Shown here: positions 1-57,863 of the stretch, one piece after another | Numbering within the stretch: position 1 is the stretch's first letter | How the letters are laid out: each line of letters opens with the position of its first letter | Source of the DNA: Pseudomonadota bacterium | GTDB taxonomy: Bacteria; Bdellovibrionota_F; JAHFAK01; JBDREC01 | Length of the DNA: 57,863 bases | NCBI GenBank assembly: GCA_043820105.1 | Contig: JBDREC010000034.1 | Span: 1-57,863, forward strand | Direction: 5' to 3' | Notes under the pieces: generated by a model | Told to the model about the DNA's origin: nothing | The model's database searches: none | Seen by the model: only the letters and a program-made list of their open reading frames with translations | Program-made: the position numbers and the translations under genes

Positions 1-177
1 ATGTGTATTTTGAAATATTTTCTAAATCAGGTAGACCTGTAGAAGTTATTCAGATAAAAAGGACCGAAATTATGCATTCTTACTGGCTCTGCTTTTGCCG
101 CTCCTTGAACCTCTTCCTCCATTTTTGATACTTATCTTTCAAGAGTCTTGGTGCCAGAGCAAATAATTACATTAAAT

Positions 178-1080
178 TCATATAATCTTTTCTTTTAAAA
201 TACTGATAAAAGCATATTCAACAAGCTCTGGATGACCTCTATCATAAACATAAGTTACATTTTCATTTCCACACGGCATATCAAGCCATTCACTATTGTA
301 GTTATTTTCTTTTGTAAGTCCTGGAAGCTGAGGATAAATGTCTTGCCATAAACAGGCTGCAATATCTAAAGAACAGTTTGTTGTTACCCAATGGTGACAG
401 TTTTGAATGTTTCCCCTTGTTACAATTAAGCCAGAAGCAATATCGCAAGTTGTAAAACCTGATAAAGGTGCAGAAATATAACCTAAAACAGGCATTTCAA
501 ATCCGTTAATTGGACTTGCAACTGTATTTACAGATATTCTATCAAAAATGGATTCGTGAATATTAAATTTTTTGGATTTATACTTTAACTTTTCTATTGC
601 TTTTAAGGCCAATACGCCACCTGCTGAATATCCAATAAGAATTATTTCTTTTTTAGGATAACGCATTGCCAAGAATTTCAATGAATAAGCAAGCCTATCT
701 GTGTTAAAAGGTGTTGGTGCATGAGCTGAATAAGTAAAAAGAAAAAGGCCAAATTTGTATTTAATTTGCTCTTCAATTATTGGTAACAACTCCTCTCCAT
801 CTAAAAAATCGAGTCCCTGGATTATAAAAAAAACAGGCAAATTATTATCTGAAACCTCATTGATTCTTACAAGTCCCTTTTTAAGCTTCTTTAATTCAGA
901 TACTTTAGAGATCGTATCAAGCTCATAAAAAGATTTTGAATCTGTTTTATATAAATTTAGCATTAATTTTTTATCGATAAGTTGTGACCTAAAACTTTTG
1001 GCTATTTCTTGCCCTTGACTAGATGAAAAAATAAATAAATTAAAAAATAATAACATTAAACAAATAGTATATCTATGCAA
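178..1080 (-). CDS. Secreted alpha/beta-hydrolase (lipase/esterase-like)
   Basis: N-terminal hydrophobic signal; nucleophile elbow IILIGYSAGG, downstream VASP..G motif, C-terminal GH. Confidence 0.7.
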   Translation of the reverse strand: MHRYTICLMLLFFNLFIFSSSQGQEIAKSFRSQLIDKKLMLNLYKTDSKSFYELDTISKVSELKKLKKGLVRINEVSDNNLPVFFIIQGLDFLDGEELLPIIEEQIKYKFGLFLFTYSAHAPTPFNTDRLAYSLKFLAMRYPKKEIILIGYSAGGVLALKAIEKLKYKSKKFNIHESIFDRISVNTVASPINGFEMPVLGYISAPLSGFTTCDIASGLIVTRGNIQNCHHWVTTNCSLDIAACLWQDIYPQLPGLTKENNYNSEWLDMPCGNENVTYVYDRGHPELVEYAFISILKEKII

Positions 1081-1539
1081 TTTGACACCAACAATTTAAA
1101 AATAATAAATAAATTTAGATGTGATACAAGAAATGTACCTAAATACATTGGAAACCAAGACAACCATCTAAATGCTTGTTATTATTATCCATTTCCCAGC
1201 TTGCCTTTAAAATACCTTAAATGATTCTAGTGCCAAAATATCCTCTTGATTATTCTTTTTCATCTATTTAATTTGAAAACATGGCAATTTAAAGGAGTGA
1301 TCAATGTTATTTATAATTGTTTTGATGCTGTCTATTCTAATTAAACTGATCTTTTACTAATTTTAACAATACATCATTACTTTTTAGGTTTATAAATTTA
1401 AAACTTTCTTTAATCTGAAATTTATTTCTAGAATTTGGAAAACATTTAGCCTCATGAAAATGTCCTTAAGGGATTTTTTTTAAGAAAAAGGAATAACAAA
1501 TCAGAAACTTATATTTTATTTTTAAATACAAATAACTTT

Positions 1540-1555
1540 TGGAATACAATTTGCA
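1540..1555 (+). promoter_or_regulatory. sigma54 -24/-12 promoter TGGAATACAATTTGCA
   Basis: GG-N10-GC with TTTGCA, ~50 bp upstream of the ATG at 1606. Confidence 0.7.
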
Positions 1556-1605
1556 GTTAGCATTTTATATCTTCAATTTTAAGAAAGAAATGCATGGGAG
1601 TAATT

Positions 1606-1920
1606 ATGAAAAAGCAATTAGCAAATATTATCTTCTTGGGTTTGGTGTATTTATTTTTTTGGAATAGTTTATTGGCTCAAATTCCATATAATCCACATAA
1701 TTTTAATCTTGGTTTGCACAAGGTACAAGTGTTACCGCTATCTGAATTTAATCCAAATGATCCTTTAATCGATATTGTTTATAACGCTTCTGATCCAATA
1801 CATGAGGAGTATAAAGTTGTTTATTACTATGATTCTAGAATAATTATTTATGCAACTTACCCCTTTATGTATTTCCAGGATACAAAAAGAAAATCCTTTA
1901 ATCCAAGGTTTATAAATTAA
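1606..1920 (+). CDS. Small secreted protein, VLP(L/I)SEF family (paralogous to 15289 and 15560 ORFs)
   Basis: GGGAG RBS before ATG 1606; signal peptide; VLPLSEFNPND motif. Confidence 0.65.
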   Translation: MKKQLANIIFLGLVYLFFWNSLLAQIPYNPHNFNLGLHKVQVLPLSEFNPNDPLIDIVYNASDPIHEEYKVVYYYDSRIIIYATYPFMYFQDTKRKSFNPRFIN

Positions 1921-1936
1921 ATAAAAGGAGCTTGAG

Positions 1937-2491
1937 ATGTTTAAAATTAAGATTTCTCTTATCTTTTTTATATTTACTCTTATTTACATGCATGCAGCAT
2001 TTTCGGATGTTATAGAAAATAACTATGAAGGTTTAATTAAAGATGAAAAATATTTGAATTTAGATGATTTTCTAAAAGGTGCTGCTTTAATTGAAGCGAG
2101 TTCAAAATTGCAAAGGGAAGAATATAAGAAAAAAATTATTATCATTTTTAATTGGGCCACATGGTGCCCCTATTGTAAAACAAATACAGGTCATTTAAAA
2201 AAAGCCATGGAAAAATATGGGGTAAAGGGATTGAGAATTATTGCCATTAACCATGATAAGGAAAGCCTAGAAACTGAAAGCGTTAAGAAATTAATAAGAA
2301 ATTATTTAGAGAAATATAATGTTACATGGCCCAACCTTGATGCCAGATCCTTAATGGAAAACAATAGTTTTAAAAGTCTTAACATAGATTATATGCCATT
2401 TACTGTAATTTTGGGACAGGACCTTCGAATTTTATATGTTCAACCTGATCTTAAATACATTGATGCCATATTAAAAAGCATATTAGGATAA
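1937..2491 (+). CDS. Exported TlpA/ResA-like thiol-disulfide oxidoreductase
   Basis: NWATWCPYC CxxC motif, signal peptide, AAGGAG RBS. Confidence 0.85.
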   Translation: MFKIKISLIFFIFTLIYMHAAFSDVIENNYEGLIKDEKYLNLDDFLKGAALIEASSKLQREEYKKKIIIIFNWATWCPYCKTNTGHLKKAMEKYGVKGLRIIAINHDKESLETESVKKLIRNYLEKYNVTWPNLDARSLMENNSFKSLNIDYMPFTVILGQDLRILYVQPDLKYIDAILKSILG

Positions 2492-2495
2492 TCTT

Positions 2496-3992
2496 ATGAG
2501 TAATTTATATATAATGCAAAATGAACACGATATGATAAGAAAAGAGCTATTCTCAAATATTGGTTTCATAACTCTTTCTGTTACTAATCTATGTAATGGC
2601 GCTTGTAAATATTGTTACATGCCTATTGTAGATAAAAAGCGAAAATCTGAATTTTTAAGTCATGACTTATTAAGGCAAGTATTAAATGCTATTCTTGTTA
2701 ATAATTTTGATAAAAAAAGAGCCCTAAAGCTTCAGTTTTTTGGAGGCGAGCCACTTCTAGTAGGTCTTGATTGGTATAAGAAAGCACTTCCTATAATCAG
2801 AAATATTGCGAAAGAGTCAAATATTGATATTGAGCTTGTCGTGCAAAGTAATTTTATCAATGTGAACCGTGAGATAATTGAGTACTTTGAAAAAGAGGAT
2901 ATAATTTTAAATGCAAGTCTTGATGGGAATTCCAAGCTTCATGATATTCTAGCATCGTCAGGTGAAAGAATAATAAAAAATATTAAACTTTTTTATAATA
3001 TAACAGGCAGAGCACCCGGCATTATAACGGTTCTTGGCAAGCATAATGCTTCTGCAGTTGAAGAAATATTGGAATATTTTATCAAAGATCTGAAGATTGA
3101 TTCGATAAATGTACTTTTTTTACATAATAAAAAAGTCTTAACTGATTCCTTTGAAGCAAATAGTGATGAAATGCTAGCTTGTTCTTACAAAATTCTAGAT
3201 ACAATGAAAAAGCAAAAAGGGAAGTTTATTGAGACTAATTTAAAAAGGTATCTTTTAATGTATTTTGACCATGATTATAACGAGGAGGAAAGATCAAAAC
3301 GCAATTGCCATTCTTTTTACTGTATGGCTTTTAGAAATATGTGTTCAATATTTCCTGATGGTGAAATTTTGGGATGTGATGCAATTAATTCTAACAGAAG
3401 GCAAAGAGGTCTTTACATTCAAGATTTTTATAAAGATCCTAAATATTTTTCAAAAGCTTATAATAAAATGGCCATATCATTTCATGAAAAAGGAGAAGCT
3501 TATTCAAAGTGTTTAACATGTTTTGCATCAAAAATATGCTCATTCAATTGTCCAGGCTTGAATAAAAACTATGAATATCATGAAAAGATGTGTGAATATA
3601 CAAAAAAGCTTTTTAAGTATTTTGAAATTAACAGAAAAAGTTTAATTAGTCTTTATAATATTATTAAAGACAAAAATTTAAAGATTAATAAAATGCAATT
3701 GGATGATGCCCTTAAAGATACTTTAGTTAATGTTGAAGATAAAAATAAAATTAAAAATGCCCTTAATTATTATAATAATCAAAATGAAGCTATTTTTAAT
3801 GAAAAATATAGAGTTAATGAGCTTATAAATCTGTTCACAAAGCTTGATTCAGCAAAGCTTATAATTGAAAAACAGACTAAAAATAATGTTTTTATTAAAT
3901 CAAGAAACAAAAGATTTATTTATAAACCAAGATCTTTGGAATTATATAAGGTGGATCCAAAAACTTATATGGAGATAATTTTATCAGAATAG
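2496..3992 (+). CDS. Radical SAM/SPASM peptide maturase
   Basis: CNGACKYC (CxxxCxxC), FFGGEPLL, SLDG; SPASM cysteines CHSFYC..DGEILGC and CLTCFASKICSFNC..C. Confidence 0.9.
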   Translation: MSNLYIMQNEHDMIRKELFSNIGFITLSVTNLCNGACKYCYMPIVDKKRKSEFLSHDLLRQVLNAILVNNFDKKRALKLQFFGGEPLLVGLDWYKKALPIIRNIAKESNIDIELVVQSNFINVNREIIEYFEKEDIILNASLDGNSKLHDILASSGERIIKNIKLFYNITGRAPGIITVLGKHNASAVEEILEYFIKDLKIDSINVLFLHNKKVLTDSFEANSDEMLACSYKILDTMKKQKGKFIETNLKRYLLMYFDHDYNEEERSKRNCHSFYCMAFRNMCSIFPDGEILGCDAINSNRRQRGLYIQDFYKDPKYFSKAYNKMAISFHEKGEAYSKCLTCFASKICSFNCPGLNKNYEYHEKMCEYTKKLFKYFEINRKSLISLYNIIKDKNLKINKMQLDDALKDTLVNVEDKNKIKNALNYYNNQNEAIFNEKYRVNELINLFTKLDSAKLIIEKQTKNNVFIKSRNKRFIYKPRSLELYKVDPKTYMEIILSE

Positions 3993-4026
3993 AAAGTTGA
4001 TTATTTTATCTTCAAAAGGAGGTTTT

Positions 4027-4236
4027 ATGTTTAAGAAAATTAATTTTAATAAAAATTCATATCTGGCTCTGGCTGATTGGGACAAGTGTCACTCTCAATA
4101 TACAAAAGAGCATTCACAAAGTGGAGATTCTCATAAAGATTCCCATAGCAAGGCTAAATCTTGTCCCCACAGCCAGAATGCAAGTCAGGCAAAGACTTAT
4201 AATCCATATAAAATGGCTCTGGAAGAGCTCGTATAA
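4027..4236 (+). CDS. Putative RiPP precursor peptide (69 aa) with repeated H-S-Q / aromatic-X-X motifs
   Basis: AAAGGAGG RBS before ATG 4027; lies between rSAM/SPASM and ABC exporter; WDK, HSQ x3, YTK, HKD, HSK. Confidence 0.75.
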   Translation: MFKKINFNKNSYLALADWDKCHSQYTKEHSQSGDSHKDSHSKAKSCPHSQNASQAKTYNPYKMALEELV

Positions 4237-4285
4237 ATATTTGAAATTATGCCCATGATTTTTAACTTAATTTGTTGTCTAATAA

Positions 4286-5959
4286 ATGGAAGCATTTAAA
4301 AGAATATATATTTTAATAAAGCCTTTTGAAAAGAAGATACTGTTCTATTATTTCTGCAGTATTATTATGATTATATTCTATGTTCCAATACCTATGTTTA
4401 ATAAATATCTAATTGATGATGTGTTGATTAAAAAAGATTTTAATCAACTATTATTTATTTTAATATTAATCTTAGCCTTTAAAATAATTTCAAGCCTTTT
4501 AAATAGTCTTAATTGTTACAAACTAGATAAACTGGCGGTAGCTATAAATATTTATACAAGAAAAAAACTTTTGTCTAGAATCTTAAGCATAAATAATAAT
4601 GTTTATAGAGCTTACAGTGGAGGTGACCTGATAGCACGGTTTGACAATGGGCAAGATGCAGTTATTTCATTTATTGAAGTTATTTTATCTAATATTGTAA
4701 ATCTAATTTATGTAATTGTTTTGGTTTTCATTCTATCTTATTTAAACCTTAAGCTATTTATGCTTGGAATGATATTGCTACCTTTGGAAGTCATTTTATC
4801 TATAAAAACAAAAGTTTTATTTTCTAAGTATATACCAAATATAGAAGCTAATAATGGGAAATGCAAAAATATTCTGCAAAAAATAATATACAATTTGCCG
4901 GAAATTAAAGGTTTTGGTGGATCTAAATATTCTTATAATAAATATAGTCTCATATTAGGTGAGTCAGGAAAATATAGCCTGATCATGGATAAAAAAACAA
5001 ATTTGCTTAACCTCTACAAAGGAATTGTCAAAGCACTGGCTATTGCTATTTACGGGTATTTTGGATGGTCTAGTGTAATTAATAATCAAATGACTTTAGG
5101 AGCTTTTGTTGCTTTTACAACTTATCTTGGATTTATCTATGGACCTGTTAAGGGCCTTTTGGATTTTATAAGTAAAATAGAAGGAGTAAAAATAAAGGCG
5201 GAGCGTTATTTTGAGCTATTAGCTTACAATAAAACCAGAGAATCAAAAGTTGGGTATTTTTGCTCTTCCGGAAACCTTAACTTAATAAGAATTTCTGAAC
5301 TTTCATTTGGATATAATAAAAATGAAATGATTTTTTCAAACCTCAATATGGATTTGCATTTAAACGGAATCACGGTAATCTGGGGTAAAAGTGGTATTGG
5401 AAAAACAACTTTATTGAATTTGATATATGGCGGCTTAAAACCTGAATCTGGAAAGATTGAATTCTTAACAAAAGAAAATAAATTGTGCTTTAATAAACCC
5501 TGTGATCAAATTTCTTATGTTACCCAAAAAGCAGTATTATTGCCAGCGTCCATTTATGAAAACATAACACTAAGCAGTACTATAAATAATGAAAAGATTG
5601 ATAAATGTAAAATTGCTTTAGAAAAAGCGGCTTGTGAATTTGTTAATGAGCTAAAAGATGGGATTTTTACTGAATATGATAAAAGTGTGGATATCTTCTC
5701 GCAAGGTGAAATACAAAGAATAAGTCTTGCAAGGATTTTTTACAACTCTAAAAAAATAATTTTGATTGATGAGCCAACAAATAATCTAGACTCAGTCCTT
5801 TCAAATAACTTAATTGCAAATATTAAGCAATCATCATTGAGTTTTCCTGTTATTATGGTCACTCATAATCAGGATCTTTTAAAATATGCCGATAGGATAA
5901 TTGAAATTAAGAAAAATGGGGTTATAAGTGTTTATAAAAATCCAAACAGGGGTCTTTAA
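4286..5959 (+). CDS. ABC exporter (TMD+NBD), no C39 peptidase domain
   Basis: N-terminal TM helices, Walker A GKSGIGKTT, signature FSQGE, Walker B IILIDE, H-loop VTH. Confidence 0.92.
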   Translation: MEAFKRIYILIKPFEKKILFYYFCSIIMIIFYVPIPMFNKYLIDDVLIKKDFNQLLFILILILAFKIISSLLNSLNCYKLDKLAVAINIYTRKKLLSRILSINNNVYRAYSGGDLIARFDNGQDAVISFIEVILSNIVNLIYVIVLVFILSYLNLKLFMLGMILLPLEVILSIKTKVLFSKYIPNIEANNGKCKNILQKIIYNLPEIKGFGGSKYSYNKYSLILGESGKYSLIMDKKTNLLNLYKGIVKALAIAIYGYFGWSSVINNQMTLGAFVAFTTYLGFIYGPVKGLLDFISKIEGVKIKAERYFELLAYNKTRESKVGYFCSSGNLNLIRISELSFGYNKNEMIFSNLNMDLHLNGITVIWGKSGIGKTTLLNLIYGGLKPESGKIEFLTKENKLCFNKPCDQISYVTQKAVLLPASIYENITLSSTINNEKIDKCKIALEKAACEFVNELKDGIFTEYDKSVDIFSQGEIQRISLARIFYNSKKIILIDEPTNNLDSVLSNNLIANIKQSSLSFPVIMVTHNQDLLKYADRIIEIKKNGVISVYKNPNRGL

Positions 5960-7332
5960 TGTTTCTTAAAGCTATATCAAGCAATTTAACAAAAGATTCC
6001 CTGCTAAAAGATCTTGAAATTAGCTGCCTGTTTTTGAGTAATAGTTATAATTTAATACAACTTAAAAATTCATTTATTGGCATTGCAAAAAATTATTACA
6101 AGTTTAAGTCTTATGAGGAGATAATATATTATCATTCTAAAATAACAAGCTATTTGAAAAAAGATAAACTCTTAATTAACACACTACTTAAATCAGAAAA
6201 ACAAAATCCTCTGTTTTTAAGTTTGAAACTGTCATTACTCAGCGCTATATATCAGTATATAAACAAGAAACAATTTATATTTTTTAAGAGCGATAAAATT
6301 AAATATAATGCTTTGGAAAAGGCAAAAGTTGTTGATGTAGTGGGTTTTAGCTATGATATAAAAAAACTTTTAAAAAGCCAGGACCTGATTGAATTAAATA
6401 TTATTGATAACACACTGAAAACCAAGAAATCATGTCTAAAATCCTTTATAAGTGAGCTCAAGAAAAACTTTCCACAAAAGAAAATAAATCTTTATGAAAA
6501 TTTAAAAGCCAAGAAAAGCATGAAGTGTGATTTCGCCATAATAACAGCTTCTACTATCTGCAACAATACTATTGATGAGACTTTAAGTTATTATGATGGA
6601 ATCGAAAAAATTTTGTTTGGTATCAGTGCAAATATACTAGCACCCCAAATTGAATCTAATAAAATCATTGCTTTAGAAACTATAGAAATTCCAAAAGATA
6701 TTATTTATTTGGCAATGTATAATTACCCTGAGTTTAATGGATTTTTTGCACAAGATTTGAATAAATCAAATTATATAAAAAAAGATGACTTTAAAGCTTC
6801 AATAAACGCTGAAATAATTCATTCTGCACTTATTGATTTTAATGCTTTTAAAAAAAAGGATTTTAATAAGACTATTTATAGTCTAGATAACCTTGAAGTC
6901 TTTTTAAAAAAAATAAGCAATAAAGGATTTATCTTTCATGGAAGCACAAGGTTAATTGGTGGTAAATTGAAACCAAAAATCTCAAATGATCTTGAAAAGG
7001 AAAGTGGAAACAGAAAGGCTGTATATATGACTTCTACACCTCAAGTGGCTCATTTCTGTTCTTTTATTAGTGGTAAAGCAGTTGGTTTGAGTGTGCATAA
7101 AACCTCTCGCAGTTTTGATCTGCATAAAAACAAAGAATTTGAAAATTCAATTTTTAGTGTAGAGTATTTAAACAAGCTTGCAATATCTGGTTTCATATAT
7201 ATCTTTCATGTTACACAAGCAGATGAATACTGCAATGGAGAATATCTATCGTATAAGCCTATTGAACCTCTTGCAACAATTAAAACTAGCCTAAAAGATT
7301 TTAATCACAAAATACGTGAAATTTCTACCTGA
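5959..7332 (+). CDS. DUF364 (Rossmann-like) protein fused to a C-terminal Arr/ADP-ribosyltransferase-like domain
   Basis: CDFAIITASTICNNTIDETL resembles DUF364; C-terminal FHGS..KP..AVYMT..GFIY..EYLSYKPIEP resembles the ART fold; start overlaps the ABC stop (TAATG). Confidence 0.55.
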   Translation: MFLKAISSNLTKDSLLKDLEISCLFLSNSYNLIQLKNSFIGIAKNYYKFKSYEEIIYYHSKITSYLKKDKLLINTLLKSEKQNPLFLSLKLSLLSAIYQYINKKQFIFFKSDKIKYNALEKAKVVDVVGFSYDIKKLLKSQDLIELNIIDNTLKTKKSCLKSFISELKKNFPQKKINLYENLKAKKSMKCDFAIITASTICNNTIDETLSYYDGIEKILFGISANILAPQIESNKIIALETIEIPKDIIYLAMYNYPEFNGFFAQDLNKSNYIKKDDFKASINAEIIHSALIDFNAFKKKDFNKTIYSLDNLEVFLKKISNKGFIFHGSTRLIGGKLKPKISNDLEKESGNRKAVYMTSTPQVAHFCSFISGKAVGLSVHKTSRSFDLHKNKEFENSIFSVEYLNKLAISGFIYIFHVTQADEYCNGEYLSYKPIEPLATIKTSLKDFNHKIREIST

Positions 7333-7581
7333 ATGCTACATACTAAATTTGAGTATTTAATTTTATACTTATTTAGTTTTCGATATAAAGTGGCTCTTGA
7401 AATATATAATTCTTTTTGAGTTTTTAGCCTTTAATCCACAGCTATTTTCTGTAATGACCTTATTTGAAGATCTTTTGTTATTTTTAGAGGCTTCTATCTT
7501 TTTCTTTTTCCAATATTTATGATGTAAGCAAGCGCTTCAATTTGATTAATTACTGTTGTTGCAAGATTTGCTTCATAAAAA

Positions 7582-8499
7582 TTATTCGTAATAATCGTTT
7601 TTCCAGTAATTAGATTCAAAAGGTGATCTTCTCTCAATAGTCTTTTTACCAGGAATCGGACAACTTTGTGCAGCTTTCCATGAGTATCCAAAATAATCAT
7701 AGGAATGATATAGCATTGGACATGCTGCTTTTAAATGAGTTACACTATCATAATCATTAACCTTCATTCCAATTATGGACCAGTCGCCACATAAATAACC
7801 AAAAAATACCGCGCCATTTCTGAATTTTTTTAAAGACCTTTTATCATCAATTATCAAATATTTATCTGATAGATGCTCTTCGTATGAAACATTAAACTCA
7901 CTGTGACTAAATTTGGAGTTCAACTTTCCACCACTAATACTTTCCACTGTTATTCCAGCCTCTAGATCTGGATTTTGATCATCATCCTTTTCATATCCAC
8001 CCAGAAGCCAATATGCTCCATTTCTCCAGCTTTGGTGGAAACTGCTTCCTTTACATAGGCATCTCCAATTAAAAGTTTCCAGGTAAAAGCTTTTATCCAA
8101 CTTAGCAAAGGCAATCCCTGAATAACTATCAATATATCTTTGAGTTATTTTTGCACCACCATGAGGACTTGGTTTCTCATCATTTGAATCTGGCCAAAAA
8201 TATTTTCCTCCTCTATCTTCTATGCATTTTGTTGGCACTATTATCAAATCACTATTAATTAAAGCTGCAGAACATATAGGTGTTGATGAACTTATATTGG
8301 AGCCAGTTACTTTTCCTATTGCTTCCACTGGAGGATCATCTTCAATATACAAATTTTCCGTAATTGTCATTGCATCAAAGTTTGAATCCATGGAAAACGA
8401 TCTCCTGGGCATATCATTCATTGGACAAGGGTCAGCCCATACAAGGCTTAAAAACGCCAAGTTAAAATATATTGTTGTAAATAAATTTATTCTTCTCAT
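7582..8499 (-). CDS. Secreted trypsin-fold protein with degenerate catalytic motifs
   Basis: Signal peptide; AIGKV..CSAALINSDLIIVPTKCI in place of TAAHC; no GDSG. Confidence 0.55.
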   Translation of the reverse strand: MRRINLFTTIYFNLAFLSLVWADPCPMNDMPRRSFSMDSNFDAMTITENLYIEDDPPVEAIGKVTGSNISSSTPICSAALINSDLIIVPTKCIEDRGGKYFWPDSNDEKPSPHGGAKITQRYIDSYSGIAFAKLDKSFYLETFNWRCLCKGSSFHQSWRNGAYWLLGGYEKDDDQNPDLEAGITVESISGGKLNSKFSHSEFNVSYEEHLSDKYLIIDDKRSLKKFRNGAVFFGYLCGDWSIIGMKVNDYDSVTHLKAACPMLYHSYDYFGYSWKAAQSCPIPGKKTIERRSPFESNYWKNDYYE

Positions 8500-8518
8500 T
8501 AAAGCCTCCTATTTTTTA

Positions 8519-9748
8519 TTAATTATAACTCAATGTAATTTTATGAATTTGATTATTTGAATTATCTAAAAAAACAATATACGGTTTGCATATGTTCTTT
8601 TCTTCCTCCGCATTTAAACTAAAAATAATCTTTTTAGATAAATCTATATCTTTTTCAAGTTTAACCTCATCGCTAACGCAAGAGTTTAATATGAACTCTA
8701 TTTTTTTTATATTTGGAAGTGGTTGGATTGAACCATAATTAGTAATATTTGCTTCTTGAAATTTTGATATGATTAATTTTTCAGCTTCCTCATTTGATAA
8801 TATTACATTTAGGGTTTGCTCATTATATTCGTATATTATAGATGGTTCATAAAAATAAACATCATCAGTAGTATTAATATTCAAATCATTTGTTCCTGAT
8901 TGATATAAGTTGATATTTTCTGAAAACAACGTATCTTCTTTAAGATATGTTTTAAACAAATTATGATCTTGGATTGTGTAATCTATCTTGCTTATTTCAA
9001 ATTCCTTTGAATTTGATGGATAAAATACATAGTAGCGATCATTAAAACCCTCAATTGCAAATATATTTCTAATAATATTCTGCTTTTGAACTTCAATATG
9101 TGTTGAAATAATTTTTGCCAAATCATAAGATATAAGATCTTTCAGAGCCTCACTTGAATTGCGCAGCAATGATTCCAGTGTAAATTCATCTTGATCTTTT
9201 AAATCTACAACAAATTCAGAATTAGAAAATTCGCTAAGACCATATAAATTCTCCTCAAAATATTCTAGATCAAACAGAACTTCATTTTCTGTAACTTTAT
9301 AAATTCCATAGATATTTGCATCATATATAAGACTATTTGATTCATACTCTTCAATATAAAGATCAAAATCCATTTCTTTTTTATTTAAATAGATAAAGGA
9401 AATAATAATGTTTTCATTATTACTATTTATCTCTTCACTTGCTTTATAGAACACATGATTATTTTCCTCAACTAATGCAAGTTGATAAGCTAAAAAATCA
9501 TTCCCGGGTGCTTCTGGTTCTTCTTTTTCTTCAATTTGATCGCCTTCAGGAGTACTTTCTTCTTCAGGATCATTTGCTTCCAATTTTTCTTCATTAAGAT
9601 CACTGGGTCCTTCGTAAAAAATAATTTGCTTTTTTTCAGATGACTGTTTTTGCCTTACATTTTTTATTTTCATGGACTCATTACAATTAATAAAGAGAAC
9701 CAAGAAAATTAAAAAACTAAAATAAATACCTATTTGTTTTATGGTCAT
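8519..9748 (-). CDS. Acidic putative lipoprotein, paralog of 28798..30663
   Basis: Lipoprotein-like signal (FINC); DDVYFYEP motif shared with DDVYYYKP. Confidence 0.6.
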   Translation of the reverse strand: MTIKQIGIYFSFLIFLVLFINCNESMKIKNVRQKQSSEKKQIIFYEGPSDLNEEKLEANDPEEESTPEGDQIEEKEEPEAPGNDFLAYQLALVEENNHVFYKASEEINSNNENIIISFIYLNKKEMDFDLYIEEYESNSLIYDANIYGIYKVTENEVLFDLEYFEENLYGLSEFSNSEFVVDLKDQDEFTLESLLRNSSEALKDLISYDLAKIISTHIEVQKQNIIRNIFAIEGFNDRYYVFYPSNSKEFEISKIDYTIQDHNLFKTYLKEDTLFSENINLYQSGTNDLNINTTDDVYFYEPSIIYEYNEQTLNVILSNEEAEKLIISKFQEANITNYGSIQPLPNIKKIEFILNSCVSDEVKLEKDIDLSKKIIFSLNAEEEKNICKPYIVFLDNSNNQIHKITLSYN

Positions 9749-9750
9749 AC

Positions 9751-11412
9751 TTACCTCCCTATTGATAACAGTTTATTGCTACCATTATTAAGATATACTT
9801 TTAATAGGCCCGGATCAGTTGGTGTAATATATGCTTGTGTATACTCACTTACAAGATTTACATATACTGGATAAATGTCATACTCATTATATTTGTCCTG
9901 CACTTGAATTCTTTTAGGTCTGATTGCAATTTCAACATTTTTTGAAGGATAGTTAATAATTTCATACTTAAGCTTCAGATTCTCATAATCAATACAGTAT
10001 AGGCTTGAGGTTTTATATTTATTATCAGAAGCTAAAAGAACCAGGCAGTTTTCTGGTTTAGATTCCATATAGCCATTACACGTTTCATTTGAAGATAAAT
10101 TAATTATCAATTCATTGCTCAACTTTAGATTCTTAATCCTAATTTCATTTTTTTCTATTAAGAGGCTTATTCTTCCTTCAAAAGCTTGATATTTATTTGA
10201 AATAACTACATTATTAAAGCCATCATAATCCGGCAGTGTAATATATTGCGGATTGATATTTCCAGTCGCTTCAGGAGCCTGAACAAGGTCTTTTGGACTT
10301 GATCTTGTATAGGTAATTTTTGAAATTGAATTATAATATCTTGTTAAATCTATTACATACTTATTTAAAATCGATAAATCGCTTTTTTCCAATTTAATTA
10401 GATTTATTTTTTTTAATTTCTTTAACTCCATTTCATTTAATGATCCCGGATTTTTTTTGTATTTTTCATAAAGGTAATGTTCTTTTTTCATTTCACTGTT
10501 ATTTACTCCAATATTTAACAATTCTTCTTCTGATAATTGACCATCATTTATAAAGGCCAGGTATTCTTTATCTATTCTTGCTTCTTTTTTAAGACTAGCA
10601 ATCCAATTGAAAAATAGCTCAAGATATTCCATTTTCATACTTTGATCTTCGATTAATATCTTTGCTTCTAATGCCAGGTTTCCTCTCCCAAATAGATTAT
10701 ACAGTTGATATTGAGTCAAATATACTGCCGTTCTATCTCTAAACAATTTATCGACATACTCATCAGCAAATATATATTTCATAAGGACTTCTCCTCTGAT
10801 CGCAACTTCTTTTTTAGAATAATACTCCAAAGTAATTTTAAATTGAATATTTCCATCCTTAGAATTTTCATAGAGACTTTCAACATCTTTATGATCCATC
10901 TGAAACCCCAATCTTATAACACGAGATGCAAATATAATGTCACCATCAGAATTTAAGGGAATATTTTCTATCCAATTGTCATTTCCTGGAATTTTTACTT
11001 TAACGTGAAAGTCTTTTGGCGTGATACATTGAACAACGTCATTATCTTTTAGATCAAAATAATTTCTCAATTCTTGTTCAACTATTTTATCATCATATAA
11101 AATTAAAAAAGAAATAACATTTGAAGCATGGCTTTCATGACTATAAGTATCTTTATGATAATAAATCCCCGTGTCTTTGGGACTTCCAACTAACAGAAGA
11201 ACAGGTGTATAAAAAATCTTTATACGCCTATGATCACTACTATCATCAACAAAAACACAAATGGAATACTCTGCACCACTATCAAAAACCTGAAACATTT
11301 GGCAATTAACCTCCTCGGGATTAGAATTTGCAAAAACATTTTGTGAACAAGAAATAAAAATTAATAGAGCTAATTTTTCGATTAATTTTATTAATATTTT
11401 ATGATTAAACAT
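9751..11412 (-). CDS. Secreted hypothetical protein, probable paralog of 11423..12949
   Basis: Long ORF with signal peptide (VFA); start at ATG 11412 inferred. Confidence 0.6.
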   Translation of the reverse strand: MFNHKILIKLIEKLALLIFISCSQNVFANSNPEEVNCQMFQVFDSGAEYSICVFVDDSSDHRRIKIFYTPVLLLVGSPKDTGIYYHKDTYSHESHASNVISFLILYDDKIVEQELRNYFDLKDNDVVQCITPKDFHVKVKIPGNDNWIENIPLNSDGDIIFASRVIRLGFQMDHKDVESLYENSKDGNIQFKITLEYYSKKEVAIRGEVLMKYIFADEYVDKLFRDRTAVYLTQYQLYNLFGRGNLALEAKILIEDQSMKMEYLELFFNWIASLKKEARIDKEYLAFINDGQLSEEELLNIGVNNSEMKKEHYLYEKYKKNPGSLNEMELKKLKKINLIKLEKSDLSILNKYVIDLTRYYNSISKITYTRSSPKDLVQAPEATGNINPQYITLPDYDGFNNVVISNKYQAFEGRISLLIEKNEIRIKNLKLSNELIINLSSNETCNGYMESKPENCLVLLASDNKYKTSSLYCIDYENLKLKYEIINYPSKNVEIAIRPKRIQVQDKYNEYDIYPVYVNLVSEYTQAYITPTDPGLLKVYLNNGSNKLLSIGR

Positions 11413-11422
11413 AAAACACACT

Positions 11423-12949
11423 CTACTTTCTTTTCCATGTAATAGCATATCTATTTATAAAGAGATCCTTAGAACCAGGATCTGCAACACCAGTTGCAGA
11501 TGAAGAATTGTAGACGCTTGACTCAATAGTGTCATATTTTGTATTTCTAACCATTGTTACAATATTAAGTCCTGCTTCATCTGAATAGCTTTCAACTTCA
11601 ATTAAAGTCTTAATTTTCATTTCAAGGTCTGTCTTGGAAATATTATATATTTTTAAGTCTAAGGGTTCAATTTGCATTCCTTCCCAATAGTCTTTCCACT
11701 TGACAAGGTGCTCATAGGTTTCATCAAACTCTTGATTATGTTCATAGGCATCTATCATTTCTTCAATGGTTTTTTTAATATAATGTCCCTGTAAATCTGG
11801 TTTTACATTTATTAATTTGAGGATATCAACCTCTCCTTTCATATGACCATAAATATCTATATTTTTATCCTCCAAAATCTTTTTATATGTTTTCAGGAAA
11901 TCTTTCATAACTTCATGTTTCATTGTATATTCTTCAGACTCTTGCTCTGACATTGTTTTATAATTAGGAGTCATAAATAGATCATCTTCTTTAATCTTAT
12001 AAGTGGAAATTATTCCTTCTGATAAATCTCCTAAGCGAGCGGCCTTTTCTTCAACATAACTTAAAAAGTCCTCACATTTTTTTAGAAAAAATGGGTATAA
12101 GGATTTATCATCCATTTTTATTTTAACCCTATTATCAATGGCTACTTGTGTGAAAAAATCCATCATTTGTGTTTTGCTTGCTAAAACACTTCCTCCCATA
12201 TCTGTTCTACCTCCCAAAAGGTCTCTCAATAACTCACTATTAATTTTGATTTCAGTATTTGCATCAATAAAGCTTTTTTCTACCTTTTGTCCAGGATACA
12301 TATATCGAATTTTAAATGTTATTCCTTTTTTAAGATAACTTACAAATTCATCAAGATATATTGTTGGTACTTTAAACTCTATTAACTGCTCCCTTGCTAA
12401 TCTAATTTGATTTGCGTCCAAATCAGTTTTCTCAGGAAGACTCCAGCCTAAATTAAATGGAAAGCAATTTTCATCATATAAATACATATCAATTAAAAAC
12501 ATCCCGATCGGCTGCAAATTAAATTCACTTAAAGGTTGTTTTTCGTAATCGGATATTCTACTGACTAGCTTTTCTTTAATTTCCTTTTCATCAGCAACAA
12601 GCCACATATATACTACAGAATATGGATCATCTTCAAATTTCATCACTTCTATTTTCGCATGAGTGGCACTTGGATCTTTTTGAAAAAGCATACAGGGTGA
12701 ATAAATATACTGCTTTTTTTGATATTCATTTCTTTTTACTGATTTACCTTCCCATACATATATATATTGGCCACCTCTTCCACATTCTTCAATAAGTGAA
12801 GCAGCTTCTACAGGAGGGTCCCAGGTTCTATTTTGATACCTTGTTGTATCAATCCTGGGTGATGACAGCGTGATATGACTTTGCATTGTCAACAAAAAAA
12901 CAACTAACTTTAATATTGAAAGAAATACTAATCTTCTATTATTAGTCAT
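11423..12949 (-). CDS. Secreted hypothetical protein
   Basis: 508-aa ORF, TGGAG RBS, signal peptide; first gene of a 4-gene operon. Confidence 0.65.
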   Translation of the reverse strand: MTNNRRLVFLSILKLVVFLLTMQSHITLSSPRIDTTRYQNRTWDPPVEAASLIEECGRGGQYIYVWEGKSVKRNEYQKKQYIYSPCMLFQKDPSATHAKIEVMKFEDDPYSVVYMWLVADEKEIKEKLVSRISDYEKQPLSEFNLQPIGMFLIDMYLYDENCFPFNLGWSLPEKTDLDANQIRLAREQLIEFKVPTIYLDEFVSYLKKGITFKIRYMYPGQKVEKSFIDANTEIKINSELLRDLLGGRTDMGGSVLASKTQMMDFFTQVAIDNRVKIKMDDKSLYPFFLKKCEDFLSYVEEKAARLGDLSEGIISTYKIKEDDLFMTPNYKTMSEQESEEYTMKHEVMKDFLKTYKKILEDKNIDIYGHMKGEVDILKLINVKPDLQGHYIKKTIEEMIDAYEHNQEFDETYEHLVKWKDYWEGMQIEPLDLKIYNISKTDLEMKIKTLIEVESYSDEAGLNIVTMVRNTKYDTIESSVYNSSSATGVADPGSKDLFINRYAITWKRK

Positions 12950-12993
12950 CTTTACTCCAAATTATTTTAATTAATAAATCATAGATTCTTTGA

Positions 12994-13009
12994 TGCAAAA
13001 GTTGTGCCT
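12994..13009 (-). promoter_or_regulatory. sigma54 promoter AGGCACAACTTTTGCA
   Basis: GG-N10-GC near consensus, 45 bp upstream of 12949. Confidence 0.8.
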
Positions 13010-13038
13010 TTTAAGCTTTTTAAAATTCTCCAGGGAAA

Positions 13039-13054
13039 GGGTACAGATTTTGCA
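13039..13054 (+). promoter_or_regulatory. sigma54 promoter GGGTACAGATTTTGCA
   Basis: GG-N10-GC upstream of 13233, back to back with the 12994 promoter. Confidence 0.55.
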
Positions 13055-13232
13055 ACACAAAAAAAGCTTAAGACATGTATTATGTTTATTTAAAAGGATG
13101 GTATGAATTTATGACTCAAGGAAAACTATTTATCTTATGTAAATTTGAATTCAAACTAAAGACTAAATTCGAAATAAAATTCGAAAATCGGATTTTTATT
13201 TCCAAATATGAAATCTTAAACAAGGAGCTATC

Positions 13233-14135
13233 ATGTTATTACAAACAATGTTGAACGAAATTAAATCAACTCATATCTTATCTACAAAATCAATTTCTTT
13301 TGCTTTTTTAACTTTTATCTTTATTTCCTTAATTGCTTTTCCATGCTTTGCTAAATGGCATTATTATAAGTGGCCATACAAGGGAAAATTACAAAGTTTT
13401 TCCTTTGATTCACTTGACGATGATTACTGTTATAAAAATTATAGATCCATATCCGTAAATCATCAAGGTGATAATTATCCCAAGTTTGTCTTAGAAGATC
13501 CATGCTATGCCAATATGGAAATAATTGCAGGAAGATTAATTGAAATAACCAGAACCCTTGGTTTAAGTAAGCTAGAGTCTGTAAACTATATTATTAGTTG
13601 GGTAAGATCAACAGTTTATAATTATGATACTGACACAAAATATCTCAGTGATTATGTACGATATCCTTTTGAGTTAATTTTAGATAAAACTGGTGATTGC
13701 GAGGATTTTGCTGTTCTCTTTGCTTCCATTATGAGCCATTGGTGTATTAGAACAAAATTAGTATTTTTAAATACAGCAGCTGGATACCATGTTGCAAACA
13801 TTATCAATACTTCAGATTTTCCAGATACTTTTCTTCAAACAATAATTACGATACATGGAGATAAGTATTCATATGTCGAAGCAACTGGTTGTAAGAAGGA
13901 AGATCAGCCATGTGGAATTATAAATGTTGGTGACTTACCAGCTTTTAATGGTCAAGTAGTTAAGGAAAGTGATTTGTTAAACTTTTATGATCTGCCTTTA
14001 GTATGCAATTATGATCCAAATGTTTCATATAATTCTGGCAATCAGATGAATTCTTCGCAAAGCTCAACTGTAGAAGTAGAATCAGATTGGATAATTGAAG
14101 ATGGCTTATTTAAAATATATAGACCAGATATCTAG
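13233..14135 (+). CDS. Secreted transglutaminase-like cysteine protease
   Basis: YPFE..GDCEDFA catalytic Cys, downstream HVA, YVEAT. Confidence 0.8.
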   Translation: MLLQTMLNEIKSTHILSTKSISFAFLTFIFISLIAFPCFAKWHYYKWPYKGKLQSFSFDSLDDDYCYKNYRSISVNHQGDNYPKFVLEDPCYANMEIIAGRLIEITRTLGLSKLESVNYIISWVRSTVYNYDTDTKYLSDYVRYPFELILDKTGDCEDFAVLFASIMSHWCIRTKLVFLNTAAGYHVANIINTSDFPDTFLQTIITIHGDKYSYVEATGCKKEDQPCGIINVGDLPAFNGQVVKESDLLNFYDLPLVCNYDPNVSYNSGNQMNSSQSSTVEVESDWIIEDGLFKIYRPDI

Positions 14136-14166
14136 AGCTATTTTATTTATAAATATACATCTTTTT

Positions 14167-14182
14167 TGGTACATTTTTTGCA
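14167..14182 (+). promoter_or_regulatory. sigma54 promoter TGGTACATTTTTTGCA
   Basis: GG-N10-GC upstream of 14267. Confidence 0.75.
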
Positions 14183-14266
14183 AATCAATTTCGCAAATCT
14201 TGATACAACAGGTTTTGGTTTTGAGTTTTCATTAAGGCGAATACTTAATTTATAAGGAGCAATAAC

Positions 14267-15139
14267 ATGACAAAGGTAATAATAAAAATAAACCTATTCA
14301 TTTTAATAATCAGTTATTTTGCTTTAGCGATGCACGCAACAGTTGAAATCAAAGGAAGTAAAAGAATTATAAGACCTATAGATTATGATTTATCGTTTAC
14401 ACTAAACTCAAAGAGATATTATTTTGAAATTGAATCAGATATTGATATCTTTTATGAAAAATTGCATCCCTTAAGTGGAGTTCCTGGATATAATGTTGCC
14501 TGGAGGGATTATTTTAATACTCATGTTGGTGATGATATGGACTTAAATGAAGCTGATTATTTTGAAGATATTGTTGATCAAATCATTGAACAAACGGGTG
14601 GTAACATCAAATTGAATTTTCTTGTTGCTCAAAAAATTGTAAGTGAGCTTGTTGAAAAAGAATACAGAAAATTAAACAATAAAGCTCATTTTTATTTACC
14701 ATGGGAGCTTTTATTTATTGGAATTAAAACAGAGGAAGAAGGAGCAATATTATTAGGAGCCCTATTTTCTTTTTTATGTTTTGAAATATACTTTGTATAT
14801 ATAGATAGTGACTGGCATTTGGCTGTAGTCCCTGAATCTAAATGTTCAAATAACACATATGCTCTTGATGATATAATTGGCAAAGAAGATCTCTATATTT
14901 TCTCTGGCAAGGATCTTTTAAAGGCAGATTTAGAAAACAGCCCTCTTATAGATATTAGAGAAGTTTGTATGGGCAAAAAAAAATCAGGCCCTTCAAAAAT
15001 TCCTTTTCAGTGTAATAGTATAAGTCATTCAAATAACTTTGGATCAATACAAACGTATTATTCTTCAGAACCAGATGAACTTATAATATTTGGAATTAAA
15101 GACGGTACATATAGACCAACTGGATATTATATAAGATAA
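14267..15139 (+). CDS. Secreted transglutaminase-like paralog lacking the catalytic Cys
   Basis: LPWELLFIGIKTEEEGAILLGALF..HLAV aligns with YPFELILDKTGDCEDFAVLFASIM..HVA. Confidence 0.55.
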   Translation: MTKVIIKINLFILIISYFALAMHATVEIKGSKRIIRPIDYDLSFTLNSKRYYFEIESDIDIFYEKLHPLSGVPGYNVAWRDYFNTHVGDDMDLNEADYFEDIVDQIIEQTGGNIKLNFLVAQKIVSELVEKEYRKLNNKAHFYLPWELLFIGIKTEEEGAILLGALFSFLCFEIYFVYIDSDWHLAVVPESKCSNNTYALDDIIGKEDLYIFSGKDLLKADLENSPLIDIREVCMGKKKSGPSKIPFQCNSISHSNNFGSIQTYYSSEPDELIIFGIKDGTYRPTGYYIR

Positions 15140-15215
15140 TATTACTTTACTCTCAAAAAGTTTAAATATGATTCAGCCATTGTATTTTGCTTTATTAGGA
15201 ATATTACAAATTTAA

Positions 15216-15231
15216 TGGCATATTTTTTGCA
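15216..15231 (+). promoter_or_regulatory. sigma54 promoter TGGCATATTTTTTGCA
   Basis: Near-consensus GG-N10-GC upstream of 15289. Confidence 0.85.
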
Positions 15232-15288
15232 GTAAGATTTTTTTAATATTAATTAGACCTTTATTAACTTTTATACAAGGAGTGAAAT

Positions 15289-15489
15289 ATGATCTATAAA
15301 TTTTGTTTTAAAACTTTAATTATTCCCATTTTTCTTGTCTTAGCGATTTCTAGCTCACTTTTTTCTTTGAGTGATAAAAAGAAATGTGAGCTCATGGGTT
15401 ACAATGATTTAATAAAACATCAAGTTTTACCTATTACCTCGTTTAATCCTGCTAACCCGGAAATATATAACATAACTAAACAAAGCTGA
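15289..15489 (+). CDS. Short, possibly truncated secreted VLP(L/I)SEF-family protein
   Basis: AAGGAG RBS, signal peptide, HQVLPITSFNPANPEI, then an early stop. Confidence 0.5.
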   Translation: MIYKFCFKTLIIPIFLVLAISSSLFSLSDKKKCELMGYNDLIKHQVLPITSFNPANPEIYNITKQS

Positions 15490-15559
15490 GTGGAAAGAAT
15501 AATTTCAATTTCGAACTATTTTTTTTCTATAATGATTTTTTTGTAATAAAGGAGTATTT

Positions 15560-16042
15560 ATGTTTACTAATAAAACTAATAAATTAATAAGCGGAATATT
15601 TATTTTAATTATTTTATCTATGAATTTAATGGCATCAACCCAAAAGAATTATTTAGTCCAAGATTCTGATAATTTTGATATAGAAATTTTACCGATTTCA
15701 GAATTTAGAGATAATGACAAAAACATTGTCGACATTAAAGAGGAATATAATGAAAAATATGGAGAGTACCTTAATGTTCTTTACAATGATACAAGAAGAG
15801 TTTTCTATATACATGATGAATTATTTTATTCATATGATCCTGCAAATGAAGGTAGTGCCTGCAAGGTTTGCTTGGAATATGTTATGTTGAAAGTATGCGA
15901 CTTTTTTATTGAAACACTCATCGATTATTGTAAAAAATGGCTTTTCCCTGAAAAGAAAATGGAATGCACGATGAGAAGATGTGAATATGATTATGATGAT
16001 AATTGGGTATGTAAATGCCTTGAATGGAATTATGGAGAATAG
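15560..16042 (+). CDS. Secreted VLP(L/I)SEF-family protein with Cys-rich C-terminus
   Basis: AAGGAG RBS, signal peptide, ILPISEFRDND, 8 C-terminal Cys. Confidence 0.65.
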   Translation: MFTNKTNKLISGIFILIILSMNLMASTQKNYLVQDSDNFDIEILPISEFRDNDKNIVDIKEEYNEKYGEYLNVLYNDTRRVFYIHDELFYSYDPANEGSACKVCLEYVMLKVCDFFIETLIDYCKKWLFPEKKMECTMRRCEYDYDDNWVCKCLEWNYGE

Positions 16043-16800
16043 CTCATAATTGGAATCAAACTAGAATTATGATTTTAACTAAAACATCTGTTTATTTATT
16101 ATTTATAGCCTTTTTATTCATTTCTACTAATATTTATTCTAAATATATTTCTTTAAATTTTATTAATAATAATCAATCCCAAATGTTTGGAATTAACCAA
16201 CAAGATCATTTTCCTGAACTATATTTTCATTCTTTTGCCGTTGGATATATAGAACGCTTAGGAAATTTTATAGGAACTGCTTTTCTTATCTCTAATGATG
16301 GTCTAATGTTAACAAGTGCCCATGTTATTATTAAGGCGTGTTATCTTGATAATTGCAATGAATCTCGGGTTATACTAAAAAACTACCTTGGAATAAATCA
16401 GTATTATAATTTTAACATTATTTCAAAAAATCTGGATCTAGACTATGCAATAATTAAAATTAAAGGAGATTATCTAGACTTACCAGAACCACTAGAATTG
16501 TATAATACATATGATATACTTGCTCAAGAAAGTGAAGTGTTTTTGTTAAGTTTTTATTTTAATAAAAATACCGAGGAAATTTATCTTATTTATTCCCATG
16601 GCTATCTAAATGATTCTAGTTCAATCGAAGATCTTAAATACAAACCTTCTTATAGCTACAGTGCAAATACACTACCAGGATTTTCAGGAGCACCCGTTTT
16701 ATGCAAGATTAATGAAGAATATATAGTCATAGCAATCCATTGGGGTAGTGATGAATCCGCCAATTTGGGCATTCCAATTTTTTTAATAGATTTCAACTAA
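16024..16800 (+). CDS. Secreted trypsin-like serine protease (true start may be ATG 16069)
   Basis: GTAFLI, LTSAHV (His), DYA (Asp), GFSGAPV (Ser). Confidence 0.85.
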   Translation: MELWRIAHNWNQTRIMILTKTSVYLLFIAFLFISTNIYSKYISLNFINNNQSQMFGINQQDHFPELYFHSFAVGYIERLGNFIGTAFLISNDGLMLTSAHVIIKACYLDNCNESRVILKNYLGINQYYNFNIISKNLDLDYAIIKIKGDYLDLPEPLELYNTYDILAQESEVFLLSFYFNKNTEEIYLIYSHGYLNDSSSIEDLKYKPSYSYSANTLPGFSGAPVLCKINEEYIVIAIHWGSDESANLGIPIFLIDFN

Positions 16801-16990
16801 TTTTAAGATTAAAGATCGGACCCAGACCCTAAATTATTTAATTATATTTTCCTATATTGGAATTTATTTTCCAAAAATCAAATTGAACATGGATCCATAG
16901 AGGCTTTAATTGAATAAAATATATTTAGAAAATATTATTAATGCGTGTCTATGGACTTTTCATTTTTACAGGAGATTTTTAAAGTTAATT

Positions 16991-18379
16991 CTAAAGACTA
17001 ATAGCGTATTTTTTCATTTTTCTAAAAACTGTGGTCGTTGGAAGACTCACTTTTTCAGCGACAGCTTTAATTGTTTTTTCTTTTTCTGCAAGTTTTAATA
17101 GCATAATATTCTCAATATTTGACAAGTAATTCTCATAACCAAACTTTTTTATATCATCTTCATTAATTACATTTCCAATAAACTCAAAACTTAAATCATT
17201 TAAATCATTCTTATTGAATATAAATTTAGGATTAATATGATCAATAGTTATAGTTTCATCATTTTTTGATTTTTGACATAAATATTTAACAGTATCTTTC
17301 AATTCACGAACATTTCCTTCGCTCCATTCATAATTTAATATCATTGTAAGAATCTCAGCACTATATTTTTTTTCATAACCTTCAAATTCTTTAATATAAT
17401 ATTTCACAATTGGAAGAATGTCTTCCTTTCTATCTCTTAAAGGGGGGATAATAACTTTGCATTGTGATATCCTTGAATAGAGATCCCTTCTAAATTCATT
17501 TTTCTTTATCATATTATGAAGATTTTTATTAGTGGCGGAAATAACTCTACACTCAGCATATCTGGTCATTGTTTCTCCAAGTCGTCTATACTCATAACTA
17601 TCAAGATAAACGAGCAATTCAGCTTGGCACTCAAGGTTCAAATCACCAATCTCATCAAGAAATAAATCACCGCCTTTAGCAACTTCAACTAGACCATTCT
17701 TATCAATATCAGCGCTTGTAAAAGCTCCCTTTTTATGCCCAAACATCTCATCCTGCAACCTTTCTTTTGATAAACCGGCACAGTTTATTCTGACAAAGGG
17801 CCTGTCGCCTGTACTCTTTAAAACCTGATTTGCATACTTAGCAATTGGAGTCTTGCCTACTCCTGTTTCACCTTCGATTAAAAGGTTCATTTCTCCTATG
17901 CTTTTAATTTCATCTAGAGCTTGAAGAATCTCTTTGTTTTGGGTTATAATTTCACTTTCACTCTTAAAGTTTTTTTTAAGACTTTCAAAAGTTCTTTCTT
18001 TAATATTTCTTTTTAAGGCATTTTCAATTCTAAAGCGGAGCTCTTCATTAAGGTTAAAATTAGACTTTGATATATAGTCATAGGCGCCAATCTTCATGGA
18101 CTCAACAATGACATCAACTGAACTTGAATCTGAAAGCATAACAACTGGCAATGAAGAATCATTTTTTTTGATTTCTTTCAAAAGATCAATGCCATTTTTA
18201 TTTTTTTCATAATTGATATCTAAAACTGCTAAATGAATTATATTATTATTGAACTCTGCAAGTCCTGATTCAAAGTCACTTGCTTCAATAATATTATAAG
18301 CTTTCATTAAAATTGCAGCAATAGTTGTTCTAAATATTATATCATCGTCAACTAATAAAACATTTGTACTCTTACTCAT
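16991..18379 (-). CDS. NtrC-family sigma54-dependent response regulator (REC-AAA+-HTH)
   Basis: LLVDDD/LDI receiver, GETGVGKT, GAFTSA, LFLDEI, FRRDLYSR, C-terminal HTH. Confidence 0.93.
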   Translation of the reverse strand: MSKSTNVLLVDDDIIFRTTIAAILMKAYNIIEASDFESGLAEFNNNIIHLAVLDINYEKNKNGIDLLKEIKKNDSSLPVVMLSDSSSVDVIVESMKIGAYDYISKSNFNLNEELRFRIENALKRNIKERTFESLKKNFKSESEIITQNKEILQALDEIKSIGEMNLLIEGETGVGKTPIAKYANQVLKSTGDRPFVRINCAGLSKERLQDEMFGHKKGAFTSADIDKNGLVEVAKGGDLFLDEIGDLNLECQAELLVYLDSYEYRRLGETMTRYAECRVISATNKNLHNMIKKNEFRRDLYSRISQCKVIIPPLRDRKEDILPIVKYYIKEFEGYEKKYSAEILTMILNYEWSEGNVRELKDTVKYLCQKSKNDETITIDHINPKFIFNKNDLNDLSFEFIGNVINEDDIKKFGYENYLSNIENIMLLKLAEKEKTIKAVAEKVSLPTTTVFRKMKKYAISL

Positions 18380-18412
18380 TGTATTAGACTCCAAATTTAT
18401 TAAACTTATTAT

Positions 18413-21400
18413 CTATATATTAATACTTTTAAACAACTTTTTGTTTTTTTGAATATAACATCCTAATTTCTCGACTGCACCGTTTCTTTCATTTTCCTTA
18501 AGGAAATATTTTGAATAATCATTGCTTAAGATTTTATCTATAAAGCTATATTCGTCCTCAATCTCAAGTATTACATCTTTATTTTCTTCTATTTTGTTTT
18601 CAATAATATAATTTCTAAATTCTTCAAGTTGTACTTGCTTATCCTCAAGAAGCTTTTTCATGTTTTTCACCTGTGTTTCAACAAACCAATTGATATTATC
18701 TTTTTCCATATTTTCAATTATTGAAGTAGCGGAATTAAGCATAACATACGCGTTCATAATCGGTTTATTTAAATCATGACAATATTTCCCCAGGGCTTCT
18801 TTATTCTTTGATTCATCAATCTTATTACTTTTCTTAATATTCCTAAGTTCCTTTAAAAGCAGCTCAGATAAGGTTGCTTTGTCAATGTTTGGTGGAAAGT
18901 ATCCTGTGATATTTAACCTTTCAGCCTTGGCCTTTAACAAGTCTTTATCTGTGTCTGAAGATAAATAAAGCAAGGCAGAAGGATTTTTATCTTTTAAAAT
19001 AGCTAACAATTCTTCTCCAAGCATATTATCATTAACACCAAAAATATTATCACTAATTACGATATCAGGTTTTATTTTCTCCGCTTTATCTAAAAGATCC
19101 TGTGGATGTTCAAACTTGTATATTTTGTGTTCATAATCTCTTAATATATCTTTAAGGATTGAGGCAAAAGCTTCCCGAATTATCATGTTATCATCAGCGA
19201 TAAAACAGATCAGCGGACTATCATTTTGAATATTGATTGCAGGATACTGTCCCTTTGTACTGTCTTCCATAGACAAGCTCTTATGTAAAAAATCAACTAG
19301 CTGCTCAATAGATAGGGGTTTACTGGCATAAGATTTAGCCCCCAGATCATAGGCTTTTTGAATTTCGTGGTCTAAATACCTGTTTGAATGGATAAGTGAA
19401 GTTACATTCATCTTATCATCGCGTGTCAGCCTTAAAAAATCATAGCCATCCTTATCTTCATTAAGATCAATATCCACAATAGCATAAGAAATATTTTCTT
19501 TTTTAATCAGTTCAATCGCTTCATCTACATTATCTGCGTCATATAGGGTGATTAGCCTATTAAGAATTTCACTGTTTTTTATTATATTTCTAACAAAAGC
19601 GCGATAAAGGGTTTCGTCCTCCAAAAGCACAATCTTGATTTTTTCATGCTGTGATAAAAGCTCCAACTTTTCATCAAGTTTATCCTGATCTGGCTCATAT
19701 TTAACAAAAAGAATTTCATCAGTGCTTTTAGGAAGAATGCTTATGTTGTGCTTATCTTCAACTTCTGAGGCTGGAATGGTAATTACGAATTCAACTCCTG
19801 TTTTGCCATCATCCACTGGACTATTCGGTGGTTTCAATCCTTCCCGCCGTACGCTGTACTCTGTACGCTGCACGCAATTCCTGGCCTCAATTTTACCGCC
19901 ATGAAGATTCACAATTTTATTAGCAGAAGCAAGTCCTAAGCCAGTACCTCTTTTATTCCCTTTAGTAAAAAACGATTCAAAAAGATTTGGAATATCATCT
20001 TCTTTAAATGCTGGGCCATTGTTGCCAATAATTATCTCGATAAATTTATGCCCATCTATCTTTTTATCACAGGTTTTAAACCAAATAGTATAGCTGTATT
20101 CTTTTTTCGGAAGACTGTTTTTAGCTTGTGGCGGGCTGCTTGTAGCCTGATGGCTGGCTAAGGCTTCAATTCCATTCCCAATAACGTTACTAAAAACTCT
20201 TGCCATCCTTTTATCATCCATCAGAGCTTGAAATTTGTTCTCAAGTTTATAATTAAATTCAAGGGAAATATCTTTATAAGCTTGAGCTTCCTGCCTTATA
20301 GAAAAATCAAGTAAAGCAGAAATTGACTCAGGGCTTGTTTCAAGCTTTACCTCTCTTGAAAAATCAAGGATGTCAGAGATCATGGATTCAACGTGATTAA
20401 TAGTTTGATTAACTGTATTTTTAGCATGGCTTAAAAAACTAGGATTATTCTTATAATTTTCCATCATAGCTAGCATGGATTTCATGCTTGTAAATGGTTT
20501 GCGAATGTCATGGGCCAGCATTGACGTTGTTTGACCAATTGCTACAAGTCGGGTATTTTTTTTAATCTGTGATTGATACGCATTTAATTCATTTGACATT
20601 CTTTCAAGCCCATTTGCTAAATATTGAAAGTCATCGCCAGTATGAATATCTAAATCAATATTAAAATTGCCTAATGCAACCATTTGTATAGCATCACCTA
20701 TTTTTTTTACTGGAAGCAAATATTTTCTTATTAAAATATATAGAGTACAAGAGATACCCGAAAACAGTAGAATTAATGCAATAATTTGTCTTATAGATAT
20801 TGATTTTATATATCCTAAAGAAGTTTTAATTATTCGATGCCCCATGCTAGAAATAGTTTCCTCTTTTGTAAGAAGAAGTAAATACATATTAAAATCAGAA
20901 ATTAATGAACTCGCAGCATACATTTTATAATGAGATAAATGTGAAAATGATATTGAACCATTTGAAAATTTTTCTAACTCTACTCGGATATTATGTTTCT
21001 CTAAATTTTCTATATTAATTTTTGATATCTTGCCTTTTGGAACGCCAAAATTTCTAGTTAGATCACCATTTTCTGCATAAATATCTTGGTTATTGTCAAT
21101 AATAGCAATTTCACTATTAATTTTTTTTGCCATCTGTGATAGCTCTTCAATGAATTTATCAATTCTTATATCAATCGAAAGAACTCCAATAAAAACATCC
21201 TGAACATAGATAGGTTGCATTGTACTAATTAATATAAAATCACTCATCTCTGCTTTATAAATACTAGACCAAAGAAAGCGTCTTTCCGGATTTCTATCTT
21301 GGTTTGCCTGTTTGTAAAATGGCAATTCGTTAAGTTCAAAATCGGGATTTATTAAACCCTTTTCTATCACCATTTTCATATCAGCTTTTGGATACATCCT

Positions 21401-21958
21401 AATTATGTTTCCTTCAAAATTCAAATAAGTTAGATGATAAAAATTATCGGATTGAATAATTTCTTTCATCATACCTTCTAAATCTTTTGAAAGATATACT
21501 AATTTCGTTGAAAAACTACTCCATTTTACTTTTTTACCAGTAAATACAAATGACTGATCCTCAAGAGGGCTAGTAAAACTCATTCCATTTTCATGAAAAG
21601 TAAAAGAGCTTCTAAATTTATCAAGTTGATTTCTCGAAATATTGGCATTATTAGTAATAATATCTACAAATGCACTAGATAATAGTCTTGTATTTATTTT
21701 TGCGTGATGCAATCTTTCTTTTAAAATATTTGCTAAATTATGTGCCGCTGCCTCAAAATTAATCTTCGCGATTCTATCAGACTCCCTCTTTTCTATTATA
21801 GATAAATCACTTGAAAATATTCCATAAAAATACGATTGTATTAAAAAAAGCAATATACTATATGTAAAAAAAATAACAATAAAACACACTAGTATTTTTT
21901 TAAACAATAAATTTCTCGATTGAATTCTTTTCATATTATTTTTCTCAACATTAAACAA
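18413..21958 (-). CDS. Membrane hybrid histidine kinase (Cache-HAMP-HisKA-HATPase-REC-REC plus C-terminal H-box)
   Basis: Two TM helices around a Cache-like domain (WSSIY..GVLSIDI), AHDIRKP, N/G boxes (GTGLGL), LLEDE and IADDN receivers. Confidence 0.92.
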   Translation of the reverse strand: MFNVEKNNMKRIQSRNLLFKKILVCFIVIFFTYSILLFLIQSYFYGIFSSDLSIIEKRESDRIAKINFEAAAHNLANILKERLHHAKINTRLLSSAFVDIITNNANISRNQLDKFRSSFTFHENGMSFTSPLEDQSFVFTGKKVKWSSFSTKLVYLSKDLEGMMKEIIQSDNFYHLTYLNFEGNIIRMYPKADMKMVIEKGLINPDFELNELPFYKQANQDRNPERRFLWSSIYKAEMSDFILISTMQPIYVQDVFIGVLSIDIRIDKFIEELSQMAKKINSEIAIIDNNQDIYAENGDLTRNFGVPKGKISKINIENLEKHNIRVELEKFSNGSISFSHLSHYKMYAASSLISDFNMYLLLLTKEETISSMGHRIIKTSLGYIKSISIRQIIALILLFSGISCTLYILIRKYLLPVKKIGDAIQMVALGNFNIDLDIHTGDDFQYLANGLERMSNELNAYQSQIKKNTRLVAIGQTTSMLAHDIRKPFTSMKSMLAMMENYKNNPSFLSHAKNTVNQTINHVESMISDILDFSREVKLETSPESISALLDFSIRQEAQAYKDISLEFNYKLENKFQALMDDKRMARVFSNVIGNGIEALASHQATSSPPQAKNSLPKKEYSYTIWFKTCDKKIDGHKFIEIIIGNNGPAFKEDDIPNLFESFFTKGNKRGTGLGLASANKIVNLHGGKIEARNCVQRTEYSVRREGLKPPNSPVDDGKTGVEFVITIPASEVEDKHNISILPKSTDEILFVKYEPDQDKLDEKLELLSQHEKIKIVLLEDETLYRAFVRNIIKNSEILNRLITLYDADNVDEAIELIKKENISYAIVDIDLNEDKDGYDFLRLTRDDKMNVTSLIHSNRYLDHEIQKAYDLGAKSYASKPLSIEQLVDFLHKSLSMEDSTKGQYPAINIQNDSPLICFIADDNMIIREAFASILKDILRDYEHKIYKFEHPQDLLDKAEKIKPDIVISDNIFGVNDNMLGEELLAILKDKNPSALLYLSSDTDKDLLKAKAERLNITGYFPPNIDKATLSELLLKELRNIKKSNKIDESKNKEALGKYCHDLNKPIMNAYVMLNSATSIIENMEKDNINWFVETQVKNMKKLLEDKQVQLEEFRNYIIENKIEENKDVILEIEDEYSFIDKILSNDYSKYFLKENERNGAVEKLGCYIQKNKKLFKSINI

Positions 21959-21985
21959 TGGCTTTCTCGATGTTAAATCAAAAAA

Positions 21986-22873
21986 CTAATGCCTTTTATC
22001 AGAGTCCAGAAGTAATGGGGGAATTATATTTAAACATAGTTGACATATAGAAGAACAATCTGCAGATAGTTCATTGGGTCTAATCCCTAACATTGCTATT
22101 AATTCATTAAAATTATATCTATTCAATAAATTAAAAAATCTAGATTTAATGTATTGTTTTACATTTTTCTTAATAATTCGATTATTCATACTTGAAAAAC
22201 CACAATGCAAAAGCGAAGAACAACAATGTGTGACACCATATGAAGGTAAATATACTAGATAAGAAAGACGAGGACATTTTTTATTTAATACTTCCGATTC
22301 AAAAGAGTAATATTTATAATCTAAATGATTTTTTTTCGCATTACCTATAGGTAATGTTCTCTGAAATTCAAATTCTACATCAAATTCCTTTTCATACTTA
22401 TAATTATCTGCAAGATCTTCAGGAGAGGCGATTGTTGAAATTAGTGAAATATTAATATCCTTATCATTGCAGTATAAAACCAGATTTTTAACATTATCAA
22501 TATTAATGAACCTAGCATGATATTTATCATACGATACTATTACCTTTTTTAAATTTGGTATATTTCCAATGACCTTGTAACAAGAATCGAAAGAATTGGA
22601 AAACCAAGCATTTGTGGTTATTTCAAAGTTTATATTTGGTAATTCTCTAAGAATAGATTTCACTAAACAATGTATTGTTGAAAGGTTAAGAGTAGGTTCC
22701 CCACCAGTTAAATGCACAGTATCAGCATTTAAGTCCTTCAATATATTGATCACATTTTGTGTTTCACTTTTCGCTAATCCAGGAAATTGCACATCTGTAC
22801 ACATACAATGTGCACATTGTATATTGCAATTAGGAGTAACAAACACACCAAGTTTTTTATTAAATAATTCCAT
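21986..22873 (-). CDS. YydG/EpeE-like radical SAM peptide epimerase
   Basis: CNIQCAHC, TGGE, TNAWF, SYDKYHARF, IGNAK, CP..CCS and SSICQLC match the motif order recalled for B. subtilis YydG. Confidence 0.72.
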   Translation of the reverse strand: MELFNKKLGVFVTPNCNIQCAHCMCTDVQFPGLAKSETQNVINILKDLNADTVHLTGGEPTLNLSTIHCLVKSILRELPNINFEITTNAWFSNSFDSCYKVIGNIPNLKKVIVSYDKYHARFINIDNVKNLVLYCNDKDINISLISTIASPEDLADNYKYEKEFDVEFEFQRTLPIGNAKKNHLDYKYYSFESEVLNKKCPRLSYLVYLPSYGVTHCCSSLLHCGFSSMNNRIIKKNVKQYIKSRFFNLLNRYNFNELIAMLGIRPNELSADCSSICQLCLNIIPPLLLDSDKRH

Positions 22874-22911
22874 GTAAAAATAGATAATTTTTATATTAAG
22901 CTATATGAAAA

Positions 22912-23103
22912 TTATCTAGCCCATCCGTTAATTTGGGACTCCATGTTCTTGATAGAATCTTGATTTACTAATTCTGCCCACTTTAGAGTTACATCTAAAG
23001 TATCATCTTTCATACTGCTCACATGACACATTGCATTTGCGTAGGAATAAAAACCCATTGAAACAAACAACAATGCAAGTTTTTTTCTTTTACATATCTT
23101 CAT
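22912..23103 (-). CDS. 63-aa peptide with Sec-like signal; putative rSAM substrate
   Basis: TGGAGG RBS; basic N-terminus, hydrophobic core, ANA cleavage site; ends 38 bp upstream of the rSAM gene. Confidence 0.65.
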   Translation of the reverse strand: MKICKRKKLALLFVSMGFYSYANAMCHVSSMKDDTLDVTLKWAELVNQDSIKNMESQINGWAR

Positions 23104-23208
23104 AAAATGACCTCCAATTAAATTACAAATGTATTAATACTTCATATTTATTATAATATTTTAAAATAATTCAATAAGAATAAAGTTGTGTATATTATAT
23201 TATTCCTC

Positions 23209-25671
23209 TCATATCTTTTTTCTAAATAAAACCGCTTCCTCCCCTCCGTCGTAATGTTTTTTGGATACCTTATCCATTTCATACCCCTGTGACATCCAGA
23301 ATCTTATTGCTTTTTCATTCCCAGACCATGTCCATAAATAAAGACTGTCAAGACCTTGTTTAATAATAACACCTTCCAGTAGACTGTATAAAAATTTACC
23401 AATCCCCTTATTACTTTCACTTGATAGAACACCTAAATGTACTATTTCTGACTCATTTTCATCATTATCTATTGCGTATGATATAAAAGCTATAGGTTCA
23501 TTTTTATATTTCAATATAAAAAAGTTTATTCCTTTAGCCATATCTTTTTTTACAATGTCAAAAGTTAGAGCATATTGTGGTAAGGGATGTCCACATTCAG
23601 CACCTACAGCTATAATTTCTTCAATATCAGAAGAAGTAGATGCATGTACTAATTTAAGTAATCCATCTTCAAATGAAACTGGAGATAATGGGTCAATTGC
23701 TTGAATAGCATCGTCCATAAATTCATCCGATATTTCAAATTCATTTGGTTTTATATTCTCATTTCCGTCCATATCACCTCCATTCTTTCCATTATTTTCA
23801 ATTGATGCCCTTATTTCTAAAGGAAATATCCTTTCCATATTTTCCTGATCATGTATGATATTTCGCTCTATCTCAATAATTATCGGTTTTGGTTCATTTG
23901 AATCTATATTCGGATTAGGAAAAACTATATATTCTATTTCTTCTTCGGAATACTGCCCAGGAAAATAGATATCGCTGTACCCAGGTTCTTCACCAAAATG
24001 AAAGGGCTCTTCATCTGGAACTTCAGCAGGCGTAAATAATGGATATTCATAAGGCAATTCATACGGATAGTCAAATTCAATTTCACTCCATTGATCATGG
24101 CTTAATTCATAAGGATTTTCATAACCTAGTGGGTAATAGTAAGAACCAAAATCATTTTCATATTCAGCTTCAAATTCTTCTAACCCTGGATAATATGGTA
24201 AATATGGCATCTCAATTGGTCGTTCAAACTCAACCTCTATTTCAGTTTCCTTATCTTGGTCTAAATCACCATCTTCTTTAGGTTCTTCAGGATTAATAGT
24301 TGGCATTCCTTCAGGATCCTCTCCTGGAAAAAATATCTCAAGATCAGGATTTTGGATGTGGAGTATGTCCTCTGGCAGATCTGTAATTATTAAAGTTGAA
24401 ATTCCAGCTGGGATAGTTATTTCCAAAGGCGAAAAGACAGGATTTAAAACTGTTTGAATCGCTTCATTATCAACTACCAGCAAAAGGTGTTCCTGTTGAA
24501 CGATTGGCTGTGATACGGAGAACGGTTGTTGATCCAGGGCTAGTTGCCCTTGCCCAACATAATTTACAGTTGATCTGCCCATTCTGGCTGGTGCTCCAGT
24601 ATATCTATTACTTGAACCAGATGAATAGCCAGAACTATACCCAGCTGGTCTGGATCCACCTCCGTTATATAATGTTAAATTAGGTCTTTGTGGATTTGAA
24701 TTAGAGGAAGGTTGCTTGCTTGCGGGTAATGAACTTATTCTTAATAATTTTAGCGCTGCACCAAAGGCTACAAAAGTAGCTGCACCAAAACCTGCTGAAA
24801 TTAAACTATGTATGGCTAATTCCAAACCGTGTAATTCTTCAACCAAGACTCCATCCAGGGCACCATAAGCTCCGCCAGTGATCGCTCCAATTAATGCGTA
24901 TCTTGCTAAAAGCTGAACAGTTGTCATTTCAGCAGCTGAAGCAAGAAAAATGCTTCCAAGTCCCACAGCTCCTAGAAATAAAGCGGGAACAGCAACAACA
25001 GCCAGGCAATCTCTTTGGGCCTGTTTGTATGCTTTTTGTTCCCAAATTGTATAAATGTCCCTTCTTATTTGCTCAAAAATAGCTTTATCATAGGCATTTT
25101 TATAATCCTGCCAGGCTGAAGTTTTATAAATTGGATCATAAACCATTCCACAATTGCTCCAATAATTAGGTGGTCCCGATCCCTCCATTGTTATAAAGCG
25201 ATGCACTTCCCATTTCTTTCTAAGAAAGCATGCTTCATTATAGATAGTTTTAGCAGGATTTTCCTTTCTTTGGATTTCATATTCAGCAGGTGTTGGCAAG
25301 AAAGGATCGACAAGAGAAAATAAAAGCTGGAAATGTTTAAATCCTAAGCTGTTTCGATCAACTTCAACATCTTTGGATCCACTTGATGATTTATAATAAT
25401 CAAAGTCATCTGTTTTTTGAATCTCTTCAATTAATCTTAAAGATAAAAAACTATTAGCACCAAAGTCATTTAAAACTTCTATTGGATTTTTTGATGGCCT
25501 GGGATGAGTATTATTATATTGGCTCAAGATTTGATGATTTAAATGAGCGAAAACTTTGCTCATGTCATCTACTTTTACAAGAACTGTTTGAGGATTTTTT
25601 TCTTTGGAGAAAGAAAGAGAATTAATGAATAGAAACATTAACGAAAATACGATTATTTTCTTTAAAGCCAT
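23209..25671 (-). CDS. Large secreted protein with Gly/Ala-rich hydrophobic helices, acidic Pro/Glu/Tyr linker and C-terminal GNAT domain
   Basis: Signal peptide; GAITGGAYGA segment; GNAT motifs HLGV..NKGIGK and NEKAIRFWMSQGY. Confidence 0.7.
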   Translation of the reverse strand: MALKKIIVFSLMFLFINSLSFSKEKNPQTVLVKVDDMSKVFAHLNHQILSQYNNTHPRPSKNPIEVLNDFGANSFLSLRLIEEIQKTDDFDYYKSSSGSKDVEVDRNSLGFKHFQLLFSLVDPFLPTPAEYEIQRKENPAKTIYNEACFLRKKWEVHRFITMEGSGPPNYWSNCGMVYDPIYKTSAWQDYKNAYDKAIFEQIRRDIYTIWEQKAYKQAQRDCLAVVAVPALFLGAVGLGSIFLASAAEMTTVQLLARYALIGAITGGAYGALDGVLVEELHGLELAIHSLISAGFGAATFVAFGAALKLLRISSLPASKQPSSNSNPQRPNLTLYNGGGSRPAGYSSGYSSGSSNRYTGAPARMGRSTVNYVGQGQLALDQQPFSVSQPIVQQEHLLLVVDNEAIQTVLNPVFSPLEITIPAGISTLIITDLPEDILHIQNPDLEIFFPGEDPEGMPTINPEEPKEDGDLDQDKETEIEVEFERPIEMPYLPYYPGLEEFEAEYENDFGSYYYPLGYENPYELSHDQWSEIEFDYPYELPYEYPLFTPAEVPDEEPFHFGEEPGYSDIYFPGQYSEEEIEYIVFPNPNIDSNEPKPIIIEIERNIIHDQENMERIFPLEIRASIENNGKNGGDMDGNENIKPNEFEISDEFMDDAIQAIDPLSPVSFEDGLLKLVHASTSSDIEEIIAVGAECGHPLPQYALTFDIVKKDMAKGINFFILKYKNEPIAFISYAIDNDENESEIVHLGVLSSESNKGIGKFLYSLLEGVIIKQGLDSLYLWTWSGNEKAIRFWMSQGYEMDKVSKKHYDGGEEAVLFRKKI

Positions 25672-25859
25672 CTACCAACCCGTTAATTACGCTTGAAATA
25701 ATATGTCCAAACCCTTAGCCAAGAATTTACCGTATACACGACAAGGCACTTTGCGTCAATAATATTCTTGTAGTTTAATATACAAAATCATCTATTCCGC
25801 AGTCAAACTATGAAATGAATGATTTTATTAATTTTGCAACTAATTAATATTGGATGATT

Positions 25860-25875
25860 AGCAACTTTTATGCCA
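25860..25875 (-). promoter_or_regulatory. sigma54 promoter TGGCATAAAAGTTGCT
   Basis: Near-consensus GG-N10-GC upstream of 25671. Confidence 0.85.
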
Positions 25876-25927
25876 AATCAGGATTTATGTAATTTCAACT
25901 TGTTATACTTTTCACAATTGAATTATT

Positions 25928-25961
25928 TTCCAATAATGGAGAATTTATTCCAAAAATGGAA
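25928..25961. promoter_or_regulatory. Tandem palindromic putative enhancer (UAS) TTCCAATAATGGAG / TTCCAAAAATGGAA
   Basis: Two 14-bp dyads 20 bp apart, ~80-110 bp upstream of the predicted sigma54 start site; recurs elsewhere. Confidence 0.6.
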
Positions 25962-26043
25962 TTTCAAATTTGGAATAAAAGCATATTTTAGGTTTTGGAT
26001 GCTTTTCATTATAATGGCACCATGAAAACAATTAAATTTTAAT

Positions 26044-26072
26044 TTGAACAGAAATCCTAATCGTGATATAAT
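26044..26072 (+). promoter_or_regulatory. sigma70 promoter TTGAAC-N17-TATAAT with extended TG
   Basis: Near-consensus hexamers with 17-bp spacing. Confidence 0.7.
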
Positions 26073-26107
26073 GTGTTATGCTTAGGGTTAAATTGGGGTA
26101 TAGCAAA

Positions 26108-27664
26108 ATGTCTAAATTTATTATAAATTTATTTATAATTACTATCTTTTTAACATCTTGCAACATACTCATTGATAATGATTTAAATATCAGCACAGAT
26201 TCTGATAAATCAATTTCTGATGAGGTTGCATTATATTCAATTTCCTTTGCAATAGCAGGTCAGATTGATATTGATGATATGGTTGAAACATATGACCTAG
26301 ATAATAGAGATGACCTTATTTCAAGAGATGATTTGGAATCTAGAAATGATATCATTGGAAGAACTGACGTTTTTTTTAAGTCACTAAAATCATCAAAATA
26401 CTCCTCAGACTTTTCAGATTATTCATTTATAATTTCAGTAAATCTTGAGGATTTAGGATATTCCTTTACTACCATTACTGAAACAGATGGAAGTTTTTTA
26501 GTTGAAGTCCAAGAAGGTGAAATTAGCTCAGACTTTTTTAAATATTCTGCTGGTTCTGATTCAACATATGGAAACTTTTTTGTTGAAGTTGATCTACCAA
26601 TTGATGATGGCGCAGGTGGTGTGACTAAAGAAAAGATTATGATAATTAAAGACGCTTCTGGTTCTGATAAATTAAGTGCTGATGCCCTAATTGGTAAAGG
26701 AATAGATTTTGATGAAATTAATTCATCTGGAATTCCAACAAGACTTGAAAATGAAAGTTTTGATAATTTCATCAGAGAAAATGCTATTCAAGTGGATGAA
26801 TTTGTAGAAAAACAAAAAAATCCTGCTGTGAATGATAAAAATAATAATGAAAATAGTGATAACGAGAAAAAAGGTGATGATAATAGCAAAGACAATGGTG
26901 ACAAAAATAAAGATGATGATATTAAGGACAATGGAGATGGAGATGGCGATGGTGATGGTGATGGCGATGAAGATGGAGATGATGAATCAAATCTAATTGC
27001 TTATTATAAATTCGATGAAGGCACTGGAACAACCCTCACTGATGGTTCTGGCAATGCTTATGATGGCGCTATCAATGGAGCAACTTTTGTTGATGGTTTA
27101 AGTGGCTATGCCCTTTCCTTTGACGGTGAGAATGATTATATTGATCTTGGTACGGACTTACATTTTGACAATGCTTTAGAATTTACTTTTTCTCTTCATT
27201 TTAAACTGCCAGCGGTTTATAATTCAGAGCTTGACTCAAATGGAGCATTCATTTTTGGAAAATCTGGAAATAGTGTTTTTAATGCTCAATCATCCTTTAA
27301 AGCATGCATTATACATAATGGAGATGGAGATGACTTACAACTTCAAGTCCAGCATTGTGCAAGTGCATTTTGTGGTGGAGCGAGCTGGGGAATAGATCGT
27401 GACACCTGGTATCACTTCGCTGCTGTTTATAATGATGGGCAGATAACAGTTTATTTTAATGGTCAGGAAGGTCAAACCTATACTGATAGAACTGAGGGTG
27501 TAATGTTGCAAGATGACCTAATGCCTCTTGCAATTGGAGCAGGTGCTGAAAATGATCTTGAAACAATGGGCTATTTTTTCAGAGGATTAATAGATGAAAT
27601 AAGCTATTATAGTAAAGCATTAACTTCTGATGAAATCCTAAAATTAAGCCTGGTTACGAATTAA
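26108..27664 (+). CDS. Lipoprotein with C-terminal LamG/concanavalin A-like domain
   Basis: Lipobox LTSC; LIAYYKFDEG..DGSGN, ALSFDG, WYHFAAVY, GLIDEI..ALT; Asp/Gly-rich linker. Confidence 0.85.
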   Translation: MSKFIINLFIITIFLTSCNILIDNDLNISTDSDKSISDEVALYSISFAIAGQIDIDDMVETYDLDNRDDLISRDDLESRNDIIGRTDVFFKSLKSSKYSSDFSDYSFIISVNLEDLGYSFTTITETDGSFLVEVQEGEISSDFFKYSAGSDSTYGNFFVEVDLPIDDGAGGVTKEKIMIIKDASGSDKLSADALIGKGIDFDEINSSGIPTRLENESFDNFIRENAIQVDEFVEKQKNPAVNDKNNNENSDNEKKGDDNSKDNGDKNKDDDIKDNGDGDGDGDGDGDEDGDDESNLIAYYKFDEGTGTTLTDGSGNAYDGAINGATFVDGLSGYALSFDGENDYIDLGTDLHFDNALEFTFSLHFKLPAVYNSELDSNGAFIFGKSGNSVFNAQSSFKACIIHNGDGDDLQLQVQHCASAFCGGASWGIDRDTWYHFAAVYNDGQITVYFNGQEGQTYTDRTEGVMLQDDLMPLAIGAGAENDLETMGYFFRGLIDEISYYSKALTSDEILKLSLVTN

Positions 27665-27874
27665 GTACTATTTAATACCTAAACAAAGCGATTTATTTTT
27701 TGTTCTATAAAAAATGAATCACCTCCTTTAGGTTTGGGGATAAGGCATTCGATTTTCGTTAAATTTCAGTTTATAAAATCAAAAGTTCAAATTGATTTTG
27801 AAAAACATGGCAATTGGAGGTGTTTTGGGTGCACCTTTCCTGTTAATTCTTTAAAAAAAATGTTTTAAAGACAA

Positions 27875-28228
27875 TTAAAGCTTTATGGGGACCGGATTAT
27901 TGCACCTCTCCCAAAGGATTTTTAAATTAAGATTGTTATAAATATCAGGGCTTACTTTCAATATGATTTTCTTTGATGTTAATACAATCTTGACTGCGAA
28001 ATCAATTAACTTTCCGCGGGCAATTGTCGGATAACTTTTTATCTTAACGATATCAGGGCCAACATCCTGCTTATACGACTGAAATAGAAAATATGCTATA
28101 AGCATTAAATAATAGTAGGCCCCATTTGAACCAAAGCGTTTAAAGGGTAACTTTTCTGTTATTGAAAATTCTTTAAATTTCCTGTGAACAAGTTCAGATT
28201 CGCCATTGTGATGATATATATTTAAATA
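27875..28228 (-). pseudogene. C-terminal fragment of an IS1380-like transposase
   Basis: Frame extended upstream reads YHHNGESELVHRKFKEF..EKLPFKRFGSNGAYYYLML; N-terminus missing. Confidence 0.6.
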
Positions 28229-28237
28229 AACCCTATC

Positions 28238-28583
28238 AAAGAGTCCTATGGATATATGGATAACTGGCTGCGTAGCTTATGGACAAGCTACGCCCTAAAT
28301 AGCCAGTTACCCACATACCCACAGGACCTACTGCTATTTTTATTAAATATTATTTTTAAAAAAAGATTACGCATATGGATTTTAAAGCAAATTAAAATGC
28401 TTTTTTCTCTTATTAAAATTTAATTTAGTAGCAGGTCCTGTGGTATTGTGGGTAACTGTCATAAAAATAGAGGCTGTGGGTAGCTTATTAAAAACTCTTT
28501 CCTTTAACATATTATATGAGTTTTTAATAAGCTGCCCACAGCCTTACAATTGACAGTTATCCATAATTCCATCAGGACTCTTT
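28238..28583. repeat. Two divergent copies of a nested-hairpin element
   Basis: GTCCTGTGG..GTGGGTAACTG...CAGTTATCCAT..AGGACTCTTT on the minus strand (28238-28336) and the plus strand (28426-28583). Confidence 0.75.
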
Positions 28584-28797
28584 TATCCATGTGTCACAGA
28601 ATTTTAGTGCTTATCTTATTTTTTATTGAATATTTGAGTGTGCACCCATTGGGTTATTTATGAATATATTAATCTTTTGCTTAATATCCCGATCTTATCT
28701 TGGTTTGCTCTGTCTTCTATTCTTCTCTTTTATCAAGAATCGCCTTGTTTAGTTATTAATTAAAATGTTCTGTCTTGGTAGATTTTAAATTGTTTTT

Positions 28798-30663
28798 TTA
28801 AAATTGAAAAATCACTGAAAAAATATCAAATACATAATCAAAGTTCTCATCAACATTATGAAACTCAACCTTTATATCTCCAACTCCATTTAATTCTTCT
28901 ATTGGTAATTCAATTTGAATATCTTCATCTTCTGTTAATTTTATATTTTCCTTTAATACAACTCTTTTATCAGTTCCCTGATAAATATTTACACCTGTTA
29001 CTGAAATGCTCTCTATACCTGTATAGCAAAAAGCATCTTTAAAAATGAGTTCTTGCCCTTCCTTTAAACCCATTAAATAATCATAGGCTTTCTTTTTTGA
29101 TATATGTATAATAATCCCCATCCCATCAGATAATTCATCAGTTATCACTGGTTTATAATAATAAACATCATCTAATTTAGTAAAATTTAGTTTATTTGAA
29201 AAATCTTCAAAAACATGAGGCTCATGATTAAAATCCCTTACATCAGGATGTTTTAATTCTAAACAATTATTAAATGGATCAATATACATTTTCCCGGAAC
29301 TTTCTTCCTTTACAAGAAAAAGTTCATTTTCTGAATCTTTAAATAAATATTCATATCCCTGGTCACCTTTAAAAAGCAAGGATTCTCCTGTTAGTAAATC
29401 CAATTCAACTTTAAATTTTAAAAGAAACTCTGACTTCATATCAAGCTTGATTAGTTCCTTAACATCATCTGGCATAAATTTAATAAAATCTTCAGGAATA
29501 AAGGTGGAAGATTCTTCCTTTTTTATGAAATTATTTTTAGTTTCAGAATCATCAGAGCCCACAATACCCTTTTCTTCAGTTAAAGATATTATTAAAATAT
29601 TTACTTCATTTTTATAAACTTCTAGTTGGCCAATAAGCTCTAAATTATAATCCAAAACCTGGTTTGTATATTTTTTTAAATTAAACGTTATTTTACTTTC
29701 CATAAAATCAACATTTATCCAAGACACCATTTTTGACTGACTTTCTTCATTTATCATATTTTCAGCACTATAGATAGATTCTTGCTTGTCATTTAAAATC
29801 TCAGATAACTGAAAGATGTAAGGACTGTTTTCTTTTAGTTTATTCATTTTCTCTTTATAAGCTTTCTTTTTTTCTTCTTCCTCTAATCTCTTTTGCTCTT
29901 CTTCCAATTTCTTCTTTTCCTCTTCAGTTATGATCTTTTCAACCTTCTCTTCCGGCTTATCAACAATCGACAAAAAGGTTTTTTCAATATTTGCATTTGT
30001 ATATTCAAGATCATAAACTAGAACATCTTTATCATCTTCAACAGGAGTAACTTCAACGTGATGCATTGCTATTTTATCTTTAATATAAAGAGCAAGAGTC
30101 ATTGATTTTGCATGAACAACTTCTTCTAATTTTGTGCACCCTGCACAGTCTAAATTTGACCATGCAAAGGTTTTATCTTCTTTCCTATTTATTTTTGCTA
30201 TTAGAATTATTTTACTATCATCTTCAGTTGGATTGTTTTTAATTTCTTCATAAGTGACCTTGCCAGCTGTAAAATAATCATCTAAAATCAAAACCCAGTG
30301 ATCAGAGTATTCAATACCCTCAAATTTGAAACTAAATGATATTGCAGGCATTTCAAATTCAGGACCAGGTGAAAAAGAACTTGGTACTGGTCTTTTCAAG
30401 CTGACAGTAAACTGTGTTCCTGGATCGCTATATTGTCTGCCTTCCCATTTTATTAAACCTTTTTTATTTTGATCTTTAGGTTTTGGGGCTAAGGGATCAA
30501 CTTCTTGTATTTGAGGTAATGTTGTTGAAGTTAAATCCTTTATCTGTTTTGGAATTATAGGATCAGGTCCCTTAACTATATTTTTTGAACAAGATATAAA
30601 ACTAAATGAAAAAATGATTAAAATTAAATTAATAAAAAAGAAGTTCTTGCTAAATTTTAACAT
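28798..30663 (-). CDS. Putative lipoprotein, C-terminal half paralogous to 8519..9748
   Basis: GGGAG RBS before ATG 30663, lipobox FISC, central charged coiled coil. Confidence 0.65.
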   Translation of the reverse strand: MLKFSKNFFFINLILIIFSFSFISCSKNIVKGPDPIIPKQIKDLTSTTLPQIQEVDPLAPKPKDQNKKGLIKWEGRQYSDPGTQFTVSLKRPVPSSFSPGPEFEMPAISFSFKFEGIEYSDHWVLILDDYFTAGKVTYEEIKNNPTEDDSKIILIAKINRKEDKTFAWSNLDCAGCTKLEEVVHAKSMTLALYIKDKIAMHHVEVTPVEDDKDVLVYDLEYTNANIEKTFLSIVDKPEEKVEKIITEEEKKKLEEEQKRLEEEEKKKAYKEKMNKLKENSPYIFQLSEILNDKQESIYSAENMINEESQSKMVSWINVDFMESKITFNLKKYTNQVLDYNLELIGQLEVYKNEVNILIISLTEEKGIVGSDDSETKNNFIKKEESSTFIPEDFIKFMPDDVKELIKLDMKSEFLLKFKVELDLLTGESLLFKGDQGYEYLFKDSENELFLVKEESSGKMYIDPFNNCLELKHPDVRDFNHEPHVFEDFSNKLNFTKLDDVYYYKPVITDELSDGMGIIIHISKKKAYDYLMGLKEGQELIFKDAFCYTGIESISVTGVNIYQGTDKRVVLKENIKLTEDEDIQIELPIEELNGVGDIKVEFHNVDENFDYVFDIFSVIFQF

Positions 30664-30752
30664 AAGAGTTCTCCCATTTTTAGCCTGATTAAAAACAAAC
30701 CGATAACACATTTTGCGCCTTGCGTCAACTTGATTCTTCAAATTAAATCAAT

Positions 30753-30768
30753 TGCAACCTTTATGCCA
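30753..30768 (-). promoter_or_regulatory. sigma54 promoter TGGCATAAAGGTTGCA
   Basis: Near-consensus GG-N10-GC upstream of 30663. Confidence 0.85.
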
Positions 30769-31076
30769 AATTTATGCTATAATGATTTCAATGAGATACG
30801 CTTTTTACAATATAAATAAATTAGTAAATTTATATTTTTTCTCTATTTCTGGAATTTTCTTTCAAAAATTAAAATAATGTAAATAATAGTCTCGCTGAAT
30901 TTGAGAAGCAATTTAGTGATCCAATGTGGACACAAGAATTAGTAGGCCAGGAAAACAACATCCTTTTAATGGGCTTAAGAGAAGAATAAATTTCATTTTT
31001 GGTATTATATTTTCCATATCTCGTAACATCTTTTCTTTCTAAAGCATAACTTATTGTTTTTATATGCAGCCTAAAT

Positions 31077-31092
31077 TGGCATGAAGTTTGCT
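31077..31092 (+). promoter_or_regulatory. sigma54 promoter TGGCATGAAGTTTGCT
   Basis: Near-consensus GG-N10-GC upstream of 31170. Confidence 0.85.
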
Positions 31093-31169
31093 AGTAATAT
31101 TTTTAAAAACTAAGTAGTTAGAACAGTTGAAACACTAAACTTAAACATGAAAGCATTAGGAGACATCTT

Positions 31170-32096
31170 ATGAAACCCATTATTATCAGCGAATCTATGA
31201 TTGAAATTTCAAATATAGTTAAAAGTATTAAAGGTAAAAACTCTTCTGTTTTAATTACAGGTGAAAGTGGTGTTGGCAAAGACGTTATCGCAAGAATGAT
31301 TAATGAAATTGAAGGCAATAGCTCAAGACCTTTTATTGCGATAAACTGCGCATCTATTCCAGAAACCTTGCTTGAATCAACTCTTTTTGGTCATGAAAAA
31401 GGTGCTTTTTCCGGAGCATGCAAAACAGTTCCTGGAAAATTTGAACTTGCCTTTGATGGTGATATTTTTTTTGATGAAATTGGATGCTTTCCTTTAAATC
31501 TTCAAAGCAAATTATTGAGAGCAATTGAAGCAAAAGAAATAGAAAGACTTGGAAGTACCACAACAAGAAAAATAAATTGCAGAATAATCGCGGCAACTAA
31601 TGAAAAATTAGAGAAGCTAGTTATGCAAGGCAATTTTAGACGAGATCTTTTTTATAGACTAGATGTTATAAGGATAAATATACCACCCTTAAGAAATAGA
31701 ATTGAAGACATTCTTCCTTGTGCGAAATTTTTTCTCAAACAGTGTCAAAGAGAAGATATTTATTTTACTGAAGATGCCATTCACAAACTTAAATCATATC
31801 CTTGGCCTGGAAATTTAAGAGAACTAAAAAATCTAATTAATAGAATAAGCGTTTTTTGTGATTTCCCGAGAATACAAGCTCAAGATATTAATCTAAACAA
31901 AAATACTTTGCCATTAATTGAAAACAAAAAAGATTTAATATTATCAGTAAAGTCATCAGAAAAAGAACACATATCCGATATTCTAAAAAGAAACAATGGC
32001 TGCAAACTGAAAACACAAAAAGACCTAAATATTTCCAGAGCTACACTTTATAGAAAGTTAAAAAAACATGAGATAAACAGATATTTACCTTTCTAA
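31170..32096 (+). CDS. sigma54 enhancer-binding protein without N-terminal regulatory domain (AAA+-HTH)
   Basis: GESGVGKD, GAFSGA, FFDEIG, FRRDLFYRL, WPGNLREL, ISRATLYRKL; AGGAG RBS. Confidence 0.92.
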   Translation: MKPIIISESMIEISNIVKSIKGKNSSVLITGESGVGKDVIARMINEIEGNSSRPFIAINCASIPETLLESTLFGHEKGAFSGACKTVPGKFELAFDGDIFFDEIGCFPLNLQSKLLRAIEAKEIERLGSTTTRKINCRIIAATNEKLEKLVMQGNFRRDLFYRLDVIRINIPPLRNRIEDILPCAKFFLKQCQREDIYFTEDAIHKLKSYPWPGNLRELKNLINRISVFCDFPRIQAQDINLNKNTLPLIENKKDLILSVKSSEKEHISDILKRNNGCKLKTQKDLNISRATLYRKLKKHEINRYLPF

Positions 32097-32299
32097 CCAA
32101 TAACAGGGAATTTCGATTTGTTAATAAAAAGAAAGTTATCAAAGCTTTTGCTAAAATTCTTTTTGAGGCATCAAAAAAATATGAAATCAAAATATTTCAT
32201 TTTATTTTACTATCAAACCATTATCACTTGCCATGTCAGACAGTTTTGCCTTTGTTTCTGCAATTGAATTATATTCAACATCCTGAAATTCTAACATAA
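32096..32299 (+). pseudogene. Fragment of a Y1 (IS200/RAYT-like) HUH transposase
   Basis: Manual translation TNNREFRF..LFEASKKYEIKIFHFILLSNHYHL; no start codon and no C-terminus. Confidence 0.65.
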
Positions 32300-32310
32300 A
32301 CACCTCAAAC

Positions 32311-32340
32311 ATATTATGACCATAATTATAGTCATAATAT
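32311..32340. promoter_or_regulatory. 30-bp near-perfect palindrome (operator-like)
   Basis: ATATTATGACCATAATTATAGTCATAATAT. Confidence 0.5.
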
Positions 32341-32440
32341 TATATTTTGTAAATACTATAAAGGACATTAAGATCTCAAATTCCTGCAAGATTCCCGTCT
32401 ACAAGCAGTAAAAGCTAGTAACAAAATGTCTTACTTTTTT

Positions 32441-32623
32441 CTAATATCAAAAAAAGATGCAGGGTTTGAACCATTTATTTGGGCTTCTTTAATAGTAGAT
32501 GTAGAAAAACTGGAATTTCTTCCCTGAATTATAATAAATATTGATTTTAATGAAGTAAAAAATTTCTTTCTGAGTTTAAAAGATGAAATCTTAGATAAAA
32601 TAAATCCTGATAATCGAAGATAA
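32441..32623 (+). pseudogene. Gene remnant resembling the C-terminus of AbiEii-like nucleotidyltransferases
   Basis: KKDAGFEPFIWASLI..LP*II..EVKNFFLSLKDEILDKINP with an internal TGA. Confidence 0.35.
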
Positions 32624-32670
32624 GCAAATCGATTTCCCTAATATTATTAGCTTTGTTGCTGGTTGCTAGC

Positions 32671-32712
32671 AAAATTTTCAATAATCAACAATCAATTCTC
32701 AATTTTCAATGG
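32671..32712 (+). repeat. 42-bp heptamer-based direct repeat, copy 1
   Basis: AAAATTTTCAATAATCAACAATCAATTCTCAATTTTCAATGG, identical at 36528-36569. Confidence 0.9.
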
Positions 32713-32759
32713 TTAAAAAAAACATGATATGTTTCTGATATGATTGACTTTCAGTGTAA

Positions 32760-32996
32760 GTGATCTATGATCATCATAAAAGAGAACTTTTAAACAAAAT
32801 TACAGATATTCAGCATGATTTTCAAAAAGTTATTATTTCGGCACAGCATGTGCACTTGGACCATGATAATTGTCTTGAAATAATAGCAGTTAAGGGAAAT
32901 CCTGGGAAAGTACTAAAATTGGCCAATCAATTAAAAGCAATAAAAGGTGTAAAGCAAGGGACCTTAAGTATGTCTTCTGCTGGAAAAAAGATCTGA
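32760..32996 (+). pseudogene. nikR: NikR C-terminal nickel-binding domain only (RHH domain missing)
   Basis: YDHH..IQH..HVHLDHDNCLE; upstream frame closed. Confidence 0.8.
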
Positions 32997-33017
32997 CAAA
33001 TATTTTTTTGATCAATA

Positions 33018-33044
33018 GTAACACGTATTACATATTCATGTTAC
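33018..33044. promoter_or_regulatory. Putative NikR operator GTAACAC-N13-ATGTTAC
   Basis: Widely spaced dyad between the nikR remnant and nikMN. Confidence 0.65.
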
Positions 33045-33090
33045 GCAAATGGAAAGGTTTAATAATACTAATGGCAAACAGGAGGCAGAT

Positions 33091-34131
33091 ATGCACATGG
33101 CTGACGCATTAATTTCGCCGCCGATAGGCGTAACAATGCTTATAGTTTCCGCTGGGCTAATTACATATAGCGCGAAAAAAATAAAAGCTGACTCCGATGA
33201 GAAAAAAATTCCGCTCATGGGAGTTTTGGGTGCTTTTATTTTTGCGTCTCAAATGATTAATTTTAGTATTCCAGCTACTGGCTCAAGTGGACATTTAGGT
33301 GGCGGAATGATTTTAGCTATATTGCTTGGGCCGTACCCAGCTTTTCTTGTAATGTGTTCAGTGCTATTGGTACAGGCCCTGTTTTTCGCTGATGGTGGCT
33401 TGTTGGCTCTCGGTTGTAATATGTTTAATTTAGGATTTTTCCCATGTTTTATCGCTTATCCATTTGTTTTCAGGAAGCTTATAAAAAATAATTTTAATGA
33501 AAAACAAATGCTTATAGCTTCGCTTGTATCAGCAATAATTGCCTTACAGCTTGGTGCATTTTGTGTTGTGCTGGAAACCTTTTTTTCTGGAATTTCTGAG
33601 CTGCCTTTTAAAACTTTTTTCTTCATGATGCAGCCAATTCATTTGGCAATTGGCATTGTTGAGGGAATAGTTACTTCTGCAGTTGTAATATTTATATGGA
33701 AAGCAAAACCGGAGATTTTTAATTCAGCATTTAACAAGACAAGCATGGCAAGCACTAAGCTTAAAAAAGTTATAATATCCCTTTTGATTATTTCGGCCTT
33801 GGTTGGTGCTATTATAAGCTGGTTTGCCTCGTCAAACCCTGATGGACTTGAATGGTCTATGTTTAAAACATCAGGGCATGAAGAATTAGAAACTCCAGGT
33901 AATAATATTTATTCTAAAGCTGCAGAGATTCAAGCAAAGACAACCTTTATGCCCGATTATGCCTTTAAAAAAGATGCAGCTAAAAACATAAGCACTGAAG
34001 AAAGTCCCGGATTATGGGCTTCAGTAGATTTCGGAACATCAATAGCCGGGATAGTTGGAGCTGCCTTGACACTTATCATTATATTATTTATAGGATTCGC
34101 ACTCAAAAAAAAAGCAAGGCTTAGTAATTGA
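33091..34131 (+). CDS. nikMN: Nickel/cobalt ECF transporter substrate component, NikMN/CbiMN-type fusion
   Basis: GGAGG RBS then MHMADAL N-terminus, GSSGHLGGG, PDGLE motif. Confidence 0.9.
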   Translation: MHMADALISPPIGVTMLIVSAGLITYSAKKIKADSDEKKIPLMGVLGAFIFASQMINFSIPATGSSGHLGGGMILAILLGPYPAFLVMCSVLLVQALFFADGGLLALGCNMFNLGFFPCFIAYPFVFRKLIKNNFNEKQMLIASLVSAIIALQLGAFCVVLETFFSGISELPFKTFFFMMQPIHLAIGIVEGIVTSAVVIFIWKAKPEIFNSAFNKTSMASTKLKKVIISLLIISALVGAIISWFASSNPDGLEWSMFKTSGHEELETPGNNIYSKAAEIQAKTTFMPDYAFKKDAAKNISTEESPGLWASVDFGTSIAGIVGAALTLIIILFIGFALKKKARLSN

Positions 34132-34940
34132 ATAAAATAGAAAATGAATTTTTTAATATTTCACACCTGGACAAGCTATCTACAATTGATAGCCCTATTC
34201 ATAAATTGGATGCCAGAGCCAAACTAATTACAACAGCAATATTTATAATAATAGTTGTTTCATATAATAAATATGCTATTTTAGCATTATTACCCTTTTT
34301 TCTATATCCTGTTGTTTTGATTACCATTGGAAATCTGCCCTGCATGTATTTGTTAAAAAAAATATTAATTGTTTCTCCGTTTGCAATAATGGTAGGTATA
34401 TTTAATCCAATAATAGACAATCAGGTTTTATTAAATTGGGGTTTTATAACAATCTCGGCTGGTTTTGTCTCCTTTATTTCAATAATAATAAAATTCATAT
34501 TAACGGTTTCAGCTGCCTTGATTCTTATTTCCTTGAGTAGTTTTAATTCTGTTTGTTATGCATTATTAAAACTGCGAGTTCCAAAATTATTTGTTGTACA
34601 ATTGTTATTTTTTTATCGATATATTTTTGTTTTAATTGATGAAGCAAAAAGAATGCAAAGAGCCAGGGCACTTAGAACTTTTCAACAGAGTAAAATACGT
34701 TTTAATACTTTCATTTCTCTTGTTGGAAATTTACTGGTGAGAACAATGGATAGAGCAGAAAGAATAAATTTAGCGATGTCTTGCAGGGGATTTGACGGAA
34801 ACATTCGCCTTTTAAATAAAACAAAATTTGGCTTAACTGAATTTTTTTTCATAAGCACAGCAACGATATTCTTTGTTATATTTAGGTGCTATAATGTGCC
34901 ACTTGTACTGGGAACATTAATCATGGAGATTATAAAATGA
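34128..34940 (+). CDS. nikQ: ECF transporter T component NikQ/CbiQ
   Basis: LDARAK, YRYIFVL..E..RM.RA, RAERI..AM..RGF. Confidence 0.9.
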   Translation: MNKIENEFFNISHLDKLSTIDSPIHKLDARAKLITTAIFIIIVVSYNKYAILALLPFFLYPVVLITIGNLPCMYLLKKILIVSPFAIMVGIFNPIIDNQVLLNWGFITISAGFVSFISIIIKFILTVSAALILISLSSFNSVCYALLKLRVPKLFVVQLLFFYRYIFVLIDEAKRMQRARALRTFQQSKIRFNTFISLVGNLLVRTMDRAERINLAMSCRGFDGNIRLLNKTKFGLTEFFFISTATIFFVIFRCYNVPLVLGTLIMEIIK

Positions 34941-35689
34941 GTCATCATATCGTTGAAGCAATAAATCTGCATTTTCAATATGCAGATGGCACAAAGGGTT
35001 TAAATGGTGTCTCTTTTAAAATAACACATGGTGAATCCGTTGCTTTAGTTGGTGAAAATGGGGCAGGAAAATCAACACTTTTACTTCATATGAACGGATG
35101 TTTATTTCCAACAGACGGAGAAATGAGAGTAGGTGAATATCCAATCACCCTGAATAATTTAAATATTATGAGAAGAACAGTTGGTATGGTCTTCCAAAAT
35201 GCCGATGACCAGCTTTTTATGCCGACTGTTTTTGATGATGTAGCATTTGGGCCGTTAAATTTGGGTCTTGAAAAAGTTGAAATAAGTAAAATAGTTGCAG
35301 CCTCTCTTGAAAAAGTTAGTATGCAGCATCTGTCAGCCAGACCGCCATACAATCTTTCTCAGGGGGAGAAAAGAGCTGTTGCAATAGCCACAGTCCTGGC
35401 CATGTCTCCGGATATTTTAGTAATGGATGAACCAACATCAAATTTAGATCCCGTTTCCCGCACGCGCCTAATTAATCTGCTAAAAGGTTTTAATCATACC
35501 AAAATTATAGCAACGCATGATTTGGATATGGCCCTGGATTTGTGTGAAAGGACAATTGTGTTACATGAGGGAAAGATTACAGCAGATGGTCCGACAAAAA
35601 AGCTTTTTTATGATGAAGCTCTTTTAAATAAAAGTAACCTTGAAAAACCTCTTAGATTTCAGCATTGTCCTGTCTGTAATAAAATTTGA
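34937..35689 (+). CDS. nikO: ECF transporter ATPase NikO/CbiO
   Basis: GENGAGKST, FQNADDQLF, LSQGE, MDEP, ATHD. Confidence 0.92.
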   Translation: MSHHIVEAINLHFQYADGTKGLNGVSFKITHGESVALVGENGAGKSTLLLHMNGCLFPTDGEMRVGEYPITLNNLNIMRRTVGMVFQNADDQLFMPTVFDDVAFGPLNLGLEKVEISKIVAASLEKVSMQHLSARPPYNLSQGEKRAVAIATVLAMSPDILVMDEPTSNLDPVSRTRLINLLKGFNHTKIIATHDLDMALDLCERTIVLHEGKITADGPTKKLFYDEALLNKSNLEKPLRFQHCPVCNKI

Positions 35690-35721
35690 GCAAATTGAAC
35701 ACTCACGTCCGTACTAAATAC

Positions 35722-35814
35722 TCACTGCTGCAAATGCACCATTGCTGCCAGGATACCAATAATAGCAACAACAATCATTAATTCAACGAGTGTAAAGCCT
35801 TTTTTCTTAACCCT
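35722..35814 (-). pseudogene. Type IV pilin N-terminal remnant
   Basis: Manual translation (R)VKKKG/FTLVELMIVVAIIGILAAMVHLQQ*; AAAGGGGA RBS followed by AGG instead of ATG. Confidence 0.75.
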
Positions 35815-35929
35815 GGTTGTCCCCTTTTTTATTTAAAATGAATATTATTATTATACTAAAAAAAAATAAAAAGATAATCAATAACCTTGATTAAAATCAT
35901 AAATTTTATTTATTTTTGGTAAAAACATA

Positions 35930-36406
35930 TTATGGATTATAGGCATAGATCCCTTTTGTACTAACACCCAAATCTGAATTATAACCACCAATTAAATAGA
36001 TTTTCCCATTAATTGCAGCTGCTCTTCCATGAGTTCTTTTTATTGAAGGCTCTGTAAGGCCAGTAAGCCATGTATCAACTAGATCTTCATCGCTTGATTC
36101 ACTTTGCGATGCTTCTGTACTATCATCATCATTACCACTGCTATTGGAATTTGTATTAAGACTTGAGTTTTCTGAAGCACTATTTTCTGACTCAGAGCTA
36201 CCACTATTAGCATTATTACTAGAAGCACCATTAGCGCTGTCTTCTAAAACTTCATCTCCATCATTTGTATTTTCATCTGAGCCATCACTTGAGGTTTCCG
36301 CTAGGTCTGAAAAATCAGAATAGTTTATTGTAGTATCACATGAACAAAACTGTAATGCTATTAATATAATTAGACTTATTGGCGCATAATTCATATTGTT
36401 TATCAC
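35930..36406 (-). pseudogene. Ser/Asp-rich lipoprotein ending after a single Kelch repeat (probably truncated)
   Basis: Lipoprotein-like signal; R..AAAINGKIYLIGG..YNP then stop. Confidence 0.55.
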
Positions 36407-36527
36407 AAATGTCTCCCAAATTTACTAGAATTAATTGTATCATATTAAGAAGAAAAAGACAATATTGCAGGTTTTCAATCAAAATAGAAATTTCATATAG
36501 ATTTTTGCTCTGTCATTAAAATCTGGT

Positions 36528-36569
36528 AAAATTTTCAATAATCAACAATCAATTCTCAATTTTCAATGG
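36528..36569 (+). repeat. 42-bp direct repeat, copy 2
   Basis: Identical to 32671-32712. Confidence 0.9.
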
Positions 36570-36597
36570 GAAAATTCTTTCCCAAATTACCACATTA

Positions 36598-37128
36598 TTA
36601 ATTATTTTCCTCCCTCCACCCCACAAAAACCCTATCAACAATCTTCTCACTACTTTCCCCAAGCCCAAAAGATACATATCTTCCATCTGACAATTGGCAT
36701 ACAAAACACTCCTTAAATGGAAGATATTTGCTTCCCAGCCACTTTGATTTTTTGTAGGATTTAAGATTTTCTTTGTTAATAAGCAGCTCATCTCTCCAAA
36801 GAGGTATAAGTCTTAGACTATTTTCATTTAAAACTATTATTCCTGGAGTTTGAATTTTTCCGATAAGTATTTGAGATTCCAAGATATTAGCTTCTTTATT
36901 TGTTACTCTCAATTTTAAGGCCTCTACTTTTTTTCCAAAAATATAATAAATAATTACTACTTGCAAACCACCAAAAAAAGTAAACAAAAAATATAATGAA
37001 TTCAGGCCCAGAAAAGGATAAAGCGCAATTGTTAACAAAAGCCCTAGAAAAAATGGAATTATTAGCCATAAGCGCATGATTTCCCAATTCCACATCCATT
37101 TTTCGTATAACAATTTAAAATTAAACAT
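36598..37128 (-). CDS. Hypothetical membrane protein (2 TM plus soluble domain)
   Basis: AAAGGA RBS, two N-terminal hydrophobic helices. Confidence 0.6.
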   Translation of the reverse strand: MFNFKLLYEKWMWNWEIMRLWLIIPFFLGLLLTIALYPFLGLNSLYFLFTFFGGLQVVIIYYIFGKKVEALKLRVTNKEANILESQILIGKIQTPGIIVLNENSLRLIPLWRDELLINKENLKSYKKSKWLGSKYLPFKECFVCQLSDGRYVSFGLGESSEKIVDRVFVGWREENN

Positions 37129-37170
37129 AAGTTTTCCTTTATTTTAAATTAATACCTATCAAGCCTTAAC

Positions 37171-37200
37171 CTTGTTCTCTTGTTCTCTTGTTCTCTTGTC
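37171..37200 (+). repeat. Octamer tandem repeat (CTTGTTCT)n
   Basis: About 3.7 units; reverse-complement units at 39600-39615. Confidence 0.8.
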
Positions 37201-37348
37201 CCCTAATCCCAATTTTTCTTTACATTTTTTTATTAATATTCTTTATAACAGCTGTTAAACTTTATAAAAAAAAGTAACTTATTTTTCAAATTAAAAAAGT
37301 AAAGACAATGAAGATCATTAATAAATAAAATTTACAAAATGGAAATAA

Positions 37349-39595
37349 ATGAAATCAAAAATAATTGAAATTCTAATTACACTAATAGCTTTTTGCTTTC
37401 TTTTTAATCAAATTTCTGCATTAACTTTTTCTGGTAAGCTTGTTGATAAAGATTCGCAAGAACCCCTATCTAATGTTGATATATTTATCATTGAAAAAAA
37501 CTATAAAACAAAAACTGATCAAGATGGTAATTTTGCGATTAATGACCTTGAAGCCTCTGAATATACAGTAATAATAGATATAAATAATTATATACGTATT
37601 AAAGAGCAAATTAAACTGGAAAGTAATTTAATAAAAATCTATGAAGCCATTCCACAAGTTTATAACCTTTTTGAAACTTCAGCTATTGCAGATAAAGAAG
37701 ATCAGTTCTCTTCAAAAAAGAAGCTTTCAACAGAAGAAATCAGAAGAATTCCAGGTGTAGGAAATGACATCTTTAAGGCTCTTGAAAGCCTTCCAGGCAT
37801 AGCAAACTCAACATCAAGCTCAAAACCAGGCTCTGGAATGGGGTTTGTTGTTAGGGGATCTAATCCTGAAGACTCATATGTAAGCTTAGATGGCCATAAA
37901 ATCCCAATGCTCTATCATTTCATGGGTTTTGCTTCAGTCTTTCCAAGTTCTTTTATTGACTCTATTGATTTTGAAGCAGGAGGCTTTTCAGCAAAAGAAG
38001 GTAATGCAAGTGGTGGTATTTTTACTGCTAAATCAAGAGAAGGCATAGATAAATTAAAAATTGAAGCTGAATTTGGTTCATTTATAACTGGCGTATCGGG
38101 TGAAATCCCCATTACAGATAATCATTCACTCTTCATTGCTGGCAGAAGAAGTATGATAGACCTAATCTTACCCTTTGTGATAACCGAGGATATGGGTCTT
38201 GATTTTACAGTAATGCCTCAATTTTATGATTATCAGTTTAAGTACAATTGGGATATTAATGATAATAATTCTTTTAAATTAGTTAGCATCGGCTCATCAG
38301 ACGCCTTAGGGCTTATAAATGAGAATGCTGTTCCAGGTGAACCTGACTTTTCTGGCGAAATATATTCTAAGCAAAGCTTTTATAAAACATATGCAATTTG
38401 GGATCTGGATCTTAATAATATAAACCTTAACATATCTCCATTTCATGGTTTTGATTATATAAATTTCTCAATTGGCGAAAATAAATATTTAATTATCAAT
38501 TCGCATGAACTTGCATTACGTGGTGATTTATCTTGGGAAATGAATAAGTATAATACCCTTTCAATAGGTTTTTATCCACAATGGTGGTATTTTGACGCTG
38601 CAGTTAATTTTCCTTCACCACCAAGAGAAGGAGAAATGTTTGAATCATTTTCCCAGGCTGAAACAAGCACAGTTGATGTTGAAAATAGCTCAATTATGTT
38701 AAATGAATTTTATATTGAAGACACTCTAACTTTGTTTAATAAACTTAAAATTATACCAGGCACCAGATTTTATCATGCCTATAAATTAGGTGGAAAGGAT
38801 TTCTTTTTTGATCCTAGAATTTTATTGAAATTCTTACAAAATGATAAACTAACTTATACCTTCGCATGTGGGCAATATTCCAGAACACCTGATTATATTG
38901 AAGTTGATTCAGTTTTTGGTAATCCTGAGGTTGAACCAGAATCCAGCATTCATTATGTTGCTGGAGTTGAATATGAGATAATTGACTCACTGATATCAGA
39001 GCTTCAAGTTTACTACAATGATATGAATAAACTAATCGTAACCAGTGCAACTCCCCTTGAAAATGTTAACAATGATGGTGATGGTTATGCAACAGGATTT
39101 GAATTGTTTTTAAAGAAAGATCTAACAGATAAATTTTTTGGATGGCTAAGTTATGCTCTAACCTTTGCCAAAAGAAGAGATAATCCAAATGAAGAATATA
39201 GGTCTTTTGATTTTGATCAAACCCATTCTTTTAATCTAATTGCAAGTTATAAGCTTAATGAAAAGTGGGAATTCGGTGGCAAAATTAGATACAACACCAA
39301 TAATCCGGAAACACCTGTTACAGGCTCTTATTATGACGCTGATTATTCTGCATATTATCCCATATATAGCGATGATACAAATTCTGAAAGACTGCCATAT
39401 TACTTGGAAGTTGATCTTAGAGTTGATAGAATTTTCAGGTTTAAACATTGGATGCTTGACCTTTATTTGGATATTATTAATGCAAACTATAGATCAAATG
39501 TAATTGGAAAAACATATAATTATGATTATACAGAGTGGGAACATACTAAGTTGATACCGATTTATCCGTCTATGGGGTTTATTGCTACTTTTTAG
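37349..39595 (+). CDS. TonB-dependent outer-membrane receptor
   Basis: Signal peptide, carboxypeptidase-regulatory-like N-domain, plug (LPG..VRG..N..DG), beta-barrel, terminal Phe. Confidence 0.92.
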   Translation: MKSKIIEILITLIAFCFLFNQISALTFSGKLVDKDSQEPLSNVDIFIIEKNYKTKTDQDGNFAINDLEASEYTVIIDINNYIRIKEQIKLESNLIKIYEAIPQVYNLFETSAIADKEDQFSSKKKLSTEEIRRIPGVGNDIFKALESLPGIANSTSSSKPGSGMGFVVRGSNPEDSYVSLDGHKIPMLYHFMGFASVFPSSFIDSIDFEAGGFSAKEGNASGGIFTAKSREGIDKLKIEAEFGSFITGVSGEIPITDNHSLFIAGRRSMIDLILPFVITEDMGLDFTVMPQFYDYQFKYNWDINDNNSFKLVSIGSSDALGLINENAVPGEPDFSGEIYSKQSFYKTYAIWDLDLNNINLNISPFHGFDYINFSIGENKYLIINSHELALRGDLSWEMNKYNTLSIGFYPQWWYFDAAVNFPSPPREGEMFESFSQAETSTVDVENSSIMLNEFYIEDTLTLFNKLKIIPGTRFYHAYKLGGKDFFFDPRILLKFLQNDKLTYTFACGQYSRTPDYIEVDSVFGNPEVEPESSIHYVAGVEYEIIDSLISELQVYYNDMNKLIVTSATPLENVNNDGDGYATGFELFLKKDLTDKFFGWLSYALTFAKRRDNPNEEYRSFDFDQTHSFNLIASYKLNEKWEFGGKIRYNTNNPETPVTGSYYDADYSAYYPIYSDDTNSERLPYYLEVDLRVDRIFRFKHWMLDLYLDIINANYRSNVIGKTYNYDYTEWEHTKLIPIYPSMGFIATF

Positions 39596-39634
39596 AAAGA
39601 GAACAAGGGAACAAGCAGAAGGAAATATATTAAA

Positions 39635-40297
39635 ATGAAAAAAGTTATCTTGCTTATTATATATGCTGTTTTATTTAGTTGTGGCTCGGACTTTGAAAAT
39701 TTTGAAATGATTTCTAAGTTAAGAGTTATTGGAGTAAAGGCTGATAAACCTGAGATTAATGCTGGTGACATAGTTACCTTAGAAGCACTGGCTGTTAATC
39801 CTGCAGATACGGAAACTGCAATAACATATACCTGGTCAGCTTCTGCTGGCACGATTACAGGAAGTGAAAACACCGCCTCATTAGTTACTGATTCCACTTT
39901 AACTGAAAACATTATTGTTACACTCGTTGTAGCTCAAGCAGCAAGCACAATAACTGTATACAAAGATATTTATCTTTCAGCAGATGATATCTTAAACACA
40001 AATCCTGATATTACTGCAATTACTATAGACGATGCAAATCCTGAAACAGAAGAACTAACAATTTCAGTTAATGAAGAATATACAATTAAAATGATAATAG
40101 ACGAACAAACCGTTGAAGATTCTGACAGCTTTTTATATCAATGGTTTGTTACATATGGGGAATTTAGTGATACTAATGATTTAAGTGACAAATGGACAGC
40201 ACCAGAAGAAGCTAAAGATGTGACCTTTTATGCTGTTGCTATGGATGCCTCTGGAGGAAATGACTGGTATTCATTAACTGTTAGCGTGACTGATTGA
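39635..40297 (+). CDS. Lipoprotein with Ig/PKD-like domains, associated with the TBDR
   Basis: Lipobox LFSC; LRVIGVKADKPE; YTWSASAG. Confidence 0.75.
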   Translation: MKKVILLIIYAVLFSCGSDFENFEMISKLRVIGVKADKPEINAGDIVTLEALAVNPADTETAITYTWSASAGTITGSENTASLVTDSTLTENIIVTLVVAQAASTITVYKDIYLSADDILNTNPDITAITIDDANPETEELTISVNEEYTIKMIIDEQTVEDSDSFLYQWFVTYGEFSDTNDLSDKWTAPEEAKDVTFYAVAMDASGGNDWYSLTVSVTD

Positions 40298-40301
40298 ATT
40301 A

Positions 40302-40400
40302 AATTGAAAATTGAAAATTGATTTTTGATTATTTATTGTTTTTAATTAAGTTAGCTTTTTAAAATAATCAATAATCAATAATTAATAATTAATTTTCAAT
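40302..40400. repeat. Inverted heptamer tandem repeats (AATTGAA-like / ATAATCA-like)
   Basis: 7-nt periodic arms of opposite orientation in the intergenic space. Confidence 0.75.
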
Positions 40401-40415
40401 GATAATGGAGATACA

Positions 40416-41216
40416 ATGCTGAAAATTGTTTCGATTTTTATTTTAGTTGTTTTCAACTTAGCCCTTGCCTCCACAGAACAAGAAAAGAAGATTAAGCTTG
40501 AGAATGAAGAACTGAAATTAAAAATTATCACAGAACAAAAGCTCTACGATAAAGAATTAGCTGAATTTAAAGATTTTAGGATTAATCGACAAAAGCGAAT
40601 TGAAGATCAGGAAAATGAAAACAATAAAATTAAAAATGAAATTGATATTTTAAAAAACAAAATCTCTGGTCTAAAAGCAAAAAAATCAAGTACAATTGAT
40701 CAAGCTCAAAATAAGACTCAATACTTAAAAGCATTTTCTGATATGCTCCTTGAAAATCTTTTAAACTTAAAAACTATTATTAATCAGTCAATGCCATATC
40801 ATCTAAAAACAAGAACAGCTTCAATAGAATCATTAATTTCAGATATAAAAGCATCTAGGATTTCAGAAAATGAAGCTTTTTCTAGATTAAAAAAAATCCT
40901 TGATACAGAGAAAAGATATCAAACAGACAGTGAAGTTTATACAAGTGATATTCTGCAAGAAAATGGTGAGGCTTTAAATGTCAAAATTTTGAGAATCGGC
41001 TCAGTTTTCATGGCTTATTATTCAATGGAAAACAAAACTGCAGCTATCCTTGATAAAAAAACAGAAGGTCCAATAAGCAATTGGGCTTGGAATAATAACT
41101 TATCATTTGATCAAAAACGACAAATCAAACAAGCAATTCAAATTTTAGAAGGAAAAAGAAAACCAAGCTTAATAATGTTACCTCTAAACTTAGATAATAT
41201 TGAGGTGACCCAATGA
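40416..41216 (+). CDS. DUF3450/TtpB-like periplasmic coiled-coil protein
   Basis: Signal peptide, coiled coil, MPY..R, LRIG, LPL; TonB operon context. Confidence 0.7.
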   Translation: MLKIVSIFILVVFNLALASTEQEKKIKLENEELKLKIITEQKLYDKELAEFKDFRINRQKRIEDQENENNKIKNEIDILKNKISGLKAKKSSTIDQAQNKTQYLKAFSDMLLENLLNLKTIINQSMPYHLKTRTASIESLISDIKASRISENEAFSRLKKILDTEKRYQTDSEVYTSDILQENGEALNVKILRIGSVFMAYYSMENKTAAILDKKTEGPISNWAWNNNLSFDQKRQIKQAIQILEGKRKPSLIMLPLNLDNIEVTQ

Positions 41217-42676
41217 AGATATTAGTAAGTATTCTTTTATTAACTGCACTTTTTCTTCTTATTTCAACTTTTTCTTTTACAATTGATAATCTTGAAAACC
41301 TTAATATTGAGAATAAAAAGCTTCAAGCTCAATTTGATCAACTCCAGATTAACAGGTGGCAAGACAAAAAAAAGTCAGTAGATTATAAAGAAGAAACAAG
41401 TGATGAACTTGAAAAACTTGAAGACAATCTTACTATGCTAATTAATGAAAAAAATCGTTTAGAAGAAAACTATGCTAAATTACAGATTGATATTAGCCAA
41501 AGCAATGAAGAATTAAGGGAAATCGAGGAATCAGCAAAACTTGTTTTACTAGATGAAAAACAAAGGATTCAGACCATAAAAAGTGAACTCAAACTATCTT
41601 TTCCTATTAAAATAAATGAAAGAATGATTGCATATAGTGAGATAGAAAAATTTATTGAGGAAAGCAAACAAAACGCTGATACCATTATAACTGAAGCAGG
41701 TGATAGAATAATAAAACAAGAAACAGCAGAAATAGATGAAGCAAATAAAGCAGTTCTTTTCAAGGACAATCTTTTACATAATAACAATCTCATTGGAGGA
41801 AGAAAAATAAGACTTGGAAACATTTTCCTAGGTTTCGTTTCAAAAGACTTTAAAGAAGTTTTCTTAGTACTAAGAACAGGAAAAGCTTCAGGTGAAACAT
41901 ATTCCTTTAGAAGTGATATTGCCTCCTCTTCCAAAGATGCATTAATAACTTTAATGTCTAGAATTGATTCTAATGAAAAAGGTCTAAGTTCTCTTCCCTT
42001 TGATGCAACTCAGAAAAAGGCTGTAGGTCTTGGATTTACAACAGAAGGAAATGTTGGATTTATTGAACAAGCAAAAAGATTTTTATTTTCAGGCGGTCCA
42101 ATTATGTATCCTCTTTTGCTTATTGCTTTGATAGCCTTAATCTTTGTTATTGAACGCTATTTTTATTTAATATTAAACAATAGCAATCAGGTTAAAATAA
42201 TTGATGGAATAATGACTCATGTAAGAAATAAAGATATTGATAGAACAATAAAATATCTCAAAACAAAAGAAGGTATTTTAGCAAAATTTTTAATTTCAAT
42301 TATTGATGACAATGAAGCCTTAAATAATATTAATAAAATGGAGAAAAAAATTGAGGAAAAGGCTTCAATATATATAAGCAAACTTGAAAAAAGACTTTCA
42401 ACTTTGTCAGTTCTTGGAACAATTGCACCACTTCTTGGACTTTTAGGAACAGTTGCTGGAATGATTTCCTTATTTGAAGTTATCACTTCATATGGAACAT
42501 CTGATCCCAAGTTATTAGCTGGCGGAATTTCAGAAGCTCTAATAACAACAGAAACTGGTTTGATTATTGCTATACCCATAATACTTGCACACAATTTCCT
42601 TTCAAATAAGGCTGATAAAATAATTAATGATATTCATGTATCAGCTATGGCGATTTTGGGAGTGTTTAAAAAATAA
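41213..42676 (+). CDS. TtpC-like long MotA/TolQ/ExbB protein
   Basis: Periplasmic N-domain plus APLLGLLGTV.GMI and GGISEALITT. Confidence 0.85.
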   Translation: MKILVSILLLTALFLLISTFSFTIDNLENLNIENKKLQAQFDQLQINRWQDKKKSVDYKEETSDELEKLEDNLTMLINEKNRLEENYAKLQIDISQSNEELREIEESAKLVLLDEKQRIQTIKSELKLSFPIKINERMIAYSEIEKFIEESKQNADTIITEAGDRIIKQETAEIDEANKAVLFKDNLLHNNNLIGGRKIRLGNIFLGFVSKDFKEVFLVLRTGKASGETYSFRSDIASSSKDALITLMSRIDSNEKGLSSLPFDATQKKAVGLGFTTEGNVGFIEQAKRFLFSGGPIMYPLLLIALIALIFVIERYFYLILNNSNQVKIIDGIMTHVRNKDIDRTIKYLKTKEGILAKFLISIIDDNEALNNINKMEKKIEEKASIYISKLEKRLSTLSVLGTIAPLLGLLGTVAGMISLFEVITSYGTSDPKLLAGGISEALITTETGLIIAIPIILAHNFLSNKADKIINDIHVSAMAILGVFKK

Positions 42677-43143
42677 TGTTAGAATTCATATACGAATCTT
42701 TAATAACTGGTGGTTTTGTAATGATACCAATAGGCATAGTTTCTATTTATGGTTGGTATTTGGCACTAGTTTCTTTCAGAAAATTAGGCTGGCAAAATAA
42801 AAACACTTTTTTAAACAAACAAAAAATACTCAAAAATCCTGAAAAATTAATTTCCATTATTTTTGTACTTAAAAAAGAAATCCCTACAATATCTTTGCTT
42901 GGCAAAATATGCCCTCTTCTTGGCCTACTCGGAACAGTTGTTGGGATGATTACAACTTTTGATGTTATTACTGATTTTGGTTCAGGAAATCCCATATTAA
43001 TGTCAAAAGGAATCTCTGAAGCTCTAATTACAACACAAACTGGTCTACTGGCCGCCCTTCCACTGATTATCTGGGCAAATTATCTTAAAGGACAAGTGAA
43101 TAGAATTGAAAAGTGTTTAGAATATGATTGTGACAATTATTAA
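42676..43143 (+). CDS. exbB: ExbB/TolQ proton channel protein
   Basis: PLLGLLGTVVGMI, GISEALITT. Confidence 0.88.
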   Translation: MLEFIYESLITGGFVMIPIGIVSIYGWYLALVSFRKLGWQNKNTFLNKQKILKNPEKLISIIFVLKKEIPTISLLGKICPLLGLLGTVVGMITTFDVITDFGSGNPILMSKGISEALITTQTGLLAALPLIIWANYLKGQVNRIEKCLEYDCDNY

Positions 43144-43155
43144 AAGGATTGTAAA

Positions 43156-43566
43156 ATGGCTGTAAGTGTATTTACCAGAAAACAAAAACAAGCAGTAGAA
43201 TTTAATATTGCACCACTTCTTGATATGGTTTTTATACTTTTAATTTTTTTTGTGGTAACAACGACTTTTGTAAGAGAAACAGGCATTGAAATCAAAAAAC
43301 CAAAAGCTACATCTGCCAATGAAGTTGTTTCAAAACATGTGTTAATTGGAGTTTCACAAGAGGGAACAATTCACATGTACGAAAACCAAATTGATTTATA
43401 TTCATTAAAATCAATTTTAAAAAATGTTGTAAGCGATAACCCAGAAATAAAAATTGTCATTGTTTCTGACAGGCAGGCGCCTTCTGGTGTTATTGTAGAT
43501 ATATTAGATGAATGCAATTTAGCTGGCGTCAATGACGTTGCTATTAGTGCTATGAAGGAAGAATGA
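43156..43566 (+). CDS. exbD: ExbD/TolR
   Basis: NIAPLLDMVFILLIFF. Confidence 0.92.
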   Translation: MAVSVFTRKQKQAVEFNIAPLLDMVFILLIFFVVTTTFVRETGIEIKKPKATSANEVVSKHVLIGVSQEGTIHMYENQIDLYSLKSILKNVVSDNPEIKIVIVSDRQAPSGVIVDILDECNLAGVNDVAISAMKEE

Positions 43567-43568
43567 GA

Positions 43569-43644
43569 TAAGTGGTAAGTGGTAAGCGGTAAGTGGTAAG
43601 TTTTTGCTTACAACACTTACGACTTATGACTTACGACTTATGAC
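43569..43644. repeat. Inverted heptamer repeats (TAAGTGG)n / (GACTTAY)n
   Basis: Seen directly between exbD and tonB. Confidence 0.8.
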
Positions 43645-43656
43645 TGAAAGAAAATA

Positions 43657-44259
43657 TTGAAATTTATTTTACTAATTATATCAATAGTGATTAACCTCAT
43701 ATTATTTTCCCTAATTCCTGGGATACGTTATGCATTTGACTCTCAGCCAAAGCAAAGAAAAGAGTTTAAATTAAATAAAGCACAAATGACTGTATATAAA
43801 AAGCCTGAAGTAAAAAAAGAGATAAGAAAAATAAGAGAAAAGAGAAAAAAGAAAGACATTAATAGGCAGAAGAAAAAACAAGATTCAAGATTCAAACTAG
43901 ATTTGGCTTTAGGAAACATGGGAAATGGTGATGGGATCAATGTAAATGGAAATGAGCCATTTGAATATGAACTACATCAAGTAGACACTCCACCAACCCT
44001 AATGTCAACGAATGTGGGTTTAAAATACCCCAAAAGAGCATTAAATTCTGAAATCGAGGGAATTTCAATTTTAACATGGGTTGTGGATGAAAATGGCAAT
44101 CCTATTAAAATTACAGTAATAAAAGAAGCTCCGCAAGATTATGGTTTTGCAAAAGCAAGTATTGATCTTGTAAATAAATATAGATTTAAACCAGCAATGA
44201 TTGAGGGTGTTCCTGTTAGAGTAAAGGTAAAACAACCTTTTAAATTTGAGTTGAAATAG
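43657..44259 (+). CDS. tonB: TonB energy transducer
   Basis: N-terminal TM, Lys-rich linker, YPKRA..EG..VDENG..FKPA. Confidence 0.9.
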   Translation: MKFILLIISIVINLILFSLIPGIRYAFDSQPKQRKEFKLNKAQMTVYKKPEVKKEIRKIREKRKKKDINRQKKKQDSRFKLDLALGNMGNGDGINVNGNEPFEYELHQVDTPPTLMSTNVGLKYPKRALNSEIEGISILTWVVDENGNPIKITVIKEAPQDYGFAKASIDLVNKYRFKPAMIEGVPVRVKVKQPFKFELK

Positions 44260-44275
44260 TGTGTTGCTCCCCCAA

Positions 44276-44363
44276 ATTAATTATTATTTATTAATTATTA
44301 ATTATTAATTATTGATTATTTTACCCCCCCAGAATAATCAACAATTAGTAATTAATAATTAAT
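44276..44363. repeat. Inverted heptamer repeats (TTAATTA-like)
   Basis: 7-nt periodic arms flanking a C-run. Confidence 0.65.
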
Positions 44364-45405
44364 GCTTTTTAAATTGGATTTCATGAAAAACTTTGTGATT
44401 AAAATTATATTCTTTTTATTCATCCTAAGCCTCCCCACACCTGCATCCACAAACAAAACACACATTGACAAAGGAAACTCCTATTACAAAAACCAGAAAT
44501 TCGAAAAAGCAATTTATGAATATAAACTAGCGATTACAAACAATGAAAATAAGGCAATTTGTTATTTTAATATAGCTAATAGCTATTATTTACAAAACAA
44601 TATTCCCAGGGCAATAGTTAATTATAAAAAAGTGATAAAGCATGCACCTTTTTTTGTTAAACCTTACTTAAATTTAAGCAAAATATATTTGCTTTACAAA
44701 AGAACAGGTGAAGCGATTAACATACTTGAAAAGGCATTTGAAATAGATAAGTCTAATTATGAAATTCCGTTATTATTAGGAGAAGCCTATTTTGAATCAA
44801 GTGATAATTTCAAAGCATTAAAAGCATATGATCAAGCCCTAAAATTAAATCCCAAAAGCGATGAAGTTTTTTATAAAATAGCTGAAGTTTACTTAAAATT
44901 AAAGGACTATGAGTCTGCTTATACTATTATCAAACGTGGGATAGACAGCCTGGAAAACCCAAGTGGCCTTTATTTTTATTTGGGAGATCTTTATTTTGAC
45001 AATGAAAAATACAAAAAGGCAATAGTCTACTATAACAAGGGACTTGGACAGAAGTCTGAGGATACGTATATTTACTATAAATTAGCCATCTGTTATGAAA
45101 ATGATGAACAAATTTTTAATGCTATAAATATTTTAATAAAATCTCTACTTAAAGATAATAACTTTTATAATGCTCATATTTATTTAGGTCAATTATATGA
45201 AAAACAAGGAAGACTTGAACTTGCATTTGCTGCTTACAAAAGTGCGGCTAAAATTAAAACTCTTTCTACTATTTCCTCTCTAATAAACCTGGGTCACAAA
45301 TACTACAACAAAACAATGAACCAAAAAGCAATGGAAGTTTACAAATTCACCTACAGCTTGGATCCAAGTAATCCAATCCTATCACAAATCATAAAATCGA
45401 ATTAA
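44362..45405 (+). CDS. TPR-repeat protein (TtpD-like position)
   Basis: Multiple TPR repeats, signal peptide. Confidence 0.85.
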   Translation: MLFKLDFMKNFVIKIIFFLFILSLPTPASTNKTHIDKGNSYYKNQKFEKAIYEYKLAITNNENKAICYFNIANSYYLQNNIPRAIVNYKKVIKHAPFFVKPYLNLSKIYLLYKRTGEAINILEKAFEIDKSNYEIPLLLGEAYFESSDNFKALKAYDQALKLNPKSDEVFYKIAEVYLKLKDYESAYTIIKRGIDSLENPSGLYFYLGDLYFDNEKYKKAIVYYNKGLGQKSEDTYIYYKLAICYENDEQIFNAINILIKSLLKDNNFYNAHIYLGQLYEKQGRLELAFAAYKSAAKIKTLSTISSLINLGHKYYNKTMNQKAMEVYKFTYSLDPSNPILSQIIKSN

Positions 45406-45496
45406 TCCTCTTAAAATTATTTTTTAAGTTAAAATGAGTGAATACTTTACAAATAAATGATAAAATTGGAAATACTTGTCGCGATAAAAATGCTAA

Positions 45497-46615
45497 CTAG
45501 ATTGCTCTTGATTTTTCTTCAATTGATTTTAGAAGTGAGTTAAATGAAGCAACAAAGGAAACAAGGCCTTTGTCTAAAAGATCATTACAAACTGTATTTA
45601 TATTGATTCCATAATTATTTAAAGTTTCAAAATAGATTTTATATTCGGTATAATCAGATTCAATTGTATTACAAACCTTACCATGATCGATAAAAGCTGC
45701 TAAAGTTTTATCAGGGACAGTGTTCACAGTATTTGGAGCAATCACTTCTTGAACATATAAGATATCACTATATGAAGGATTCTTAGTTCCTGTGGAAGCC
45801 CAAAGTGCTCGCTGCCAATTAGCACCTTTTGCTTCTAAATCTTTAAATTCATCTTGTGAAAAAACCTCAATATATTTTTCATGAACAAGCTTAGTATTAG
45901 CAATTGCTGCTTTTCCCATATAAGATGCGATCTGATCTTTTTTTGTTTCTTCAACTTCACCCAATTTTTTCTCAAGCATATTATCAATAACACCATCAAT
46001 CCTTGATACAAAAACTGAAGCAACAGAATGAACACTCTTTGCATCTTTTCCAGATGCGATTAATTTTTTAACACCATTGATATAGCTTTTGGCAGTTTTT
46101 TCATATTGAGCAACTGAAAAGATCAAGGTTGCATTTACATTCATGCCTTCTGAAATTAAAGTTTCGATTGCATCAAAACCTTCATCAGTTGCAGGCACTT
46201 TGAGCATTAGGTTTAGTCTATTACCCTTTGCCCAAAGGCGTCTGCCCTCTTCTATTGTTTCCTTTGTTTTTTGAGCAAGAGTTGGGTTTATTTCAAGGCT
46301 GATATAACCGTCTCTTTTATTAGTTGATTCATAAACAGGCATTAAAAGGTCAGCTGCATCTTGAATATCTTTTACTGTCAATTCATCATAGATTTCAAAT
46401 GTTGACTTGCCTAAACCTGAAAGCCTTTTTATTTCTTCATCATAATCATTTGACTTTGATACTGCATTATCAAAAATTGTAGGATTTGAAGTCATTCCCA
46501 TAAGACCTTGAGCAATTAATGTTTTTAATTCACCAGAATCAAGCAATGATCTTGAAATAGTATCAAGCCATAAAGATTGGCCAAATTCAGCAATTTCTTT
46601 CATCTTAAAAGTCAT
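45497..46615 (-). CDS. tal: Transaldolase
   Basis: GQSLWLD, TSNPTIF, LKVPAT, NATLIFS, SVFVSRID, LWASTGTK. Confidence 0.95.
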   Translation of the reverse strand: MTFKMKEIAEFGQSLWLDTISRSLLDSGELKTLIAQGLMGMTSNPTIFDNAVSKSNDYDEEIKRLSGLGKSTFEIYDELTVKDIQDAADLLMPVYESTNKRDGYISLEINPTLAQKTKETIEEGRRLWAKGNRLNLMLKVPATDEGFDAIETLISEGMNVNATLIFSVAQYEKTAKSYINGVKKLIASGKDAKSVHSVASVFVSRIDGVIDNMLEKKLGEVEETKKDQIASYMGKAAIANTKLVHEKYIEVFSQDEFKDLEAKGANWQRALWASTGTKNPSYSDILYVQEVIAPNTVNTVPDKTLAAFIDHGKVCNTIESDYTEYKIYFETLNNYGININTVCNDLLDKGLVSFVASFNSLLKSIEEKSRAI

Positions 46616-46689
46616 CTTTGCCTCCGCATATGTAGATTTGATTAGTATGGGAAGCTAATATTATATTTGGAAGTAAATTGCAATATTAA

Positions 46690-46890
46690 ATTCAAAATTC
46701 AAAATTCAAGATTCAAGATTAAAATCTAACATTAAAATCAATTATAATTCCTGATAATAATAGTATGATGGATTAAAACATTAGTTTAGAATAGATTTTT
46801 ATATTCATTTTTTTGTATAGATACTAGTAAATTCCGTGTACTATACCTTACTTAAGTTAATTTTGAATTTTGAATCTTGAATTTTGAATT
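46690..46890. repeat. Inverted heptamer repeats (ATTCAAR)n ... (TYTTGAA)n
   Basis: Arms at ~46690-46724 and ~46860-46890 are complementary. Confidence 0.8.
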
Positions 46891-46893
46891 ATT

Positions 46894-47697
46894 TTAACAA
46901 TCATCCAATTCATCAATAGCATCAATATTTAATGGATCACTGAAATCAGTAATTGTAATATCATCATCATATGAGTGGAAATCAACAACTGCTGAAACTT
47001 CAAGTGTAAATTCATTGTCAACATAAGTATTGCTATAATAACCACTAGTATCATTCCATTCATCATCAGCTGAATCGAAAACTTTTGAATCTATATAACA
47101 ATTAACATATGATCCACTTTTTTTACATTTATAGCTGGCTCCATTACCTGAGGAACTAAAATTAAACTCAACTTCATCATCCTCATCTTCTGGTGCTTCG
47201 ATGTTTTCATCTGTAACCCAATTTTGCGTTTCAGTCCAACTACTATTGTTGATATCAATTAAAACATACTGATACTCTCTTGTTGGAACTTCCTGGGCAA
47301 AAGTATATCTATGAACTTTGATAACATACATATCATAATCATTTATAATTTTCCATTTTAATTTAGTTGCTGTTGCTCCATCACTATAACCATTTGACAC
47401 AACTACCTCATAAGTTATCATATCATAAACTGTCTCACCATAAGAATCCCAGGTAGATAAACATGCAGACAAAGCATAATCAATGGTATCATCATCAGCA
47501 TCATTTTCAGCATCACCATCATCTTCTGGAGCATTTTCATCAACGTCATCATCATCATCTGAATCATTATCATCGTCATCATCTTCAACCTGTGTTTGAT
47601 CCTGACTTTCTACATTATCTCCAAAACAACCCATAAGATTTGATAGACCAAATATTATGATTAATAAAAGAATTAATAACCTTAATGATATTTTCAT
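46894..47697 (-). CDS. Acidic lipoprotein, hypothetical
   Basis: GGAGGG RBS, lipobox LMGC, poly-Asp tract. Confidence 0.7.
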   Translation of the reverse strand: MKISLRLLILLLIIIFGLSNLMGCFGDNVESQDQTQVEDDDDDNDSDDDDDVDENAPEDDGDAENDADDDTIDYALSACLSTWDSYGETVYDMITYEVVVSNGYSDGATATKLKWKIINDYDMYVIKVHRYTFAQEVPTREYQYVLIDINNSSWTETQNWVTDENIEAPEDEDDEVEFNFSSSGNGASYKCKKSGSYVNCYIDSKVFDSADDEWNDTSGYYSNTYVDNEFTLEVSAVVDFHSYDDDITITDFSDPLNIDAIDELDDC

Positions 47698-47764
47698 TTT
47701 TCCCTCCACAAATATTTTCTTAAATTAAAATATTAAGTGTTAATTTTATATACATTAATATAAT

Positions 47765-47780
47765 TGCACTTTTTGTGCCA
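47765..47780 (-). promoter_or_regulatory. sigma54 promoter TGGCACAAAAAGTGCA
   Basis: TGGCAC -24 element and GG-N10-GC upstream of 47697. Confidence 0.75.
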
Positions 47781-47860
47781 AACAGGGTAAGCACTATTTT
47801 CTCTTTATATTTAGGTACTTACCAAACGAAGAATTGTTTTTTATGTTAAAGGTGTAAATT

Positions 47861-48628
47861 TCATGCAGAGGATAAAATATTTGTAAGAATTTTTGTAAAT
47901 TGATCATTGCTTGCAATCATATTCTCTAGATTTCCATTTTTTATATTATTTCCCTGAAAATCAGTTACATGACCACCTGCTTGTCTGATAAGTAAAGTTC
48001 CAGCTGCTACATCCCAATAATTGGCGTGCTCATGCCAAATTCCATCAAATTTCCCACAAGCTGTGTAAGCCATGGCCAGGGCGAGTGATCCCATAACTCT
48101 GACAGATTGACACTCATTATATATTTCGGTTAGTTTTTTCATTGAATTTTTGAAAAATTCACCCCTGTAATAATAATCCCCTGCTCCTAAAACAGCTTCA
48201 GCAAATTCTTTTTTTGAACTGATTTGGATTTCTTTATCATTTAACAAGGAAGGTTTATCTTTTTCGGTATAAAAAAATTCCTTATTAATTGGATTATAAA
48301 TTGCACCGTACTTTATAACATTATCCTCTTCCACAGCAATTGAGATACAAAAGATTGGAATTTTATTTGCATAATTTGTAGTCCCATCTAGAGGATCAAT
48401 TATCCATTTATATTTTTTTCCACTTAGTTCTTCTCCTGATTCTTCACAAATGAAGTCACTTTCAGGGTAATGTTTTTTAATAGTTTCTTTTAAATATTTT
48501 TCAGAGGCAAGGTCTGCTTCTGTTACAAAACCAGCATTTTCTTTTTCTTGTCTTTTTAAATCCTGGTCAAAATAGTGAAGTAAAATTTCTCCTGCTTCAA
48601 GACAAAGATCTTTAATAAATTCTTTCAT
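47861..48628 (-). CDS. suhB: Inositol monophosphatase family protein
   Basis: VTEAD, EE, WIIDPLDGTTNY, WDVAAG. Confidence 0.9.
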   Translation of the reverse strand: MKEFIKDLCLEAGEILLHYFDQDLKRQEKENAGFVTEADLASEKYLKETIKKHYPESDFICEESGEELSGKKYKWIIDPLDGTTNYANKIPIFCISIAVEEDNVIKYGAIYNPINKEFFYTEKDKPSLLNDKEIQISSKKEFAEAVLGAGDYYYRGEFFKNSMKKLTEIYNECQSVRVMGSLALAMAYTACGKFDGIWHEHANYWDVAAGTLLIRQAGGHVTDFQGNNIKNGNLENMIASNDQFTKILTNILSSA

Positions 48629-48640
48629 AAATAATTCCTT

Positions 48641-51600
48641 TTACTCATTAAAAATATTATCTAATTCATTTATTAATACTAAAGAAGGTTTATGCTCAAA
48701 CACTCCAAAATCAGGCCCAACATCTTTATCAATCCCTCTCAAAAACATATAAAAACATCCACCAAAATCCTTAGCATAATCATAATCCTTAATCCTAATC
48801 CCAAGATACTTATGTAAAGCATAGGCATATAAATCACACTGATATAAATAATTATTTTCAATCATACACTTAGTAAGGCTTGCTTGATTATAATCAATAA
48901 GCTCATTTCCAAGATAATTTGATTTCCAATCAAGCAAATAATACTTATTATTATGCCTAAATATTAGATCAATAAATCCAGTAAAAAAACCCTCATATTG
49001 TGAAAATCCAATTTCGTTTATCATAGTTTCATGTTTTTTGAAAATTGCATTGAATTTATGTGGATTAACATCCTCAGCTTTAAAATAAAACTCCAGCTCA
49101 TTTATCTTATCTTCTTTTTTAATATGCTTAAGCAATAGGTCTTCATGTTTATAAGAAAGCTGACATGATAATACATTTATAATCATCTTACTTATAATCT
49201 TTACCCACTTAACATCAAAGTTATAGGCTTTTAATTTCATTTCAGCAAAAGTGTTTATCTTTTCTTCAACTATTTCAGAATAATCAATATTCTCAAATAT
49301 ATCATGCATAAAATTGCCAGCATAGGCACCTTTGGGAAAAGTAAAAATATTACTTTCTAAAAAGTCCTCTTTGGGTGTGGGTTGATTAGCTTGATTATCC
49401 TCAATTAGCTGCCAATTTTTTTTATTTTCTGAAGCCAGGTGGCTAAAACTAGAAATTCTCCAATTTTTAAATTCTGTTCTTTTGGTTTTAGCTAAAATTA
49501 GCTCTTCTTTGTTTTCTAATTGCTCAGAAAAGCATTGAAACTCAAGGTCTCCAATTCTGTTAATAGCTATAAGACCTTTGCTATTTTCTGATATCTTTTT
49601 TAAATCATCTTCTAGTTGATCATCACTTAGAGTCTTATAATTTTCTTCTATTTTTTCCAGATCAAATTCATTTTGCATTAGCTTTCCACAGTGCAATAAA
49701 TAAGATAAAGCTGAACTTTCAGCGCCTTTTATTTTTCCCCAGACCATGTATAATTTGCTTTTAGCGCGAGTCATAGCAACATATAAAAGTCTTAAATTTT
49801 CAGCTAAATCTTGTTTGTTTAGTTTAGCTATGCTTGAGCTATCATTATCTATATTAAGATCAAGAATATTTATTTTTTGTTTTTGATCATAGTACAAAAT
49901 CTCTTTACCTTTTCTCATTCCATGAAATAAAAAAGGCAAAAAAACTATAGGAAACTCAAGTCCTTTGCTTTTATGAATAGTAAGAATTTTTACAGCCTGT
50001 TCATCACTTTCAAGTCTAAGTAGGTGTTCATCATTAGAGATTTCTGGATTTTCTATTTTTTCAAGAAGCCACTTATTCAACCTCATTCTATGTGATTTAT
50101 TTTCTAAACTGGCCTTATGAAGCAATTCTGAAAGATGTTGAAGATTAACAAGTCTTCTCTTGCGATTTGGAAGTTTAGCTAATTTGCTTAAAACCTTTTC
50201 CTGTTTAAGCAATAAAGAATAAAATTTAATAAAACTTTTATTAATTAAAATATCATTATAGGATTCAAAACGTTCTTGAATTTCCAGGTATTTCTCTTCG
50301 CTCATAGCATCCAGATCTTCAAGGGAATATGACAGCATATCAGTAAATAGTGCTGTTTTGATATTTTTGCTATTTTGTGGCCATAAAACAGCGTTTAAAA
50401 CATACAAAAACTCAGAAGCTTCTTTGCTTTCAAAAACGTTTCCAATATCAAATATAATTGAAGGTACCTTAGCCATTAAAAGTGCTTTTTGAATCAATAA
50501 AGCTTCTTTATTTTCTCTAACTAAAATAGCTATATCCCTTGGTTTTACCTTTTTCCCATCAATTAGTGCTTCTTTTTTTTGGCCTTTATTTAACAAGTTT
50601 ACTATTTTTTGAGCAAAGCATTGACTAATTAGCTCTTTAGCGTCTGATTTTATATAATAGTTTTCCTCATTATTTGGAAGCAGATAAAACTCAAGTGCAG
50701 CTTCGGTTTTTTTATTAATAGTAAGACAAAAATCATTATTATCCCTAGTTTCAACTTCATGAAAAGTTAGATCCTTCATTAGAAATGGGTTTTCAATATC
50801 TTTCCAAATTATGCTTATTGCCTTAGTCAACTTTGCATTACTACGCCAATTCTTTTGCAAAGTATACTTGCTTGATGCATTTTTTGAAGCCTCAAGATAG
50901 GTATACAAATCAGCGCCTCTGAAAGAATAAATGGATTGTTTGGGATCACCAATTAAAAACAAAGGAATTTTATTTAAAACAAATAGTTTATTAAATATTT
51001 CATACTGATAATTATCTGTATCTTGAAACTCATCAATTAAAGCAGCTTCATAATTATCTATAATAGCTTTTGTTAAGTGCTTATTATTATCTGAATTTAT
51101 AGCCGTATTTAATCTAATTAACAAATCATCAAAAAACATTTCGTTATTGTCTTGTTTCTTATTTTTAAGGTCTTCTTTAATACCTAGCAAATATTTATAT
51201 TTAATATATGATAGTTTTTTATCAAAAGCACTTACAAGACTTTTTTTTATTTCGCAAAATTCATCAACATATTTAAAAAAGTTATTTGGATGATACTCAA
51301 ATCCCTTATTTATAGCATGTTGCATATTGCTTGCTGAGAGTTTTTCAATATTAACATTTTTTAATAACAAAATTTCATCTGTTTTAAATATAGTATGAAG
51401 CTGCATTAATAATAACTTTAAAGTAGATGTGCGATATTTCCCCCTATTTAAGCCTTTATAGTTAAAAATAAAATCATATATATTTTCTTCATATTCAAAA
51501 TACAAAGATTTTAATTTTATATAAGCGTCTTTATATTTGTCCTCATATTCATTAGTATCTTCATCTTTGAGTTTGGGAATAATTTTAAATTCAGGGCGTT

Positions 51601-52171
51601 TTAGGCTAATGGTTGAAAGTCGGATAAGATCTTCAATATTAAAGTTTACATCTAAAACATAATCAACAAACAGCCCATGTTCAGCATAAATATTTTTCCT
51701 GTAATAATCTAAAGCAAGCTCTTTAATAATATTAGTTTGTTCTGTAATCATATCTACTTCGAACAAACTACCACTTTCTAAAGAAAAGTTTTGTAAAACC
51801 CTTGCGCAGAAGCCATGAATTGTAAATATTTGGGCATCATTAAAATCAAGCATTGCGCGTTTTAAATTTATTTTACCTTCAACACTTGCATTATTGACTA
51901 TTGATGCTAGATATTCATCTTTTATAACCTCGCCTTTATGCAAAAATTTAAAGGCTTGCCTTATCCTTTCAAGAATTCTTTCTTTTAATTCAAAGGTGGC
52001 TGCATTTGTAAAAGTAACAACTAATATTTTATTAACAGGAATGTTCTTTTCAATTAATAGCCGAAGAAATAAAGAAGTAAGTGCATAAGTTTTTCCACAG
52101 CCAGCGCTTGCTTCAATTAAATGCAAACCTGCAAGGGATGTATTTTCTATTTCAAACTTAGTAAAGGCCAT
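48641..52171 (-). CDS. recB: Exodeoxyribonuclease V beta subunit
   Basis: EASAGCGKT, DEFQDTD, GDPKQSIY.FRGAD, TIHKSKGLEF, nuclease motif IDL..DWKSN. Confidence 0.95.
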   Translation of the reverse strand: MAFTKFEIENTSLAGLHLIEASAGCGKTYALTSLFLRLLIEKNIPVNKILVVTFTNAATFELKERILERIRQAFKFLHKGEVIKDEYLASIVNNASVEGKINLKRAMLDFNDAQIFTIHGFCARVLQNFSLESGSLFEVDMITEQTNIIKELALDYYRKNIYAEHGLFVDYVLDVNFNIEDLIRLSTISLKRPEFKIIPKLKDEDTNEYEDKYKDAYIKLKSLYFEYEENIYDFIFNYKGLNRGKYRTSTLKLLLMQLHTIFKTDEILLLKNVNIEKLSASNMQHAINKGFEYHPNNFFKYVDEFCEIKKSLVSAFDKKLSYIKYKYLLGIKEDLKNKKQDNNEMFFDDLLIRLNTAINSDNNKHLTKAIIDNYEAALIDEFQDTDNYQYEIFNKLFVLNKIPLFLIGDPKQSIYSFRGADLYTYLEASKNASSKYTLQKNWRSNAKLTKAISIIWKDIENPFLMKDLTFHEVETRDNNDFCLTINKKTEAALEFYLLPNNEENYYIKSDAKELISQCFAQKIVNLLNKGQKKEALIDGKKVKPRDIAILVRENKEALLIQKALLMAKVPSIIFDIGNVFESKEASEFLYVLNAVLWPQNSKNIKTALFTDMLSYSLEDLDAMSEEKYLEIQERFESYNDILINKSFIKFYSLLLKQEKVLSKLAKLPNRKRRLVNLQHLSELLHKASLENKSHRMRLNKWLLEKIENPEISNDEHLLRLESDEQAVKILTIHKSKGLEFPIVFLPFLFHGMRKGKEILYYDQKQKINILDLNIDNDSSSIAKLNKQDLAENLRLLYVAMTRAKSKLYMVWGKIKGAESSALSYLLHCGKLMQNEFDLEKIEENYKTLSDDQLEDDLKKISENSKGLIAINRIGDLEFQCFSEQLENKEELILAKTKRTEFKNWRISSFSHLASENKKNWQLIEDNQANQPTPKEDFLESNIFTFPKGAYAGNFMHDIFENIDYSEIVEEKINTFAEMKLKAYNFDVKWVKIISKMIINVLSCQLSYKHEDLLLKHIKKEDKINELEFYFKAEDVNPHKFNAIFKKHETMINEIGFSQYEGFFTGFIDLIFRHNNKYYLLDWKSNYLGNELIDYNQASLTKCMIENNYLYQCDLYAYALHKYLGIRIKDYDYAKDFGGCFYMFLRGIDKDVGPDFGVFEHKPSLVLINELDNIFNE

Positions 52172-55100
52172 TATAATTTTATATCCTCTTTAATCTCATA
52201 AATTGGTTTAAATATTTTCAAGGAAATATCTTTAAAATTATTATTATTAAAATCAAAATTATTAAAAAACTTTTTATAGTAAATATTATTAGCTTCTGAA
52301 TACTCCTGATAATTGTTCATCCAAAATTTCCTTACACTATTAACAGCTTTTTGTTCATTTTCTCCTTTTATAATGGCATTTGCATATCTGTAAGAAGCTT
52401 CAGGAAAAAACGGAATAATTATACACATACCTTTTAAATATATTGAAATGAATTCATCTAAAACTTTTTTGGGATCAGTAATCTTATTCAACTTAATTAT
52501 TTTTTCTTCTGTAATGATATATGTTTCTTTTTCTACTTCAGTTTCATTGCTCATACATAAAAAAAGATGATTAATAAAAGCTTTTAAAATATACTTTTGG
52601 GATATCTTGCCACTTGGAAAGCTTACCTGACCAATATTATATATTGAGCTTAGGCTTCCTTTAATTTTAAGTTTATTTATTGAAAGCTCAAATTGTATAT
52701 CAGGCCTTTTTTCATTTATATTTAGTTTTTTAATATTTTCTTTTATTATTGAAACTGAATTGCCTAAGTTTGCATAACAAGCTTTTCCGATTTCCCCATG
52801 GGGTAAAAGGCCCATTGTCTTAATATTTTCATATCTGTTGTCTTCTTCATTTAAATCAACAATACTTTTTAAAAGTTTTTCTAAAACTTTATATTTAGAT
52901 AGGCTTTCTAGTCTTAGAGGCTCCACTTCAGAAAGTAATTCATTTTTTAATTCCAGATAAATATTAAAACGCTTATTTAAGAAATGCTTACTAGGATTAG
53001 AATAAAAGTTTACTAAATCTTTCAAATCAAGTTCTTCAAAAGACTTTCCTATTTCAGGAAATTCTATTTCCCCTAAAATATTAGAATCACTTGTGTGCTG
53101 ACTTATTAATTCTCTAGCTATATTAAAACTATCTACAGAGTAATTTATAAATTTAGAGTTTTCATGAAAGTAAAGGCTTGAAAAACTTGATATTGGATGC
53201 TTGTAAAAAATGGATTCAACTAAAATCCTATCTTTTATAAAATAATTACTTTCAATATAATCCAAGATATTATCAACAAGACCTGAAGGCAATTTCATTG
53301 AGTTATCTTTTACATCCTGCCCCTGATAACTTATAAATAACTTATTTCTAGCTGAAAGCAATGATTCAAGAAAAATATAGGAATCATCTCTTTTTCGATC
53401 TCTATCACAAACAAAACGCTTTTTTGCCATCAGATCAAAAGATAGTTTTTGTGATAAGCGAGGATACTTACCTGCATCCATTCCAATCAAACAAATTACC
53501 TTTGCAGGAATAGATCTTAGAGGCAATAAAGAGCAAAAAGTAATACCTCTTGATAAAAAGCCAGAATAAGCTTTTTCGTTGTTTAATTCATCTTTAAATA
53601 AAGCAAACATTGTTTCAAAGTTAAGCTCTTTGATAAAAGCTGTTTTTGTAGAATTATCTTCAAGCTTATTAAAAATAGCTAATATATTTTCTTTAACATC
53701 TGCCTCATTGTCCAAGACTTCAAAAAACTCATCAAGAATTTCTCTAAAAAGTGTGAGCCATGAAGAAACAGTTTTTTCATGGTTGAATTTTTCAGTATAG
53801 AAAAAGAGTTTATCTAAATATTTATTAAAGCTATCTATTAGTTTGGGCTTTGCTTGAATAAGCGAGACTTCCTTTTCATCGATTATTATTTTTCTTTCAT
53901 TGAACAATTGAATTAGTCTGTTTTTACCAGACTCCCAGGTATTTTCTTTAGTAGTAGGAAGCTTGAATTTTCGCTTAAAATCTCCATTTATTCCCCAAAA
54001 TATTTTAGCCTCACACACGAGATCTTTAATAATAATTATCTCATTTAGACTTAAGCCAAATCTTATTCGAACAGATCTTGTCTCAAGAAAGTCCATTACC
54101 TCCTGAGAGGTAAATCTAGCTTTTTCAAAAGCAAAAAGCATAAAAATTGCTTGCACAAGTTCAGAACAACTAGAGTATGAATTATCAGAAATCGAATATG
54201 CAATTTTAGAATTATTATTTGCTTCTAATTCAAAATTTGCCTCAATATGTGGCACATATTCTTCAATATCTGGAGCCATGACAATTATATCCTTAGCTTC
54301 AAGATCTTTATCCTTTTCAAAACATGAAAGAAGGTACTGATACAAAACCTCTATTTCACGCATTTTTGAATGAACAGAATGAACTTGAATCGAATCGTCA
54401 AATTCAGCTATTTCATGCTTTTCATTATTATTAGCTAGATTGAAAATATCATTTTGAATACAGGATAATAATGTTTGCCTTGGTGGCTCTGTAAATATTG
54501 AAATATCTTCAGAGCAATCTTTATATAAATTAAATAAAAATTCTTTGCCAAGCTGTCCCAGGAATGACAAAAGATCATTTCCTGATTCAAAATATAGTTC
54601 TTCTGATTCATATTTTGCTGCAACAATATCAAACCAATAATGTGCGCATGGATTAAGGCAGTAAAAATTAACCTCTGAAAAGGCAGATAAGGCTCGAAAA
54701 ATTTCAAGATGAAATAAGGTCATGTATGAAATTCCAAAAATATTTATTTGCTTTGGAAGTTTTTCTATGCCCTGCCCTGATGATAAATGCTGCATAAAAC
54801 TATTTTTTACTTTTCCCATATGTTGAAAATTTCCATCGCTCGCAATTTGGTAAAAAAGTTGGCTTTGCCAGGAAGTATCTTTTTGATTTTCCCACAGCTT
54901 GATCATTTCAGGTCTATAAAATATATATTGATCAAATAGATGTGCAAGTTTTCTTGAAAATTGATATGCTTTTAGTTCAGTGTTCCCATCTGCTAAATAA
55001 GAACTTAATATCTCTATATTGCTAAAGCTATCCTCTTTTATATTTTTAAAAAGCTTCCAAAAAATAATTTCCTTATCTAAAAGAAAGTCTTTGGAAAAAT

Positions 55101-55338
55101 CTGAATTAAATTGTGAAAATAGTTTTGAAATAAAATGTGAAGGAAAGCAAAAGTCAATATTTGCGCAAACTGGTAAATTTTCTGCTATTTGTAATGAAAG
55201 CCATTTTTGCATTCCTTTGCTTTGAACAATTATTGAGTGTGATTTTAAAAGATCAGCATCAAAAAAATCAAAATTCTTGCATAATTCTGCTGATAGATTT
55301 TCAAGCTTATTACTGGCAAATAGGCGCAGACCTGACAT
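52171..55338 (-). CDS. recC: Exodeoxyribonuclease V gamma subunit
   Basis: SNKLENL, VQSKGMQKWL, FDQY..YRPEMI, LNPC..YW, PLRSIP. Confidence 0.93.
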   Translation of the reverse strand: MSGLRLFASNKLENLSAELCKNFDFFDADLLKSHSIIVQSKGMQKWLSLQIAENLPVCANIDFCFPSHFISKLFSQFNSDFSKDFLLDKEIIFWKLFKNIKEDSFSNIEILSSYLADGNTELKAYQFSRKLAHLFDQYIFYRPEMIKLWENQKDTSWQSQLFYQIASDGNFQHMGKVKNSFMQHLSSGQGIEKLPKQINIFGISYMTLFHLEIFRALSAFSEVNFYCLNPCAHYWFDIVAAKYESEELYFESGNDLLSFLGQLGKEFLFNLYKDCSEDISIFTEPPRQTLLSCIQNDIFNLANNNEKHEIAEFDDSIQVHSVHSKMREIEVLYQYLLSCFEKDKDLEAKDIIVMAPDIEEYVPHIEANFELEANNNSKIAYSISDNSYSSCSELVQAIFMLFAFEKARFTSQEVMDFLETRSVRIRFGLSLNEIIIIKDLVCEAKIFWGINGDFKRKFKLPTTKENTWESGKNRLIQLFNERKIIIDEKEVSLIQAKPKLIDSFNKYLDKLFFYTEKFNHEKTVSSWLTLFREILDEFFEVLDNEADVKENILAIFNKLEDNSTKTAFIKELNFETMFALFKDELNNEKAYSGFLSRGITFCSLLPLRSIPAKVICLIGMDAGKYPRLSQKLSFDLMAKKRFVCDRDRKRDDSYIFLESLLSARNKLFISYQGQDVKDNSMKLPSGLVDNILDYIESNYFIKDRILVESIFYKHPISSFSSLYFHENSKFINYSVDSFNIARELISQHTSDSNILGEIEFPEIGKSFEELDLKDLVNFYSNPSKHFLNKRFNIYLELKNELLSEVEPLRLESLSKYKVLEKLLKSIVDLNEEDNRYENIKTMGLLPHGEIGKACYANLGNSVSIIKENIKKLNINEKRPDIQFELSINKLKIKGSLSSIYNIGQVSFPSGKISQKYILKAFINHLFLCMSNETEVEKETYIITEEKIIKLNKITDPKKVLDEFISIYLKGMCIIIPFFPEASYRYANAIIKGENEQKAVNSVRKFWMNNYQEYSEANNIYYKKFFNNFDFNNNNFKDISLKIFKPIYEIKEDIKL

Positions 55339-55380
55339 ATATTTTAACTTAGTTTAATTTGCTAATAAGCAAAAACTAAA

Positions 55381-55563
55381 TTATTTCTTAGGAAAATGAA
55401 AGGAAAATATTGGACTCGAATTGTTCTGTTGAAATTTAAAACCAGTTGAGGGTATCGATAATGAGGGTTTGTAAGATAAAACAACAGCCAAGGCAATAAA
55501 AAGTAAAATTAAATAGATCATGTCTTTATGGGTCTTTAGACATTTACCCAATTTTAGATTCAT
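55381..55563 (-). CDS. Small membrane protein, hypothetical
   Basis: GAGG RBS, one hydrophobic helix. Confidence 0.4.
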   Translation of the reverse strand: MNLKLGKCLKTHKDMIYLILLFIALAVVLSYKPSLSIPSTGFKFQQNNSSPIFSFHFPKK

Positions 55564-55744
55564 TTGGAATTCCTCGCAAACCTTGAAATATTTTTTCTAA
55601 TTCAAAAATGACCGGGGATCTAACTCTTATTATAATATATTCGTAAGAATAATACTATTAAAAAGTGGAATTATATTAATAATTTTGGAGTAATATTGCA
55701 AATAAATAAAATTGAACAAAAATTATCACACCACTTACCGCTTA

Positions 55745-56320
55745 TCAAAGACCAATCTCATCAGATATTGACTTCATAGCTTCTAACGCGATTTCAAAGA
55801 AGTGTTTTCGGTCTAAGCCTATTTTCTCTATGTCATTAATAAGTCCACGATCAACTGACGCTGCGAAATGTCTGTCTTTAAATTTCTTTGTCAAACTCTT
55901 TGCATTGGCTCCATCAAGGTTCTTGTTTGGTCTCATAAGAGCATAGGCATAAATTAGTCCTGTTGCGTTTTCGCCAGCAGCTAAGGCATAATCAAGTTTT
56001 GACTCTCTTTTATAAGTGGTATAACCAAGGTTTTCAGCATGACAGGCTATTGCCTTTGATATTTCAGGCAGTTCATAGCCCTCTTCCTTTAATATATCAA
56101 GGGCCTGTAAGCCATGCTTTGTAAAGTCATGATTAATCACTTCCAAATCAATATCATGTAAAAGCCCAGCTAATGCCCAGGTTTCTGCATCTTCACCAAG
56201 TTCTTTTGCAATAGCTTCGAGAACAACTTCAGATTCTCTGCAATGATCAAGAAGTTTTGGATCTTTTAGATATTTTTTTAATAGATTTCTTGCTTCTTCA
56301 CGCTTTATATATGTTTTCAT
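55745..56320 (-). CDS. HD-domain (HDIG-like) metal-dependent phosphohydrolase
   Basis: H..E, GLLHDID, HG, FAASVDR. Confidence 0.88.
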   Translation of the reverse strand: MKTYIKREEARNLLKKYLKDPKLLDHCRESEVVLEAIAKELGEDAETWALAGLLHDIDLEVINHDFTKHGLQALDILKEEGYELPEISKAIACHAENLGYTTYKRESKLDYALAAGENATGLIYAYALMRPNKNLDGANAKSLTKKFKDRHFAASVDRGLINDIEKIGLDRKHFFEIALEAMKSISDEIGL

Positions 56321-56339
56321 TGGGTCTCCTATAAAAAGT

Positions 56340-56375
56340 CACCAGAGCGCCAGAACACCAGACACCAGACACCAG
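56340..56375 (+). repeat. Heptamer tandem repeat (ACACCAG)n
   Basis: Seen directly in the intergenic region. Confidence 0.7.
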
Positions 56376-56400
56376 GAACTCCTAGTTATTAAGAATTATA

Positions 56401-57057
56401 TCATAAGATAAATGTCTTTGTCTGACTGGCCATAGCATAATTAATAAGCATTTTTTTAAATATTTCAAGGTATTCAGATAGTTTTTCATTGGAAATTATT
56501 TCGTTATTTGAATAAATTATTCCAAAAACTGAGTTTGTGTTTTCTGTTATTTTGCCTTCCATTGAGTCTTTGATTGGATTGCCCATTGGAATTGAAACAT
56601 TTTCATCACCTGAACAGGTGCAAATAAGGCCCTTAAGTTTAATCTCTTGTCCTCCTTGATTAAAAACATAGGATTCATCTTCTTTGCCCTGCCTAATTAG
56701 CACATTCTCTGAAAGCTTATCAAAATCAAGCAGGCTTATTGGAAGTCCACTTAATAAAGAAACATAATTATTAATATCCACAAGATTATTAATAAAAGGA
56801 AAGCGATCTTCACGGGCAGCTTGAGCTAAATACTCACTAGCTGGTTTATTTCTTCCTGTTGGCTTAAAACCACCTGTTTTCAGTAAATCCCGAATTCCTT
56901 TTTTTAATTCAGGATCAAATTCTTCTTGTGATTTAGTTATAATAAGAGCTTTTAAATCTCTTGTTAAGTCAGAATCACTTTCATTTAATTTTATATTTTT
57001 GGCAACAACAACAGCACAAGACAAATTAATTTCTTTTAACTTATTTATAATATTCAT
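56401..57057 (-). CDS. Standalone B3/4 (PheT editing-like) domain protein
   Basis: GFKPTGRNKPASEYL, INNLVDINN..SL..GLPISLLD. Confidence 0.82.
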   Translation of the reverse strand: MNIINKLKEINLSCAVVVAKNIKLNESDSDLTRDLKALIITKSQEEFDPELKKGIRDLLKTGGFKPTGRNKPASEYLAQAAREDRFPFINNLVDINNYVSLLSGLPISLLDFDKLSENVLIRQGKEDESYVFNQGGQEIKLKGLICTCSGDENVSIPMGNPIKDSMEGKITENTNSVFGIIYSNNEIISNEKLSEYLEIFKKMLINYAMASQTKTFIL

Positions 57058-57228
57058 ATTTTTCCATAGATTTGTTTAATTAAGCTAATTGATATAAATG
57101 ATATAAAAAAAAAAGATCAAGATTTTTTTAAAATATTTGATACTTTATTAACTAGTTTCAGAAATAATTATTTACTTCTGCATATTATTAATTTATTAGT
57201 TTAGCACTTCAAATATCACGGAAAAGTT

Positions 57229-57603
57229 ATGGAATTGATGTTTAAGATGAATTTCAAATTAATATTATTTTTTATTATTTTTCTATTTTTTTTCACAGTC
57301 TGTGGTAATAATTCTGAGGACACTGGAACAACCAATGCAACAGACTCACAAGATGATAATCTCGTCTTACTTACAATATCTGTAAACCCTCCTGGAGCCG
57401 GCATTATTAGCCCATCAATTGGATCATATGAATTGGAAACAGAAAGCTTGCAAAGTCTGAGTGCAACAGCAAATCCAGGCTATATTTTCTCAAACTGGAC
57501 AGCAGCTGGAAGTGCTACTATTTCAAGTACTCAAGCTGCTACGACCACAATAACACTTTTTTCAGACACAGTAGTAACTGCAAGTTTTACAGAATTACCA
57601 TAA
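57229..57603 (+). CDS. Small exported protein with one InlB-B/Flg_new-like repeat
   Basis: Signal peptide; ATANPGYIFSNWT..VTASF. Confidence 0.6.
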   Translation: MELMFKMNFKLILFFIIFLFFFTVCGNNSEDTGTTNATDSQDDNLVLLTISVNPPGAGIISPSIGSYELETESLQSLSATANPGYIFSNWTAAGSATISSTQAATTTITLFSDTVVTASFTELP

Positions 57604-57734
57604 CTCAATATAATTTTGGCTCATCTCCATTTTGAGTACCCACCAAGAATAATTATTCTGAAAATATAAAACACTGTTCTATCTATTCCATGATATTCAA
57701 ATTGAAATAAATATTTCTATACATGAAACCATTG

Positions 57735-57786
57735 GATTAATCTTAGGATTATGATTATGATTAGGATTAAGATGAGGTTAATGATT
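57735..57786 (+). repeat. Degenerate hexamer tandem repeat (GATTAN)n
   Basis: GGATTAATCTTAGGATTATGATTATGATTAGGATTAAG. Confidence 0.55.
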
Positions 57787-57863
57787 TTTTGTGCTCTTCT
57801 TCTCAGATTTAACTGAAAACTGCTGCTCTATTGTTTAGGTATTCAAATTGGAGATGATCCATA

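Follow-up and report, generated by a model that had tools for sequence, protein, structure and literature searches.

Crosslinks from histidine rings are among the products of triceptide synthases, as the first-pass annotation of this locus had stated. Cyclophanes joining His-C2 to the C-beta of the third residue are known for the motifs HTK (HtkB), HAA (HaaB) and HNR (YhhB) (PMC11499958), and the accessible part of a further report adds HAS, the motif of MicB (PMC12912966). That report (Guo et al., PNAS 2026, PMC12912966) concerns micABCD, the cluster for minviopeptin in Mucilaginibacter inviolabilis. In its accessible text, His5-C2 of minviopeptin is joined to Ser7-C-beta and the same histidine bears ADP-ribose on N-tau, added to the cyclophane histidine by MicD, for which H7 and E101 are essential. 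The effector of the anti-phage system HXS (HxsA-D), as given in the available sections of its report, is a repeat protein rich in His, Ser and basic residues that is modified at a single specific site, in the motif SHRSS, and after export works in the periplasm (Li et al., Nat Commun 2026, PMC13128918). In the available portion of another report, Orf5 of the bonnevillamide cluster is the sole DUF364 protein to have been characterised; its substrate is a SAM derivative, 4''-methyl-SAM, which it cyclises for a non-ribosomal peptide (ACS Chem Biol 2026, PMC12930334).

The window analysed here, a stretch of 57,863 nucleotides from an uncultured groundwater bacterium, contains an operon of five plus-strand genes in the order thioredoxin, maturase, 69-aa peptide, ABC exporter and DUF4213/DUF364 fusion (Table 1). 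The successive gaps are 4, 34, 49 and -1 bases, the fusion gene start overlapping the exporter gene stop by one base. The radical SAM/SPASM enzyme, peptide, ABC exporter and DUF364 fusion listed in the first-pass annotation are all present as described, as is the exported TlpA-like protein upstream, whose gene stops 4 bases 5' of the maturase gene. No leader protease is encoded in the five-gene operon. Most likely, the operon makes, cross-links, decorates and exports a small His-rich peptide.

Table 1. Features of the operon, in window coordinates.
Feature	Position	Strand	Length or basis
TlpA-like thioredoxin gene	1937-2491	+	184 aa
Radical SAM/SPASM maturase gene	2496-3992	+	498 aa
Ribosome-binding site GGAGG	4018-4022	+	4 bases 5' of ATG 4027, read from sequence
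Precursor-like peptide gene	4027-4236	+	69 aa, ATG start
ABC exporter gene	4286-5959	+	557 aa
DUF4213/DUF364 fusion gene	5959-7332	+	457 aa
Two-domain DUF4213/DUF364 part (aa 1-281)	5959-6801	+	Pfam DUF364 31.6 bits, cut-off 23
ART-like C-terminal domain (aa 285-457)	6811-7332	+	structure neighbours and MicD-like alignment

As far as the available text on minviopeptin goes, micABCD and the present locus have in common a radical SAM/SPASM maturase, several aromatic-X-X triplets including His-X-X, and a (here probable) H-Y-E type ADP-ribosyltransferase. Unlike micABCD, the locus lacks a MicC-like oxygenase, carries its ART-like domain as a fusion with DUF4213/DUF364, includes genes for an ABC exporter and an exported thioredoxin, and has the motifs HSQ and aromatic-X-Lys. 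The resemblance to HXS, within the accessible part of that report, lies in radical SAM maturation of a His/Ser/basic-rich exported product (SHRSS there, SHKDS here), whereas the locus here has one radical SAM enzyme and a 69-aa peptide. Orf5, as covered in the available text, shares its Pfam family with the window DUF364 part, and a radical SAM gene likewise lies next to it in a cluster for a natural product. Orf5 stands alone, whereas the window DUF364 belongs to a fusion with an ART-like domain, in the setting of a ribosomal peptide.

Judged by its sequence, the maturase belongs to an unnamed clade of radical SAM/SPASM enzymes that modify peptides. Its radical SAM domain (Pfam, 43.4 bits) carries C33-x3-C37-x2-C40, and the full SPASM set is present (C276-x12-G289-x4-C294, C339-x2-C342-x5-C348-x3-C352, C366); both sets are invariant across 65 homologues and correspond to one SAM cluster plus cysteines for two auxiliary clusters. 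The C-terminal extension of roughly 100 residues (~aa 395-498) was matched by no family. In a confident AlphaFold2 model built with the 65 homologues (mean pLDDT 85.9), residues 455-497 were modelled as four strands and a helix (pLDDT 66-80) and residues 396-450 had low values. Its fold resembles the peptide- or protein-modifying SPASM enzymes anSME, CteB, ChlB and SuiB, with Foldseek TMt of 0.76-0.79 for anSME, 0.68-0.69 for ChlB and 0.59-0.62 for CteB.

The maturase reached no curated family cut-off. Like HtkB, HaaB, YhhB, XyeB, GrrM/OscB, FxsB and ChlB, it is a SPASM radical SAM enzyme accompanied by repeated aromatic-X-X triplets; unlike these triceptide synthases, it misses the curated models widely and carries the C-terminal extension. 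Scores against the cyclophane-synthase models (cut-offs in brackets) were 61.7 (445) for YhhB, 76.9 (310) for GrrM/OscB, 45 (370) for FxsB, 42.7 (450) for XyeB and 54.4 (425) for AmcB, all aligned with its N-terminal half only. The Mucilaginibacter enzymes, in contrast, score 345-359 bits with the YhhB model; alignment of the maturase with the Mucilaginibacter enzyme was restricted to residues 26-269, and the window enzyme is not YhhB/FxsB/PasB-like. It is a member of no known triceptide family. The best full-length NCBIfam scores were for PapB (83.3 bits), anSME (80.2) and DynA (79.9), and the top matches were all peptide maturases save anSME. A profile of the clade found CteB (176.9 bits) and anSME (174) as its best solved matches. 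PapB (ranthipeptides), CteB (SCIFF) and QhpD were the best full-length matches, but at no more than a quarter of the cut-offs. Matches begin at CteB residue 94, and the maturase lacks the CteB-type N-terminal RRE domain.

Relatives of the maturase were scarce, with one close relative (P0078) among 1.84 billion representatives. Gene context was compared for the nearest relatives in which it could be read, the Planctomycetota loci L012, L101 and L102; P0078 was left out since its context was unreadable. The L012 and L101 enzymes are 26% identical to the window maturase (E 2e-36 and 1e-34), and L102 was retrieved via the first enzyme of L012, to which it is 30% identical. In 3/3 of these loci the maturase gene adjoins a small gene ending in aromatic-X-Asn repeats, numbering 10 in L012, 8 in L101 and 4 in L102, whose precursor has an extra Tyr-Ile-Gln outside the repeat tail. 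The L012 precursor contains YSN four times and a final HAS. These three-residue aromatic-X-carboxamide units (YSN, WHN, WNN, WRN) are Tyr/Trp-based with Asn, unlike the window peptide, and echo its His-Ser-Gln, YSN being the Asn counterpart of HSQ. They prove no C-C chemistry, since each of the three precursors also holds 2-5 Cys. L012 encodes a second radical SAM enzyme. L101 also encodes an S8 protease, a methyltransferase and an enzyme of the MbnB/TglH (MNIO) type, which makes it a RiPP cluster. The stretches read in the three loci showed no gene for a DUF364 protein, an ART, an exporter or a thioredoxin. A quick tree paired the window maturase with P0078 (support 100), within a 26-row clade (support 87) that includes both L012 enzymes; outside it fell six loci labelled as Cys-type and two YhhB/FxsB-like Mucilaginibacter enzymes. 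A PqqD peptide-recognition domain (E 5e-12) lies at the C-terminus of one clade member, P0079. The poly-cyclophane product proposed in the first-pass annotation thus gains from the aromatic-X-Asn precursors beside the nearest context-bearing relatives, but loses from the failure of the maturase to reach any curated cyclophane-synthase model.

The small gene appears in the ORF list with a TTG start (3997-4236, 79 aa), and the ATG at 4027 fits the earlier residue numbering. With that start, the seven triplets previously proposed (W18DK, H22SQ, Y25TK, H29SQ, H36KD, H40SK and H48SQ) were all found, together with the two cysteines, C21 and C46. The peptide has a short stretch at its N-terminus, then the core (residues 18-50, WDKCHSQYTKEHSQSGDSHKDSHSKAKSCPHSQ), and a C-terminal tail whose last residues are ALEELV. 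"Aromatic-X-X" alone is no motif, because any aromatic residue begins one and the peptide holds 12. Motif statistics were computed post hoc, with the pattern already seen: HSQ occurs three times, and a tripeptide was seen at least three times in 1815 of 200,000 shuffles of the peptide (0.9%), while the seven aromatics within residues 18-50 are at least 3 apart throughout (chance p = 0.027). The HSQ copies are not a recent DNA repeat, as their codons differ each time (CACTCTCAA, CATTCACAA, CACAGCCAG). Histidine makes up 7.25% of the peptide compared to 1.66% in the long ORFs of the genome, and Lys and Ser 14.5% each. A stop-free run of at least 79 aa was present in 506 of 20,000 shuffles of the 293-base spacer and in 424 of 20,000 random 293-mers at window composition. 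The peptide had no family match in profile searches, and the HSQ motif was not found in the literature searched. A 166-base contig of run X2 was identical to positions 4080-4245. We infer that the peptide is the substrate because its gene lies directly 3' of that for the maturase and has a strong ribosome-binding site, and because its composition is unusual.

The DUF4213/DUF364 fusion is the sole DUF364 protein in the genome, and a word-index search among proteins of 251-800 aa returned no homologue of the fusion. An ESM Atlas model matched DUF364/DUF4213 clusters over residues 1-281, with a TM of 0.51 by query and 0.77 by hit. The C-terminal domain had no sequence match in Pfam, PHROG, PADLOC or PDB. 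Its Atlas neighbours were a "putative RES domain" cluster (TM 0.68), unnamed clusters (0.73-0.75), DUF6886 (0.54) and ART-PolyVal (0.42-0.45). In a MAFFT alignment with MicD-like ADP-ribosyltransferases from triceptide clusters of Mucilaginibacter, the candidate triad H327/Y356/E428 falls on MicD H7/Y30/E101. The domain is 30-32% identical to the MicD-like L092 and L094, with Smith-Waterman z of 5.45 and 5.33 (3 and 1 of 2000 shuffles); it ranked 6th of 2002 by HMM, hhalign gave E 0.019 (probability 2.5%), and BLASTP against the L017 protein gave E 0.16. The earlier ART assignment is backed by the MicD-like alignment and by z of ~5.4 against one subtype, but the similarity was not significant against the other (z 0.61, BLASTP E 3.8 for L096, which matches the residue numbering of MicD itself). 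At the sequence level the ART similarity is weak; the domain probably has the fold of a MicD-like ADP-ribosyltransferase (H-Y-E type).

The thioredoxin-fold protein is TlpA/ResA-like and exported, and its translation has an N-terminal hydrophobic signal-like segment and the active site WCPYC. Pfam matches were AhpC-TSA (42.5 bits), Redoxin (37.1) and Thioredoxin_8 (36.5), and the NCBIfam matches ResA (44.5) and TlpA (24.2) were both far under their cut-offs. The half-size ABC exporter combines a transmembrane domain with an ATPase (ABC_membrane 79.6 bits, ABC_tran 83.9 bits). Its best NCBIfam matches were peptide/bacteriocin and type I exporters, every one below cut-off. It lacks a C39 peptidase domain, since alignments to peptidase-bearing exporters begin at profile positions 146-156.

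In the course that we propose, the 69-aa peptide would be the substrate, and the maturase would remove a hydrogen from a side-chain carbon of the third residue in an aromatic-X-X unit and couple that carbon to the ring. Candidate sites are the three His-Ser-Gln and three Trp/Tyr/His-X-Lys units, which would yield several three-residue cyclophanes, each with a loss of 2 Da. The MicD-like domain would then ADP-ribosylate a cross-linked histidine from NAD+ (+541 Da), in the way that MicD modifies the His-Ala-Ser ring of minviopeptin. More speculatively, the fused DUF364 part might carry out a further SAM-dependent reaction or serve to bind a nucleotide or the peptide. The exporter would carry the product over the inner membrane, where the TlpA-like thioredoxin would set the redox state of C21 and C46; a disulfide between them is plausible. 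The predicted chemistry is probably the formation of aromatic-to-side-chain cyclophanes and ADP-ribosylation of histidine. For this full course, as a new-family system for a ribosomal, radical-SAM-modified, exported peptide, we put the chances at slightly short of even.

The maturase could instead form S-C thioethers from C21 and C46, in the manner of sactipeptide, ranthipeptide or QhpD enzymes, with the histidines functional (for example, in metal binding) and not crosslinked. We regard this as unlikely but as a serious rival, which draws on several observations. PapB is the top NCBIfam match, CteB is the best solved match of the clade profile, and SCIFF, CcpM, nif11 and CXXX-repeat maturases likewise match full length. 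QhpD systems combine an ABC-type exporter with a small subunit that is cross-linked, and P0078 fits the QhpD model full length (85.8 bits). Each Cys directly precedes HSQ (CHSQ, CPHSQ) and so could belong to the repeated unit, and among 26 more distant loci scanned, the small gene next to the enzyme was read as Cys-rich in six and as carrying an aromatic repeat in one. The scores, however, lie far under the cut-offs (83.3 vs. 340, 50.6 vs. 425, 47.6 vs. 453), and the peptide holds just two Cys. PapB substrates have Cys-X3-Asp/Glu spacing, which is absent here (the +4 residue is Y25 after C21 and Q50 after C46). The Cys-type-labelled loci also fall outside the clade of the window enzyme in the quick tree, and the nearest context-bearing relatives carry aromatic-X-Asn repeats.

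A distinctly improbable reading takes the product as a radical-SAM-matured periplasmic effector (HXS-like, anti-phage), or a peptide that handles metals in the periplasm together with the TlpA-like protein, and not a diffusible natural product. An HxsB match (73.9 bits), an exporter together with an exported thioredoxin, and SHKDS and SHSK in the peptide, comparable to SHRSS in the available HXS text, are consistent with it. ART-fold domains are common in conflict systems. Against this, the HxsB match is far under the cut-off of 370 and limited to the N-terminal half; HxsA, HxsC and HxsD models had no match at the locus (E up to 0.01), which has a single radical SAM gene instead of two. The peptide showed neither a peptidoglycan-binding domain nor a His-X-Ser repeat, PADLOC matched only generic viperin and ATPase, and no phage or defence genes were seen among 43 scanned window ORFs of at least 120 aa. 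Very unlikely, finally, is that the small ORF is not a substrate or not a gene and that the operon serves cofactor, metal or protein maturation, such as oxidation of a different protein in the manner of anSME. About 2% of random spacers contain an open frame this long, anSME ranks second among the NCBIfam matches (full length) and first among the structural ones, and DUF364 was first tied to cofactor or metal chemistry, according to the accessible part of the source (PMC2954201). Yet the anSME score is far under its cut-off of 349, and the proteins encoded in the first 13 kb gave no match to a sulfatase or another obvious protein-substrate family. The strong ribosome-binding site, a placement typical of RiPP clusters with the maturase on one side and the exporter on the other, the non-random features of the peptide (HSQ recurrence, aromatic spacing, His content) and the precursor genes adjoining relatives of the maturase also speak for a substrate gene.

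For the putative cross-linked and ADP-ribosylated peptide that we favour, we can only guess at a role, perhaps in metal binding, given its His and Cys residues, or against other bacteria. Because its enzyme set is almost without relatives in public data, the operon is a good candidate for new peptide chemistry.

The investigated locus consists of five head-to-tail genes with successive gaps of 4, 34, 49 and −1 bases, and it lies in an AT-rich stretch (25–34% G+C over the first 14 kb of the window). The genes, in order, are predicted to encode an exported protein with a CxxC site, a radical SAM/SPASM enzyme with three clusters, a non-random peptide rich in His, Ser, Gln and Lys, an exporter and a DUF364 fusion. 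The first-pass annotation had described this gene set as a cluster for a ribosomal peptide, and that description was right. On sequence grounds, the operon is very probably dedicated to radical-SAM peptide modification. The exported protein passed thioredoxin-fold family models and carried the WCPYC site, while its scores for ResA (44.5 against 170 bits) and TlpA (24.2 against 230) lay below the equivalog cut-offs. The exporter had no peptidase match, and its alignments to C39-bearing exporters began at profile positions 146–156 and protein residues 11–23. A peptidase-containing bacteriocin ABC exporter was therefore ruled out, as the N-terminal C39 domain is absent.

Features of the operon, its surroundings and the compared loci
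Feature	Coordinates	Strand	Size	Description
Operon	window 1937–7332	+		five genes
Gene 1		+	184 aa	thioredoxin-fold protein of the AhpC/Redoxin/TlpA-ResA kind; hydrophobic N-terminus and WCPYC site (from translation)
Gene 2		+	498 aa	radical SAM/SPASM enzyme (maturase)
Gene 3	start at TTG 3997 (ORF list) or ATG 4027	+	69 aa from ATG	small peptide gene
Gene 4		+	557 aa	ABC exporter: transmembrane domain and ATPase
Gene 5		+	457 aa	DUF364 match above Pfam cut-off, plus 170-odd more residues
Identical metagenome contigs (examples within 1900–7400)	window 4080–4245, 5846–6123, 7160–7378			from groundwater/biofilm runs
Four consecutive genes directly downstream of operon	window 7582–12949	−	305, 409, 565, 508 aa	signal-like N-termini; no Pfam/NCBIfam match
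Second radical SAM protein	window 21986–22873	−	295 aa	Radical_SAM and Fer4_12; flanked by a hybrid sensor kinase and an 820-aa protein with C-terminal GNAT domain
Metal-uptake neighbourhood	window 33049–45405			CbiM/CbiQ/ATPase cobalt- or nickel-type uptake set, then TonB-dependent receptor, DUF3450, two ExbB, ExbD, TonB, TPR protein
Same genome, contig C64	L009:5456–7148		489 aa	radical SAM/SPASM gene; small charged ORF (54 aa) directly before
Same genome, contig C65	L010:5638–7007		371 aa	radical SAM/SPASM gene; small charged ORF (72 aa) directly before
Planctomycetota locus	L012:4348–7765			two tandem radical SAM/SPASM genes, then a 66-aa gene
Planctomycetota locus	L101:2289–7212			radical SAM/SPASM enzyme and precursor
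Planctomycetota locus	L102:235–4434			radical SAM/SPASM enzyme and precursor
Mucilaginibacter locus	L017:4709–10968			minviopeptin-type variant (also L020, L022, L095)

The rest of the window is of Gram-negative type, with TonB/ExbB/ExbD, a TonB-dependent receptor, RecBC-type genes and sigma-54 activators; the metal-uptake genes are some 26 kb away from the operon. The genome (3.8 Mb in 113 contigs, 92.9% complete) represents a deep lineage, because just two species of the same order and one of the same class were present among the genomes compared. The same-class relative (L004) was rejected as a comparison, as its radical SAM locus is high in GC and unrelated. Four groundwater/biofilm metagenome DNA runs from three studies held short contigs identical to the locus at depths of about 2–3, and one of these runs may be the source sample. 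Two further radical SAM/SPASM genes in the same genome, each preceded by a small charged ORF, are candidate peptide-maturase pairs. Small ORFs with an iterated TTYHLPL occur on many contigs (e.g., C6, C19, C28, C41, C75 and C89) and are frames through scattered short tandem DNA repeats. Promoter and terminator scans gave sites no more numerous than in shuffles, the hairpin closing the peptide gene was unremarkable (z −0.28), and an Rfam scan of the window returned no match.

The peptide gene was examined with residues counted from ATG 4027, which fits the numbering of the first-pass annotation and has a GGAGG four bases upstream. All seven claimed aromatic-X-X triplets and both claimed cysteines are present on this count; the aromatic-X-X pattern alone is uninformative, since any aromatic residue satisfies it. 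The third positions of the triplets are Gln (three), Lys (three) and Asp (one). His-Ser-Gln occurs three times with codons that differ among the copies, and a tripeptide recurred that often in 1815 of 200,000 shuffles. The seven aromatic residues within positions 18–50 are uncrowded (p = 0.027), His stands at four times the genome level, and an open frame of this length occurs in about 2% of random spacers of 293 bases. Across the genome's 11,545 small ORFs, a His tripeptide reached three or more copies in 31, and the 30 besides this one were, by reading the list, tandem-repeat or simple-sequence frames. All of these motif statistics were computed after the pattern had been noticed; on their combination, the ORF is likely a real, selected gene. 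Complex prediction of the peptide with the maturase (65-row alignment) was uninformative, scoring 0.00 in two uncontrolled runs.

The maturase is a member of the radical SAM superfamily (Pfam Radical_SAM, 43.4 bits against a cut-off of 29.5). C33, C37 and C40 (CX3CX2C), G84 and E85 of the GGE motif, and the full set of SPASM cysteines (C276-x12-G289-x4-C294, C339-x2-C342-x5-C348-x3-C352, C366, plus C271) were invariant across 65 homologues. A seven-Cys SPASM motif corresponds to two auxiliary clusters. The Pfam SPASM model did not match the window maturase and matched its relatives P0079, P0082, P0113 and L012. An AlphaFold2 model built with the 65-homologue alignment (mean pLDDT 85.9) gave Foldseek matches to anSME (TMt 0.76–0.79), CteB, the triceptide synthase ChlB (0.68–0.69), SuiB and TigE. 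The highest full-length NCBIfam scores were for PapB, anSME and DynA (79.9 bits for the last), whereas GrrM/OscB, HxsB and YhhB scored over the N-terminal half only. With NCBIfam cut-offs of 310 to 450, none of the curated families claims this enzyme.

The relationship of the maturase to other proteins is distant. A word-index search gave a best match of 26% identity, and an exhaustive search over 1.84 billion representatives yielded P0078 alone at 33% identity over residues 17–492 (E 1.9e-91), followed by matches at 26–29%. By these comparisons the maturase is close to an orphan. P0078, coded on a 1912-base contig, shares the C-terminal extension of the window enzyme. P0079, which also belongs to this clade, has a PqqD peptide-recognition domain at its C-terminus; the corresponding end of the window enzyme is modeled with moderate confidence as four strands plus a helix and is a possible cut-down recognition element. 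A scan for the locus of P0079 gave only an unrelated distant locus (L011).

Gene context was used to compare precursors among relatives. In a pattern scan that took a single genome for each species, 80 stretches (79 loci) out of 396 relatives were retained, and the best scanned relative was in the Planctomycetota locus L012 (26% identity, E 2e-36). Neither of its two enzymes passes any NCBIfam cut-off, and the tail of its 66-aa gene product consists of ten Tyr-X-Asn triplets, four of them YSN, followed by His-Ala-Ser. This locus is a candidate cyclophane cluster that is hitherto uncharacterised. A five-residue motif, [A/S]LEEL, is common to the window peptide C-terminus and the L012 leader, which is a lead and not evidence. 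Searching 401 genomes of the same phylum with the L012 enzyme yielded two further loci. The L101 enzyme (26% identity to the window maturase, E 1e-34) accompanies a precursor with eight Trp-X-Asn triplets, adjoined by an MNIO enzyme of the MbnB/TglH type, an S8 protease and a methyltransferase, while the L102 locus has a precursor with four such triplets and an S8 protease. The L101 and L102 precursors have in common a leader (MAIVRS...), a Gly-rich linker and a Trp-X-Asn/Cys tail. Aromatic-X-carboxamide repeats thus pair with all three clade relatives with readable context, and aromatic-X-Asn may be regarded as the Asn analogue of His-Ser-Gln.

Thioethers at cysteine, in place of cyclophanes and ADP-ribose, are a less likely though live alternative product of this operon, and the evidence on relatives bears on them in both directions. 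The three aromatic-repeat precursors also hold 2–5 Cys each, and among 26 more distant loci scanned, Cys-rich small genes adjoin the enzyme in six (by reading) and an aromatic repeat in one (L012). A quick 41-row maximum-likelihood tree, which did not include L101 and L102, paired the window enzyme with P0078 (support 100) inside a 26-row clade (support 87) that takes in both L012 enzymes; the six loci labelled as Cys-type fell outside this clade, as did the Mucilaginibacter enzymes. Substrates of the PapB type are Cys-rich with Cys-X3-Asp/Glu spacing. The only two Cys of the window peptide are followed at +4 by Tyr and Gln, and the maturase scored 83.3 against 340 for the ranthipeptide PapB model and 50.6 against 425 for the SCIFF maturase, so this assignment was rejected.

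What probability remains goes to a periplasmic effector, either HXS-like or metal-handling, or to a non-peptide role. HXS systems are defined by the HxsB and HxsC radical SAM pair together with HxsD and HxsA, the last of which has His-X-Ser repeats. The peptide is His-rich and has no H-X-S triplet, HxsB scored 73.9 against 370, and ten proteins scanned gave no match to HxsA, HxsC or HxsD at E up to 0.01. An anSME was likewise rejected (80.2 against 349.45). The sulfatase motif recognized by these enzymes is (C/S)-X-(P/A)-X-R; the peptide reads S-C-P-H-S without Arg, and a sulfatase match was absent among the neighbouring proteins. The triceptide synthase families were also missed (YhhB 61.7 against 445, XyeB 42.7 against 450, FxsB 45 against 370, GrrM/OscB 76.9 against 310, AmcB 54.4 against 425), with matches that stop at residues 151–225. 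Triceptides as products are defined by a bond from an aromatic ring carbon to C-beta of the residue in third place of an aromatic-X-X motif, and the window peptide does contain such motifs. Because every family model tested was missed, the operon does not belong to the mic or triceptide enzyme families, and for the same reason it is not an HXS, PapB/SCIFF or anSME system. In its working, its nearest likeness is nevertheless to the mic cluster and triceptide systems.

The fusion protein was compared with MicD, the ADP-ribosyltransferase of the minviopeptin cluster. Its N-terminal part scored 31.6 bits for Pfam DUF364 (PF04016; gathering threshold 23), placing it in that family. Residues 1–281 resembled, in the ESM Atlas, the two-domain DUF4213/DUF364 fold (enolase-N-like and Rossmann-like) with a TM of 0.77 by hit, and DUF4213 had no sequence match on the fusion. 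The sole characterised DUF364 enzyme cyclises methylated SAM in a non-ribosomal pathway and co-occurs with radical SAM genes (PMC12930334). A word-index search with the whole fusion found only itself among proteins of 251–800 aa, and the C-terminal domain alone gave 146 candidates of 95–303 aa with none at E up to 0.1. This domain had no match in Pfam (E up to 10), PHROGs, PADLOC or PDB sequences, and the whole fusion gave only chance FabZ matches among PDB sequences. AlphaFold2 without an alignment reached a mean pLDDT of 30.8 on the fusion. ESM Atlas neighbours of residues 285–457 were unnamed clusters (one termed 'putative RES domain', TM 0.68; others 0.73–0.75), DUF6886 (0.54) and ART-PolyVal (0.42–0.45).

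Minviopeptin is a triceptide in which MicD ADP-ribosylates a His-Ala-Ser ring on His N-tau, with H7 and E101 essential (PMC12912966). Three Mucilaginibacter loci among those scanned (L017, L020 and L022) are clusters of the minviopeptin kind. The L017 cluster has two precursor copies ending in HGSVGGTFSRGADC(L/M), two YhhB/FxsB-like maturases (345–359 bits), a zinc alcohol-dehydrogenase-like protein, a 148-aa MicD-like protein and a 288-aa protein with no family match, which by position is putatively MicC-like. The genomes of L020 and L022 encode the same 148-aa protein at 93–98% identity. A second type, from another Mucilaginibacter genome (L096), has H7, D11, Y30, F41 and E101 exactly as numbered for MicD in PMC12912966. 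MicD-like proteins are rare: only 4 of the 229 Mucilaginibacter genomes encode one, as does a single genome among 301 from the order.

ADP-ribosyltransferases of the H-Y-E kind, such as MicD, have His, Tyr and Glu in that order as a triad on an ART fold. Alignment with the MicD-like proteins placed H327, Y356 and E428 of the window domain on H7, Y30 and E101, with spacings of 29 and 72 residues compared to 23 and 71 in MicD. Identity of the domain is 30–32% with the L017 type and 19% with L096. Smith-Waterman z scores were 5.45 and 5.33 against the MicD-like proteins L092 and L094 (3 and 1 of 2000 shuffles reached the score) and 0.61 against L096 (497 of 2000), and an HMM of five MicD-like sequences ranked the real domain 6th of 2002. 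Hhalign gave E 0.019 with a probability of 2.5%, and BLASTP gave E 0.16 against the L017 protein and 3.8 against L096. Although these statistics are mixed, together with the predicted structural neighbours they suggest that the domain is probably an ADP-ribosyltransferase.

In the course of events that we consider most likely, the 69-aa peptide would be the substrate of the maturase, which would join the aromatic ring opening a triplet (His C2, Trp, Tyr) to the residue at its third position. Cross-linked His would then be ADP-ribosylated by the MicD-like domain, the ABC protein would export the product, and the periplasmic thioredoxin would handle C21 and C46; a leader protease is not encoded within the operon. 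The full version, with both cyclophanes and ADP-ribose, is tentative and in our judgment a real possibility. The poly-cyclophane chemistry of the first-pass annotation is plausible and appears somewhat better supported than sequence alone had allowed. More speculatively, and rather improbably in so specific a form, an unrecognised SPASM maturase clade, marked by its C-terminal extension and aromatic-X-Asn/Gln repeat precursors, would install a mainly His-centred string of cyclophanes on one short peptide, and a MicD-like ART fused to a SAM-binding DUF364 would decorate the C2-substituted imidazoles. Diphthamide is a C2-modified His that is ADP-ribosylated on a ring nitrogen; the proposed chemistry would recall it, but on a secreted bacterial peptide of a deep-branching groundwater lineage.

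Main texts in the literature were searched for related systems; catalogued but undiscussed examples may exist in supplements. We found no paper combining cyclophane, radical SAM and HSQ, no description of an HSQ-type precursor or of a DUF364 protein in a ribosomal-peptide cluster, nothing on XyeB, cyclophane and Asn, and nothing relevant on a triceptide with an ABC transporter and a thioredoxin.

The locus is real and coherent, and its maturase clade, precursor type and probable DUF364-ART fusion are new. The cyclophane and ADP-ribose reading predicts a shift of −2 Da per ring and of +541 Da dependent on H327 and E428. If true, it would tie an uncharted radical SAM peptide-modifying clade to a substrate rule of aromatic-X-carboxamide or aromatic-X-Lys triplets. 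It would also be only the second known case in which ADP-ribosylation serves in the biosynthesis of a ribosomal peptide, after one published in 2026, and the first functional setting of a DUF364 domain in ribosomal-peptide chemistry. If false, the locus would still be a clean example of the reach of radical SAM peptide clusters into lineages almost without sequenced relatives.

Follow-up and report, generated by a model that had tools for sequence, protein, structure and literature searches.

An EpeE-like radical SAM enzyme, a conserved precursor peptide and a sensor kinase share a cassette in three distant phyla: a candidate peptide signal circuit of diderm bacteria

Introduction

Peptide pheromones modified by dedicated enzymes are textbook material in Gram-positive bacteria, with ComQXPA, Agr and NisRK-type autoinduction operons as the familiar examples, and are rare in diderms. 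The Vibrio LuxP-LuxQ-LuxU-LuxO relay combines a periplasmic binding protein with a hybrid kinase and a sigma54-dependent regulator, and GNAT maturases are known from acylated RiPPs such as the lipolanthines and selidamides. The best-matching enzyme for the locus described here is the radical SAM (rSAM) protein EpeE (YydG) of Bacillus subtilis, encoded in epeXEPAB. One account (PMC13012085) identifies C223 of EpeE as the hydrogen donor and describes epipeptides as restricted to Bacillota.

Here we analyze a window, the whole 57,863-nucleotide stretch of contig JBDREC010000034.1, in which an initial annotation had read a new signaling system: an epimerized peptide exported via Sec, sensed by a Cache domain and switching on a neighboring sigma54 secretome. 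That interpretation was partly supported, and it withstood the two computational checks that had been named as able to refute it, on the placement of the rSAM enzyme and on conservation of the peptide beside its homologues. No published description of the cassette was found in the literature searched. The cassette resembles epeXEPAB in having its precursor gene directly upstream of the rSAM gene, and its enzyme resembles EpeE in size (~300 aa), the CX3CX2C motif, aligned Cys residues that probably hold a second cluster, a CC pair with the putative hydrogen-donor Cys, and in having EpeE as its best match in sequence, family and fold. It differs in its partners, with GNAT, binding-protein, kinase and sigma54-activator genes in place of the EpeP protease and EpeAB transporter, in a precursor with a signal-peptide-like N-terminus rather than a cleaved leader with ABC export, and in its hosts, which are Elusimicrobiota, Bdellovibrionota and the window's own phylum, with only 4 genomes in our set.

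The other described systems compare in part as well. Like the ComQXPA, Agr and NisRK systems, the cassette collects precursor, modifying enzyme, sensor kinase and response regulator in one operon and, in the window, has a candidate self-induction promoter at the cluster head, but the parts are not homologous: the chemistry is of the rSAM type, the regulator is a sigma54 AAA+ activator, the envelope is diderm, and the sensing element would be a periplasmic binding protein or a Cache domain rather than a polytopic membrane sensor. The cassette shares with the Vibrio relay a periplasmic binding protein, hybrid kinase and sigma54-dependent regulator, yet the window regulator falls below the LuxO cut-off (218 vs 800 bits), the cassette binding proteins belong to family 5 (peptide/nickel type) and are not of the LuxP type, the window carries a Cache domain in place of a binding protein, and the presumed ligand would be a ribosomal peptide encoded by the operon itself. 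A GNAT-fold gene inside a ribosomal-peptide cluster recalls lipolanthines and selidamides, but the cassette GNATs are highly divergent, with 1 of 10 passing the Pfam cut-off.

Results and Discussion

The four-gene minus-strand cluster first noted in the window is real, and its tight packing was borne out by the list of open reading frames, with intergenic gaps of 38, 27 and 18 nt. In order of transcription it encodes a 63-aa precursor peptide with a K-rich N-terminus followed by a hydrophobic stretch (22912-23103), a 295-aa rSAM enzyme (21986-22873), an 1181-aa hybrid sensor kinase (18413-21958) and a 467-aa NtrC-type sigma54-dependent response regulator (16991-18394), the last two with TTG starts. 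A trypsin-like gene (16024-16800) lies on the opposite strand, convergent on the regulator gene. Neither a protease (EpeP-type) nor an ABC transporter (EpeAB-type) was encoded in the window cluster, as the initial annotation had stated and as open reading frames and Pfam confirmed, or in the cassettes of relatives. Secreted hydrolase-like genes were abundant in the window by Pfam, and an Rfam scan of the window returned no match.

The rSAM protein comprised Radical_SAM and Fer4_12 domains (Pfam, NCBIfam) with no extra domain, and the motifs behind its initial assignment to YydG/EpeE (TGGE, TNAWF, SYDKYH, CP..CCS, SSICQLC) were all present in the translation. Its best NCBIfam family was TIGR04078 (YydG), matched over the full length at 60.4 bits (E 1.9e-16); since the curated cut-off is 300 bits, we placed the enzyme outside the YydG family, in a sister family that counts 105 clusters or more; a true YydG-family member (P0118) scored 396 bits. 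All 82 members of the sister-family alignment matched the TIGR04078 model (best E 5e-26). EpeE was the sole sequence match in the PDB, with three distinct sequences (E 1.6e-9 to 4.6e-8, residues 3-282) at ~20% identity. When an AF2 model of the enzyme (pLDDT 96.1) was submitted to Foldseek, EpeE chains took the top nine places (E 1e-14, TM 0.64-0.72), followed by a sactipeptide synthase (5e-9). By these three routes, the enzyme does not cluster away from EpeE, although it sits beside the YydG family and not within it.

Residues invariant among the 82 members included C16, C20 and C23 of the CX3CX2C motif, aligned with EpeE C14, C18 and C21, the GGE SAM-binding motif (G57-G58-E59), and C200, C277 and C280. 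C217 and C218, conserved in at least 90% of members, form a CC pair aligned with EpeE C222/C223 (numbered as the PDB chain minus 25, verified on the D210A and C223A entries), placing C218 at the position of the hydrogen donor. Together, C200, C217, C277 and C280 align with EpeE C206, C222, C289 and C292 and are probable ligands of a second cluster. EpeE Asp210, mutated in PDB 8AI6, is not kept: the window enzyme has Ser204 in this column, which varies across the family. Given this substitution and the score below the YydG cut-off, a reaction different from that of EpeE is possible.

Several features showed that the enzyme is preceded by a conserved precursor gene. The 63-aa peptide carries the motif VSMGFYSYANAMCHVSS after its hydrophobic stretch and a variable 30-residue tail behind it, and its ATG is preceded at 7 nt by a GGAGG ribosome-binding site. 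When a motif profile made from 21 peptides, all from other genomes, was searched against the 24,688 ORFs of this genome, the window ORF ranked first (E 0.0026) and an ORF on contig C26 second (E 0.013), with the next match at 0.44; these two are exactly the ORFs upstream of the genome's two rSAM copies. An Elusimicrobiota-only profile also put the window ORF on top (E 0.11), so that its match to the family motif is weak with either profile, and BLASTP found no significant similarity between the window and C26 peptides. Values of dN/dS were 0.08-0.26 across four orthologue pairs. Together with the ribosome-binding site and the two top ranks, these values indicate that the ORF is a genuine gene, and a short conserved precursor gene adjoining a modifying enzyme is the general hallmark of a RiPP cluster. 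In 7 of 20 relatives' peptides the tail holds an h-h-h-[C/T/A]-S-G motif, a hydrophobic-x-S-G site resembling WILGSGH of B. subtilis EpeX; the window tail lacks it.

The position of the conserved motif bears on what the peptide might do. Signal peptidase, if it acts after the conserved Ala, would split this most conserved motif; in loci L075 and L081 a distinct signal peptide precedes the motif, and L071 and L072 carry it within soluble, charged proteins of 312-317 aa, arrangements showing that it is not simply a signal peptide. MgrB and SafA are the model for small regulators of a kinase, and a similar role here, as a membrane or periplasmic regulator of the peptide's own kinase that carries a private rather than cell-to-cell signal, is fairly improbable. 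In such a scheme, which we rate no higher in this further part, modification by an oxygen- and Fe-S-dependent enzyme would report internal state (Fe-S, SAM, redox). The hydrophobic N-terminal segment that forms the conserved part in most members could be a membrane anchor, an exporter is absent, and the Elusimicrobiota operon lies behind a 2'-dG-II riboswitch, an input from an internal metabolite, all of which would suit a private signal. The motif arrangements in L075, L081, L071 and L072 speak against it, and the soluble binding-protein partner found in relatives fits a diffusible ligand better.

The cassette was found in three distant phyla, Elusimicrobiota, Bdellovibrionota and that of the window, where the rSAM family was absent from the 3 other genomes (4 genomes in the set). 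Its order in Elusimicrobiota and Bdellovibrionota is peptide, rSAM, in some cases a divergent GNAT or S12 hydrolase, family-5 binding protein and kinase. Among 29 rSAM genes outside this genome, a count that does not include the window's own rSAM subclade (P0002-P0011), 21 had a motif-bearing ORF directly upstream, confirming that the peptide is conserved beside rSAM homologues; the other eight were preceded by a different small signal-peptide ORF (6), no such ORF (1) or a contig end (1). A family-5 binding-protein gene followed the rSAM gene in 25 of the 29 loci (3 not assessable, 1 without), and a kinase followed the binding protein in all 19 loci that could be assessed. A sigma54 activator was nearby in five Elusimicrobiota loci (L022, L024, L026, L027, L088) and absent from the stretches examined around 15 Bdellovibrionota loci. 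The proposed synteny thus recurs across phyla for peptide, rSAM and kinase, joined in Elusimicrobiota by the activator.

This conservation makes it very unlikely that the genes are neighbors without signaling meaning, with the enzyme serving some other substrate, be it a protein, a lipid or a small molecule, and an unrelated secreted protein as the product of the small ORF. One could cite for such a reading that a predicted complex of enzyme and peptide with two [4Fe-4S] clusters and SAM gave no verdict (score 0.02, which counts neither way), that the enzyme scores under the YydG cut-off, and that a paralogue of the kinase on contig C43 adjoins a different rSAM, of the B12 type. Set against this are an order of peptide, rSAM, binding protein and kinase that is kept in three phyla with overlapping genes, and a motif profile that, among all ORFs of the genome, singles out exactly the pair that precede its rSAM copies.

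Gene content also bears on whether killing, not signaling, is primary. The peptide could be an epipeptide-like membrane-active toxin or competition factor, with the kinase and regulator controlling its production or protecting the producer, as in lantibiotic autoinduction or the LiaRS response to EPE in B. subtilis; we consider this unlikely. EPE is the closest characterized relative, and according to PMC8326336 this antimicrobial sets off an envelope-stress two-component system. Predatory Bdellovibrionota are among the hosts, the window has its many hydrolase-like genes, and L022 carries an MFS 'secretion effector' gene, all consistent with a weapon. However, the cassettes have no immunity, ABC transporter or protease genes, the N-terminal motif is kept across phyla where toxins usually diverge, and the binding-protein gene overlaps the kinase gene by 4-7 nt in L022 and L028, which suggests ligand sensing more than damage sensing.

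A decayed second cassette on contig C26 of the same genome contains peptide, rSAM, SBP_bac_5, GNAT and kinase genes, and this copy has the family-5 binding protein that the window lacks. The window cassette is a variant form, with no binding protein, a Cache domain on the kinase and a GNAT at the end of the upstream gene. That gene (23209-25671, minus strand) encodes an 820-aa protein with an N-terminal signal-like segment, hydrophobic central segments, an acidic/proline-rich linker and a C-terminal RimI/Naa50-like GNAT domain (residues about 705-813; Acetyltransf_1 46.9 bits, rimI E 1.2e-8, PDB Naa50 and PaiA E 2e-3). GNAT genes recur in cassettes elsewhere, and we assign this domain to the cassette. 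Both the GNAT component and the C26 copy had been overlooked initially. A profile of the divergent cassette GNATs reached PDB GNATs at E 1.9e-4, and BLASTP found no significant similarity between the window and C26 GNATs. The extra C-terminal domain of ~500-aa rSAM fusions had a Pfam match in 0 of 10 and, compared with the cassette GNATs by hmmsearch and hhalign, gave insignificant results except for a 17-column GNAT-like end motif.

The window kinase contained an MCP-like_PDC_1 domain (33.2 bits, cut-off 27), HisKA, HATPase_c and two REC domains, with HAMP and dCache_1 (23.8 vs 45 bits) below threshold and a putative second H-box-like motif, CHDLNKP, read by eye in its C-terminal part. The Cache domain originally proposed as the sensor is therefore present, but the usual sensor partner in relatives is the family-5 periplasmic binding protein encoded directly before the kinase, making the Cache domain the window's substitute. 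The kinase core was 56% identical to that of the C26 cassette kinase and 45-57% to six further paralogues, in a family of at least eight in this genome. The regulator combined REC (65 bits), Sigma54_activat (168 bits), an AAA lid and HTH_50 (25.7 vs 27), its GAFTGA loop reading GAFTSA, and its NCBIfam matches (ntrC 233 bits, LuxO 218 bits) were all below equivalog cut-offs. With rpoN on contig C8, this is the composition of an NtrC-type sigma54 enhancer-binding regulator.

The best explanation of the cassette, to which we give an even chance, is an autoregulatory peptide signal circuit of the RiPP type. The EpeE-like enzyme would act on the precursor in the cytoplasm, most likely inverting the C-alpha of at least one residue while Cys218 donates the hydrogen, and the precursor may also be acylated by the GNAT domain at the end of the 820-aa protein. 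Binding proteins in relatives have signal or lipoprotein-type N-termini and the rSAM, GNAT and S12 proteins have none, so the peptide must pass the inner membrane before it can reach its sensor; since the cassette encodes no dedicated exporter, we propose that its signal-peptide-like N-terminus takes it through Sec. Once in the periplasm or beyond the cell, it would be detected by the cassette kinase, via the Cache/PDC domain in the window and via the co-translated family-5 binding protein in most relatives. Phosphotransfer from the hybrid kinase would in turn let the NtrC-type activator turn on sigma54 promoters, plausibly including the one heading the cassette's own cluster.

In three phyla the cassette joins periplasmic sensing and a kinase to a conserved precursor and an EpeE-like enzyme, and a few genes expressed in E. 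coli would suffice to test the signal-circuit hypothesis directly. More tentatively, and with some doubt, the cassettes may represent a widespread class of diderm peptide pheromones, Sec-exported, with rSAM-installed D-residues and perhaps a GNAT-added acyl group, read by OppA-like proteins or Cache kinases and gated by the 2'-dG-II riboswitch in Elusimicrobiota. If that bolder reading is true, no earlier RiPP-based circuit of the quorum type would be common to Elusimicrobiota, Bdellovibrionota and a near-unsampled phylum, and EpeE-type chemistry would be seen for the first time outside Bacillota. The rare 2'-dG-II riboswitch class, known to a 2017 survey only from 12 unassignable metagenomic reads (PMC5473149), gains a host phylum, Elusimicrobiota, and a downstream operon.

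Promoter searches gave candidates at the cluster head and little for a wider regulon. The neighboring sigma54 secretome initially proposed was weak, as the window held 7 sigma54-like sites against 4.3 expected from genome density (1.6-fold denser). Immediately ahead of the peptide genes, a strict sigma54 pattern gave no site in the intergenic regions of the window and C26, and one site (L023) across 11 loci of relatives. A sigma70 scan was uninformative in this AT-rich DNA (54 found vs 52.9 expected). About 190 nt upstream of the 820-aa gene, however, an intergenic sigma54-type -24/-12 element (TGGCATAAAAGTTGCT; 25860..25875, minus strand) with one mismatch to TGGCAC-N5-TTGCW is a candidate promoter for the cluster. 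Two adjoining ATTCCA-N5-GGAAT-type palindromes, one exact and one with a single mismatch, lie about 70-100 nt further upstream (25944..25979) and offer a lead, no firmer than that, to the activator binding site; matches with at most 2 mismatches numbered 15 in the window vs 7.9 expected, a count reached in 5 of 100 shuffles. In the gap that separates the peptide stop codon from the start codon of the rSAM gene, a hairpin followed by a U-run (22881..22918, minus strand; 16-nt inverted repeat, 94% complementary) folded at -9.9 kcal/mol (z -2.44, as good in 0 of 200 shuffles) and is possibly a partial terminator favoring the peptide transcript over that of the enzyme.

A peptide-rSAM-kinase-regulator cluster with an upstream GNAT gene

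The cluster consists of four minus-strand genes encoding a 63-aa peptide (22912-23103), a 295-aa enzyme (21986-22873), a 1181-aa sensor kinase (18413-21958) and a 467-aa regulator (16991-18394), separated by gaps of 38, 27 and 18 nt. Open reading frames and Pfam/NCBIfam domains bore out this arrangement as first annotated. Both databases confirmed the enzyme as a radical SAM protein (rSAM), showed the kinase to be of the hybrid type, combining a periplasmic domain of PDC/Cache type (residues about 60-360) with HisKA, HATPase and a pair of receiver domains, and found REC, sigma54-AAA+ and HTH domains in the regulator. The periplasmic domain scored 33.2 bits on Pfam MCP-like_PDC_1 (cut-off 27). 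A GGAGG site is located 7 nt 5' of the peptide ATG, and in the interval between the peptide stop codon and the rSAM gene is a 16-nt hairpin followed by a U-run (22881-22918). The first co-oriented gene upstream of the cluster (23209-25671) encodes an 820-aa protein with a GNAT domain at its C-terminal end, and ahead of it are a sigma54-type -24/-12 element (25860-25875) and two palindromes (25944-25979). The cassette is wider than initially described, as this GNAT gene and its promoter region belong to it (about 16991-25979). The genome also encodes rpoN.

The enzyme belongs to a sister family of EpeE

The rSAM had been proposed to resemble EpeE (YydG), the epipeptide epimerase of B. subtilis. 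TIGR04078, the NCBIfam model for YydG family epimerases, was its top NCBIfam match and the only full-length one, at 60.4 bits compared to a cut-off of 300; NCBIfam release 20 has no other model for the enzyme. Only EpeE/YydG came up in a phmmer search of the PDB, as three distinct sequences aligned over residues 3-282 (E 1.6e-9 to 4.6e-8). An AlphaFold2 model built with 82 relatives in the alignment had a pLDDT of 96.1, and its best nine Foldseek matches were EpeE chains (E about 1e-14, TM 0.64-0.72), followed in tenth place by a sactipeptide synthase (E 5e-9). The likeness to EpeE thus stood at the level of family, PDB sequence and fold, but not at the YydG cut-off.

Using EpeE numbering (PDB chain numbering minus 25, verified on the D210A and C223A entries), C16, C20 and C23 of the window enzyme correspond to EpeE C14, C18 and C21, C200 to C206, S204 to D210, C217 and C218 to C222 and C223, and C277 and C280 to C289 and C292. 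PMC13012085 describes EpeE C223 as the residue that donates the H atom to complete epimerisation. Among 82 full-length family members the cluster cysteines were invariant and the CC pair was at least 90% conserved.

At E<=1e-30, a profile search of 1.84 billion representative sequences yielded 105 clusters, rising to 1280 when the limit was E<=1e-10. TIGR04078 matched all 82 family members (best E 5e-26), whereas a true YydG member (P0118) scored 396 bits on TIGR04078 and only 113 bits on the window-family profile. A rapid maximum-likelihood tree was computed from 45 rows, without the split rSAM of contig C26 and 37 of the 82 sequences in the family alignment A2. In it, all rSAMs with a cassette context formed one group (support 82-94) and true YydG fell outside it. 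The window rSAM was placed in a starred clade with P0002, P0003, P0005, P0007, P0008, P0009, P0011 and P0010, adjoining an Elusimicrobiota clade (support 80). The window family is a sister of EpeE outside the YydG equivalog family.

About 19 of the 150 relatives listed, including P0094, P0101, P0103, P0107 and P0113, carry an extra C-terminal domain of ~200 aa fused to the rSAM, and the same type of fusion occurs in four Bdellovibrionota loci (L028 3978-5519 and L082-L084). This domain had no Pfam match; its final 17 columns look like the terminus of a GNAT, although the profile comparison was not significant.

A conserved motif identifies the precursor peptide

No NCBIfam release 20 family matched the window peptide, and its conservation was assessed by profile searches against the 24,688 ORFs of at least 30 aa in its genome. 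A profile of nine Elusimicrobiota peptides alone ranked the window ORF first, but at an E of only 0.11. A second profile, covering a 38-residue motif (consensus LVsaGLfssenAmqYVnsLsd) and built on 21 peptides from other genomes, again ranked it first (E 0.0026), followed by the ORF 5' of the C26 rSAM copy (E 0.013) and a third ORF at 0.44; the motif segments were picked by eye, which inflates the scores of the 21 peptides used to build the profile and leaves the ranks of the window and C26 ORFs, both held out, unaffected. Four orthologous pairs of peptide genes gave dN/dS values of 0.08-0.26.

The motif overlaps a K-rich, hydrophobic N-terminal stretch in the window, C26, Elusimicrobiota and most Bdellovibrionota peptides, and this stretch ends in a small-x-Ala site resembling a Sec signal peptide. 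In loci L075 and L081 the motif is C-terminal to a separate signal peptide, and in L071 and L072 it lies within 312-317-aa proteins, indicating that it does not serve as a signal peptide alone. Candidate roles are recognition by the enzyme, the site of modification and the part that is sensed. In seven of the 20 aligned peptides, though not in that of the window, a hydrophobic stretch about 25 residues past the motif terminates in [C/T/A]-S-G and recalls the epimerised EpeX fragment WILGSGH presented in PMC13012085.

The cassette recurs with a binding protein in other genomes

Relatives were drawn from GTDB genome contigs, JGI metagenomes, one three-cassette Elusimicrobiota genome and a Bdellovibrionota sample, in which 16 of 401 genomes contained the rSAM family. 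Stretches around the matches were annotated by BLASTP against reference proteins with Pfam-checked domains. Synteny was counted over 29 rSAM genes outside the window's genome, leaving out duplicates (L030 = L022, L032 close to L024, L087 = L025, and L045-L050). A motif-bearing ORF was directly upstream of 21 of the 29, which together with the top rank of the window ORF upheld the peptide's conservation beside rSAM homologues. Six others had a different small signal-peptide ORF (L028, L035, L080, L083, L084, L085), one had neither (L031a), and one was at a contig end where the upstream ORF was not assessable (L082). Downstream, a gene for a family-5 binding protein was present in 25 of 29 cases (three not assessable, one without), and a kinase followed it in all 19 loci with enough DNA. 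Adjacent cassette genes commonly overlap by 4-7 nt.

Further genes were found between the rSAM and the binding protein. Ten loci encode a 204-278-aa protein here, one above the Pfam GNAT cut-off and six more with weak GNAT matches; with a profile of all ten, GNAT acetyltransferases made up 18 of 21 PDB matches (best PaiA, E 1.9e-4). Clear GNAT genes also occur in L022, L078 and C26. In L022-L027, L081 and L087 this position is taken by the gene for a hydrolase of the S12 beta-lactamase fold that lacks a signal peptide. S12 enzymes include D-stereospecific peptidases, an activity that would suit a peptide with D-residues, though this is only a lead.

The proposed peptide-rSAM-kinase-regulator synteny recurred as far as the kinase, but sigma54 activators were present in only five loci (L022, L024, L026, L027, L088) and none was found in the stretches around 15 Bdellovibrionota loci. 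A 351-389-aa Sigma54_DBD protein in L024 (1034-2203) and L027 (4047-5102) may be a dedicated RpoN-like factor; in both Elusimicrobiota loci its gene separates the riboswitch-peptide operon from a divergent sigma54 activator. The family-5 binding protein is part of the canonical cassette, and the window does not have it. The interpretation in the initial annotation was partly supported, with the EpeE relation and the conservation of the peptide beside homologues holding up to computational refutation. Several genomes carry multiple rSAM or whole-cassette copies (L031 1914-2867 and 5992-6843; three cassettes in genome G064; five matches in G363), which is compatible with diversifying signal/sensor pairs.

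According to published accounts (PMC13012085; PMC8326336), epipeptide loci, comprising peptide, EpeE, protease and ABC transporter, are common in Bacillota and confined to that phylum. A full-text literature search returned nothing relevant to the cassette; supplementary networks or gene lists might already show part of it.

Elusimicrobiota cassettes carry a 2'-dG-II riboswitch

About 90 nt 5' of the precursor gene, Elusimicrobiota cassettes carry an aptamer of the 2'-dG-II purine riboswitch class (Rfam RF03165; 84-85 bits compared to a gathering score of 60), located at 5631-5701 in both L024 and L027, 5602-5672 in L031 and 2512-2582 in L033, and also aligned in L023, L025 and L026. A terminator hairpin follows 3' of the aptamer. 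Since the hairpin's 5' arm and the P1 3' strand have GGGAAA in common, ligand binding is predicted to switch the operon ON. A 2017 survey described only 12 2'-dG-II members, all metagenomic and not assignable to a taxon (PMC5473149).

Related modules in the same genome

The window's genome (3.8 Mb, GC about 29%) holds a second, decayed cassette on the minus strand of the 10.4-kb contig C26 (L021 2117-7190). It comprises a 71-aa peptide preceded by a GGAGG site, an rSAM, an SBP_bac_5 protein, a GNAT and a kinase that shares 56% identity with that of the window over 370 residues. A 14-nt tandem duplication splits its rSAM and the kinase is shortened to 572 aa. An AbiEii/AbiEi toxin-antitoxin pair (7956-9679) adjoins this cassette. 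A third rSAM-linked module is on contig C43 (L090 314-8781). There a hybrid kinase that shares 52% identity with that of the window lies behind genes for a SAM methyltransferase, a 657-aa B12-binding radical SAM protein and a strongly matching SBP_bac_5 protein (214 bits), and ahead of a sigma54 activator whose ORF ends early (278 aa); no precursor ORF was identified in this module. The kinase-activator family is thus paired with two kinds of rSAM.

The genome encodes eight or more kinases of the window-kinase family, some of them located where contigs end, and the window kinase alone among them has a Cache sensor part. Further paralogues on C48, C99, C7, C73 and C103 are 35-57% identical over the cytoplasmic part; four of these five are at contig ends, so the repeated kinase family probably breaks the assembly. 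The phylum is represented by four species genomes in the GTDB-based set, and none of the other three has the rSAM family.

A proposed signalling route and its possible targets

Export signals, as read from the sequences, are absent from the enzyme, GNATs and S12 hydrolase and present on the binding proteins, from which we infer that modification of the peptide would take place in the cytoplasm, before its passage across the inner membrane. Cassettes contain no transporter gene except for an MFS gene in L022, and Sec export via the peptide's own N-terminus would be the simplest route. Sensing in the relatives would involve the peptide-type binding protein co-translated with the kinase; in the window, the kinase Cache domain would replace it. 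The phosphorelay would end at the sigma54 activator, and with a sigma54-like promoter at the head of the cluster, self-induction is plausible.

The peptide had also been proposed to switch on a neighbouring sigma54 secretome. Seven sigma54-like sites (<=1 mismatch) occur in the window, all intergenic and 5' of genes, and some of these genes encode transglutaminase-like and trypsin-like secreted proteins. The genome total of 282 sites gives 4.3 expected per window length. The enrichment is 1.6-fold, and nothing ties the promoters to this activator in particular.

Plus-strand genes next to the cluster (13233-16800) encode proteins with signal peptides, namely a transglutaminase-like protein, two proteins without a family, a Cys-rich protein of 160 aa and a trypsin-like peptidase. 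Sigma54-like sites at 14167 and 15216 precede some of these genes. Weaker copies (1-2 mismatches) of the ATTCCA-N5-GGAAT palindrome upstream of the cluster promoter are found at 30990-31005, between divergent sigma54-like promoters at 30753 (minus) and 31077 (plus), and at 16848-16863 and 13199-13214. In total the window contains 15 copies of the palindrome compared to 7.9 expected, a count reached in five of 100 shuffles.

What the first reader, a model, noticed from the sequence alone, without database searches (positions are those of the whole stretch)
22912..23103. Putative RiPP precursor with a Sec-type signal peptide instead of a classical leader
MKICKRKKLALLFVSMGFYSYANA|MCHVSS...QINGWAR has n/h/c regions and an AxA site. 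A cytoplasmic Fe-S enzyme would have to act before export. The predicted mature 39-mer has several Val/Ile/Leu residues (EpeE targets Val/Ile) and does not resemble EpeX/YydF.
Basis: partly seen in the sequence, partly recalled or inferred. Interest (0 to 1): 0.7.

Follow-up and report, generated by a model that had tools for sequence, protein, structure and literature searches.

The report
Signal-peptide precursor of EpeE-like radical SAM enzyme
The 63-codon gene is real and most likely encodes a small exported peptide that a neighbouring radical SAM enzyme modifies before export, as part of a conserved peptide-signalling cassette not yet described in print.

Summary
The ORF at 22912-23103 (-) exists as described. 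It has a GGAGG ribosome-binding site 7 nt upstream and ends 38 nt before a 295-aa radical SAM (rSAM) gene.

It is not an orphan. A profile search found 120 small proteins (60-92 aa, no Pfam family, mostly Elusimicrobia). In 301 sampled Elusimicrobiota genomes, 15 of 15 copies lie directly upstream of a homologous rSAM gene.

The rSAM's closest solved relative is the Bacillus peptide epimerase EpeE/YydG. The hydrogen-donor Cys is conserved. Asp210 is not, and the NCBIfam score is far below the equivalog cut-off.

The N-terminal 24 residues fit a Sec signal peptide. Across the family, position -1 is Ala in 120 of 120 and position -3 is small or aliphatic in 108 of 120. The segment is also unusually conserved, and a complex model (0.92; best control 0.23) docks it on the enzyme with the C-terminal tail in the active site. 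It therefore probably serves as both leader and export signal.

The cassettes always carry a histidine kinase, usually with a peptide-type binding protein, and no dedicated exporter or protease. Export, cleavage and the chemistry remain untested.

The parts
22912..23103 (-). 63-aa precursor gene (stop codon included), member of an uncatalogued small-protein family
   Evidence: ORF. Homologues (120 members). No Pfam or NCBIfam hit.
23032..23103 (-). Residues 1-24: signal-peptide-like and leader segment. n-region MKICKRKK, h-region, then ANA before the predicted cleavage site.
   Evidence: Read from the sequence. Family statistics: -1 Ala 120/120, -3 small or aliphatic 108/120, +1 never Pro, presequence 22-24 aa. 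Residues 13-23 touch the rSAM in the complex model.
22915..23031 (-). Residues 25-63: predicted exported 39-mer. It has a conserved amphipathic start (x-x-aromatic-V/I...) and a variable C-terminal tail (residues 54-63), which the model places in the enzyme's active site.
   Evidence: Conservation profile. Contacts of 54-56 with rSAM 168-172 and of W61 with C218.
23111..23115 (-). Ribosome-binding site GGAGG, 7 nt before the ATG
   Evidence: Sequence
21986..22873 (-). 295-aa radical SAM enzyme, EpeE/YydG-like, with a one-cluster twitch-type C-terminal domain
   Evidence: TIGR04078 at 60.4 bits, nearly full length. PDB 8ai1-8ai6 at E 1.6e-9. Foldseek top 9 hits are all EpeE, TM 0.72. Invariant C16/C20/C23/C200/C277/C280; C217 59/60; C218 57/60.
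18413..21958 (-). 1181-aa hybrid histidine kinase with a periplasmic Cache/PDC sensor, HAMP, HisKA, HATPase and receiver domains. Candidate receptor of the exported peptide.
   Evidence: Pfam. 56% identical over 370 aa to the kinase of the paralogous cassette. A kinase is present in the relatives' cassettes.
16991..18394 (-). 467-aa NtrC-type sigma-54 activator response regulator
   Evidence: Pfam Sigma54_activat 167.8 bits and Response_reg
23209..25671 (-). 820-aa membrane protein with a C-terminal GNAT acetyltransferase domain; first gene of the putative operon
   Evidence: Pfam Acetyltransf_1 46.9 bits at residues 714-797. A separate GNAT gene sits in the paralogous cassette.
25860..25875 (-). 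Sigma-54 promoter-like site TGGCAT-N5-TTGCT, 189 nt upstream of the GNAT gene's ATG
   Evidence: Pattern search, 1 mismatch of 16. Sequence. A consensus match only.

Best explanation
The ORF encodes the substrate (precursor) peptide of the adjacent EpeE/YydG-like radical SAM enzyme.

Proposed course:
1. The 63-mer is made in the cytoplasm.
2. The conserved N-terminal ~38 residues (hydrophobic helix plus amphipathic helix) dock on the enzyme as a leader.
3. The variable C-terminal tail enters the active site between the SAM/[4Fe-4S] site and Cys218. One or more residues are modified there, most likely by L-to-D epimerisation. Candidates are I58, sixth from the C-terminus, and V28 in the conserved aromatic-Val motif.
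4. Epimerisation adds no bulk, so the peptide stays a Sec substrate. The same N-terminal segment then acts as a Sec signal peptide and is cut by signal peptidase I after A22-N23-A24. This releases a 39-mer into the periplasm.
5. The 39-mer is sensed by the Cache domain of the co-transcribed hybrid histidine kinase. In the paralogous and Elusimicrobia cassettes the sensor is a family-5 peptide-binding protein plus kinase.
6. In the window the kinase signals through a sigma-54 activator, possibly back onto the operon's own sigma-54 promoter.

Shown: the gene's reality, its family, the 1:1 pairing, the enzyme's kinship, the signal-peptide rules and the cassette make-up.
Inferred: binding mode, chemistry, export, cleavage and sensing.
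For: 1. Gene and start: ORF and GGAGG 7 nt before the ATG.

2. Family: homologous ORFs overlap the rSAM start by 4 nt or lie up to 130 nt upstream of it in 11 of 14 fetched loci (9 distinct sequences). There are 120 profile hits. Synonymous codon changes outnumber non-synonymous ones in the closest pairs.

3. Pairing: in 301 Elusimicrobiota genomes the peptide occurs in 8 genomes (15 copies) and the rSAM in 9 genomes (16 copies). All 15 peptide copies are adjacent to an rSAM copy on the same strand. The 16th rSAM has a diverged 68-aa ORF of the same build upstream.

4. Enzyme: TIGR04078 is the best NCBIfam match. EpeE is the only PDB sequence hit. EpeE takes the top 9 Foldseek hits at E ~7e-15 and TM 0.72; the next hit is at 4.6e-9 and TM 0.46. 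C217/C218 align with EpeE C222/C223, the hydrogen-donor Cys according to PMC13012085 passages, and are kept in 59 and 57 of 60 sequences.

5. Binding: complex model scores 0.92, 0.92 and 0.02 in three runs; best of 3 controls 0.23. The tool's mark was reached by 58 of 80 solved complexes and 2 of 110 mismatched pairs. The runs agree in at least 1% of contacts and the partner's pLDDT is at least 38. Contact residues on both sides are the conserved ones.

6. Signal peptide: -1 Ala 120/120, -3 in AGSTVILC 108/120, +1 Pro 0/120, presequence 22-24 aa, hydrophobic run 15 aa in 96/120. The window copy has net +5 in its n-region. Invariant G17 and A24 are not among the modelled enzyme contacts.

7. 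Context:
- No ABC exporter or protease lies in the five-gene unit.
- Relatives carry SBP_bac_5-like and kinase genes.
- The paralogous cassette's kinase is 56% identical.
- Two more distant rSAM relatives (L023, L030) have unrelated upstream ORFs that also begin with signal-like segments.

8. Precedent: bufferin precursors use Sec signals, and bulky modifications are noted there as poor Sec substrates (PMC11626156, passages).
Against: - No signal-peptide predictor and no experiment were available.
- The hydrophobic segment is far more conserved than ordinary signal peptides and is modelled as bound to the enzyme. A pure leader or an uncleaved membrane anchor therefore remains possible.
- In Elusimicrobia members a 19-residue window around the segment reaches my hand-calculated Kyte-Doolittle mean of about 1.8, above the usual 1.6 membrane-helix threshold. 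The window copy is about 1.1.
- One of the three complex runs gave 0.02. EpeE-peptide complexes are solved (8AI2), so the tail-in-active-site pose may partly be recalled by the model.
- The enzyme scores 60.4 bits against a cut-off of 300 for TIGR04078.
- Asp210, the proposed proton relay of EpeE, aligns with S204 and is Asp in only 10 of 60 relatives.
- 55 of 120 family members have no Val or Ile in their last 8 residues, so a C-terminal Val/Ile site cannot be general.
- No RNA data were available.
Confidence: 0.5

Rival explanations
1. Leader or anchor only. The hydrophobic N-terminus is a recognition helix for the rSAM, or an uncleaved signal anchor, and not a cleaved Sec signal peptide. 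The peptide then stays cytoplasmic or membrane-tethered, or leaves by another route.
For: Near-invariance of AAFLVSxGxFS. Modelled contacts of residues 13-23 with conserved P151, F191 and S274. The Elusimicrobia segments are hydrophobic enough to pass a simple membrane-helix threshold (hand calculation).
Against: - -1 Ala in 120/120 with a variable but small -3 residue in 108/120, and polar Q/N at -2, is the SPase I pattern rather than a helix-packing pattern.
- The hydrophobic run is 15 residues in 96/120, which is short for a membrane span.
- Invariant G17 and A24 are not among the modelled contacts.
- The cassettes carry periplasmic sensors and no exporter.
- The unrelated upstream ORFs in L023 and L030 also start with signal-like segments.
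Confidence: 0.25
2. It is the substrate, but the chemistry is not epimerisation. The rSAM would install another modification, such as a cross-link or a hydroxylation-type change.
For: Only about 20% identity to EpeE. The score is far below the equivalog cut-off. Asp210 is not conserved. 63 of 120 peptides carry exactly one Cys in the predicted mature part and 5 carry two.
Against: - The Cys aligned with the hydrogen-donor C223 is kept in 57 of 60. Such a donor is what an epimerase specifically needs (PMC13012085, passages).
- 52 of 120 peptides have no Cys in the mature part, so a thioether cannot be general.
- The fold, with a single auxiliary-cluster domain, matches EpeE far better than sactipeptide or SPASM enzymes.
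Confidence: 0.3
3. The exported product is an antimicrobial or cannibalism-type toxin like the Bacillus epipeptide, not a signal. The kinase would be a stress or immunity sensor.
For: The closest known system, EPE, is a membrane-active toxin that triggers a two-component stress response (PMC7026026 abstract and passages; PMC13012085 passages). GNAT genes in the cassettes could be immunity factors.
Against: - There is no immunity ABC transporter of the EpeAB type in the unit.
- A peptide-type binding protein plus kinase is the constant partner.
- Up to 3 cassettes per genome, with hypervariable tails, resemble parallel signalling channels.
Confidence: 0.2
4. The small protein is not a substrate but a membrane-anchored accessory or regulatory partner of the kinase. 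Its adjacency to the rSAM would be an operon arrangement without enzymatic meaning.
For: The conserved part is N-terminal and helical. No product is known.
Against: The position is 1:1 and immediately upstream of the rSAM, in places with overlapping stop/start codons. The complex model places the tail in the active site. The C-terminus is hypervariable, as in RiPP cores.
Confidence: 0.07

Closest known systems
Epipeptide system epeXEPAB (yydFGHIJ) of Bacillus subtilis, with rSAM epimerase EpeE/YydG (PDB 8AI1-8AI6)
   Same: A small precursor gene lies directly upstream of the rSAM. The enzyme is the closest sequence and structure relative. It has the CxxxCxxC motif, a single auxiliary-cluster C-terminal domain and a Cys aligned with the hydrogen-donor C223. 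The modelled peptide tail lies between the SAM site and that Cys. The system is linked to a two-component system.
   Different: - Identity is about 20%, and the score is 60.4 bits against a cut-off of 300.
- Asp210 is not conserved.
- The precursor is unrelated by family scans and carries a signal-peptide-like, highly conserved N-terminus.
- There is no EpeP-type protease and no EpeAB transporter.
- The cassette instead holds a histidine kinase (plus a binding protein and GNAT in relatives).
- It is found in Elusimicrobia and a tiny candidate phylum, whereas epipeptides are described as restricted to Bacillota (PMC13012085, passage).
Bufferins (MNIO-modified RiPPs with Sec signal peptides; PMC11626156)
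   Same: A bacterial RiPP-type precursor whose N-terminus is a Sec signal peptide. It is modified in the cytoplasm, exported by the general Sec route and accumulates in the periplasm. A possible overlap of leader and signal peptide is discussed there.
   Different: The enzyme class differs (MNIO plus DUF2063 partner versus rSAM), as does the chemistry (thiooxazoles on Cys) and the function (copper binding). The bufferin signal peptide was dispensable for modification, whereas here it is modelled as part of the enzyme interface.
Proteusin rSAM epimerases (PoyD, OspD)
   Same: rSAM enzymes that invert C-alpha stereochemistry in ribosomal peptides using a Cys hydrogen donor (PMC13012085, passage).
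   Different: They lack the auxiliary-cluster twitch domain (same passage), belong to another branch, and use long nitrile-hydratase-like leaders (this last point is recalled, not from a call). They did not appear among the listed structural matches.
Anaerobic sulfatase-maturating rSAM enzymes acting on Sec-exported sulfatases (recalled, not from a call)
   Same: A cytoplasmic rSAM enzyme modifies a polypeptide that carries a Sec signal peptide before its export.
   Different: The substrate is a large enzyme rather than a small peptide. The enzyme is a two-auxiliary-cluster SPASM enzyme, the chemistry is formylglycine formation, and there is no dedicated small-gene pairing.
Peptide autoinducer circuits of Gram-positive bacteria (Agr and ComX type; recalled)
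   Same: A small modified peptide gene, its modifying enzyme and a cognate histidine kinase sit in one cassette. The mature part is hypervariable, and several cassettes occur per genome.
   Different: Those systems use dedicated processing or export proteins and different chemistry. They are not known from diderm bacteria with Sec export and an rSAM enzyme.

Membership tests
YydG/EpeE radical SAM peptide epimerase (NCBIfam TIGR04078) | Score at or above the curated equivalog cut-off (300 bits) | tested here: not met
   60.4 bits, E 1.9e-16, residues 9-283 on profile positions 4-291 of 309
YydG/EpeE radical SAM peptide epimerase | CxxxCxxC radical SAM cluster motif | tested here: met
   C16, C20 and C23 are invariant in 60 of 60 sequences
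YydG/EpeE radical SAM peptide epimerase | Hydrogen-donor Cys (EpeE C223) and the Cys residues of the single auxiliary cluster in the C-terminal twitch-type domain | tested here: met
   C217/C218 align with EpeE C222/C223. C200, C277 and C280 align with EpeE Cys residues. Conservation is 59, 57, 60, 60 and 60 of 60. Which Cys residues ligate the cluster was not checked on coordinates.
YydG/EpeE radical SAM peptide epimerase | Asp210, proposed proton relay to the thiyl radical (PMC13012085, passage) | tested here: not met
   It aligns with S204. The column holds G19, D10, S9, N7 and K7 of 60. The local alignment has a one-residue length difference.
YydG/EpeE radical SAM peptide epimerase | EpeE is the closest solved fold | tested here: met
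   AF2 model pLDDT 96.1. The top 9 Foldseek hits are 8ai1-8ai6 at E 7e-15 to 7e-14 and TM 0.67-0.72. The next hit is 5why at E 4.6e-9 and TM 0.46.
YydG/EpeE radical SAM peptide epimerase | L-to-D epimerisation of Val/Ile in the precursor | not testable with these tools
   Needs an enzyme assay with D2O labelling or chiral analysis
Epipeptide gene cluster (epeXEPAB) | YydF/EpeX-type precursor, membrane protease EpeP and ABC transporter EpeAB | tested here: not met
   The precursor has 0 Pfam and 0 NCBIfam families. The five-gene unit holds GNAT protein, peptide, rSAM, kinase and regulator only. No direct alignment with EpeX was made, because no tool gave its sequence.
Sec (SPase I) signal peptide | Positively charged n-region, 7-15-residue hydrophobic h-region, and a c-region with small residues at -3 and -1 and no Pro at +1 | tested here: met
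   Window: K2, K5, R6, K7, K8; L9-F18 followed by YSY; A22-N23-A24 then M25. Family: -1 Ala 120/120, -3 AGSTVILC 108/120, +1 Pro 0/120, length 22-24.
Sec (SPase I) signal peptide | Prediction by a trained classifier (SignalP-type), and experimental export and cleavage | not testable with these tools
   No such predictor was on hand and there were no RNA or protein data
Lipoprotein (SPase II) signal peptide | Lipobox with an invariant Cys at +1 | tested here: not met
   The window has N-A-M before C26. That column is Q74, K15, R7, H6 and so on, and the window's copy is the only member with Cys there.
RiPP precursor (leader-core logic) | Small gene beside its maturase, a conserved recognition part, a variable modified part, and predicted binding | tested here: met
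   Adjacency in 15 of 15 copies, plus one diverged copy. The N-terminal ~38 columns have low entropy and the C-terminal columns high entropy. Complex model 0.92 against best control 0.23.
RiPP precursor (leader-core logic) | A modified product is detected | not testable with these tools
   Needs mass spectrometry

The most novel reading that the evidence does not exclude
This would be the first family of Sec-exported, radical-SAM-modified (probably D-amino-acid-bearing) signalling peptides of diderm bacteria. One N-terminal segment serves both as enzyme-recognition leader and as Sec signal peptide. The periplasmic product is read by a cognate binding protein or Cache histidine kinase, giving private autoinducer channels. 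There are two cassettes in this genome and up to three in Elusimicrobia. In Elusimicrobia the cassettes are gated by the rare 2'-deoxyguanosine-II riboswitch.
Probability: 0.33. Interest if true: 0.82.

Novelty: new variant of a known kind. Interest (0 to 1): 0.68.

Why it matters
Epipeptide-type rSAM epimerases are described as confined to Bacillota (PMC13012085, passage). Sec signal peptides on bacterial RiPP precursors are called rare, with bufferins as the first native example (PMC11626156, passages).

A conserved pairing of an EpeE-like enzyme with a signal-peptide-bearing precursor in Elusimicrobia and in a four-species candidate phylum would have three consequences:
- It would extend this chemistry to diderm bacteria.
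- It would give a case where leader and signal peptide appear to be the same segment.
- It would point to peptide signalling through binding protein and kinase pairs in lineages with no cultured model.

It also supplies a gene context and host lineage for the 2'-dG-II riboswitch. In 2017 that class was known from 12 metagenomic examples of unassigned origin (PMC5473149, passages).

My two searches for this in print found nothing on it. 'Elusimicrobia' with 'YydG' returned 0 papers. 'radical SAM' with 'Sec signal peptide', 'precursor peptide' and 'RiPP' returned 3 papers, none on this topic by title or abstract. Supplements and subscription journals were not visible.

Tried and rejected
- Single-sequence search of the peptide. 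In its own genome it matched only itself. In 61 genomes, all but three of them related only at domain level, there was nothing credible; the best non-self hit was E 0.02 inside a 958-aa frame. Only the profile found the family and the paralogue.
- Word-index search with the rSAM found just 3 relatives. The exhaustive HMMER search was needed.
- Rfam on the window found no family at gathering score and none at E<=1 in 22800-26200. The riboswitch seen in relatives is not present here.
- The sigma-70 promoter and terminator scan was uninformative: 55 sites against 55.0 expected, and 3 terminators against 3.2 expected.
- No sigma-54-like site lies in the 105-nt gap before the peptide gene.
- Expression: no RNA holder is listed. 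Laying four DNA runs gave only short low-depth contigs identical to the window, with no variants to analyse.
- The 234-aa protein after the rSAM in L028 shows no similarity to the window's GNAT protein and has no Pfam hit. A GNAT gene is therefore confirmed only in this genome's two cassettes.
- The upstream ORFs of L023 and L030 looked alike by eye. They are not significantly similar to each other (E 0.14) or to the family profile (probability 0.3).
- The lipoprotein reading was rejected (no lipobox; the Cys is not conserved).
- The original 2'-dG-II paper (Weinberg 2017) is not held, so its gene-association data were not seen.
- Complex prediction: one of three runs scored 0.02.

Full report
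**Observation.**
GGAGG lies 7 nt before its ATG. The ORF ends 38 nt before the ATG of a 295-aa gene (21986..22873). After that come, with gaps of 27 and 18 nt, an 1181-aa hybrid histidine kinase and a 467-aa sigma-54 activator. An 820-aa protein with a C-terminal GNAT domain ends 105 nt upstream. The next genes on either side are on the other strand, so this looks like a five-gene unit. A sigma-54 promoter-like site (TGGCAT-N5-TTGCT, 1 mismatch of 16) lies 189 nt before the first gene.

The N-terminus reads as a textbook signal peptide. There are five K/R in residues 1-8, an uncharged hydrophobic stretch, and then A22-N23-A24 followed by M25.

**Is the ORF real?**
The peptide alone matched nothing else in its own genome. 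It had no credible match in 61 genomes, all but three of them related only at domain level, and it has no Pfam or NCBIfam family. I therefore approached it through its neighbour.

The rSAM has 866 representatives at E<=1e-3 in an exhaustive search: 166 at <=1e-10 and 38 at <=1e-30. Scans of genome and metagenome contigs returned 14 loci. In 11 of them (9 distinct sequences; L025 duplicates L017 and L027 duplicates L019) a 61-72-codon ORF overlaps the rSAM start by 4 nt or lies up to 130 nt upstream. These ORFs share an N-terminal pattern with the window's peptide. G17 and A24 are invariant.

A second, paralogous cassette in the window's own genome (contig C26) has the same arrangement. A profile of these peptides found 120 proteins of 60-92 aa. 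None has a Pfam domain on record, and most that carry a name are called hypothetical. Those with an organism label are from Elusimicrobia. In the closest pairs, synonymous codon changes outnumber non-synonymous ones (14 versus 7; 20 versus 9). The gene is real and belongs to an uncatalogued family.

**Pairing.**
I searched 301 Elusimicrobiota genomes. The peptide profile hit 8 genomes with 15 copies. The rSAM profile hit 9 genomes with 16 copies. All 15 peptide copies sit directly upstream of an rSAM copy on the same strand. The sixteenth rSAM (G244) has a diverged 68-aa ORF of the same build upstream.

The window's own phylum holds only 4 species-level genomes. Only the window's genome carries a full-length match to this rSAM family there; one relative (G003) has a weak, partial match (E 2.3e-16).

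**The enzyme.**
- The best NCBIfam model is TIGR04078 (YydG peptide epimerase), nearly full length. It scores 60.4 bits against a cut-off of 300.
- The only PDB sequence matches are EpeE/YydG entries 8AI1-8AI6 (E 1.6e-9).
- An AlphaFold2 model (pLDDT 96.1) finds EpeE as its top 9 structural matches (E about 7e-15, TM 0.72). The next is the sactipeptide enzyme CteB (E 4.6e-9, TM 0.46).
- C16/C20/C23 and C200/C277/C280 are invariant in 60 relatives.
- C217 and C218, aligned with EpeE C222 and the hydrogen-donor C223, are kept in 59 and 57 of 60.
- Asp210, proposed as proton relay in EpeE (PMC13012085, passages), aligns with Ser204 and is Asp in only 10 of 60.

This is therefore a distant relative of EpeE that keeps the feature most specific to epimerisation. 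It is not an equivalog.

**Binding.**
A complex model used the rSAM (60-row alignment), the peptide (61-row alignment), two [4Fe-4S] clusters and SAM. It scored 0.92, 0.92 and 0.02 in three runs, against 0.23 for the best of three controls. The tool's mark was reached by 58 of 80 solved complexes and 2 of 110 mismatched pairs. The runs agree in at least 1% of contacts, and the partner's pLDDT is at least 38.

In the best run:
- Peptide residues 13-23 (the hydrophobic segment) and 26, 27, 31, 35, 38, 39, 42, 43 and 46 (one face of a helix) lie on enzyme residues that include P151, 188-192 and S274.
- Residues 54-56 pair with strand 168-172.
- W61 touches C218.
- The tail contacts active-site residues 24-25, 56-58, 84, 86 and 112.

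The contacting positions are the conserved ones on both sides. Because EpeE-peptide structures exist (8AI2), the tail pose may partly be recalled by the model. The docking of the N-terminal helices has no solved model that I know of.

**Signal peptide or leader?**
Family statistics fit signal peptidase I:
- Position -1 is Ala in 120 of 120.
- Position -3 is A/G/S/T/V/I/L/C in 108 of 120.
- Position -2 is mostly Gln.
- Position +1 is never Pro.
- The presequence is 22-24 residues.
- The hydrophobic run is 15 residues in 96 of 120.
- The n-region is net positive in 111 of 120 (+5 in the window).

Invariant G17 and A24 are not among the modelled enzyme contacts.

The cassettes give no alternative export route. 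The five-gene unit here has no ABC exporter or protease. The constant partners elsewhere are a family-5 (peptide-type) binding protein and a histidine kinase, both of which sense in the periplasm. Two more distant rSAM relatives (L023, L030) have unrelated upstream ORFs that also begin with signal-like segments.

Against a plain signal peptide, the segment is nearly invariant (A, F, L, V, S, G, F and S each in 110-120 of 120) and is modelled on the enzyme. The simplest reading is a dual-use segment: a leader in the cytoplasm, then a Sec signal. Bufferins provide a precedent for Sec signals on RiPP precursors, and that paper raises a possible leader/signal overlap. Its authors also note that bulky modifications are poor Sec substrates. 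Epimerisation avoids that problem (PMC11626156, passages).

**Which residue?**
The Bacillus epipeptide carries D-Val4 and D-allo-Ile12 among 17 residues (PMC13012085 passages; PMC7026026 abstract). In the window's peptide:
- Ile58 is sixth from the C-terminus, as Ile12 is, and lies in the tail that the model puts in the active site.
- Val28 is the fourth residue after the predicted cleavage site. It sits in the only Val/Ile position conserved family-wide (V100 and I18 of 120, preceded by Tyr in 117).

These parallels are numerical and weigh little. 55 of 120 members have no Val or Ile in their last 8 residues.

**Function.**
The C-terminal halves are hypervariable. Genomes carry up to three cassettes. 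Each cassette has its own kinase. The window's kinase is 56% identical over 370 aa to that of the paralogous cassette, but it has a Cache sensor where the paralogue has a separate binding protein. This pattern suggests private peptide-signalling channels. A toxin role like that of the Bacillus epipeptide is the main alternative.

In 8 of the 11 loci I submitted, the cassette follows a 2'-dG-II riboswitch (RF03165; 72.8-85.2 bits against a gathering score of 60). In seven of these it ends 67-94 nt before the peptide's ATG. In L029 it lies further upstream, with a transposase-like ORF in between. The window has none and appears to use sigma-54 control instead.

**Relation to earlier notes.**
An earlier report of this scan (e1-2367159) described the same cassette and riboswitch link in an Elusimicrobia genome. 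I had found both independently, and I checked the cassette make-up myself.

**Verdict.**
- Export, cleavage, chemistry and sensing are inferred.
- Novelty: a new variant of the epipeptide type, not found in print by my two searches.

Noticed in passing
L018:260-330, L019:3631-3701, L020:3640-3709, L021:1010-1080, L022:3631-3701, L026:3602-3672, L028:2512-2582, L029:2100-2170: The 2'-deoxyguanosine-II riboswitch aptamer (RF03165; 72.8-85.2 bits, gathering score 60) lies upstream of the peptide-rSAM cassette in 8 of the 11 loci submitted, mostly Elusimicrobia MAGs. In 2017 this class was known from 12 metagenomic examples of unassigned lineage (PMC5473149, passages). Why 2'-dG should gate this cassette is unexplained.
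   Followed up: partly
G000 contig C26 (L036:2117-7190, minus strand): A second, paralogous cassette lies in the same genome. It holds a 71-aa peptide, the rSAM, SBP_bac_5 (62.6 bits), a 256-aa GNAT protein and a histidine kinase. Its rSAM is split into two overlapping frames (6471-6938 and 6049-6492), which is either a frameshift or an assembly error.
   Followed up: partly
window 12994-13009(-), 14167-14182(+), 15216-15231(+), 25860-25875(-), 30753-30768(-), 31077-31092(+), 47765-47780(-): Sigma-54 promoter-like sites are enriched in the window: 34 matches with up to 2 mismatches against 20.6 expected, and 0 of 100 shuffles reached 34. Seven sites have a single mismatch, several of them just upstream of genes (for example before the 647-aa gene at 28798-30741).
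   Followed up: no
window 23209-25671 (-): An unusual 820-aa protein: an N-terminal signal-like segment, a cluster of hydrophobic helices around residues 225-310, a long acidic low-complexity linker rich in E/P/Y, and a C-terminal GNAT domain (residues 714-797). Its role in the cassette is unknown.
   Followed up: no
L017:4804-6462, L020:4957-6582, L022:4804-6237: In some Elusimicrobia cassettes a ~480-550-aa beta-lactamase-family serine hydrolase (PF00144; 170-198 bits) directly follows the rSAM. This family includes D-stereospecific peptidases (recalled), which would fit a D-residue-bearing peptide.
   Followed up: no
L029:2589-3587 and L020:7060-7848: Mobile-element genes interrupt or flank two cassettes. 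A transposase-like ORF lies between the riboswitch and the peptide gene in L029. An rve integrase (94 bits) lies after the hydrolase gene in L020.
   Followed up: no
L023:3627-5516 and L030:814-2354: A more distant branch of the rSAM family (about 29% identity) has longer enzymes: 513 aa in L023, and at least 414 aa running to the contig end in L030. It is preceded by 95-107-aa ORFs that have signal-like N-termini but no detectable similarity to the main peptide family. In L023 (the Bdellovibrio MAG) these are followed by SBP_bac_5 and a kinase.
   Followed up: partly
G000 (whole genome): The window's genome belongs to a phylum with only 4 species-level genomes in the collection. Apart from one weak, partial hit in G003 (E 2.3e-16), the rSAM family was not found in the other three, so the two cassettes may have been acquired horizontally.
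   Followed up: no
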